Of a stretch of DNA of 64,000 bases, positions 1 to 64,000 are shown piece after piece. The translations under genes and the position numbers were made by a program. Source of the DNA: Perna viridis (taxonomy: Eukaryota). The stretch is from NCBI GenBank assembly GCA_037379345.1, contig CM074520.1, positions 17,277,488 through 17,341,487 on the forward strand, in the 5' to 3' direction. How positions within the stretch are numbered: position 1 is the first letter of the stretch; every line of letters begins with the position of its first letter. The notes below the pieces were generated by a model that was not told where the DNA came from, did not search any database, and worked only from the letters and a program-made list of their open reading frames with translations.

Positions 1-841
1 CTTGCTGACCTATTCCTTCACTCTTATGAGACTGACTTTATAGCTGATTTGATCCGAAAGAAAGAATATCGTTTGGCTAAATCCTTTAATCTCAGTTTCC
101 GCTATATAGATAATGTATTATCTTTAAAAAATCCTAATTTCGGGGATTTGATACATCGCATCTACCCCAAAGAACTTGAGATAAAGGATACTACAGACAC
201 TGTAAGGTCAGCCTCATATCATGACCTACACTTAGAAATCGATGGTAAAGGAAAACTATTTACCAAACTTTACGACAAACGTGATGATTCTCATTCAGAA
301 TTGTCAACTTTCCTTTCATCTGTGGCAACATTCCTTCAGCACCTGAGTATGGAGTGTTCATATCACAACTCATACGTTATGCCAGAGCTTGCCGGAACTA
401 CGCAGTTTTTGTATCGCGCTAGAACTCTAACAAATAGGCTTCTGGAACAGGGTTATGTTGCTACAAGATTGAAGTCATCACTACTGAAGTTTTATGGTCG
501 TCATCATGAACTCATGGATCGTTATGGTGTTTCCATCTTCACCATGAAAACTGATTTATTCAACGGGTCATAGTTTTCCTTTCCTCGTTTGTTCACCCCG
601 GACTTGACCTTTTATTAGCAACTCGGCGGTTATTTCTTGAAAAGCAGAGGACGCTTACCCTACCAGTGCATCTGGTCCATGCTCCCAGTTTTTAGTCGGG
701 TCCGAGTTGCACATTTGCGTATGTATGATTTAAGTTACTTTATGTTCTTTGTTGTGTATGTCTGTTTTCCATGTCTGATCTTTGTCCCTGGATTGCGTTC
801 TTTTGATTACCGCTATAACCTTGGTTCCATCCATTACTCTT
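1..841 (+). mobile_element. Penelope-like retroelement family A, RT C-terminal half plus 3' UTR (decayed; may continue upstream of the window)
   Basis: LADLFLHSYE...FRYID(N)VLSL..IYPKELEIKDTTD..LYDKRDD..KFYGRHHEL RT/thumb motifs with a frameshift. The ORF ends after the thumb with no C-terminal GIY-YIG. Near-identical to 26730-27560. Confidence 0.85.
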
Positions 842-881
842 TCGATATTAGAAAATCATTTTGTAAAAAAAAATGTGACTG

Positions 882-983
882 ATTTTCTAATATTACAAAT
901 TCATTTTCTAATATAACAAATTCATTTTCTAATATTACAAATTCATTTTCTAATATAACAAATTCATTTTCCAATATTACAAA
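882..983. repeat. 21-bp tandem repeat (ATTTTCTAATATWACAAATTC), about 5 copies
   Basis: Read directly from the sequence. Confidence 0.9.
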
Positions 984-1948
984 ATATTGATTTTTATCCA
1001 CTTTGGCTTGCCATAGATTTTTCTATCGTTATTAGGAATTGTATACGTACACTTGATCCTAAAGTTCTGTATGATGTGTAAAATCAATTGAAGTTAAAAT
1101 TAGTTGAAAACATTTATGGTATTTTCAACTCAAACTCAGCCGATTTTATGTTCTCAAAAGTCTTGAGATGTGTAACCGGAAGTTACCGTACAAAACTAAT
1201 AATTGACCATTTCTCACTTCCCAAACAGAAATTTACGGGTTTTTTTTTCTTTAAAAAATTCAGAGGTTAAAACTTCACTTTAAGATTAATTTTGAATAAC
1301 GACGTTATGAAAGATTGACTATTGTTTTAAAAAAGAAATGTCGGAGTTAGTCTAAGAATCCATACCGTACTGAAGCACGAATCCCCGTACCAGCAAATAA
1401 TTGATACTAACTTATCAAGAATGAAAAATATTCAATAGACAAAATTTTTATCATTGTCAATTCTTATAAATTAATTTTCAAACATATTTTTATCTTTAAA
1501 CATGAGAAAAGTAACTCTGAATTTAACTGAACAGGGGGGTGTCAATATTTTTTTATCCATTGAGATATAACAAAATTATTCTAATCAATCAGATTACAGT
1601 ATTCATCACAAATTAATTTATTGTGAAATATTAAATAAAATTTTACAAATAACAAAAATACCAGACTTGGATTTTTCAGGTGGAAATATCACGTATTAAT
1701 GAAGAAATCGGCAAAAGAGTACGGGGTAAAGTTGGTACGGATACGGTACAGGTTACACATTTCGGTATGTACCAGAAAGGGTATATCTTTCTTGTCACAC
1801 CGGCGCGGTTGTAGGATTAGTAAAAGACAGAGAAACCACAATTACCACTGTATATAGTATTATTAATATATTAATATTATAGTAAATATTTGTGTGTAAA
1901 TAATCAATCATTTTAAGCTGCCTATATATTCTAGATTGAGATTGGATC

Positions 1949-3695
1949 ATGGAAGAAGATGAACTTTCCCTTCATGCTCCAGAAAGTTGGCGTACGGATA
2001 CTTCTGAGGATTCAGGCTGGGACGCCGCTGAATTCTTGGTGTTGGATGAACTAGGTTCAGGCGATGAGGCTATAGATGACAAGAAATCTGCTGACGACAC
2101 CTCCCAAGCAGAAGACGTGAGAATAGTGCAGGTTTCACAGGACGAGGACCAGAGAGTAGTGGAGGATCATGGAATGGCCGCATGCATGTTGGCTCGCCCT
2201 TCCACAAGCGCCTCGTTTTCTGGTGATGGGCGAGCAGCTGTATCCATACCTCGGAGTCGCCTACGCACGTGTTATGTATGTGGCTTACAAACGACGGACA
2301 AGATGAGGCGCCATGTATAGAAGACTCACTTACCATGGTTTTGTTATCCGACCACAGCATGTTGGGAATGTCATACCCAGGAGGTCCAAGCATCCGCAGT
2401 TGCCTTCAAACATGGAGATCATCCCATTGGTTGTACCTTTGATGACGAACACATCCACCATTGGTGTTTACTGGTAAATGGGTCACTCAACAAACTTGTG
2501 TCATGGCTGAACTGCAAGAGTCTGGATGATTTGTTGGTCGTTGTGTTAGATACGGAAGTGTACCGTCCTCTACAAAGCGGATTTTAAAGAGCAGGAGATG
2601 CAATATCTGACGCTTTATGTGGACAACTACAGTGCTTACCAGGTGCATCGGCAGACTTTCAAGCCGCTAAATTATGGAGTCTGCATCGTAAACTTGGAGC
2701 TAGTGGCCAGTCTGCTTCGCCGTGTAAGCCCTGCTAACCAACAGGAGTTTGCAATATACGAACGATATTCAACCTATGAGGGCGCAGATATTCAGGTACC
2801 AGTAAAACCTCTCGATGAGCCATGCCTCTTTATAGACACTCACTTTCATTTGGACCTTGCGACTCAGAGATTAGGCTTCCGCAATTTCCTGCACATGAAT
2901 GAAATCATAGCGCCGAGCAAAAGTCATGGGTTTTATTCTGGCGTCGCCAATTATGTTTTCCCCAGGAATTGGAAGAATTGGAGGGAACAGGTAGGGTATG
3001 CAAAGACCGTATTCGTTAGTTTTGGAATACATCCTCATGAAGCTCAGAAGGGATTGACAAGTGCCCTTAGGCAGGAATTGAAATCGTTGCTGGACCACGA
3101 ATTATGCGTCGCAGTCGGTGAGATAGAACTCGACTACACCACCAGGTGCCGTTGTGATCCGTGTCAGAACCCGATTGTTTGTGGGAGGAAGATGCGGTTT
3201 AACCAGGACGTTTTCGGGACCCTACTGCAGATGGCCAAAGGCCGACAGTTGCCCATTGTCTTGCACTGTCGTGACGAAGGAGACGGATCTGCAGCTGCAC
3301 GAGTCTTAGAGATCATACTCGATACAGGGTGCTCAGGAATGAAAATCCATAGGAATTGCTTATTGGGAAAAGTACAAGAGCTTATCCAATGGCAGGACAT
3401 TTTGCCACAGACGTATTTTGGGGTAACTTGGAAGACCATACGAGAATGCCCAGCTGTTGTACCAAGGATCCTTCCTAACAGGCTACTTATAGAGACTGAC
3501 GCTCCATTCTTGTCACCATATCCATGTACCTCAACCAGCCATCCTTGGAACCTACCAGCCGTTGCTGTCGAGGCTAGTCGTTTGAGGAATGTGCCATTGT
3601 CCATCCTTAACTGATCGACCAATCAGAATGCTATCCATCTGTATGTCCTGAAACCGCGGGTACCGTCTAATCAGGGGCCAGCACGCCCCGTTTAG
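1949..3695 (+). pseudogene. Intronless acidic N-terminus + Cys/His zinc-finger-like region + TatD-family nuclease, disrupted
   Basis: TatD motifs FIDTHFHLD, FGIHPH, AVGEIELDY, IVLHCRD, LLIETDAPFL and the C-terminal NAIHLY. N-terminal CYVC..RRHV*KTHLPW..ACWECH. Stop at 2318-2320, +1 frameshift in the T-run at about 2582-2585, in-frame TGA at 3612-3614, final TAG at 3693-3695. Confidence 0.85.
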
Positions 3696-4437
3696 AACCC
3701 CTCAAAGTAAAGTTACCGTCATTGTACTTTAGTTTCCGTTAACTCCAGGAAGGAGTCAAATTCCATATCTGTGATACTGCATTTCCAAATATCCAAAGCT
3801 CTAATGAGTGAAAAAGGTATTTTCATAGAATTTCATTTCTACACTAAAAAAAATCATTGGTGAAAGAGAATCAGAATGACTATTTTTTATTGATATATAT
3901 AGCTACACTCACAAATTAATAATTCATTATTTGTTCATTAAAATAATGTATGCAAGGTTTTTTATAGTATATTTCAAACTCCTTGGTGTGTGTAAGCAGA
4001 AAGAATAAAGACACTAAAATTATGGACCATTCTGACTTGGTTGGGGCAACCCAATTTGCATTTTGGGCAAATATATGTGTATACGTGGTGCATACTGATG
4101 ATAAGAATGTGTGTTTACACCATGACAAACACAATGTTCGCTGTTTCAACGTAGATTGTGTGTTAAAAAATCCGAATTAAGTTTCTTTCAAACGCATGAA
4201 AAATGGAGGGGAGAGACTTGAACCATTTCATGACTAATCCAATCAAAGATAATGCGTTGAATCAGGCTAAACTAACTGAGTTCGAAATCCATCGCAACAA
4301 AGAGTGTTTGTTCCAGGTTGATAATTCACTCAAATCATGTCATAAATGTATTAAATGCTCAGTCTTCAATATAAACTACTGCACAAATACACGCAACATC
4401 GTCTGCTATGTAAGTAATTGGCCTCAAGCCATCTAAA

Positions 4438-4904
4438 GGTTACAGACCACCAATTCAACCAATGAGCATTTGGAACGTACGCAAAAATAGCCATACGCAG
4501 AAATTACCCCTGTTCCTCATAGTGCTGTGAAAAAAGTTCTCATCTTATTTAAAAAATTTAAACAGTTTCTGAAAGGAAAAACATTTCTGTATATTTTATG
4601 GGTGCATTTTGCTTCTTGTGATGTGAAGCCTAATCTCCATAATGATTTCTAAATATACCCCTATCTTGTGAAAACACTGGGATTTCCAATGCTATTTATA
4701 GACACTTCACTTCCGGTGACCAGTACTGCACTGCAAGTCTGTTAACCCCACATGCCATTCTGAGGATTGTGAGCTGATATATGTAGAATCATGCTGATAT
4801 ATAGTCCTCTGCAGGTTAAAGTTAAGGTAAAGTCCAGAGAAGCCATTGAATATTGTGAAATTAGCATAGAAGCCTATGGGAAATGGAATTAGTGGTTTCT
4901 AGCC
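4438..4904 (+). mobile_element. ~467-bp non-autonomous TIR element (Kolobok-like; possibly a solo KolobokP-type terminal repeat), copy 1
   Basis: Imperfect TIRs GGTTACAGACCACCAATTC / GAATTAGTGGTTTCTAGCC, flanked by TAAA on both sides. A near-identical inverted copy lies at 6914-7384. Confidence 0.7.
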
Positions 4905-4949
4905 TAAACACACACACACATCATTAATACTGCTGAATTAAATCATGAA

Positions 4950-5379
4950 AATATGGAATTTGACTCCTTCCTGGAGTTAACGGAAACTAAAGTACAATGA
5001 CGGTAACTTTACTTTGAGGGGTTCTAGACGGGGCGTGCTGGCCCCTGATTAAACGGTACCCGCAGTTTCAGGACATACAGATCGATGGCGTTCTGGAGTT
5101 AACGAAAACTAAAGTACAATGACGGTAACTTTACTTTGAGGGGTTCTAGACGGGGCGTGCTGGCCCTGATTAAACAGTACCCGCAGTTTCAGGACATACA
5201 GATCGATGGCGTTCTGGAGTTAACGGAAACTAAAGTACAATGACGGTAACTTTACGTTGAGGGGTTCTAGACGGGGCGTGCTGGCCCCTGATTAAACGGA
5301 ACCCGCAGTTTCAGGACATACAGATCGATGGCGTTCTGGAGTTAACGGAAACTAAAGTACAATGACGGTAACTTTACTT
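4950..5379 (-). repeat. ~122-bp tandem array (about 3.4 units) derived from the 3' end of the TatD ORF, in inverted orientation
   Basis: Units start at 4971, 5093, 5214 and 5336. The reverse complement matches 3624-3768. Confidence 0.92.
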
Positions 5380-6399
5380 ACCAAGTTTTGAAAATATATC
5401 AAGTCTATCAAAGTGAACCCCAACATTATTTCAGCAACAAATCAGTAGAACTATAGATTCATCATACTTACTTTTTAGATAAATATTATTTCAAATACAT
5501 GAACAGTACATGTATTTTCCAATATTTTTTATTATGTTATGGCAATGATTAAAATCTTAGACACATGGAATGGTATGATGATAGTCTGAAGTAAGGGATG
5601 GTGTTCTATTTTTTCCTCCAAGTACATGTAGCCATAGACATTTAATACTTATTACTGACCGATCTTTTCATGATAACTTGTTGCCAGACAAAATTAATAT
5701 GGAATATATTTAATTTTTTCTGTGTTCTAAATTGTGGAATCTCAATGAGTTTGACAACCATACCAGTATTTCATCCAGTTTTGCAATGCTAGTGGGTTAA
5801 GCTTCCATGAAAGTAGCAACGACATTTTTTTTATTTTAGTTTGTATGAGAACAAACCTAAGTATGACCCATTACAGTCCCATATGTACCACATTGATTTC
5901 AGTGCAGTGAATTTTGAAATGAAAAATGTATTCCTACATGTTTCTGTTTATAAGTGTATTTAAAATTATAGTATATGTTTTTTGTGTAATATAATGAGGT
6001 GAGGCGTCAAAATGCAACAAGTACTTGTTATCTCCGAATTTTACTGACACTTCCGAACACAGTTGCCTCCCCTGTCAAGAACGAAATTTTAAATAAATTG
6101 ACAGAATTGCATTTAACACCACTTCGCAAGTAAAAACATTCACTGCAGCTCAGAAATATATCGGTCCTTCATTGTGTGAAATATCTAAGTGTTTCAAAAT
6201 CTAGAAATTGAGATATCTTTATTTTTATTTCGCTAGGCGGCGAATTTTTGACAAGGGCCCGGCTTCAAGGGGTTGGTCTGGAAAAAGCTAACAGAATCTC
6301 TTCTGTGAGATATTTTGGCCCTTTTATTGCTGTATCTTAATGATAAAATGAACAAGGATGTGCAGCATATCGGTTAATTTTGCCGATGTAATCGATGAA

Positions 6400-6702
6400 G
6401 CTCTAACGAGTCGATTTTTCAGTGCATGTTTTGGCGGTGAAAAATATCGCATTCTGGCGTCATGTGTCACGTGACTTTTGCAGATTGCCGTCGCCATTTA
6501 TTGACTTTGGCTTTCGGCAGTGACCAGGCCTTTTCAAGGAAGGGTCGAGTGTGGTGCGTAGCTCTTAATACTTAGTTACTTCCAGTGGAACGAGTACACA
6601 ACTTTAACTGACGTCAGTTTCCGGTATATATTCTGATCATCGTGTGTGCTTATTTTTGTTCTGTTGTCAGGATTCACCAGAAGACGGATTATTTGGGTGA
6701 GT
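6400..6702 (+). promoter_or_regulatory. CpG-rich promoter-like region with a candidate first-exon donor
   Basis: TTTTGGCGG (E2F-like, 6429-6437), GTCACGTGAC (E-box palindrome, 6466-6475), CGCCATTT (YY1-like), AACTGACGTCAGTT (CRE palindrome, 6606-6619), TTCCGG (ETS-like), donor GTGAGT at 6697. Confidence 0.5.
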
Positions 6703-6913
6703 TATTACATTTACTTCGTATATTTGATGATTATTGTTGTGTAGTCACTCGGACTCCACGACACTATTAAAGTAAAGGTTTAATTGAGTTGATCCGTAAG
6801 TGCTTGAACTGTTACTTACTGCCCGTGTTTTTATTGTAATTCATGTCAAACGACAAATGATGTGTTAACTAAGCTCGGTCATGTCGGTAAAATGATTTAC
6901 TAATGCGGCTTTA

Positions 6914-7384
6914 GGCTAGAAACCACTAATTCCACTTCCCATAGGCTTCTATGCTAATTTCACAATATTCAATTGCTTCTCTGGACTTTACCTTAACTTT
7001 AACCTGCAGAGGACTATACATCAGCATGATTCTACATATGTCAGCTCACAATCCTCAGAATGGCATGTGGGGTTAGCAGACTTGCAGTGCAGTACTGGTC
7101 ACCGGAAGTGAAGTGTCTATAAATAAATAGCATGGGAAATCCCAGTGTTTTCACAAGATAGGGGTATATTTAGAAATCATTATGGAGATTAGGCTTCACA
7201 TCACAAGAAGCAAAATGCACCCATAAAATGTACAGAAATGTTTTTCTTTGCAGAAACTGTTTAAATTTTTTAAATAAGATGAGAACTTTTTTCACAGCAC
7301 TATGAGGAACAGGGGTAATTTCTGCGTAGGACTATTTTTGCGTACGTTCCAAATGCTTATTGGTTGAATTGGTGGTCTGTAACC
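6914..7384 (-). mobile_element. ~471-bp non-autonomous TIR element, copy 2 (inverted relative to 4438-4904)
   Basis: Reverse complement of 4438-4904 with few differences; flanks TTTA / TAAA. Confidence 0.75.
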
Positions 7385-9487
7385 TAAATTTATCCCCGGT
7401 GCAGATTTCGTCCGGCATTGTTTTTCTTTTATACATTACGTTACAATTTCTGGTCGCCTGCATTCCAGGAAAACAAAATTTTGGGAAAACATTTAATTCA
7501 TCAATTTTAAGACCGTATTTTGAAAATCTTGCTTACATTTAATCATAAAGATGTGAAGGGAATACTGTCATACCTAACTTCCTATCACCTCTGTTGTAAG
7601 GTCAGCGGGTACAAAAAATTTAAGATGTTCAACAAGATTTGACACCCTAAATTAATACACATTGTTTAATATACCAAGACACTTATTTTAATGTTACTTA
7701 AGATATGCTGTAATACTACTGCATCTAACTGCTGTTTAAAAATATACAGATGTAAAGGAAATAGAAAATTATGTCTTTCTTTAAAAAATTGGTTTAAAAA
7801 ACAGGACTTTCTCGAATACAAAACTATGGCTAATGGAAATGGCTAGATTGCAGGATTTTGCACCAAATATCCCAGATGGGGGGCCTTGAGCGGACCCTGG
7901 CCGTGAAGGTCATGCCCCAAGACAATGTCACGTTTAACATTTGTGTCAGTGACCTGTTTGGGTTTTTTCAATTGAAAGATTTTATTTGTCACTGATAAGT
8001 AATATGGATCAATGGTCTCATATTCGATGAAAATGTCATCGAACATTGCATTACCTGAGAAAATACTATGGTTACCAAAAGTTTTTACAAGATTAAAAAA
8101 AGCAAAATTGGATACATATTTTAATACATAATGTGCAACACAGTCCAGTTTCATCACTTTTGATTTTTTAAAACATAATCTGAAATGTTTGCCTCATTTC
8201 CCATCTTTACATTTACCCTTGGAAAACAAAATTGTGGCGACGATCTTGAAAATTGCTCTTGTCTTCTCCATAGTTTCCATTGCTGCTATTGCCAAGGAGT
8301 GTCCTTCTTGGATGCGTGGCTACTGTAGTCGAGTGGGGTACGACTACATTAGATGTAGAGGGGGTGACTGTGTCTCCATCACCATGCCCGTAGCCAGAAA
8401 TTTTCAAAAGGGGGAGGGGGGGTATTTGTGCAAGAAAAAACTTAATAAGTCCCCGTAGATTTATTAAAAAAAAATTATATCTGACTTTTTTTTATCTGTC
8501 TTCCTTTTTGATTTGATTTGATTTTATTTTGTTTTACACTTGTTTCAGTTCACAGACAGCTGAACTTATGAAAGGATTTGAATGGAATGTTGAATCTGAG
8601 GATGGTAACACTTCAAAGAGGTATTGTTTTCGTTCAATCATCATTGTCTGAATTTTATTAGGGTGAGGGGTACCGATCATGAAAACCGACGTTTCATTTA
8701 GATGTGTAGCAATCAGAAGCATTAAGACATATATAGGATAATAATATCTATATTGCAGTTCAGTTTATCAGACGTTTGTGAGACTGAGTCCTGTTCCTGG
8801 ACCTAGTGGTGTAAATGGCAGACATAATGCGCTAGTTATATTATGATTTTACTTGATCTGATGATTTTACAATGCAACATTAATCAATTGTCTAATTGAT
8901 AAAACAAATCAGAATTGATTCAATCTACATTTTTTATCATGATGTTTTTAAAAGTGTACATACATGAACAATTCTTTATTGATTAGATGAGCAAATTCAA
9001 AGCAGTTAAGAAGTTGAACATTACAATGTATGTTTGATTGTCCAGATGAATATCTGTATCACTATATGAAAAAAAGCATGTGCTTCACTTTTTAGAGGAT
9101 CTTCATTAAGAAAAAATACCTATTTCTTCTATCTTTTCAATGTATTTCTCTTAAGTCTACCTCTCCTTCTCAATTCACAGGCATTGATTGTTATCTTATT
9201 AAATCAATTTTGATTGTAGAGGGATCAAACGGATGTTTGAAAAACTGAATAGTAATGATTCTGAAGAGGAAACAACGTAAGTGTAGTTTTACATCTGCAC
9301 GTTACCAATTCATTATTGATAACACTGGGGTAGGAAGGATTTTTTTTATTGGTACGGCTTAACAGTAAATTTTCAGAAAAATACTATATTTTATACAAAA
9401 CGTAAAATATTGGTACTGATTTTTGAAATTATTGATATGACTGGAACAGCAGCAACTGTACCGCTTCCTATGCGCATGAGTAATAAT

Positions 9488-9982
9488 TATATCCACCCTC
9501 CCAAGTCAGGGTTTTGAGTCCACTCTCGCTCCCTCAAAACCCTGACATCACTCATTCATATTTAGTGGGTATCGGCCAGCCAATTCCGATTGGTTGCTTT
9601 TCCATGTGAGAAGCACCAATGAAAATCGATTTAACATAAAAAGTCTGTGGAAAGGTAAACAATAATAATACGAGGTAATGGACAATCTGATATAGTAACT
9701 GTAACATGTTTGATGTCACAAATGATGCAATATGAGCAAAATGATTACTGTTGATTCTGTTTAGATTCTTTACTGAAAAAAAATGACGTTATGTGTAGCC
9801 ACTTTGTAAATTATATCGAAGAGTTTCTATTAAATGTGATTTGATTGGATTTTGAATATGGGTTAAATTTAAGTAACTCACTAGATGGCGCTGGATGATA
9901 CCCACTAAATATCAATGAGTGATGTCAGGGGTTTGAGGAAGTGAAGGTGGACTCAAAACCCTGACTTGGGAGGATGAATTAT
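9488..9982. mobile_element. MITE with ~70-bp imperfect TIRs
   Basis: ATCCACCCTCCCAAGTCAGGGGTTTTGAGTCCAC...CTGACATCACTCATT mirrored by AATGAGTGATGTCAG...GTGGACTCAAAACCCTGACTTGGGAGGATGAAT. Confidence 0.75.
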
Positions 9983-11559
9983 ATCGTGAAATAATGTTTT
10001 AAATCAAGTTTTTTTTTAATAATTTTACAAATCAATTTGTAACTGTCAAACGATTTTAGCAAACGATGTGTCATATTTACAACGGTTCGAGTATTAATCA
10101 TATTAATTAACACTTGAATTTTAATTTCTTCATTTATCGTATGCAATAAGTCAAATTTGTCATATTTTGTCAGTTTTTTTTTAATGCAGAAATAAAGAAA
10201 ATGAGTGTAAAATGTAAGTTTTGATTTTTCTTTTTGTTTCATTTTGTTGTCTGATTTCACGTCACTGTATTTCATGTATTACATTGAGTTATTTTATGTG
10301 TACATTGTTCTGAGTACCGAATAGAAGTATCAGAATTCAATAGTTATCTCTTTCCATAGCACATTAGTTCATTTTTTTTAAAATTTACATTTCAACACGT
10401 AGACAATATAAGTCTAGCAGGGTGGGGGATTCGAGATTCCAGATAAAGAAGTTGGAAATTTTGGAAATGCGAATGGAATACATAATAGAAGAGGAGAGGA
10501 AGAATCTTGCTATAGTAAAAGACAATATAAAAAACCAGAAGAAACTTGAAACTTGAAAAGTTTTAGTTAAAAAAAGATGTTTTGATTGAGAGTATAAGTG
10601 TGTGTGTGTGTGTGTTTGAAATATTTGTTATTAATATATGTGTGTATGTATTAAATAATAAATTATTGAAGTGTTTCATGAATTACTTCATCAGAGTTTT
10701 AAACAAGAAATTTCTCTCTTTTTGTAAAGAACATGGTTTTTTATGGTTACTATCAACCTTGTGCAAAAAAAATTTAAAATCACAATTTTTCCAACTCATA
10801 GTTAATATCGCTGTATCATTAACCATGTGTATCATGAAAAGACTGAAATGACTTGTTTCAAAATGCACAACAACATGTTTGAAAAAGAATGAATTACCTC
10901 ATCCAATGTTATATCTTTGGAGCTCTACATCTGTGTTTTAATTTCTTGCCTCTTTTATGTATACAGGCTTTTCAAAGGATGACTTTCACGAGTAGATGAA
11001 TGACGTACAAAAATGGTTGATTGTCTTTAAGGATATTGACACTGGTGTTTCGAAATGACTCAATGTTTTATGTCATAAATTCAATGACCTACTTTCCCAA
11101 AGAACATTTATAAGTAGGTCGTAGTCAGTCATTACTCTATGACCTTCAAAAGAGCGGTTTGTTTTTAATGGTCACACAGATATTTTGGGGGAATTACTCA
11201 CTTTTGATGTCAGTAGGTCGGAAATCTGTTCGTACTCAATGACCCTGTTTTCCTTGGAAATCTTTGGATTTTAGCTGCAGTAAGGTCATTTACATCCAAA
11301 AGACTTTTTAAAGGAGTGAAGGATGACCAGGTGTGCCGGAATGACTCATGGTTCAATGCTGTGAGGCAATGAAATCTTTAGTACTCATAACATGTAAAGA
11401 TTAAAACCCCCAGATCATTTATTTGAGTTTGATATCATAATATTTCTTTATAAAGATCGCATCATTTTTGCAGGGGTTGTTCTTGTGGTCATCATTTATA
11501 AACTCTATTATGCTTTGGGGAGGGGTTGAAAATTATGACCCCATTCTCTGTATTGGGGT

Positions 11560-12450
11560 TTAAAGCGATGCTATACTACTTTCCTTAAGAGGGACAATAC
11601 TTACAAGAAGAGAATCCTTTGGTTTGAGAAAATGCCAGGCTATTCGCTTGACACACCTACTGAAGAAGTAGCCGAATACATTGGCAAACATCCTATTGAT
11701 TTGAATAGACACAGGAATGCCAAAGTGACAAATCAAGGGTACTTTCGTACTTTCACCAAATAGCAAACAAAAAGTTCAAATTGAGATCGAAACTGTATTG
11801 AAAACCATATATATAATACGAACAAGAATGGCAATCCTAATAGACAAAATGTAGATGACGATATGCAAAGTGTCATCAATCTGAACTCTACAAACATCCC
11901 TTCCTAAAAGAGATGGTACAGACCTCTGGCAAGCCACTAAATGTAATAAGCTTTACTGATTTCCAGTTAAAACCATTTGCAAATGCCTATAGGTATTCTA
12001 TCATTGGTATTTACACGACATTTGATATTGACGCTTGCTTCGTCACTCTTATGGTATTTCAAGAGCACAAACTAAAACGGAAGGAAAAAAGCACAAGCCC
12101 AATAATTATGGGCCTAATTTATTTGCATTGGGATGGTGCATTTCACACCTATCAAGGTTTTTTTCCACGCATTGCCTCGATGCTTAATACGACAATATCT
12201 GAAACTCTTCTGTGTCAATAACGTTGTACATGTAATTGGTTAAGATGAAGAAAAAGGCTTTAAGTGAAAGCAATTACATAAGTCAAGCTTTCAAGATTCA
12301 GATTTGACTCTATGGACGAGGTTGTCGAGTGAGAATGCATCAAGACTTCTCAGAAACAAGGTTGGTGTGAGAGAAAAAGATTCCAAGCAAATACTGTCAG
12401 ATTAATTTGGAGAACAGGGGCTTATAGAATCTAATAAAACTGTTGCTCGT
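11560..12450 (+). mobile_element. Decayed MULE/Mutator-like DDE transposase remnant
   Basis: IIGI(Y)TTFDIDACFVT..PIIMGLIYLHWD..TYQGFF, then G*DEEK and NKVG..FGEQGL in shifted frames, with many stops. Confidence 0.6.
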
Positions 12451-13007
12451 GCCTTGTGCAGGATGTCTAAAAAGTTTATGTAAATATGGTTAAAGTGAAT
12501 ATGAATCTACAAAATATAAGGCCAAAAGAAAAAAGAAAAACAATGTGAACTTCTTTTCCGCATGCCTGTGCCTTGTGCATGATGCTAAAAATTACATGTA
12601 TTTTATCTATTCATTTGTTAATTCAAAACAAACAATTTCTTATCATTTTTCTATATTATAACTATTTCACCATTGATCAGTAATAAACCTGGAAATATTT
12701 TTTTCTTGCAAATTAATAAATTTTATTTATCTCTTATTTTATCGGAGAAGATCACCTAGAAACTATAGACAATTATTTCATTCAATCTATTATCTAGTTT
12801 AATTTCGCTAAAACATTTAAAAAAAAATTCTTCTTTAAAAATACTAATAAGTTTCTCTTGTTACTTTATCAAAATATCTTTACATTCATTTTCATTTCAC
12901 CCTAAATAAAAAAAAAGAAAAATTCTGGACGATATTTTACTGCTTCTTGTCGCTATTTCTAGACGCTTCTTGTCGCTAATTAGTGAGACCCGCGGTTCTC
13001 GGATTTA

Positions 13008-13020
13008 TTTTCGCGGGAAA
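13008..13020 (+). promoter_or_regulatory. E2F-type site TTTTCGCGGGAAA just upstream of the FANCB ATG
   Basis: Matches the E2F consensus within a small CpG patch; E2F control is typical of replication and repair genes. Confidence 0.5.
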
Positions 13021-13048
13021 TCTATTTTCACTTTCACTTTTAACCAGC

Positions 13049-13957
13049 ATGGAAGCTTACAACAGTTCTAACGGAAAACTTCTGCATATTTCTCAAAATA
13101 TCACAAGTAAATACAAGCCAAAAATATCATTAACCAGAAATGAGTACGACTTTAATAGCTGCACTTTTTTAATTTGTGAAAGCTTCGATTTTCAGTGTCC
13201 AACTCCACAGGCACAGTCAAAATGCATCACTTTTTGTTCGTGTGAAGAAACTCTCACTGACATTAAAATCTCAGCTTTACTAATAGAAAATATAAATGGA
13301 AAAACAATAGATTACTACATTATTGCATTTTCTCCTAAGAGATCACAATTTACACCTTTGCGAAAACTTCAGCTGACCAAAAAATTACTAGTATTCAAGC
13401 TTGTTGATGGACCCACTATTGTATGGATTGAGGATGAATCTCTTTACATAGGAACCTCTTCATCACATAATCAGTGTCGTTTATCAATATTCACCGTAGC
13501 TGGAAACTTACAGGAGGCAAAATTGATAGAAGTAAAGCAACACATGGGATATTATGCTGTTGTAGGAAAGCATAAAACAAACGAAGACACTATCAGTTTA
13601 TTTTTTTATGTTCTTGTTCCTTCTCAGCAGATGTTTGGAACCTATACTGTAAAGGAGTGTGATGTTGGCACAATAGTTTCCCCTTTATATACAAATATTA
13701 GTGGATTAATTTTCGAAGATGTAAACATTTCAATAAAATGTGACAACTTGAATATTGAAAGTTCAGTATTAGCAGTGACAGAGGAAGGATATATTTTGAA
13801 TTTTATTGATGGGCAACTTGTATTTGCTGTGCAAACAAATTCACATTTGGTGTTAGATGTTCATATATTCTATTTCCAATGTATCCCAGTTCAGCAAAAA
13901 TATCTTGGCATATTCAGTGAGGGTGAGGTCAGAATATTTAGCATCGAAAAGAGAGAG
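13049..13957 (+). CDS. FANCB: FANCB coding exon 1
   Basis: ATG at 13049, 303 codons of beta-rich sequence, donor GTGTGT at 13958. Confidence 0.8.
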
Positions 13958-16900
13958 GTGTGTAATAAAAATTTCAGAGCTTAAGAAAGCTTGCATTAGA
14001 GTAAATTGTTGTCATTTGTTTATGTGTTTAGTTCACAGTAATTGTTTAGAATAACAATAGAACACAATGATCACTATATTGACATTAAAATTCAAATATT
14101 AAGTATTAAAAAAAATATAACTACTACACTTCAGTGCTTTTAGCTCTATTCTTGCTGACATCCCTTTCACTTCTGTTGCAGAAAAGTTCTTCAGTGAAAA
14201 ACTCAAGTCATTTATTTCATTTATTATATTGAGGTCTCACTTTGTTTAATAGGCGTAAGATCGGGTGACATTGCAATTGGAGCCAAGGGAACAGAAACTT
14301 GATTTGATTACTGCAAAACAATTCTAAATAGATAAATATATTATAGAATCAGTTCAGATATTTTTATGTTTGGAGGTATATTTCCACATAGCTATTACAA
14401 TATGGGAAACCACCACTCGCCAGCTCGCCAAATATGAGTAGATGTGTAATTTGGCGAGTTCTCATTAGCTTATACTTTTCAATTTGGCGACCGTCATTTG
14501 ATTGGCGAGTTCCAAGGAAAGTTAACCAGCCAACAGGTTATTTAAAATGTAAAACATCCCTTAACATCATACATTAAAAATATGTTCCCTACATTTTAAG
14601 ACGTTTAGCTTGAATATGTCAAGTGAATTTTGGCATGATATGCACAATTTTATTGACTTGTAAGCATTGTTTACGATCTGTTGTACATTGTATGTATTCA
14701 AACGAAATTATCTTGGTAATTTGAGATATGTTACCTTACATATTAGTTGTTTATTGTGGAAATAAAATTGAACAAGAAGCAAATGATAAACATTTTCTTG
14801 TTTCATGATGAATCTGTTGAAATATAATTTTATTTTTAAAGTATGAGTTCAGAAATGAAGTACTTATCCTGTTACTGTAAAGTACATGAAAAACTTCAAT
14901 GGGAGGTAATGTTCGAAAATGGAAAAGTTTTTGATAAATTTAAAAACAAATGAATTTGGCTAGATGAATTTCTATTTGGCTAGCAAGATCAATATTCCAC
15001 TAGCCAGAATGGCAAATTGGGAAAAAAATGGTTTCCCAAACTGCTATTACGCTTAGTGCAGCCTTTAAATCTGATATCCTTTCTTTGGTATAAAACCTTA
15101 AATCCGCATTCACCAGATTCACTGTATGGGGAATGTGAAATTTGTCTATTATTGAATTTGAGTAATCAAGGGTACCAAGATTCTAACGTAAATGAAAAGA
15201 ATTCCCTTCAGGGCCAAAGACTGGACACAGAAAACAGACACACACAACAAAGAACATAAAATAACCAAAATAATACATACAAAGAAACAAAAGTAAATGA
15301 GCAACTCAACTAAAAAGTTGGAGCTTGGACCCAGTGCCCCAGTAAGGTAAGCGTCCTCAGCTTTTGTATAAACAATTTTATCAAGATCTTTTACATGAAA
15401 ATTTTCAGGTTCACCATAAAATCATACCTACTACATGTATATGGAATTTAATCTTTTTATGTCATCTTTCTAATTGATATAGAATACTGTGGAAGTACTT
15501 TAATTCGTGGACACCAGTTTTCGTGGATTAGGCAAAAACATAAGTTTGTGGATTCTTGAATTCTTGGTTTTGAAGTTTTCAGTATACTCATCGTTGAAAA
15601 CCATATTTCATGGTTTGGCATACCCATAAAAACCACGAAAATTGGTACATGACGAACAATAATACTTTCACAGTAATGTGTTTTTTCAATGAGAAAAAAA
15701 CTTTTTCCAACTAGTAGATTTCATTATTTGGGGTCATTTAATGAGAATACTTACAAATACTAGTTTAAGTTCTATGGTTAATTTCATGATATCCCTTTCT
15801 TTTAATAAAGCATTATTTATGAAGAGTATTTCAAATTCAGGTAGTTCATTCTTGGTCTGGAATCAAGGAGGTTCTGTGTGATGATTTTGTAAATAATGGA
15901 GGTCATCAACTGCTGGTATTGACTGAGGGCTTTGATGGCAAGTCTGGGTTCATATTGACTGATGTAGATATCGTACACACAGACACTACCAGTGGAAATG
16001 TTCAAAGAGAAAGTGAATCTGATAGAACTAACACTACAGCAGCAGTCACAGCTTTACAATCAAGATTGAGGGTATAATATATGGAAATGATTAAGATTAC
16101 AATTATTCCAATTTTAACAAATTTCAAAATCTTACTTACCATAGTGAAACTTTTAAGATGCAATGGTTTGTATTTATTGTCCATTCCCTCTGATATGTTC
16201 TCTTTTTTTTTATTAAAAAGTCACAGTTTTTTTTTTGCCAAAGAAGAAAATTAAAGTTTTCAAAATGACAAATCTAAGAAATTACTATTCAGCAATGCAT
16301 TAAGGTCAAACTTTGCTTTTCTGATGAATGCAAAATTAAGTCTAACAACAACGTACCGGTATTTTAATCTGATATTGTTTGTGCAGATTTGATATGACTG
16401 CAAAACATTTTGCTTTGTTATAATAGTATATCACAGTGTTCATTTTCTGTAGAGAATCTGTTTTCATGCAATAACTTAACATAACGAGAGGTAAGGTGTA
16501 TATTTCAAAGAGACAAAAACCCCATTGGGATGAAAATGTTAGGCCAAGGCCACGACTTCAATGAACAACAAGGAATCCCTCATACCAAAGAGCAGGCTGC
16601 AGCTGGCCCCTAAACATCATTACACACAGGTTCAGCAAAAGAGTTACCCCTTTATACTCAAGTAATATAAAATTAAACTAAAGGTGGAAACAAAACAAGA
16701 CATACAGAGGCTAGAAATTTCTGATTTGGGACAGGCGCAAAAATGGGCCAGGTTTAAGTACCTTGGCTTCATCACAACCCCCCCCCCCCTTCAAAATCTG
16801 ACCACTGTGGAAAAATATTACACAATTAAACATACATAAAAATCAGTTCGAAAAGGTCGGAGTCCCTTGTGACAATAGAAATCAAGAAACTGAATATAAA

Positions 16901-19900
16901 TTACACAATTAGTATATGTTCTATAAGTCAGTGGATCTGTTTGAAACTTGACCATTAAAGGGAGGTTGGTATTATACTTATGTTTGGGGTAGTGATCCCA
17001 GCTATTTAAGAAATAAGAGAAAAGTGTTAATAGTGTAATATTTTTTCCACAATAGCCAGATTTAAAGGGGGTGGGTTGCGATCACGCCAAAGTACTTTAA
17101 TCCCGTAACCATGTAATCTGCTATATAGAATCTCATTTTCCCCTGGCGATTTTACACTAGAAGTATACTTTTTACAAATTTCCACAACCAAAGACTGTTT
17201 AACATACAGAAAAAATATGACTTTGTGGTTCTCTATGTTTTTTTTAAATTTCAGAATGAAGTAGTATCATTAAATGAGTTAACCTCAGATGTTCATCATA
17301 GAAAACAACACATAGCAGAACTATGGTCAAAATCTGCCAAGTTAAACCAAGGAACTTCTGTTGATTGTGTTCAAGTATGTTATGTGTAATTTACCATGTA
17401 ATGGGTAATTGTTTTAGATGTTATATTTAAATTTAACATTTTTTTTATGGTATTCATGAAAAATATGCCAGATATAGAAGCAAGAGAACATAGTTATAAA
17501 CAAAGATGCTTTTGAGATAGAAAAAAAAGTTATAATTTTTTAATGCTCTGAATGGCTTAGGTGATTTTCTAAGGTATTTTAAATACATAACTCTGACTCT
17601 AATAATGGTCAAATAACTTTGTACATTTATCCTGGAATTACAGAAATTCATGTTTGACTACATTGGCTGATACTCATTTCCTTGTTACCAGTCTAGTTCT
17701 GTGTTTTTTAATAGTTCTGACTTTTTGTCGAGACATATTGTGGAGTACCATTGTCCGTCAGTCCATCTTATTTTTCTATTTAAAGTTATGGGACTTTATT
17801 TATGCATAACGGTAAATGGGCGATTTTTTGTTTTTGAATACAACTCAGATACTATGAATACATAAATCAAATACCCTTGCACATTGTCCATGAAACTTTG
17901 ATGAGAAAACCTGGCTAGTTTTCACTATTATGGGTTATTCTATGAAAATTTTCCTGTATATAATATTGTAACCCATGCATGAAATGGTTGTTTCTGTTCT
18001 GTTGGTCAGTATAGTGATTTATTAGACCATTAATTGCAATCACTTTTTTGCATAATCTAATTTTTGGAGTTTTGAAAGTCTCAGCTGATTTTGATATACA
18101 AGGGGGATAATCCAACTTATGGGTTTAAAAAGATTTGTCTTTTTGAAATTATGTCATTTTTTGACAGTTTGCTCTAAATATTTTATTTAGATATACATGT
18201 ATATTGTGAAACGGAACTACATGTATGCTTTTATCAATCTAATGCCGTATTATATTGTTGGTGATTTCAGAATCCAATGCTTGTGAGTCTCATTGGTAAT
18301 GATGATAATGAATTAACCACTGTGTTACATGATGAGGAAACATCTTCAATCAAATTCAGGGCTGTATGGAAGAGGATCCATGAAAAAATTCTTGTGGTTG
18401 GTGTTGAATTAACCAATACATCAAAAAGGTATGATTGTTTGCCACATTAGTGTTGGCTTTTACTCTTTCTTGTTACCAGATTATATTAAAAAAAAGTCTC
18501 CCCTCACAATTTGTTCTAGCTGTTTAAATGTGAATCACATTCTTATAATCTTGTATATTGTATGTAATACTGTAGTTTGGTGTGTATAATATACAGTTAT
18601 GTATTATGTGCATTGAATTTTGAAGGTCAAAATGTGTGAAAAAAACGTTTTTTAGACATTAATGGCAGTAGAATTTTGAAAGACAAAAGATTGATATTTT
18701 GCACTTGATCGGTCAATATATTTACATTTATCCAGTATTTCCTACATAAATATGAAGGAAAGAAACTTTTATTCACACTTGAACTTAAACCAGGCAAAAG
18801 TGTCAAAAAGTGATTTCAGCAATTACTAATAATTTATATTGCATTGGGTAGGACCCCATGTGAAACGAAAAACTTACAAATATTTTTTCCATAAAATCCA
18901 AGATGGCCGAGATATGGCCGCCATTTTGTTTTCTGAGAATTTACTAGGAAAATGACAATTTTCAGGTAAAAAACATGAAAAATTAAGACATCAATTATTT
19001 AGAATGTTTTAAAGACATAGTGAATGAACTAATTTTGCTAAATAAAGTATAATTAGCCTTTTATAAAACAACAGGCAGATTGTTATAATCAGTGATCAAA
19101 ACTCTATAAATAGGTTTTAAAATTTGGAAATTTGCCAATTTTTAAAAATTCCTTATTTTAGCCACATGTTATCTTCTTCCAATTGCTAAAGAAACGCTTT
19201 TAAATTTTATTTTTTTTATGGAAACATGATGATGCATCCAAGATAGTGGAGTGGATAACCTCAGAATTTCACCAAAATATTTAAAATTATGATACAAGCA
19301 CCAAATTTTGCAGAGTTATACCTTATTATATACTTGTTTCAATAAAAGCATGAGCCACCTTGATTTTGCATTTTTAAAGATGGCCGCTAACTTTTAAAAA
19401 ATGGCAGTTAAAACCAGTCTTCCATTTCCTCAAGAAAGGTCAAAAGGTCAAGTTAAATTTGGATAATGTCATTATTCAAATGATTTTTGGTATTGTAATG
19501 ATACAGATATATTTAGGATATCTAAATATAGTCGCTTGATGTTGTTTTGGTTTGCGCTTCCGCTAATTTTGCTTGAAAAGTTAAAAATGTGCAAACCAAT
19601 TTCAGGATGGGTCAATTAAAATTTCTATCTACTCGCTCTGTTTTGCTCACTTGAGATCACATTGACTTTAAACCATGTACATGCATAAAATGAGTGTCTA
19701 AGATATGACAATAAGTATTTGTCTTTTATCAAAGCCGAAATATTGGAAAAATGGAAATTTTCAGATTTTCAAATTTTCCCCATTATTGTTTTGAATTTTG
19801 TAATTTCATCTTATATATGATATCAAATTAGTAAAACTGTCACATAATACTGTGAAATGATTTACCCTTTAATATCAGTAAAATAGATATTTTTAGCAGG

Positions 19901-22900
19901 CTTTGATTAAAAAAAAAAATAACGGTTTTAGACATTTTTTCTGAATCTGACTTTACTCTGTTTTATAATTTTTCATTTGTGTAATTTGAATAAAACATGC
20001 CTTGTATTCATTTTTATTATTAGGTCATATACAAATTAGTTGCATACACTACCAGGGCACATACTGGTTCTACTTTTAGCCGTGAAAATTCTCAAAAATG
20101 TATCTTGATTCGCCCCAATTCAGATTAAGGTGTCATGTCCGGATCAACGAAGTGTGCCAATGCGGCAAAATCGAACAAATAAGGTCTGGGCATATGTCCT
20201 TTGGATGGCGTAGAGATCGCATGGGAGTTATATGGTGTAAAATGAATGATTGGGTTAGGCGTAGGAACAACACCATCGAACCTAGTTGAATCTCGTACAA
20301 TATAGTGTATCCAAGAATTAAAGGTGGTTAAAGGATAATCCCTCGGCTTTTTTAAAGTCTCAGCTTGTTTCTATGATTCATAACATTTAATCTAATTTGA
20401 AAAGTTTAGGACAGGTAGTCTCAAACACAATTATATATTATTGCAGTTTCTTATAATTGTTCAAGTTTTAAGATTTTTCATTTTTTGACATGTCGAAAAA
20501 GATTCGATTGTCAACATCTCCTGAGGAGAAATGTTTCTTTTGTTAGACATTGATATCCCCTACTGATCTACCAGATAAAGCAGCCCTCAAAAGTACCTTT
20601 TGAAACTAGGTGGTCTTTTGGCCACCAACCTTGAAATTTTAGTGGCCAACACAAATTTTAGGTTGCCAGCCAAAAAAAGTAGGTCGCCAGAAAAAATGTT
20701 ATCACAAGTTCAAGTAATACCATGTATTTTCATTTTGTCTGGGTCATTGACTTTTTTAATTTTTAGTGTATATTTGGTTTTAGTTTTTCATGTTGTCTGG
20801 TGTCCTTGTTCGTTAAAAAACTTGTCAAAAGTGTTTGTTTTACTTTCTCCGCCATTACAGGGAATTAGAAACCATCGATGACACGCTTGAAATCGTTTTC
20901 AAAATCTCGTTACTTTCAAACGTACTGGTGATAATTGAGTAACATATGAAAAATACCGGCTCGGACATGATTTTTTTCTGGATTTTTCGGTCGCCAGTCA
21001 ATATTATTTCAAGTCGCCAATTGGCGACTTTGATATTGTTTTCAGTCGCAAAAACGTTAAGTCACCAATGCGACCATTTCACTAGACTAAATTGAGGGCT
21101 GTAAAGTCAAAGCGGGATATACTCTCCTGGCAAAAATATCCTTGAGTTCAAAAGATTGAATGAGATGCCAGTACCCTTAGATATAAGTCGAATAGATGAT
21201 GACCAGGGTATCGAAATAATTTTAGATAGTATATAACTCTGCAAATTACCATCATTCTTGCAGGCTATTTTTCAATAACACAAAATGAGAAAGTACCATG
21301 AAACGAAGATCTGTTAAAACTGAAGATCAAGGTGAAACATCTAAATTAATCAGAAAAAGAAGCTCAGTTGAGAAAGAGGATGTTGCAAAAAGATTCTTGT
21401 GTTCAAAGAGTAACCAAGATTATAGTGGTAATCAAAAGAATGTAATCCAGGGACAAAGACCAGACATGGAAAAGAGACATACGCAACTGAAACATAAAGT
21501 AACTAAAATCATACATACAAAGTAACAAAAGCAAATGAGCAATTCAGACTCCACTAAAAACTGGGAGCATGGACCAGGTGCACCGGTAGGTTAAGCGTCC
21601 TCTGCTTTTCTAGAAACACCCGCCGAGTTGCTCATAAAAAGTCAAGTCCAGGGTAGACTAAAGAGGAAAGGAAAACTATGACATGTTGAACAAATCAGTT
21701 TTCATGGCACAGATGGATACACCGTAACGATCCACGAGTTTATGATGACAACCATAAAACTTCTGTAGTGATGATTTCAATCTTGTAGCAACATAACCCT
21801 TTTCCAGAAGCCTATTTGTCAGAGTTCTAGCGCAATACAAAAAGTCTACGTAGTCTCGGCAAGCTCTGGCATAACGTATGAGTTGTGATATGAACACTCC
21901 ATGCGCATGTGTGGAAGGGATACATCATAATGCTAGTACAAGAGGGACTTAATCGTTGTGCTTTCGTCTTGCAAGATCAAAATCTTTTTTTTTGCAAAAT
22001 GTCATTGCACAGGAGTTAAATTACCACCTAAATGCTAACGTCTTATACAATCGCGAAAGGAAGGTGTTAATTAAACGAAAAAATTTCTGACAAGAAAAGT
22101 GAGGAACTCACTAACGAACTGTTATTTGCAGAACTTATTACCATGTAGATGAATCTCAAAGGGCAAATCCTGGTGATGTTGTCTTTAAACTTGCTGATCC
22201 TTGGTCATTGTACGAGAAAATGTTGCGTGATTTTCCCCATCCTCAGTAGATGTCAACTGAACTCACCTGAAAAACAGATATAAAGCTTACCACAAAGGGA
22301 GGGAGGTAATATTTGTGTTCGAGAAGGATGTTGGTCAGTCGATGCTCACTTCTAGCGATTATACCAATGCTATGTATCTGGAAAGGCAGCAGAGATCGCG
22401 CCAGAGGATATGAGTCAACACAAGATACGTGTCAGTAGCACTTTTGACGAAGTATCCATGACTGAATGAAACCGTTTCTGAACTCTCTTCTAGCTCAAAT
22501 TGAAAATTGAGTTATTGATTCTGATCTGGCCATTTCTCAATTATTACTGTGTAACTTTCATAAAAAAGCAGCTAATGAAGGCAATTGTCGAAAAAATATT
22601 CTACTGATTGTGAGCTTCCTTTTGCGATCTATGTTGGACTCCTTCTTTTTACAAAGACAAGAAAGTGTAATTTTATTGATTTGTTATTTGAACATGGTAT
22701 TTGCATATCGTATGATCTTGTTCTAAAATTTGTACTGTATTAGATGATGCTGTGATTCAAAAATATTTGGAAAATGATGTGGTCTGGCCTTCACTTTTGA
22801 GGAAAGGTGTCTTCACGACTTTAGCTATTGGTATAGCCAATCACTAAAACTCTCTGACTGGAGGCAAGAGTCCTACCTTTTCCACGCTTAAAGGCTGTGA

Positions 22901-25900
22901 TACAGTTTCTGCCTTTATTTGGAAAAGGCAAATTCCATGTATGCAAGCCTGGAATGTCTTTCCAGGTGCAATGGAGGTATTTTGTCGATTGAGTCTATAA
23001 TTGATAAAATTGGTTCTGATTGTGTCATTATTGAATCACTCAACGTAATTATGTATGACCACCCCAATCAAAAAACAAACAACGGTTGCTCTTTTTGCAA
23101 GAAAGCGAAAGCCTTATAACGTTATCCCACCATCCAAAGCTGTATTGATAGTGTGTATAAAAAGAGATGTATTGCAAGCAGGTCATACTTTGAATCGGAT
23201 GATGGAACTACCGCCTCCAGATAGATGTGATTGGCAATGGCAAGACAATGTGTGGGTGCGATATTGGACTTCACTGCCGCAAATAGTGGCATCATGCCAA
23301 GACCTTTGAAGTACAGATACAGGCAGCTATGCTCTGGAAATTGTAAGCGCTACCAATCCAGATTGCAGTACAGAGCATTATGCAGTTGTAAAAAGTTGTT
23401 GTAAAAAAGTTTTTCATCGAACATTCATATGCGCATTACCAAACAATTAAAAGCATTCTAACTTAAAGAACAAACGTCTTACTGTCATATGTATTATTTA
23501 AACGGCATTACTATAACCATTTGAGGTAAAATTACCCATTTTGAAAAATATTGGGAAAAATTATCAATCCGAAAATTTTCATTTTTCATATTTTTGGCAT
23601 TTCACAACAACAAAAATGTTTTATGATACCTAAAGTGGTATTTTATACACACACATTTATATACAGAGGGTTCAAAATCTGTATGAGCACAATTGTGTAA
23701 AAATGGCGAGCACATTTTATTGACCTACCATGTAATAGATTAACATACCTTGATTTTATTCGGCAAAATTGGCACATGCGCATAAGAAAAAAACCTTTCG
23801 CGGATAAATTAGGATATTCTTAATATCCTAGGACAATTTCTATTCCAAAAATAATTTGAATGATGACAATATCGTAAATCACCTTGACATAAAGACCATT
23901 CTTGTGCGAATGGGAATTAGGTTTTGACCGACATGTAAAAAAGTGGCGGCAATCTTATAATATGGCGAAATTGAAGTGGCTCACGATTTCATTTGAAAGA
24001 GCATACATTGAAGAATATGTGTGCAAAATTTGGTGCTTGTATCATAATCTTAAATATTTCATCAGGTTCCCTCCTCACTACATGTTATTAAGACATTTAA
24101 ACTTGATTTGAAGAAAATATCATTTAAAATTTAATACTTAAAGATGAATTTGATGATAACATAAACTTTCTTTCAGTAACATTTCACTTCCGATTTGTTG
24201 TTAACATTATGGAATCTCTTTTCTCTTACGAAAATCTGTTATTTTTTTGCCAAATCTTATATATTAATGCATAATATACACCCCCATGTTTTGGAAATGA
24301 TTTCTATATAAAAATATGCACATTATACACACCAAAATATGGTACTTCAAATGTGTCATTATTTTTTCAGTGCAATCCCATGTCAGGAATTTCTGGCCTT
24401 TGTATGTATAGTTTTGTTTTCACTTTCAGTTTACTTTCATTTTGCTAGAGTCCATAAGAGCAACACTTTTTCGCTGTACCTGTGTATAATATTGTTTTTG
24501 GGCCAGCTGCAGTCTGCCCTGTGGTGTAAGAGTTTCCTCATCATTGAAGACCCATGGGCGTCCTTGAGCTGACATTTTTCATTCCGATGTGATTGTTGTC
24601 TCATTGACATAATCATCTTGTTATAAAATATTTCATTTTGGAGGGAAGCTGGCTTTTGCCTTTGATTGTTATCACAGCTGTATAAACATGTCATGTTCAC
24701 AGCTGTTTATCATTACTATCATCCAAATTTTTTAAAGCATCAACTATAATCATCAAAGAGTAATCAATGGAACCAAAATTAGAGATGTAATCAAAAGAAT
24801 ATACTCCAAATATAAAGACTAGACTGGGAAAATAGACAAACACAACAAAAAACATGAAATAACCAAAATAACACATACAAAGAAACAAAAGTAAATGAGC
24901 AACCTGGAATCCACTAAAACTGGGAGCAGTTGGACCAGGTGCATCAGTAGATGAGCACCAGTCAACAAATAAACAGTGCATACTATCTCTCTATGTATGG
25001 AAAATCTCTGTATGCTAATGCATTGTTTAAAAAAAAGTCATCCATATTTATAAATAGATGAATAGATGGTGGTATGGAGCCAGTTTATCCATGAAAAGAT
25101 TAACCTGCTGCTACTTGCATGTTTATTTATGTGGCAAGTTTTGATTTAACATAGTATAATCACATGATAAATTAGGTCTGTTTTTTCAACTTCAACTTCT
25201 ACAACAGTACATGTACTGTTGTAAGTAGGGTTTCAAATTATGAGATTAAACTAGTAGAAATAATCCAAATTCCAGTTGAAATGAGAATTTTATTTTCTTC
25301 TTCAGCTCAAAAGTGGTTTCTATGGTAATGGTACCAACAGGTCAAGGAAGTAAACAAGTAATGACCTTCACTTCTGCTTGCTTTGACCTTGGAAAATTAA
25401 CAGCAACCAAAAATATTTTTTTCAATGCATCAAAAAGAAGAAAAGTTTTATCTACTTCTATATCAAATTTTGAAGGATGCGAGACCTACCAGCTAGAGTC
25501 TGGACATTCTGCTGTACTCCTGTGTAAGACAGATGTGCCAAGTTTCACTACAATCCCAGAGATAAACTTTACCATCTCAGTGCACATTATTGAAACTGCA
25601 GATAATTGTGTTAATAAAATAAATGAAATTTTACATGCAGGGGAAACAACTCTGTCTGCCTTAGATGTAGTTGAGGGAAAATACGATATTGAACTAAACA
25701 CCTGTTCCAAAATTCATCCCTTTCAGCCTACAGGTGAGTTGATTAGACTTTGTGGCATAAGCATGGATTGAAAGAAGAAAAGTTGGTGATGAAACAAGAA
25801 ATATTCATAAAAGGGTCTTAATATTTACAGCTTATAGATCTACCATTATCATTCCTACTGTATAATACAAAGTATGCAAGCTTTTTAGGTTGTTTTTCTA

Positions 25901-28900
25901 TTCTTTTTTTTTGTTGCCATTTTTAAATCATAGATATTTTTCTTACCGTCTTTATTGAAAGACAGGTTTCCATGCATTTTTTGTATATTGACAATCGTAC
26001 TTAACAGAACTCTTAGTTTTACTCATAATTAAGTAGCTGACAAAGTTACTGTGTCATTGTTTTACTGTTTTGTTTACCTTGGATGAGACATCTGATATGC
26101 AACTTGACGAATGTTTCTAGATAATATAGGACACTTACCTTACCAGTGCACCTGGCCCATTCACAGTGCTTTTTATCGGAATACAGGTTGTTCATTTACA
26201 TTGGTTTCTATGTACTGGTATGTGTCATTTTGGTTACTTCATGTTCTTTTTGTGTGTGTATTTTCTTTATCATTGGTAATCTTTCTCCCTGGATTATGTT
26301 TTTTAAATTACCATTCGAAATTGGTTCCTTTGATTTGTTTTTGAAAACATGGTTCAACATTTTCTGAAATCTTCGTTCATTTTGGTTCTCTTTCAGAGTT
26401 ACAGAGAGATGTGCTAACACTGAATTTTGTACAAGTTTTGATGTTGATGTTAGTTAAATCAACAAGATTTCCACTCTCCCAGCTGTCACTATGGCTACAG
26501 AAGAAAGCTGGTGCAGTATGGGTAGAGGAATATGACTGCATGGTCTTTGAATGTAAACCAGTATTAAAGGGTACCAGATTGTATCTAGATAATAGTTCTG
26601 GAACCTCAAAGGATGTAAAGATGAAAATTTATACAAGGTAAAATAAGCAACATTTTTGAAAGCTGAATGAGGGGTATGTTGTTTTACCCTTGTCTGTCTG
26701 TCTGTCAAACTATTTTTGTATTTGTCAAACCTATTCCGTCACTCTTATGAGGCTGACTTTATAGCTGCTTTGATCTAAAAGAAAGAATATCGTTTGGCTA
26801 GATCCTTTAATCTCAGTTTCCGCTATATAGATGACATTATCTTTAAACAATCCTAATTTGGGATTCTACTCAAAAGAACTTGAGATTGAGGATACTACAG
26901 ACATTGTAAAGTCAACCTCATACCTTAACCTACACTTAGAAATCGATGGTCAAGGAAAACTTTTGACCAAACTTTACGACAAACGTGATGACTTTTCATC
27001 CAGAATTGTCAACTTTCCTTTCATCTGTGGCAACATCCCTTCAGCACCTGTGTATGGAGTGTTCATATCACAACTCATACGTTATGCCAGAGCTTGCCGA
27101 AACTACGTAGACTTTTTGTATCGCGCTAGAACTCTAACAAATGGGCTTCTGGAACAGGGTTATGTTGCTACAAGATTGAAGTCATCACTACAAAAGTTTT
27201 ATGGTTGTCATCATGAACTCGTGGATCGTTATGGTGTATCCATCTGCACCATGAAAACTGATTTATTCAACGGTTCATAGTTTTCCTTTCCTCGTTTGTC
27301 TACCCCGGACTTGACTTTTTATGAGCAACTCGGCGGGTGTTTCTAGAAAAGCAGAGGACGCTCAACCTACCGGTGCACCTGGTCCATGCTCCCAGTTTTT
27401 AGTGGAGTCCGAGTTGCTCATTTATTTTTGTTACTTTGTATGTATGATTTTAGTTACTTTATGTTCTTTGTTGTGTATGTCTGTTTTCCATGTCTGGTCT
27501 TTGTCCCTGGATTGCATTCTTTTGATTACCGCTATAACCTTGGTTCCCTTGATTACTCTTTGTAAAAGTATTCTCTGCAACCACTTGTTACAGTCACTTT
27601 AGTCACTTGATACTTTGGTGCAAGCTTCAGATAGGTGTATTATTTTGTGGATTTGAATTTAGATTTGTAACACTACAATTATCTTTTATATTTTGATCAT
27701 ATACTTATGTTGGGGTACCTGTGGAATCACTAAAGGGCATTGGCTCACAGGTTTCTTGTTTTAGAGGAGAAATATTAAGCATTATTAAGAAAGTTTTATG
27801 ATCTTTTTAAAAAAAACAGTCTATGAGAAAAACTTAGAACAGTTCGCCATTTCTAAATAAAATGTTCTTCAGTCTTGGAAGACTCAGAAGGATTCTAGTT
27901 GTTTTCATATTTATTGAGACAGAACCTCAGTGACATCTTGTAAGGCTTAAAATTGTTCTGTTGGAAATGGCTTAATTTGGATTTTATAAGTTAACATTTT
28001 AATGCAGGTGAATAGGGGAGTTTTTTTTAAATATAATTTTAGGCTTTGCCTATGAAGGAGAGAGCTCTTTGTATTCAAATAACAACTTTGTTATGGGTGA
28101 TGTATTGGTCAAGGGTAAATATGCTAGACAGTCTGATATGCACTGTGAATTCCTTCAAATATCACTTTTTAACTACATAATTCATTTCTGAAATAAATCA
28201 GGAAATCTCACATATTCCCACCAGTTGATACATCACCGATAGCAACATGGCTGTGCATCATCCAAAGTTGTTATTGAGTACTGGAAAATAAAACCAAGTG
28301 TTTTGACAAATTTGAAGTATTTGAAAATCTAGTGTTTGTAGCTGGTTATAAATGTATGAGGTTCAGTACAAATAGGTTGGTTTCTCTAGGCAAACCTTGA
28401 AATTATATTACTTCCATAGGGTCCAGACATCCAATAATTCTAAGTTTACCATAGACTTTGAAACTGTCAAAACAATAATTGTAGGAGATGTAATCCATTC
28501 CTAACAAGTTTTGTCATGTTTGTCATTTGGTCGAAGAATAACCTCATAATCTCATTTAAAAAGGTGAAGGCTTGGTTATCCATTGAGTTTATGGTCAAGC
28601 ATTTATCATACCAGCTTAATATCTCTACAAATTATAGCAACCACTCATTACTTGCTGTTAAGCATGCTAAGCTAATTATAGGTCTTTACTGTACATTAAC
28701 CTGACAAGGTGGTGGAGATGTAATCTATGGATTTTAACATGTCATTTATGACATTGTAAGAAGATTTGTATTTTTATCTTCGATTTGATATTCAAGTAAT
28801 TTAAGTACAACTGTTTATATGAATCAGACTGGGCATTCTTATATTCTGGATAAAAATTGATTTTATTTCATTATCAATTCCCAAGCAAAGTTTGGGGGTA

Positions 28901-31900
28901 TATAGGAATTTCCCTGTCTGTTTGTCTTTCTGTCCTTATCTTTTAAGCATATCTTGTTCAGCAGATTTTGATGAAATCGAAGACAACTCTTAGTTATCAT
29001 ATGTAACTGTGCAGGAAGAAATGAAATTATTGTTTGATGTCTTCAAAGGGAGGTAATTCAATTTAAAGGCATAACATTCTCACAATATTTCTAATTCCAA
29101 GTCATTTTCAAACTAAAGCACTATATATATTTGCAGACTTGAGTTTGTCTACCTTAAACAGAATTCCATTTTTTTAAATTCCATATTAACTGTGCTGTGT
29201 ATTTATTTCTGGTTCTTCTCATTTTCAATGTTTTATCTGCTGTTGAAAATCGGGTATTGGTATTGGAGGTCAAACTCTTATAGCAGGAGATTCCGAACTT
29301 TTAGGTTGGAAATTGAGTTCGGAGTATTCGGACTTTTCCGGCCTAAAAAAATATTTTAGGCCCAAAATCAAGGGCTTGGATGAAAATTCCGAACAGATTT
29401 CGGAAAATTATTTGGAATTCTGCTGTCTATTTGGAAAAATAATTCAGAATTCCAAGCTTCATTTGGAATATTTGAACGGAAATCTGAATTAGATGGGAAA
29501 ATTCATTCGGAAGAGTCTGAATACTCCGAACTGGCTCAGAATTGTCATTCGGAAAATCCAAATATTCCAAAGGAAGCTCAGAATATTGTATGGAATTCCA
29601 AATGAAATTCAGAAAATTTCATTCAGAAAGAGTCCAAATATTCCGAATGATGCTGGAAAATTGTATGGAATTCCGAATGAGGTTCGGAAGTACAATTGAA
29701 TTCGGAAAAATGAACATGGAAAAGGTTTCCAAATACATAAATACATTTACAAGTGAGTAAAATGTTTTCAAATTTTAGGCAAAATGGAAATTATTCCTAT
29801 ACATTACTCTCTTACAACAAAGGAACACATATTGCAGCTGAACATTTTTTTATGAAAGAGAACATTATTAACATGAAGCACATGTATAATATTGTGCACT
29901 TTCTGCAGTAACAAGTAAAATAGGTTGTCATTTTGTATTCCATAGATAATCACATTTAAAGTTGTACTGATAGGAAGTTATTATTATAATGTCAATATTG
30001 TTCTTCTTCCACACTCTTTGAGTACGGTGTTCGAATTCAGGTACAATGTAATTGACAGGCCACCACAATATTTTTTGTGTGTGTAGCACATACAAATTGA
30101 ATATGAATAAGTAATATGATAACCAACAAATTTTCTTCCAATGTAAGTTTTTTTTTTTATAAATATTGCATTTCCGGTAATGTTAGTCGTGAAAAAACAT
30201 TGATCAGCAAAAAGTTTTTTAAGTTGTCCAAACAAATTTCAATACATTTATAATATGAAAAATTACTTAATACTTGTCCAATGTACATTTTTGTTACTGT
30301 GAACCCAAGCGTACCTTAATACGGACATTTCAATAAGGACAGGATTACAAAATCTGCTTTCAAATGACAGTCTTTATGTATTTGAAGCTGCATTCATTTC
30401 TACATTGTATCATAGATTATCATCTCATGATCTGCTCAAGCATCACCTGTTATCATAAAGTAACTTTCAATAAACACAATGTAAGTTCCTTTTGTAATGA
30501 TGTAAAGATACATGTACCTTTATTTTTCAAATGTTTAAATGTAATGAGTATGAAATTGCAATCACTCCTTTGTCAAAAAATTCACATGTCTTATTGATTG
30601 GTCATTTAATAAAACGGAATGTGAATATATTTGTTCAAATTCTTTTAGATCATTATTTAGTAGCCAGACATGATTTTTTTCTGCTTTTTAGTGGAATTCC
30701 GCTATTTCAAATAGGGATTTTACCGTTACAATTCTTTCTTTACTATATATTTACTTCCAATTTTGCCAATCTCCACTTTGTTTGTAGACCTGGTAAAATA
30801 ATTTCTGTAGTAACGAAAAACATAAAACTACGTTAATTGGACTTCTTTTTATATGCTTACAGCACTCAAATTCCCACAAGGACCATTTGTGCACCACTTA
30901 TTGCGGACCCATTTTTGTACTGTTGCGAATCACAGTTTATGGTTAGAATAAATAGAGACCCTTCCAAACAACATTTGGTAGAAAAAATTTAATAACACCT
31001 TTAGATATCTGGACGATATTTTGACTCTAAATAACGATGACTTCAATATTTATACTAACGATATATATCCTGTAGAGCTGTCTTTGAATAAAGCAAATGT
31101 TAATCTTAGTATTCATATTGATAATGGTAAACTTAATGCTACAATTTACAAAAAAAAGGATGATTTTATATTCCCTATTGAAAACTATCCATTTTTAGAT
31201 TGTCACCATCATATGGTGTCTACATATCACAAATCACAATTGGTTTCGATTTGCTCATATTTGTAACAACAGATTTTAACGTAAATTTTATCTTTATATA
31301 ACCTTAAAATTACTAAGTTTCGATATCAGAAGCTTGTAAAAACATTCACAAATTTTTTCAACAGATACAATGAGCTCTCTCTCAAATACAGATGTACTTG
31401 TAGAGGATTAATATGTAAGAATATCTCTCACTCTTTGTTTTACAGTAATATTCTACAGAAGGCTCAATACTCATCCCATTACGTTAACTTAAGCGTTGAA
31501 TAGACTCATTCGTAAGGGATGCAGCCTGCCCTGTGGTATGAGGATTTCCTCGTCATTCATTGAAGACCAATGGGTGGTCTTGGGCTGACATTTTCATGTC
31601 AGTTGGGTTTTTGTCTTTTTTACATAAACACCATACCTATTCTTATTATATTTCTTTTCATGAATGTTTTTTTATTTGATAAGACTACTTTTTGATTTCT
31701 GCATCTGACACTGAACATAATGCTGAAGATGTAGACAAAAATTAGATTAGAATGTAAAGAGTTATCTGCCTTGAAATGTTAATTTGCATTGCTTTTCAAT
31801 GAAATCATAATTCAGTTTGCCAAAACATCTCTTGGAAAATTTCATCTTCTGTCCATGATTAGTCAGATTGCACCATCCAAGTTTTGGAAGTTTCACCTGC

Positions 31901-34359
31901 TTCTTACAGAGATTTTGAACACTTTATATTCACCCAAATACATGTTTCCACTCTTAATGCTTTAGGCCATTGCTGTTAGATATGTGACAATGTGGAATTC
32001 TCACCCTGCAGCCATTTGTTATCTCCCCCCCATGGAGATTATAAATACTTGACAGTTACAATAAAAGTCAAATCAACATGTGTCATCAGAGTGCACGGAG
32101 GTCAAATCAACAAAATTCTCTCCTTAAACAATTATGGTCAGTCACCCAGCTGGATAAGATTTAAATTTTTACCATAATAAATACTTGAATGAACATCAAT
32201 CTTATTTGAAAGAATTTTATTGTATTTTCGTATTAAATATGTAGAGACATTGCTTAAAATTAATTTGAAACACCTTTAAATAGCATGTTCTTCAAGGGCT
32301 AAGTCCATAATTACAAGTATGTATTATATGCTTGGTATTTAAATTAAATCACTTGTGTTTGTAAAATGGATTTTGAAGTACATTTGTATCTGTCAATTTA
32401 GGCACTCAGATTGAGGGCTGAGGGGGGTCAGGGGTTATTTTGAAAAAATATATGCGAAATTTGAGCTGAAATTTTTTTTTTACTCAGCCATAGACAGGAG
32501 AAAATTATAAATTATCAAGTTTTCTCTCATTACTTGAAAATGTAGATTTTCAAATATATTTATAGCTGCTGCTGAAAAAACCTAATTGTTTCAGTGCTTG
32601 CAAGGAAAAAATTTTTTAAACTTGACAACAAATCCACGCCCCACCCCCCTTGAGAAGGAAATTGTCAGTGCTTTACTAGCTGATTGACATAATATTTTTA
32701 TGCCCCCATGACAAACTGTAGAGGGGCATATTAATTTACCCCTGTCCGTCCGTTTGTCCATCCAGAATACACATGATCATGGCTTGTCTGGCTATCTCCT
32801 CATACAGTTTTTGAACTACATCTATAAAAATATTTTACAGGATATTTCTACACATTATGAAGGTGTGCAGGGCCAAAGGATTTTGATTTTCGTGAAATAT
32901 TACGGAAATTGGTGATAGTTACACTTAGTCATTTTACTCAGAAACAGGGCTATATGGCTTGTCCAGCTATCTCCTTGTACAGTTTTTGAACTACATCTAA
33001 AATATTTTACAGGATATTTCTACACATGATGAAGGTGTGCACGGCCAAAGGATTTTGATTTTTGTGAAATTTAACAGAAATTGGTGATAGTTACACTTAG
33101 TCATTTTACTCAGAAACAGGGCTATATGGCTTGTCCAGCTATCTCCTTGTACAGTTTTTGAACTACATCTAAAATATTTTACAGGATATTTCTACACATG
33201 ATGAAGGTGTGCAGGGCCAAAGGATTTTGATTTTCGTGAAATATTACGGAAATTGGTGATAGTTACACTTAGTCATTTTACTCAGAAACAGGGCTATATG
33301 GCTTGTCCAGCTATCTCCTTGTACAGTTTTTGAACTACATCTAAAATATTTTACAGGATATTTCTACACATGATGAAGGTGTGCACAGCCAAAGGATTTT
33401 GATTGTGATTTTTTTTCTGGGATTGATTAAGGGGTGGTGACATGAGCAAAGTAAGAATAAGGAGCCTCAAAGGGGCCTGAAACAAGTATATTTTTTCTGA
33501 TTTCTGGATAATAAGGGAATAGATGGCTTTGAAATTGTACCACAAGGTTTTGACTGGAACTGTTTTGGAATAAGGAGCCAAAAAGCAACTACTTGGCTTC
33601 TGGTCAAACTTGTATCTTGTGTCATGTATTTAATTGTTATCAAACATTCCAAGCTGTATCAGGTTTGAATTGTGTGTCCATACTTGCAATAACTGTTCAG
33701 GATTTGACCTTTATTACATCAAGCTGTACCCTGCCAAGCATTTTATTTTAGATGGAATACTCAGTGAGTCCTTAAACTAAGTGTATTTATCCTGGCTATC
33801 GAATATATATTTGCCATGACAACTATGACTAATGAAAATTGAAATCCAGAAGCTTTATCTTGGTGTGTTCCATGCACCCCTTTTTGATCTGAGAAAAAGT
33901 TTTAAAAAGTAATAAAATATAAACATTTATATTATATTACTATCACCTTTTTTCAGTGGCAAAGACCAGCTTTGTTTATTGCTCCAGCATCTCTACACTG
34001 TCCTGCCTGATGATGTCATATTTGTACCAGCCAATGAGGATCATTGTTACATCAACCAATTGTTGAACAGTATGCAATACGAAATTAGCAAAACTTTTTC
34101 AGCTGTGCAAGAGATGTTCAATAAAGTACAACCACCTGAAGAAGATGAATCAATTGAATGTGAGAAGGACGAGAAAGGTCAAATAAACATTGATAATGTG
34201 AGAAAAAACTTTGCCAAGAGAACTTTTTTGTCCAAGGCAAGGTCCAAGTTGTTTGCTGCAGGAGAAGATAGTGCAAATGTCTGCCAGGACATTGAGAATT
34301 TACAAATACGTACAGATACTGAATTTATCAAATTTGTATCAGATTCCTCAACAAAGTGA
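13049..34359 (+). CDS. FANCB: Fanconi anemia group B protein homologue, 7 coding exons, about 829 aa
   Basis: join(13049..13957,15841..16071,17255..17374,18271..18428,25306..25733,26397..26637,33957..34359). All introns are GT-AG with consistent phases. FANCB-like motifs WSGIKEVLCDDFVNNGGHQLLVL, AVTALQSRL, VWKRIHEKILVVGV and QLCLLLQHLY. Large first coding exon and overall length resemble vertebrate FANCB. Confidence 0.8.
14398..15043. mobile_element. MITE in FANCB intron 1
   Basis: CAATATGGGAAACCA ... TGGTTTCCCAAACTG imperfect TIRs with subterminal CTCGCCA/TGGCGAG repeats. Confidence 0.55.
15160..15372 (-). mobile_element. PLE family A 3' UTR fragment
   Basis: Reverse complement is similar to 27350-27560. 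Confidence 0.7.
15486..15675. mobile_element. Short Tc1/mariner-type MITE
   Basis: TA-CTGTGGAAGTA...TTTTCGTGG / CCACGAAAA...TACTTTCACAG-TA inverted termini with TA flanks. Confidence 0.65.
15841..16071 (+). CDS. FANCB: FANCB coding exon 2
   Basis: ttcag acceptor, VVHSWSGIKEVLCDDF...LQSRLR, donor GTATAA. Confidence 0.82.
16500..16810 (-). mobile_element. PLE family B 3' repeat, including a decayed twister-like motif
   Basis: The reverse complement contains GCCTGTCCCAAATCAG and the GGGCCAGCTGCAGCCTGC..GGTATGAG..CATTGAAG block also seen at 24497-24620 and 31520-31650. Confidence 0.55.
17255..17374 (+). CDS. FANCB: FANCB coding exon 3 (coiled-coil-like)
   Basis: tttcag acceptor, NEVVSLNEL...DCVQ, donor GTATGT; phase 0/0. 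Confidence 0.75.
18271..18428 (+). CDS. FANCB: FANCB coding exon 4
   Basis: tttcag acceptor, NPMLVSLIG...WKRIHEKILVVGVEL, donor GTATGA; ends in phase 2. Confidence 0.8.
20581..21101. mobile_element. MITE nested in Academ
   Basis: CAGCCCTCAA...TTGAGGGCTG TIRs, 5-bp TSD TAAAG. Confidence 0.8.
21407..21925 (-). mobile_element. PLE family A, 5'-truncated copy nested in Academ
   Basis: FISQLIRYARAC...KTDLFN plus the family 3' UTR. Confidence 0.85.
24756..24955 (-). mobile_element. PLE family A 3' UTR fragment
   Basis: GAGTAATCAA...ATGAGCAACC..GGACCAGGTGCA matches the family 3' end. Confidence 0.7.
25306..25733 (+). CDS. FANCB: FANCB coding exon 5
   Basis: cttcag acceptor, in frame with ORF 25313.., donor GTGAGT; phase 2/1. 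Confidence 0.78.
26080..26340 (+). mobile_element. PLE family A 3' UTR fragment (old)
   Basis: GGACACTTACCTTACCAGTGCACCTGG and the downstream block are similar to 27350-27550. Confidence 0.6.
26397..26637 (+). CDS. FANCB: FANCB coding exon 6
   Basis: tttcag acceptor, LQRDVLTLNF...KIYT, donor GTAAAA; phase 1/2. Confidence 0.78.
26730..27560 (+). mobile_element. PLE family A, 5'-truncated copy in FANCB intron 6
   Basis: FRYIDD, KLYDKRDDFS, NFPFICGNIP, ISQLIRYARAC, KFYG.HHELV; 3' UTR ends in TTACTCT. Confidence 0.88.
29285..29710. repeat. Degenerate short-period repeat rich in TTCCGAA/TTCGGAA (probably a transposon subterminal region)
   Basis: Many TTC(C/G)GAA and GGAATTCC motifs in both orientations. 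Confidence 0.55.
30865..31650 (+). mobile_element. Penelope-like retroelement family B, decayed RT plus 3' repeat
   Basis: IP...CAPLIADPFLYCCESQFM, FNNTFRYLDDILTLNN, IYPVELSLNKAN, KKDDF..PI.NYPFLD, FRYQKLVKTFTNFF. Confidence 0.8.
32696..33405 (+). mobile_element. Helentron/HINE-like element carrying a 172-bp satellite (about 3.6 units)
   Basis: T-run, TATGCCCC...GGGGCATA hairpin, GTCC microsatellite, then units starting at 32781, 32956, 33128 and 33300. Confidence 0.8.
33957..34359 (+). CDS. FANCB: FANCB last coding exon
   Basis: tttcag acceptor, GKDQLCLLLQHLYTVLPDD..., TGA at 34357-34359. Confidence 0.8.
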
Positions 34360-35669
34360 TAAAAATAATTATATATATTTATTCTCCTCTTTGCCAACTG
34401 AGTTATAGGATACAAGTCTCAACACAGAGTTCTTGAAAAGAAAGCATTGGTATTTAGATCAGATGTAACTTATTGTGGACTATATTTCCATATTAACCTA
34501 AATGTAAAATTTAATGTAATTGTAGTTCAACCAATCATTGCAGAAATGTTGACACTTGATTATGTTTTGCTTGTACTAAATTGAAAAATGGTGAATTCTG
34601 ATTGGTTAGTTTTAAAAGTTCAACTCTTCTGAAACTACTGGCTTAAGTGCTTGTTTATTTTACATACTACTTGACAGACAACAACCCTTTATTGGTGTCA
34701 CTTAGATGGCTCCTCTTCTGGCTGCTGATGCTGGAAGTTACCCTTAAAAAACCAAAGGAATGTTAACTTTTGTTTTTTCTTAAAGATTATTTTTGCCTTA
34801 GTTTTGATAAGGCTACTTGGTGCGTTTTCAATTCTTTTAGGAGCATTTTAATTTGCTCATTTGGTGTACTTATGTCATTACTGGTGTTAACTTTTTAGGT
34901 CACCTGGCCCATGGACCTGTAATTAAATTTAATTATAGGTCTCTGCCTGGCCTTAAAAGTCATACGGGCATTTGTCATCACTTGGTGTCTGTCGTTGTCA
35001 TTGTCTGTCTTAACTTTTCTTTAAAAATCTTCTCCTCTGACACCAATCTTCTTTACTTCCAAACATCCGTAGGATATGTACTTAAAAATGTTATGGATTA
35101 CATAGATCAAGCATCAAACTTGACCACCATTGTTATATTTAGACCACAAGGGACTCGTCACCAATTTCTACAATTCCTAAATGGTTCAGTGTATGAAACT
35201 TTAAGGGAAGTTAACATCATATCTAGTTCTGCGTAAGGCAAAATAAAAATTCGTTCTTCTAATAGAAATTTGGTGAAACTGAAGCGTTTTATTTATTTCA
35301 AGGGGTGGTATACATGTACGTATCACTCGGCCCACTCTCAGTTCTAGTTCATCAATAATTGGGTTTTTTTTTTTCATGAAGAACTACTGGACTAAGTATT
35401 GAAATATTGTTAACATTTTAATGTAGGTTAGTAAATTCATATCAAGAACGGTAACATATGTGCAAAAATAGGTCTTTTGATTAGAGTTTAGAAAGCAAAA
35501 CGATAATTTCGAGCTCAACAGCAATATCTAAAATTTTAATCTATATCCTGCAATATAACAGATTATCAATGTGAAACTAAATATTCTATATTTAACTTTA
35601 TATGACTTGTGTATATACATGGTTGGCTAAACGGCATACAATCAAGATTTTTAAATATAGTTTTCTAAC

Positions 35670-48800: not shown

Positions 48801-51800
48801 CAATGTAATAAACACAATGGCTTTTATTAATTATTTTATTGCACTTTTTGCTTTTAAATTAACATATCCTTAGTCCAAAGCTATTGAGATACTTGTATAT
48901 TACGTGTACTTATATTTGCGATAACGCAACCCTATCAAAGCAAGAGGTTTTAAGTTTCGATATAATGAAAGAAACTACTTCACCTGTATAACATGTATGA
49001 TATGTCACCTATATAACATGTATGATATGTAGCTACATGCATGTCGGTACTTGGCCTACATGTGTAAGCATTGAATGCATGGCCCCGTCTCCTCTTTGAA
49101 ACAGGAAACTGAAAACCTATTTTTGGTTTTCATTCTTTAGATCTCACGGCTAAAAATGACACCCCTTTCTATTAAATTTAAATCATAATCTCAATCCCAG
49201 GTGTCTGCATAAGCTTATGAATACAAAAGGTTAACGATATCATTTGTGCTTTTAAAGACCATACAATACCTAATCTTTTGTCGAAAAGAATAGCATAAAT
49301 TCCTTTTCCCATTCCAAGACTAGACATTTTTTGTGAACAAATGATTTAAGGCTTTAAATTAAATCGTTCTGATGACATTATTTTGTATCTGATAAGCTAA
49401 ACATAAAGTAAACTTAGTTGTCTATTGTACGATGTACGTTGGTTTTGTCGAAGTTTTGGTCTCTGTTTCGTTCTTGCTGATAAGGCACCCAAAACATAGT
49501 TATGATAAGATTGTCACAGATTTTGTCTATCATTAGGATCAAAACCTTCAACTTGTTTACAAGGAAGTATGTGGCTGATTAAATATGGTAGAGGGGAGGG
49601 TTTGTTTTGTACTATTTCAATCGCTCTGAAGTGACAAGTGACTATAATACTTAGGTTAAGAGTTTTAAAATGCAGGAAAACGATGGGAATAAAATTAATT
49701 TCCATTATGAATCTCATTAAACCTTTCTCGTAAATAAATTTCTTGTAGATTCTCAATCGGTACCACAAAACAATTCTGAACATATTGTTGGCCAGAAACT
49801 AGACAGTATAAATGGTTGGGTTTAGCTACCACAAGGAAATTGAGAAAATAAAGACTAAATCATAAGTATTCCTATAGTAACGTTCTATAGCTGTTCATAT
49901 ATAATGTATAACATTGCTTCGTTGGTTTCAATATAAGTTGTTATTAATTCGTTTCAACTATTTTCAGATTGTCTCTCTGGTGTGTCTGGTCTTCTACCTC
50001 TTCAGATATGTTGGCTATCAGCTGATTCAGGATTCCCCTGGTGAGAAACTTTTTCATCATGCATGCCTAAATTATAAACGTCATCTTCTCGAAATGTTAT
50101 ATACATATACTTTTACGATAGTTTTATGACTGTGAAAACATTCGGAATAAACGGTGATGTAATTTTTTGATAATCTAGTTCAACTGAGTAAGCATATTAT
50201 GCACATAAGCACAGCAGGGCGAATCCAGACACTTTGAAAAGGAGAGGTGACAGCCGGGGTTCCTCAGAAAAAAAGGGGAGTGCTAGGACATTATTTACCC
50301 TTTTTTGTCAATTTCGCACATGAAAATGACAAATTTTCAATAAAAAGGAAAGGTGCCTTGCACCCCTCTCCTGGATCCGCCACTGCACAGTTACTCATTA
50401 TGGAACTGCAATCATCATAACGTAATATAACCTTTTAACCTTATTACAGCGAGTAATGTGGGTAACTTATGAAAATAGATTTGTTCTTTTCTTGAATTAA
50501 TAACCAAAACCTGATGAACTGCCTGAGGTAGATAACTGAAAACCGACATAGAAGTTTATCAAACTTACATTAAAATACATATATACATAGGAAATGATAG
50601 AAAGTTGGAAAGTCCAGTGAACAACTATGGAACTTAGTCAGGTTATGGGAATTCGTTTAAGAGAAGACCAACTAAATTCTCTGAAATTAACTACAATACT
50701 CGCTATAATTATTTCAAAAGACTACACTCTTTATTGCCATAAAAGATTTTTCTCATATTTTTCAGAATATAAAGGGATAGTATATGCTGGATTTGTTCTG
50801 TATGGGTTGATGATAACCACATCTTTAGTCTTAATACCCGGTGTTCAGCTTGTAAGTATACACTATAGACATTCAGTTGATAAAGATTGATATAATGAAC
50901 TCACTGACAAGAAAACAAAACAAATTGTACCATTAAATACATGTGCTACTGTTTTCTTTTTCCCCTTTTCTTTTATTAAGTAATTGTGTTGTTTAGATGT
51001 TTTCGTTTGTTTTACTTTGTATTCCTATTTTTTTAATATGTACTGGTAAATTTCAGTCTTTGATCTACATGTCAATTTGAAAATAATTTGTATCAGAGTT
51101 GAGCTAAAAATATTCAATAACAAGACCCGTAATCAACAACTATCATTACTGGTCTATGACGAACACTAATGACTAATGTGTCAACATACTCATTTTCAAA
51201 GAAACGTGCATTTGATTGATTTTATTAATTCTACATATTTTAGGACAAGCGTTACCTGTTGTTACCATGGATATATATGTTGATATTAAATGTTTTATAT
51301 GAGACTGGATCAGTAGCATTATTAACAACAGTCCACATGGAGAGAGAAAAGGTAATATATTATGTAGCAGTCTTTATCAGCCTGGGTGTGATTCACGCCA
51401 ATGTAACAAAAACAAAAACAAAAAACACCAGAGGCACATTTATTTCTTGTTCATAAATAGTTACCAGACTCAGGTTGCACTTTTGAATTGTGCATGAAAT
51501 TGACACTTTGAATGAGTTATTGTTCTTGATTTTGTTAATAAACGCTTTTCCCCAAATACAGATGTGACCTTGGTTTCATAGGAAAACTCTGATCTTCTAT
51601 TTTAAGCGATCTGATTGGTCGAAACTTGAGAAAGGGTTTGAGGAATTCTTCAATTTTAATTTCTTGTTGTGAATCTTTAACATGTATGCAGAAACGACTA
51701 TTTATAGTGACATAATAATGTAGCATGTGCACATCTAAAAAGCATCCTATTCGTATGACGGGCGTGCAGCCTCCCTAAAATTGGCCAATCATGGGTTGAA

Positions 51801-53162
51801 AAATACCCAAATTAACACTTATCACCCTCTTCACCATGCTTGGAAACTTAATTGCTTGCTTTGCTTCTCGACTCTAGGAATAAGGCCCATCTGTATCCAC
51901 CCTAGCTTCTTCCTAACACATATCAATTTTCATTCCATTGGTCCTTTATTATAGTAATTCACAGTTGATATTAAGTTAATGATTTTGTGTCTCCATATTC
52001 TTTGATACAAATATAATTGTAAATAATGTATATATATATTTTTTTCAGACACTCCATGCGTGGGAAATTATATGGGTATTTTTCTACTGCTTCAAGCTTA
52101 TAGCAAATGTAAGTTTTATTCTTTTAGTGAAAACCTTTTACAATAGATAAGGAACTAACATTCTCTTCCATTTTTTTTTATGTTTGTCATGGCCTAGGTC
52201 TATAAATTTACTGACAACATTGTTGAATTTGTAGAGTTTAGCTAATGGCGAAAGCATCTACTATATGTGCAAACACGTGACATCAAAAAGGATTAACCAA
52301 ATTGACTAGAAGTTATCAAACCATCATATTCGTAATTTTGTTGGTTTGTTTGGTTTCTGTAGCTTAAAAGTACTCAGTATTACCATAAGATCAATATCGT
52401 ACATGTACGTGTAGTTGTTAACTATATTCTCCTTCAATTTTGTTTTGAAAATTAAAGTTTCAATAAAGATTTTTTTCTCTATTTTCAGTGTTACTGTTTT
52501 GCCTGTGTCGTATCTCAATATCAAGAGCTTTCAGAAGGTAGAGGAACATATGAATACTTATATAAACCGGTAAGTCAAATGTACCTGAAAAATGTCCGTG
52601 CAAATAAAAAATTCAAACATCAAAATCTTAATTAAAGTTCAATCGAAAGAGCGCTGACTCACACTAAGACATACGTGGAGACTCTTTTTGGTCATATACA
52701 AATATTAATGAAATTGTCTTCATCTGTCAGATACCGAATACAAAAACCATCTTATATGATCCTGATTAAAGATAGTTATATATGTTTGAGTAAAGTCCAT
52801 CTTTTTTTATGCAGTAGAAAAACAAATAAAAAACTTAAACAAAAACAACAACCGGATCACTCTATTTGTCTGAATGAATGAAATCTTCAAACCTTAATCA
52901 AATTCCATTTTCATTTCAGCATACACATAGATCTCATAGATGTCACCAAGACTTTTCATTGGATACCTTCGAACTCCCATTCGGAGTACACTTACCGCCA
53001 TATGCCGAGAGTGATCCGAACAAAGACTTAAGCCCGCCAGCTTATGAACATATATTTCCGCAACCTAAAAATGAACCAATATCAAATCATTCCCACACCT
53101 TTAATGTGCAATCAGAAAACAATAACTGTTACCAAGTAACTGTTGATATTGTGTGGATATGA
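42810..53162 (+). CDS. LAPTM4/DUF4728-like four-transmembrane protein, 7 coding exons, 241 aa
   Basis: join(42810..42884,49968..50040,50766..50851,51244..51351,52049..52108,52489..52569,52920..53162). All introns are GT-AG and in phase. Motifs RVGTLICG, KRYLLLPW, CVVSQYQEL; cytosolic tail with LPPY and PPAY; AATAAA near 53904. Confidence 0.85.
50215..50385. mobile_element. Short MITE (partial copy at about 39920-40050)
   Basis: CAGGGCGAATCCAG ... CTGGATCCGCCACTG TIRs, 5-bp TSD CACAG. Confidence 0.75.
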
Positions 53163-55929
53163 GGCTAAGTTGAAAATGGAAGGAATAGCTTTATTTTTAC
53201 TATGCGGGTTTTGTACGAGAAAACCAAGCCTTGAGAATTTCACGTAAAGCTTCACAGAGCACTTCTACTCGAGGGATGGTTTAGATAAATCGTGTTATTC
53301 TTTAAACCAGAGTGAGTGTTGACGAGTTCCGGGTATATTCCGGGAAGATATTAACAGGAATATGTTGAAGACCAAATCATCCTTCAAATGGATGTTTTGG
53401 ATACACAACAGATGTCTTAAAATGGAACAGGCTGATATGACATCATACCAAAGTTCTCTATTGGGAGAAATGAATGTTATATGTGAGGAATCGTAGCTGC
53501 ATTAATGATTTAACGCAAACGATATAATCCTTTGATAAAAAGTCCAAAGAAGAGGAAATGTATGTGTTGGCCACTATACACATGCGGAAAAGTACAAAAA
53601 TGACTAGGATTTCAAAAGGAAGGGGTTCTAGTGGGGTGAATCAGGGATATGGTTCTTCATTCTTGACTTGAATGGTGGGAATGTCTCATAGTGCACTCAC
53701 TTGTATAAGTATCCGGTTCAGTACCGAAATGATGCCATTGAACATATGAATGTGATATTTGACTTTGTCTTTGTATTTATTTTATATGAATTGTGAACTT
53801 TTTCTAGTCATCGTGCATTTTTTATGAACCAGTGAGGTCTGAAGCAGTTGCTTTTGATGGAATGGAATTATCCGTGATAAAATATACATTTGATTTGTAA
53901 TGCAATAAAATTTCAGTAAAATTTGAACCGCGAACTAATAACAAAATAAGTATTTAATTGCAATGATCATCAGATTTTATATACATTGACCAAAATAGAT
54001 AAGAAACCATGTTATGTAAAGAACCAAATGATTTCCTGGGATTTGGATTATTAGGAGTACATCTGGTCCTAATTAATAGTCTCTTTGAGAAAAAAAAATA
54101 TTCTGGTCTACATTTTTGCCCTATAGGAGATTTTTTTTTAAATTTATTTTCTTCTATATGGGGAAAAATCTAAAGCATGAGGTAGCAATCCTGACCCGCA
54201 TGAAAATCCCAGGTTCCCAGAAAGTCAAATGGTCGGTGCCTAAAAATGTACACGAATACGAAGAAGAAAGTTGTTATTTCTAAACTCCTTCAGCATGGGC
54301 AATAAACTTCGTTATTAATACATTTCATATGTTAATAAAATTATTTTTTAATGGAAACATATGGCTACAAGCCGGAATTGCTGATAATTATGCGCTTTTA
54401 CTGTCTCTTAACATTTTAGGCTTCAGTTTTACACACTGGTTTGGGCTATATTGCAGTACTATTTTAAGTTAATGACTTAATATAATAAAATTGTGTTTGG
54501 ACACGCTTCATATTGACTCACAAATGAATAAAATATAAAACGTATTTCAGTTTGAATCAATTTTGCTTTATTAAGAGTTGTAGTATCAGAATATTGGAAA
54601 GACGTCTACTACCAGTATGTTGTTTGCCCTAACAAAACCAGAGATATTGAATAGTACCTCGTATATTAAGTTAGTGACTGATTTTTTTTTCATGTCGTTT
54701 CATTTTGTAGAGGGGGAAACGCGACTTCATCTCCGTTCAATGCTTGTATGTGTCGACAGGAGGATGTCAGTTTATCTTTGCATTTTTATTGTAGTTCTGT
54801 TCCAAAATAAATTTGTAGTTTCTTATCACCAAAAAAGACCAAACAGATACACAAGCAAGAAATATTATGAAATACCGGTACGAGATAGCGGAGACTAAAA
54901 ACATAACAAACAGAATACATATGATATGATCATGTCAAGGTTTGCACCGGATTAACTACCTTTCATATTCATGAAAAATTGCTGGCTAATTAGTCAGAAA
55001 GGTGTTGTTATTATCATGTCAATATCTGGACTATGAATAGTTCCATTTCACGACGTAGCTATTTCGTGACGTCAGATGTTTCAATATTTGTGTTAGCATA
55101 CATCAAAAATATTTTTTGTATGCTTGCTTGTTGCTTGGTAAACTCGAGAACCAACACGGTTACAGTAACATACAGCACATACCGGGAATGTCCTCTACTT
55201 GCCTAGAAACTCGTATAATGATCGGCAATTTAAACATGGTTATAATTATTACATTATTAAAGAGCATTTCAGAATGGAAACTATGCACGAAGAACTTATT
55301 TAACACATTTGGTGTTGTGAGACTGCAAATATTCGTTTCAATATTGCTGCATTTTTTTGTACTAGCGCAAAATCATTCAATACGTTTTTTTTTTAATAAA
55401 TTGAATTTGAATTTAGAAAAAGTTGTTAATATAACGCTTAATTACCAACTGACCATTACAGCTTTGCTCAAGAAAACAAAACGCAGTTTACCCCAAAGTT
55501 AACTTAAAGGCATCCATATGACACTAGGCTATTAAGAGTATGAGTAAAAAAATCATCAATTTGCATGTATTGGTTCTGGATATTCCGTATCATTTATCAG
55601 TATACTTATAAACCCAAAGAACGATAACTTCTTTTTGTATACCAGCGAATGACAAAGATGCTATTTCTTATATCTTGCACAGCTATTTTAATGTTGGATC
55701 ACCTATATAAGATTTGTCGACTTGTCGACCAGAAAATCGAACATTTTAGCATCAGATGCAGCGTGTGTGTTATAAAATAAGCATTATCTTTACACGATAC
55801 TTCGCTCTCTGGTTTTTTAATGAAAAAATAGTGAATATGTCAGAACGTGCAGAAATGACTTTGTCATTTTGTATTGTGGTGTACAAGGTACATGCTTTAT
55901 AATGCCACATAAGAAACGGCTACCAGAAA

Positions 55930-56169
55930 GAGACACCTTTGAATTTTTGAGATTCCACATCTTAATCAAGAGACACCTCAGCAGCTCTCTTGAATTTTGG
56001 AGATTCCACATCTGAGTCGAGAGACACATCTGCTGCTCTTTCGAGTTTTGAGATTCCACATCTGAGTCGAGAGACACCTCTGCTGCTCTTTCGAGTTTTG
56101 AGATTCCACATCTGAGTCGAGAGACACCTCTGCATCTCTTTCGAATTTTTGAAATTCCACATCTGAGTC
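55930..56169. repeat. 50-bp minisatellite, about 4.8 copies
   Basis: GARATTCCACATCT recurs at 55949, 56000, 56050, 56100 and 56151. Confidence 0.92.
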
Positions 56170-56361
56170 CTCTTATTTGTAGGGTAGACTTAATCATAGT
56201 AACTCTTACAAAATTTATGTCCACCCTTAACAGTTGTAAGTAAAGTAATAAGGGGTTTTAAATGGGGTTTGGCACTTTTCAAACCCAGCAATATACCTCT
56301 GTTAGTAAGGACTATTTGTGAAGTTTTGTTATCAAATAAATCGAAGTTTCATCATCTAAAC

Positions 56362-56930
56362 GAGTAATCAAGGGAACCAAGGTTATAGCGGTAATCAAAA
56401 GAATGTAATCCAGGGACAAATACCAGACATGGAAAACAGACATACACAACAAAGAACATTAAGTAACTAAAATCATACACACAAAGTAACAAAAGCAAAT
56501 GAGCAACTCAGACTCCACTAAAAACTGGGAGCATGGACCAGGTGCACCGGTAGGGTAAGCGTCCTCTGCTTTTCTAGGAACACCTAGTTGCTCATAAAAA
56601 GTCAAGTCCGGGGTAGACAAACGAGGAAAGGAAAACTATGATCCGTTGAATAAATCAGTTTTCATGATGCAGATGGATACGCGATAACGATCCACGAGTT
56701 CATGATGACGACCATAAAACTTCTGTAGTGATGACTTCAATCTTGTAGCAACATACCCCTGTTCCAGAAGCCTATTTGTTAGAGTTCTAACGCGATACAA
56801 AAAGTCTGCGTAGTTTCGGCAAGCTCTGGCATAACGTATGAGTTGTGATATGAACACTCCATACGCAGGTGCTAAAGGGATGTTGCCACAGATGAAAGGA
56901 AAGTTGACAATTCTGAATGAAAAGTCATCA
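56362..56930 (-). mobile_element. PLE family A, 5'-truncated copy
   Basis: DDFSFRIVNFPFICGNIP...KTDLFNGS plus the 3' UTR. Confidence 0.88.
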
Positions 56931-58638
56931 TGTAAAAATAATACCAAAGGACGTTAGAATAGACACGTGGTTGATATCTACCTGTATGTCCAGACCTGCT
57001 AAGCTATTGTATGGGCCTGTTAAAATGTATGCAATTATTATATAGTTATTTTCAAAAGACGGACATACAGCGAAAACCTACCAATATAGCTTACTATTTA
57101 GATTTTAGTGCAACAGCATGGTGTATTTAATTCAGGAACTACTATAAAATTTATCATGAACAAATCAGCATTTTGTCAATGTGTTACAGCATAATCTAAT
57201 TGATCCTAACTTAATAACAACGTCATTGAACTTGTTATATTGAACTAGTGTGAGGAATCCATTAGATTTTTCAAAACTTTATTTATTATTCATTTTGCAC
57301 AAACTTGTAGAATTCATAAACCAAGATGGCAAAGCACCATTTGAAAGAAAACCCACGGACATTAATACCGTCTGTACCCGATTTTTATCCCCGCTCTATG
57401 CTGGAGGTATATAGTGATTTTGGTGTCCGTCCGTCCTCTACGATTTCGTTACAGTATACATATCAAAGCCACTTGCATGGTATTTGAACAATAAGATTTC
57501 CATTTCTTGGGATTCAATTCAGTTGGAGCTGGATCATAGTGCAAAACGTGTAACGTTATTTTTTCTCATTGTGTGAGACCTTGCCACACCTTGCTGACCT
57601 TGCCATAAATGTTCTTTACCCGGGATACAAATGAAAATCATCCTTATGTAACCTACCAACAAAATGAAACGCCCTGTAAATTTTAGAAACACCATTGTGT
57701 TTGTCTGCTGGGGATTCCATTTTCATTCGAGTAACCTCTATTTTCTGCACCCGAATCCGAACATCGATTATAGAGACTTCGATATTATACCTGCTCTTTC
57801 GGGAGGTAAAAACAGGACAAAATATGGCTGTATCCCGAGCTTCGCAAGTAGGGAATATGAACTTTATATAATCAATAGTAACGAACGCCTGTGTTTGAAT
57901 CGGAAACTGTGTAATATTACATAAATTCGATGCTAACTGATTATTTTATCCTTTAATGTAAAATTCCCGTTCTAATAAAAAAAAAAAAAACAAAACAAAA
58001 AACAAAAAACAAAAAAAAAACAAAATGCGCATAGACATGTGTATGATATGTTTTATAAAAGTTACGTTGTAGCGATCTTTGGGTTGCTTATGATGTTGAC
58101 CGGGAAACAGTTTATGACCCAGATTTAGCAGCTGGCAATGAATATTCTTAAATATCGGGGCGTGCTAATGTATATGACCTATATAGTATTGTAACTAGTC
58201 TTAGATCCTGAATCGGAAACCGTATAATGTCCAAAGCTTATTGATTATTTCATGAAACCTTCCCGTTCTCATACAAGCAAGAAACACACGTACGATACAC
58301 GTGTTTGATATTTAAGAGGTACATTTCTATCTCGTATGAATCTGGAACTACGACACTTTGGTGGTGAATACGGCGAAGATCTGTTGGATTATGTGGCGCA
58401 TGACTAAACATTAATGCAAATCATATGCGAATATTATATACAGAAATTACGAGTGCAAGAAGTCGCTAACACTATTAGCGACTTAAAAAGAAAAACTAGA
58501 TAAAGGAGAAAAAAACATACAAAAATACATACAAAAACAATAAAAATACAAATAAAAAATATTGACTTAAAATGTAAAACGTAATGCCTGATTGAATTGA
58601 AAAAGATTTATCAAATATTTATTAAACCTTATCTAGAC

Positions 58639-59052
58639 AAGAGTAAACAAGGGAGCTAACATTCTAGCGGAAATCAAAAGAATGCAACCCAGAGAAGGGA
58701 AAACAGACACACACAACAAGGAATATAAAATAAACAAAATAATATGTACAAAGAAACAAAAGTAAATGAGCGACTCGGGCTCCACTAAAAACTGGGTGCA
58801 TGGACCAGGTGCACAGGAAAGGTAAGCGTCCTCTGCTTTTCTAGAAACACCTGCCGAACTGCTCATAAAAAGTCGCCCGAAGAGGAAAATGAAAACAATG
58901 ACACGTAGAACAAATCGGTCGTCATGGTGCAGATGGATACACCGTAACGATCCACGAGTTCATGATGACAGCCATATAACTTCTGACGAAGTGATGACTT
59001 CAATCTTGTATCAGCATAACCTTGATCTAGAAGCCTAATTGTTAGAACTCGA
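58639..59052 (-). mobile_element. PLE family A, short 3' copy
   Basis: LTIRLLDQGY..HHELVDRYGVSI plus the 3' UTR. Confidence 0.8.
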
Positions 59053-59270
59053 GACAACGCATTACATAGTTTTCTTCCGGACATGAATTGGGCCAATAAG
59101 GTGTACAAACCAAGCCAAAAGGATTTTTTTTGTGGAGGCTTGAATTATTTGCGTCTTTGTTTTCGTTTTGCTTATTTACTTTTTCTGTCTCATTGCTTTG
59201 TCACTCTATTTTTACATATTACCTTTAACATCGTTCATTTTCTTTCAAACTTTCAGGGTATTTATCTTAA

Positions 59271-62170
59271 AGAGTAATCAAGTGAACCAAGATTCTAGCG
59301 GAAATCAAAAGAATATAATCCAAGGACGAAGACCAGACATGGAAAACAGACCTACACAACAAAGGACATAAAATAACCAAAATAATACATACAAATTAAC
59401 AAAAGTAAATGAACAACTCGGACTCCTCTAATATACACCACTAACGAGTATAGACCAGATGCACAGGTAGGATAAGTGTCTTCTGCTTTTCTAGAAACAC
59501 TCGTCGAGTTGTTCATGTTAAGTCCGGAGTAGACGAAATAGGAAAGCTAAATTTTAACACACTGAACAAATCAGTTTTCATGGTGTAGATGGATACACCG
59601 TAACGATCCACGAGTTCATGATGACAACTATACAACTTCTGTAGTGATGACTTCAATCTTGTAGCAACATAACCCTGTTCCAGAAGCCTAATTGTAAGTA
59701 GTCTAGCGCGATACAAAAAGTCTGTCTAGTTACGGCAAGCTATGACATAACGTATGAATATGATATGAAAACTCCATGCGCAGGTGCCGAAGGGATGTTA
59801 CTACAGATGAAAGGAAAGTTGACAATTCTGAATGAAAAGTCGTCGCGTTTGTCGTATAGTTTGGTCAATAGTTTTCCTTTACCATCGATCTCAAAGTTTA
59901 GGTCAAGATACAAGACTGACTTCACAGTGTCTGTAGTATACTTTATTTCAAGTTCTTTTGGGTAGATGTGATGTATAAAATCCCCGAAACTAGGGTTGTC
60001 TAACGATAATACGTCATCTATATCGCGGAAACTGAGATCTTGATAAACGATTTCCCTTCTAATGGATCAGATAAGGTATAAATTCAGCCTCATAAGAGTG
60101 AAGGAACAGGCCAGCAAGTAGAGGAGCAGAATTTGTTTCCATTGGAATGCCAATCGTTTGTCGAAAAACGCATCAACCACACTGGATAAAAAATTTGTCG
60201 ATAAAAAATTCCAGCATTTTAAAAACTTCTTCTGTGTATTTGGGAGACTATTTTGAATTATTGTTTCACAGTATGAGGAATCTCTACCAAGAACTACATA
60301 TTACGTATACATGTTGTATTATCATATAAACTTAAAATGTTTGGTGTTGTGAAAATAGTTGAAAATGGTTCAAATCTTATTTGTCATTTAGACAACAATG
60401 TGTTGGTTGGAATGGTACTTCATCAAAACCAAGGAATAATATATAGGTGTACCTCAATGATCTATCTTGGGGCCTTTATTTTTTATTCTATTTGTTAACA
60501 ATTATCCTGATTGTTTGGTTCATTCTCATGCAACTATATATGCTGACGATACATCTCAAGATGTTGCTGATAAATGTATTGATGTTATTGAAAAGAAATC
60601 TCTAAGAAGATCTTGTAAACTCAATAAAATAGACGCAACGTAATAACTTACAATGAACCTTAAAAAGACTCAATGCATGCTTATTGGCATTCAGCAGAAA
60701 TTAGCACAATGTCGCAAAATTTATATTAATATAGACAATATTGCATTAGAAACCGTTGAGCATTCCAAACTTTTAGGTATTAATATTGATTGTTATTTAT
60801 CTTGGTCTTATCATATTGATTTTTTAGCAGAAAAATATCTAAGAAAATTGGTGGTTTTTTTATGTCACCTGAAGCGCTTTAAAAGGCATACAACTCTGCC
60901 ATTTTTCCTCATTTTAATTATTGTTGCACTTTATGGTCTAATTCCAAAAATGTGGCAAATATAGATAAGATTTTTTAAACTACAGAAAAAAACTGCACGT
61001 ATAATTTTGAATTTGCATAACATTATGATACCATATAGTGTATTATTTAACGGATTGAGGTGGATGCCAATGCCTGATTATATAATTTTAGTGTTCAAGT
61101 CACTTCATCAGTTAACACCTGAGTATGTATTTAAATATATACAGGAGGTGAGCTCTAGAAACACCAGACAGAGCAAAAGAAATTTATTATATATACCAAA
61201 AGCTCGAACAGAATATTTTAAAAGGTCCTTTGTTATGTCAGGTAGCTTGTTATAGAATAATTTACAATCGAGCATAAGAAACTGTTCGACAATTGAATGT
61301 TTTTAAAAGACATACTTAGATAATTACTTTAACATGTCGATAACTAGACATTTTGTAGTGAATTATCTATTTAAAATTGTTATTTCATTTAATGTGTATT
61401 TTATACTTTATGTTGTAAATTATGCATATAATGCAGGACCATATTGCAAACTAGTCTTCGGACTAAATAAGTAATTCTGTTGAAATAAAGGACTTTATTA
61501 TTATTATTATTACATATTTGTACCGTCTTTTTTTTAGTAACAACGATGTATAATGTTTTTGAGCCGGGATTTCAACTGGGTATGGGGGAATAGAACTAAA
61601 GAGTTGAGAAATAATAGGCTTTTCTGCTATGGTATTTTGATAATAATCTTGAATTGATTGTTTCCAGAAGATCTTTCAAATTCTTCAGGATCCACATTAA
61701 TACCACTATGGGAGTAACAAGTGTCATGGTAGGACTGGAGAACCTCTTTGGCAGCTGTGAGTTAAGAAGTTAAAAGTTTTGAAAGAGGTTTTGTGGTACA
61801 TTTTGCAGACCCAGCTATGTAGCGCTGTTTATATGGATTCTTGTGGAGTTTAGGAATCCATTACATAGACGGTAGATCACAAACATCGTCTTTGGGAGAG
61901 AGACCATAAAGTTTATGGGTTTTCACTATTTCTTCTTTGGAGAGTTTGGTAGCAGTTTAGGTTATATTACTGTTTTTATTTTCTACGTCTACCTCTGAAT
62001 TATAGACATTGGATGTAATACGTTTTGCAGAGAAAAACAACGTTGTTTTGGGCTTTGTCTGCTACTTCGAAAACATTTATCATGTATAATAGTAGTATGT
62101 TTTTGCTACATCGGGGTTTTTGAAAATTGACAGAGAATCAATGTCTTTTTGAAATTTATAATTTAATGTA
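59271..62170 (-). mobile_element. Longest PLE family A copy (decayed RT), interrupted by a LINE
   Basis: Minus strand: ADKAQNNVVF, WIPKLHKNPYKQRYIAGS, WILKN, FSTL..PHTQLKSRL | insertion | GIPMETNSAPLLA, RDIDDVLSLDNP, LYDKRDDFS, 3' UTR. Confidence 0.82.
60303..61510 (+). mobile_element. CR1/L2-clade LINE, 5'-truncated
   Basis: KWFKSYLSFRQQCV, GVPQ*SILGPLFFILFVN, LYADDT, KLLGINID..LSW, KRSF; AATAAA and (TTA)n tail; 8-bp TSD TACATATT at 60295-60302 and 61511-61518. Confidence 0.88.
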
Positions 62171-62405
62171 CACAATGTAGTTATTTCGTAATCCTCCCAT
62201 ATATTCATGGGTGTGTCGAATCCATAGGTATTTTATTTTACTTTTAATTTATATCGGCGCAGAATCCTTGTCCTCTTTTATAGTCTAGTTTAAAGTTGCC
62301 TGCACTGGAAAAATGCAACAGGTTTTTCATATCTGTTTTCACATGTGTAAGAGTAGCAAAACAAGAAATATGTGTTAAGGACTGAAGAAATAACCGATGA
62401 AAATA

Positions 62406-62552
62406 NNNNNNNNNNNNNNNNNNNNNNNNNNNNNNNNNNNNNNNNNNNNNNNNNNNNNNNNNNNNNNNNNNNNNNNNNNNNNNNNNNNNNNNNNNNNNNN
62501 NNNNNNNNNNNNNNNNNNNNNNNNNNNNNNNNNNNNNNNNNNNNNNNNNNNN
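62406..62552. other. Assembly gap (N-run)
   Basis: Run of n characters. Confidence 0.99.
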
Positions 62553-64000
62553 CCTACTACAAATATTATTTTCTATGGTGAGTTGAAGATGATGACCGAA
62601 TGTTATCAAATAATACTTAATAGATAAGACCACGCCCCCAATTACATAATGTACATCAAAGTCGTTTCTTTTAAGTTTTTACTGTGTTTTTGCATTTAGA
62701 AGATGAGGTGCCGGTAGTAACAAAAGTGCTCTGAAAATTCAAATAGTCAACAGGATATATAATATTTATCTTGTCAACCATTTTCATCGTTCAAATTACC
62801 GGCAGAAAGGTTTCATAAAGTGTGGTACTGTATTATCATCGGTGAATGCTTACAGTGAGCCTTCACAATCGGTCATTAAGTTCCATAGAGATATACTGTT
62901 TTTTGTATGGTATGGGATTGGGCAGGTGAACTTCGACCAACTTCCAGTTGTTTTTGTACTGTGTATAGTCAATCTGATTACTTTGACTATAAGAAACAGC
63001 TTTGTTATGAACAAGCTCCTTCTGGTATTGCAAGAAACATGTTTCAACCTGGGAAACGGCAAACGTCATGTCTTCTTTGTATATATACCACCCTCTATGG
63101 TGTATTTTGGTAAAAATGTCGTATCCGATCTTTCTATATCGATTGATTCTTGTTGTGGCCATAGATTAGATACTACTGCCGAATTTTGCAAAAAGAAACC
63201 AGCGGTGTCGAAGGACTTAAACTATCGTACCAATGCCAAGCACCTAGTCTCATTTAACTTTTCTCTGCACCCACCTTAATGGTTCAAAAGAACGAGCGAT
63301 AGTTACAGCCACTGAATAACTGCTACCAGTTTCAATTTAAGTAAGCCTGTCCGTTACGCCAAGTATACCATCAGGGTATTCAGCTTCTATGTAGGCTTTA
63401 AATTTGATGCTACATTAACTCGTTAAACTGGAACATTTTTCAACATAATTAGAACGTTTGCTCATATTCCTCTGGAAATCCGCGAGCCTTTATTTTTTGC
63501 CTGTAAAACTCTCTTAATTCTGTATTAAACTTCTAATATATTTCCGACTTTATACTTACAGTATGGTTCCCCTGCTTTTCTTTTTATGCAGTAGTAAATA
63601 AAAAAAAAAAAAAAAACGACAGAAAAACTTACAGTCGATCAAGTACTTGCTTCATATACTAGTAAATAATAGCACACCTGAAAACTTAATAAACCTGGTC
63701 TCCTTCATTATACTCCTGCTTCGAAAGCAGAATGTACACATTTATCAGTGTGTACGCCATTTGTTACAGCTTTCTCTACATACATATCACAAGTACTTGT
63801 TGGTATGCCATATTTAGACTGTTGTGACACCAACTTTGTTTATACTTTGTCCACATGGTTTGAATCGTTCAAAAAGTTATATATTGTATTTTTAAAACAT
63901 GACTATGTTCACTTTACACTTGTTTTAAAACGTCGAATCAATGCCGACAATAAAACAAAGATATTAGACTCTCAAAAGATGAAATCCAAATATAAATATA

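Follow-up and report, generated by a model that had tools for sequence, protein, structure and literature searches.

What kind of mobile element carries an intronless gene that joins predicted zinc fingers to a TatD nuclease in Perna viridis, and where does such an element end? The window analyzed here, a 64,000-nt stretch of P. viridis DNA, contains a gene of this type near its start. The original prediction assigned it to a multicopy mobile family with a fixed 3′ terminus at TTCCATAT, just beyond a hairpin of the kind that marks rolling-circle transposons. Our analysis leads to a different element. The stretch is almost certainly the third gene (ORF3), in the position of env, of a Ty3/Gypsy LTR retrotransposon, and the window copy is a dead, decayed fragment that is 5′-truncated and internally inverted. 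The best overall explanation, to which we give a probability of roughly 0.8, is a degraded Gypsy ORF3 encoding predicted zinc fingers and a TatD domain, likely expressed by splicing and likely acting as a replication helper.

The coding features described in the original prediction are present. The single-exon frame of about 580 codons opens with an ATG at 1949 and, when the sequence is read through, closes at a final stop at 3693–3695; it is broken by in-frame stops at 2318–2320 and 3612–3614 and by a frameshift at about 2575–2590. Its N terminus is acidic and is followed by the CxxC..H..H / CxxC region and by a TatD domain with a Cys-rich insert (Table 1), with Pfam TatD_DNase (PF01026) matching 2832–3602 at E=1e-32. 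Unbroken relatives have 549–600 aa and are 44–58% identical to it. An acceptor scan predicts a splice acceptor (..TTCTAG, ending at 1934) 14 nt upstream of the ATG.

Table 1. Features of the Gypsy fragment and of the sequences that interrupt it, in window coordinates
Feature	Positions	Strand	Remarks
5′-truncated pol–ORF3 spacer remnant	1799..1934	+	homology to copies B and C starts at 1799
ORF3 pseudogene, 581 codons	1949..3695	+	two stops, one frameshift
Two predicted C2H2-like zinc fingers (CxxC..H..H / CxxC..H..H)	2270..2422	+	conservation; model of a relative
Conserved helical domain between fingers and TatD	2423..2828	+	alignment; confident model
TatD nuclease domain, HxH (group II) type	2829..3645	+	Pfam PF01026; fold match of a relative; 6/7 active-site positions kept here
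Cys-rich insert after GExxxDY motif	3147..3182	+	marks one sub-lineage
Weak hairpin, 3′ untranslated tail of the element	3739..3759	+	lies within the element in copies B and D
Inverted 491-nt segment of a dispersed, unrelated repeat	3765..4255	+	47 genome matches; flanks common to those copies
Inverted distal part of Gypsy 3′ tail	4252..4437	-	colinear with B and D tails
High-copy 476-nt insertion	4437..4908		second, inverted copy at 6910-7385; empty-site joint
Inverted proximal Gypsy tail, including duplicate of 3624-3768	4904..5095	-	originally read as a second copy
122-nt x3.4 tandem array built from ORF3 end and tail	4971..5379	-	
Rest of the unrelated repeat seen at 3765-4255	5380..6518	+	57 genome matches
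Polypurine tract	6536..6549	+	12/14 purines directly before LTR
3′ LTR, TG...CA, 214 nt	6550..6763	+	shared with the 5′ end of copy C and the 3′ ends of B and D

The identity of the element emerges from its other copies. A genome search with 1900–3800 returned three close copies on contig C3, here called B, C and D, that are 87–93% identical to the window copy (B at C3:53.34 Mb and D at C3:57.53 Mb). Upstream of ORF3 these copies carry gag-like, DTAA protease, RT, RNase H and integrase frames, assigned by eye and by tblastn; the pol order protease–RT–RNase H–integrase is pieced together from all three copies, each of which has deletions of its own. The window copy has lost all sequence upstream of 1799, where the integrase sits in copy B. 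A continuous RT–RNase H–integrase frame is found at C12:14.44 Mb, in an element for which a target-site duplication (TSD) was looked for and none was seen. Copy C begins with an LTR and then a primer binding site (PBS) that is the exact complement of the 3′ end of host tRNA-Ser(AGA); this tRNA end has 36 perfect genomic matches, vs 0 for a reversed control. The LTR sequences of the copies are identical at 184–188 of 204 compared positions. No LTR match lies upstream of the window copy, the 5′ LTR of which has been lost. Elsewhere in the genome, paired LTRs flanked by 4-bp TSDs occur at C15:7.60 Mb (97.7% alike), C15:20.93 Mb (95.0%) and C12:29.46 Mb (88.0%), and for the C15:20.93 Mb element the empty site is seen in RNA reads, with a 4-nt overlap. 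A comparison of copies, flanks and linked ORFs thus yields gag-pol upstream, LTRs, and 4-bp TSDs in relatives. The proposed multicopy mobile family is borne out by copies B, C and D and by Gypsy-linked TatD loci across the genome; its class is Ty3/Gypsy instead of rolling-circle, and its 3′ end is the LTR at 6550–6763.

How, then, did an apparent terminus arise inside the window? Helitron rolling-circle transposons have a fixed 3′ end, with a subterminal hairpin followed by CTRR, and a Rep/helicase ORF. The resemblance of this locus to a Helitron is limited to a hairpin-like sequence 9 nt before the point at which two in-window matches diverge: homology between the ORF3 tail and the piece at 4951–5095 stops at 3768. 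The BLAST matches of the other copies to 1900–3800 likewise stop at 3768, because the window copy is broken there. However, copies B and D match each other for >400 nt beyond TTCCATAT. Together with the window's own inverted piece, they continue about 230 nt past that point into the polypurine tract and LTR, in the order ORF3, the segments that lie inverted in the window at 4951–4904 and 4437–4252, and then 6520 onward. No 3′ end common to the copies is fixed at TTCCATAT, and the sequence at the break is not CTRR. The hairpin, TTAACTCC-AGGAA-GGAGTCAA, does exist 44 nt past the ORF3 stop, as originally described, but fails as a terminus signal. Its 5-bp stem folds at -3.8 kcal/mol (z -1.0), a stability matched by 30 of 200 shuffled sequences, and the stem has a further mismatch in copies B and D, where it is internal. 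With a hairpin at chance level, gag-pol frames upstream in the sister copies, and B and D running through to the LTR, we reject a rolling-circle end at TTCCATAT; a Helitron-like or TatD-defined element ending there has practically no chance of being the correct model. Since inverted pieces of the tail and of a repeat explain the "defined end", it is private damage: TTCCATAT is an inversion breakpoint confined to the window copy and not an end of the family.

The pieces downstream of the break fit a short history. What had been taken for a second, slightly diverged copy at 4950 is rejected as a TatD copy; it is only inverted tail, made up of a minus-strand 145-nt duplicate of 3624–3768 and the 122-nt x3.4 array. 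The unrelated repeat on either side of this tail exists elsewhere as two pieces in opposite orientation, about 0.6 kb apart, with flanks that continue. A public DNA run contains an unrearranged opposite-strand joint (4255–6520) and an empty-site joint (4436–4912), although that run could come from the source sample itself, and copies B or D could account for the joints. In the simplest history, the unrelated repeat would have inserted just before the polypurine tract of the Gypsy copy. A later inversion with duplication would then have reversed the Gypsy tail together with a portion of this repeat, leaving the 4-nt overlap at 3765–3768 that marks the breakpoint mistaken for an end.

The association of TatD with Gypsy elements extends throughout the genome. 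Pfam detects at least 43 TatD matches, which group into 37 loci, or 38 with copy C. A same-strand Gypsy pol lies ≤8.5 kb upstream of 27 of these 38 loci, and of 26 once the window's own match is removed, that match being a distant unrelated Gypsy at 28% identity; one of the 26 supplied the pol query. Among control stretches, 1 of 28 has a Gypsy pol, and this is the same unrelated Gypsy as beside the window. The 11 loci lacking pol comprise four with the ORF3 N-terminal module, four fragments and three that resemble host genes: on C1 a spliced TATDN2, on C6 a TATDN3-like gene and, going by its motif, what is presumably a TATDN1-like exon.

An RT phylogeny ties ORF3 to a single lineage. The tree has 57 rows, from 62 loci of which 5 were dropped for short RT; 40 of 150 RT matches were taken, the nearest plus representatives by choice, and four more ORF3 loci were found among these 40. 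Twenty rows are labelled ORF3, and one of them, in which the RT lies downstream of its TatD, was dropped from the count. The remaining ORF3-linked RTs (19/19) all fall inside one 25-row clade with an SH-aLRT of 98, in a sample where near kin are oversampled by an RT query that came from an ORF3 element. Outside the clade, ORF3 was seen in 0 of the 27 rows with integrase. Because it is tied to one RT clade, ORF3 is a heritable lineage feature and not stray cargo. It is also dispensable or swappable, since five clade members with integrase have no TatD: in two, pol runs straight to the polypurine tract, two carry another ORF, and one has neither arrangement. The description of the TatD as "cargo or core gene" can therefore be narrowed to that of an accessory third gene, confined to a single Gypsy clade, which does not define a superfamily.

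What would this gene encode? In the AlphaFold model of an unbroken relative (P0006), a disordered acidic start is followed by a folded middle and a TatD barrel. The barrel matches YcfH, TatD and TATDN3 (E 4e-14 to 2e-12). The ligands are HxH, E, H, H, E and D; of 66 ORF3 rows, 63, 60, 62, 63, 62, 65 and 62 retain the expected residue at these seven active-site positions. The HxH motif places the domain in group II, as in TATDN2/3, and TATDN1/3 are 3′-5′ exonucleases and AP endonucleases according to the accessible text of PMC10085689. By homology, an intact ORF3 would be a metal-dependent 3′-5′ exonuclease/AP endonuclease. The finger residues C, C, H, H, C and C show complete or ≥90% conservation across 95 relatives, and the N-terminal module of a relative is modelled with a pLDDT of 90.5. 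The first part of this module has tandem C2H2 fingers as its best structural matches, at a weak Z of 4.1, and the predicted fingers may bind nucleic acid. The helical part gave no clear fold match (best Z 3.2), and the whole N-terminal model gave none with Foldseek at E≤0.001 or with VIA-align at Z≥5, results that do not demonstrate a new fold. A Cys insert (≥3 Cys) is present in 28 of 55 scorable ORF3 rows and absent from the four TATDN2 rows compared. Conservation of the active-site and finger residues spans families that are only about 20–35% identical.

Relatives of ORF3 are found in Mytilus coruscus, M. edulis, M. galloprovincialis and M. trossulus, where they are annotated as "tatD" or "uncharacterized"; several Mytilus loci have unbroken ORF3s of 587–591 aa. 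By Pfam, RNase H, integrase and TatD follow one another in that order within three of the nine Mytilus gene models scanned, and protein P0018 joins an integrase zinc domain to TatD. A search with an ORF3 profile yielded 501 clusters at E≤1e-30; among the 150 best, a majority align to the finger module as well as to TatD, and >100 clusters at 50% identity match most of the profile. The named hosts among these clusters are limited to those of Mytilus records and of a single record from a Sedimenticola MAG. Large B-box and ankyrin proteins also contain repeats of the finger-plus-helical module. A NADAR domain is fused before or after TatD in 4 of 20 long or fused relatives scanned. A metagenome scan for the context of a NADAR–TatD protein found none, a similar scan for protein P0008 gave one weak 44-residue match, and a protein atlas gave no usable match.

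Several observations bear on the source of the TatD domain. Three quick trees, made without bootstrap and without a full TATDN1, place the ORF3 TatDs on one side of a branch (support 85, 75 and 97), a grouping favored by the fact that most ORF3 rows were picked with the ORF3 profile. In the last of these trees, which includes 15 near prokaryotic and viral TatDs, ORF3 adjoins eukaryotic TATDN2-like proteins (94), and the two together are set apart from prokaryotic/viral TatDs and the TATDN3-like gene (99). An AU test did not reject the grouping of ORF3 with mollusc TATDN2 (p 0.143). A TATDN2-like donor is therefore likely, to judge from these sequence comparisons, and an old, mollusc-level origin is allowed. 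By comparison, a recent host retrocopy is rejected: the ORF3 domain sits deep among ORF3s, apart from bivalve TATDN2, and inside an LTR element. The TATDN2 of the host itself is encoded separately, by a spliced gene on C1, one exon of which is 96% identical to a Mytilus californianus protein. The reading of this locus as more than a simple retrocopy of a spliced host TATDN gene thus held when checked with trees and element context. A recent bacterial or viral donor is also rejected: among the best 80 prokaryotic loci from 8 of 64 parts and 2 viral loci, the matches are ordinary TatDs at 24–33% identity without the finger module, and the 15 of these candidates placed in the tree lie apart from ORF3.

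The env gene of Ty3/Gypsy elements is expressed from a spliced mRNA. A pyrimidine-rich YAG lies 2–17 nt before the ORF3-like ATG at 9 of 17 loci scanned, a count made without a null model. The position of these sites suggests that ORF3 may be made from an env-style spliced subgenomic RNA. Three RNA runs, of which 19–25% of each were read, gave no read on 1874–3787, and the best-preserved family showed very low RNA depth and no splice joint. A search across sequencing runs listed no RNA run with a match. Between close copies, dN/dS is 0.62–0.90, with 1.22 for one very close pair. Close copies decay close to neutrally, so their dN/dS is uninformative on constraint, and selection on ORF3 is inferred only from its deep conservation.

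Of the roles considered for such a protein, we favor a replication helper, tentatively, over counter-defense, an integration aid or passive cargo. ORF3 would be translated from a spliced subgenomic message joined to the acceptor before its ATG, and its TatD nuclease may trim RNA or damaged ends from the element's own RNA:DNA copying intermediates. Human TATDN2 is described in the available part of PMC10711561 as degrading the RNA strand of R-loops. Because RNase H is already present in these elements, they have less need of another enzyme that removes RNA, and an essential role is argued against by the loss or replacement of ORF3 in some clade members and by the near-neutral decay of close copies. 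Near-neutral decay is also what would be seen if a host TATDN2-like cDNA had been captured once and carried without benefit, and the AU result (p 0.143) agrees with such a capture. However, a passenger would have decayed, whereas here the active-site and finger residues persist across highly diverged families and >100 clusters retain most of the profile. Passive carriage is therefore strongly disfavored and, in our judgment, very improbable.

As a counter-defense factor, ORF3 would use its nuclease to eliminate or mask nucleic acids through which the host senses or silences the element, with small RNAs, R-loops, cytoplasmic cDNA and marked bases as candidate targets. The fusions of NADAR to TatD are consistent with this role, as are the occurrence of NADAR in other retroelements, reported in the accessible portion of PMC12477816, and the co-option of QatD, a TatD-family nuclease, in phage–host conflict, described in what is available of PMC13434339. 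ORF3 is also separate from pol and swappable, and its finger-plus-helical module recurs in the B-box and ankyrin proteins. Yet of the 31 NADAR matches found in this genome, not one is at a TatD locus, and we hold counter-defense to be possible but doubtful. In an integration aid, the fingers would bind target DNA while TatD, at the site of insertion, would remove R-loops or process the ends of gaps. This proposal draws on the resemblance of the N-terminal part to DNA-binding tandem C2H2 fingers, and on the presence in some clade members of a finger after integrase that we take to be PHD-like. The structural match is weak, however, and ORF3 is not fused to integrase, which makes a part in integration unlikely. 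The replication-helper role remains the one we favor.

Rotifer elements offer the nearest precedent. The Juno and Vesta LTR retrotransposons of bdelloid rotifers carry a DEDDy 3′-5′ exonuclease as ORF3, as described in the accessible text of PMC5408684. Like Juno and Vesta, so far as that text goes, the present family is of Gypsy type, with an enzymatic non-env ORF3 of 3′-5′ exonuclease type after pol, catalytic residues intact, that is limited to some lineages. Unlike theirs, its ORF3 is a TatD TIM barrel and not an RNase H-fold DEDDy enzyme, comes with a finger-plus-helical module, and resides in a bivalve; and whereas their ORF3 was gained repeatedly, the TatD ORF3 marks one RT clade in this genome. 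As in the env ORF3 of Metaviridae, such as the errantiviruses, the gene lies between pol and the 3′ LTR with an acceptor-like site before its ATG, but it is predicted to be a soluble nuclease and not a fusion glycoprotein; "TatD" has 0 occurrences in the accessible text of that source (PMC13524379). With cellular TATDN2 and other group II TatDs it shares the HxH and E, H, H, E, D ligands, and these are its nearest group in the tree (PMC10085689 and PMC10711561, as available). Unlike cellular TATDN2, ORF3 is intronless, multicopy, located in LTR elements and fast evolving, with fingers and, in some cases, the Cys insert.

We found no paper on an element-borne TatD, judging from listings and with Repbase entries, subscription papers and supplements outside the search. 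The accessible text on named mollusc Gypsy clades (C-clade, MolGy1-16; PMC6238403) does not mention a third ORF; that of PMC6338049 lists chromodomain, DnaQ-like exonuclease and helicase as accessory domains, with TatD not among them; and a term search of the available part of PMC12709183 gave nothing relevant. The Gypsy-borne TatD ORF3 is thus apparently new, with the nuclease ORF3 of the rotifer elements as its precedent.

A new enzyme class therefore joins the few non-env third genes known from LTR retrotransposons. To these, this locus adds a bivalve case, restriction to one RT clade, and an explanation of a false end. The question of what a nuclease ORF3 does is made testable by the unbroken natural proteins of Mytilus. 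Apparent TatD expansions in mussel annotations are probably transposon genes, as is at least one record labelled bacterial. More speculatively, these elements may form an old and so far undescribed Gypsy lineage of marine invertebrates that captured a TATDN2-like gene once, fused it to its own zinc fingers, and uses the product as a nucleic-acid clean-up kit that counters the marking or sensing of retroelement RNA and DNA by the host, in some families with a NADAR ADP-ribose eraser. We regard this broader history as a possibility short of even odds. If it is true, most mussel "tatD" annotations would be transposon genes, and the host would since have put the finger module to new use in its large B-box and ankyrin proteins.

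Copies C and D, two sister copies of the window's TatD-Gypsy element, lie 39 Mb apart on the same contig. ORF3, the third gene with its predicted zinc fingers, helical module and TatD nuclease, stops in copy C at window-equivalent position 2987 and starts in copy D at 2988. In addition, the 4 bases outside the 5′ LTR of copy C are the same as those outside the 3′ LTR of copy D. Because the ORF3 ends abut and the outer bases are identical, the two copies may be a single element split by rearrangement.

The five window copies of one dispersed repeat are 75–95% alike, and the repeat also flanks copies C and D. A 476-nt element of very high copy number has inserted into other TatD-Gypsy copies as well, and in RNA runs it is abundant on both strands.

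Features in the window and the host genome (G000)
Feature	Location	Strand
Dispersed repeat	window 1-842, 21412-21921, 26729-27561, 56354-56933, 59269-60118	
476-nt element	window 4437-4908, 6910-7385	
334-codon frame	window 12980-13984	+
870-codon frame	window 35762-38374	+
Copy C	C3:18443141	
Copy D	C3:57533643	
L141	C4:46.73 Mb	
L146	C14:4.20 Mb	
L161 family (example)	C2:53577340	
tRNA array	C14:8565126-8615345	
L026	C6:39172635-39173363	

Two members of the TatD RT clade, L141 and L146, carry a different ORF downstream of pol. The Gypsy family of L161 is very young, with 21 RT matches of identical score, many of them within 1,316-codon frames; TatD ORF3 was absent from the one copy tested.

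Among ORF3-related proteins, four of the ORF3-type TatDs (P0073, P0075, P0137 and P0145) are fusions with NADAR; this domain sits at the N-terminal end of two of them and at the C-terminal end of the other two. Five others (P0068, P0080, P0136, P0160 and P0167; 1,373–2,992 aa) have the finger-plus-helical module without TatD, in 2–5 matched stretches, together with B-box-like or ankyrin repeats. An ORF3-type protein labeled Sedimenticola MAG TatD (P0044, MES9884743.1) comes from a 2.6-kb contig and is placed by the tree inside the ORF3s; this record is likely host DNA binned with the symbiont.

Elsewhere in the window, a single-exon frame encodes ankyrin repeats together with a nucleotidyltransferase domain of the cGAS-like Mab-21 type, and a shorter stop-free frame had no Pfam match at E ≤ 0.1. 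On C14, an 870-bp unit carrying tRNA-Ser(AGA) and tRNA-Trp genes forms a tandem array (36 matches).

Finally, in the TATDN3-like host gene L026, one exon covers 240 of 253 Pfam positions. Thus, an almost intronless TatD is not necessarily mobile.
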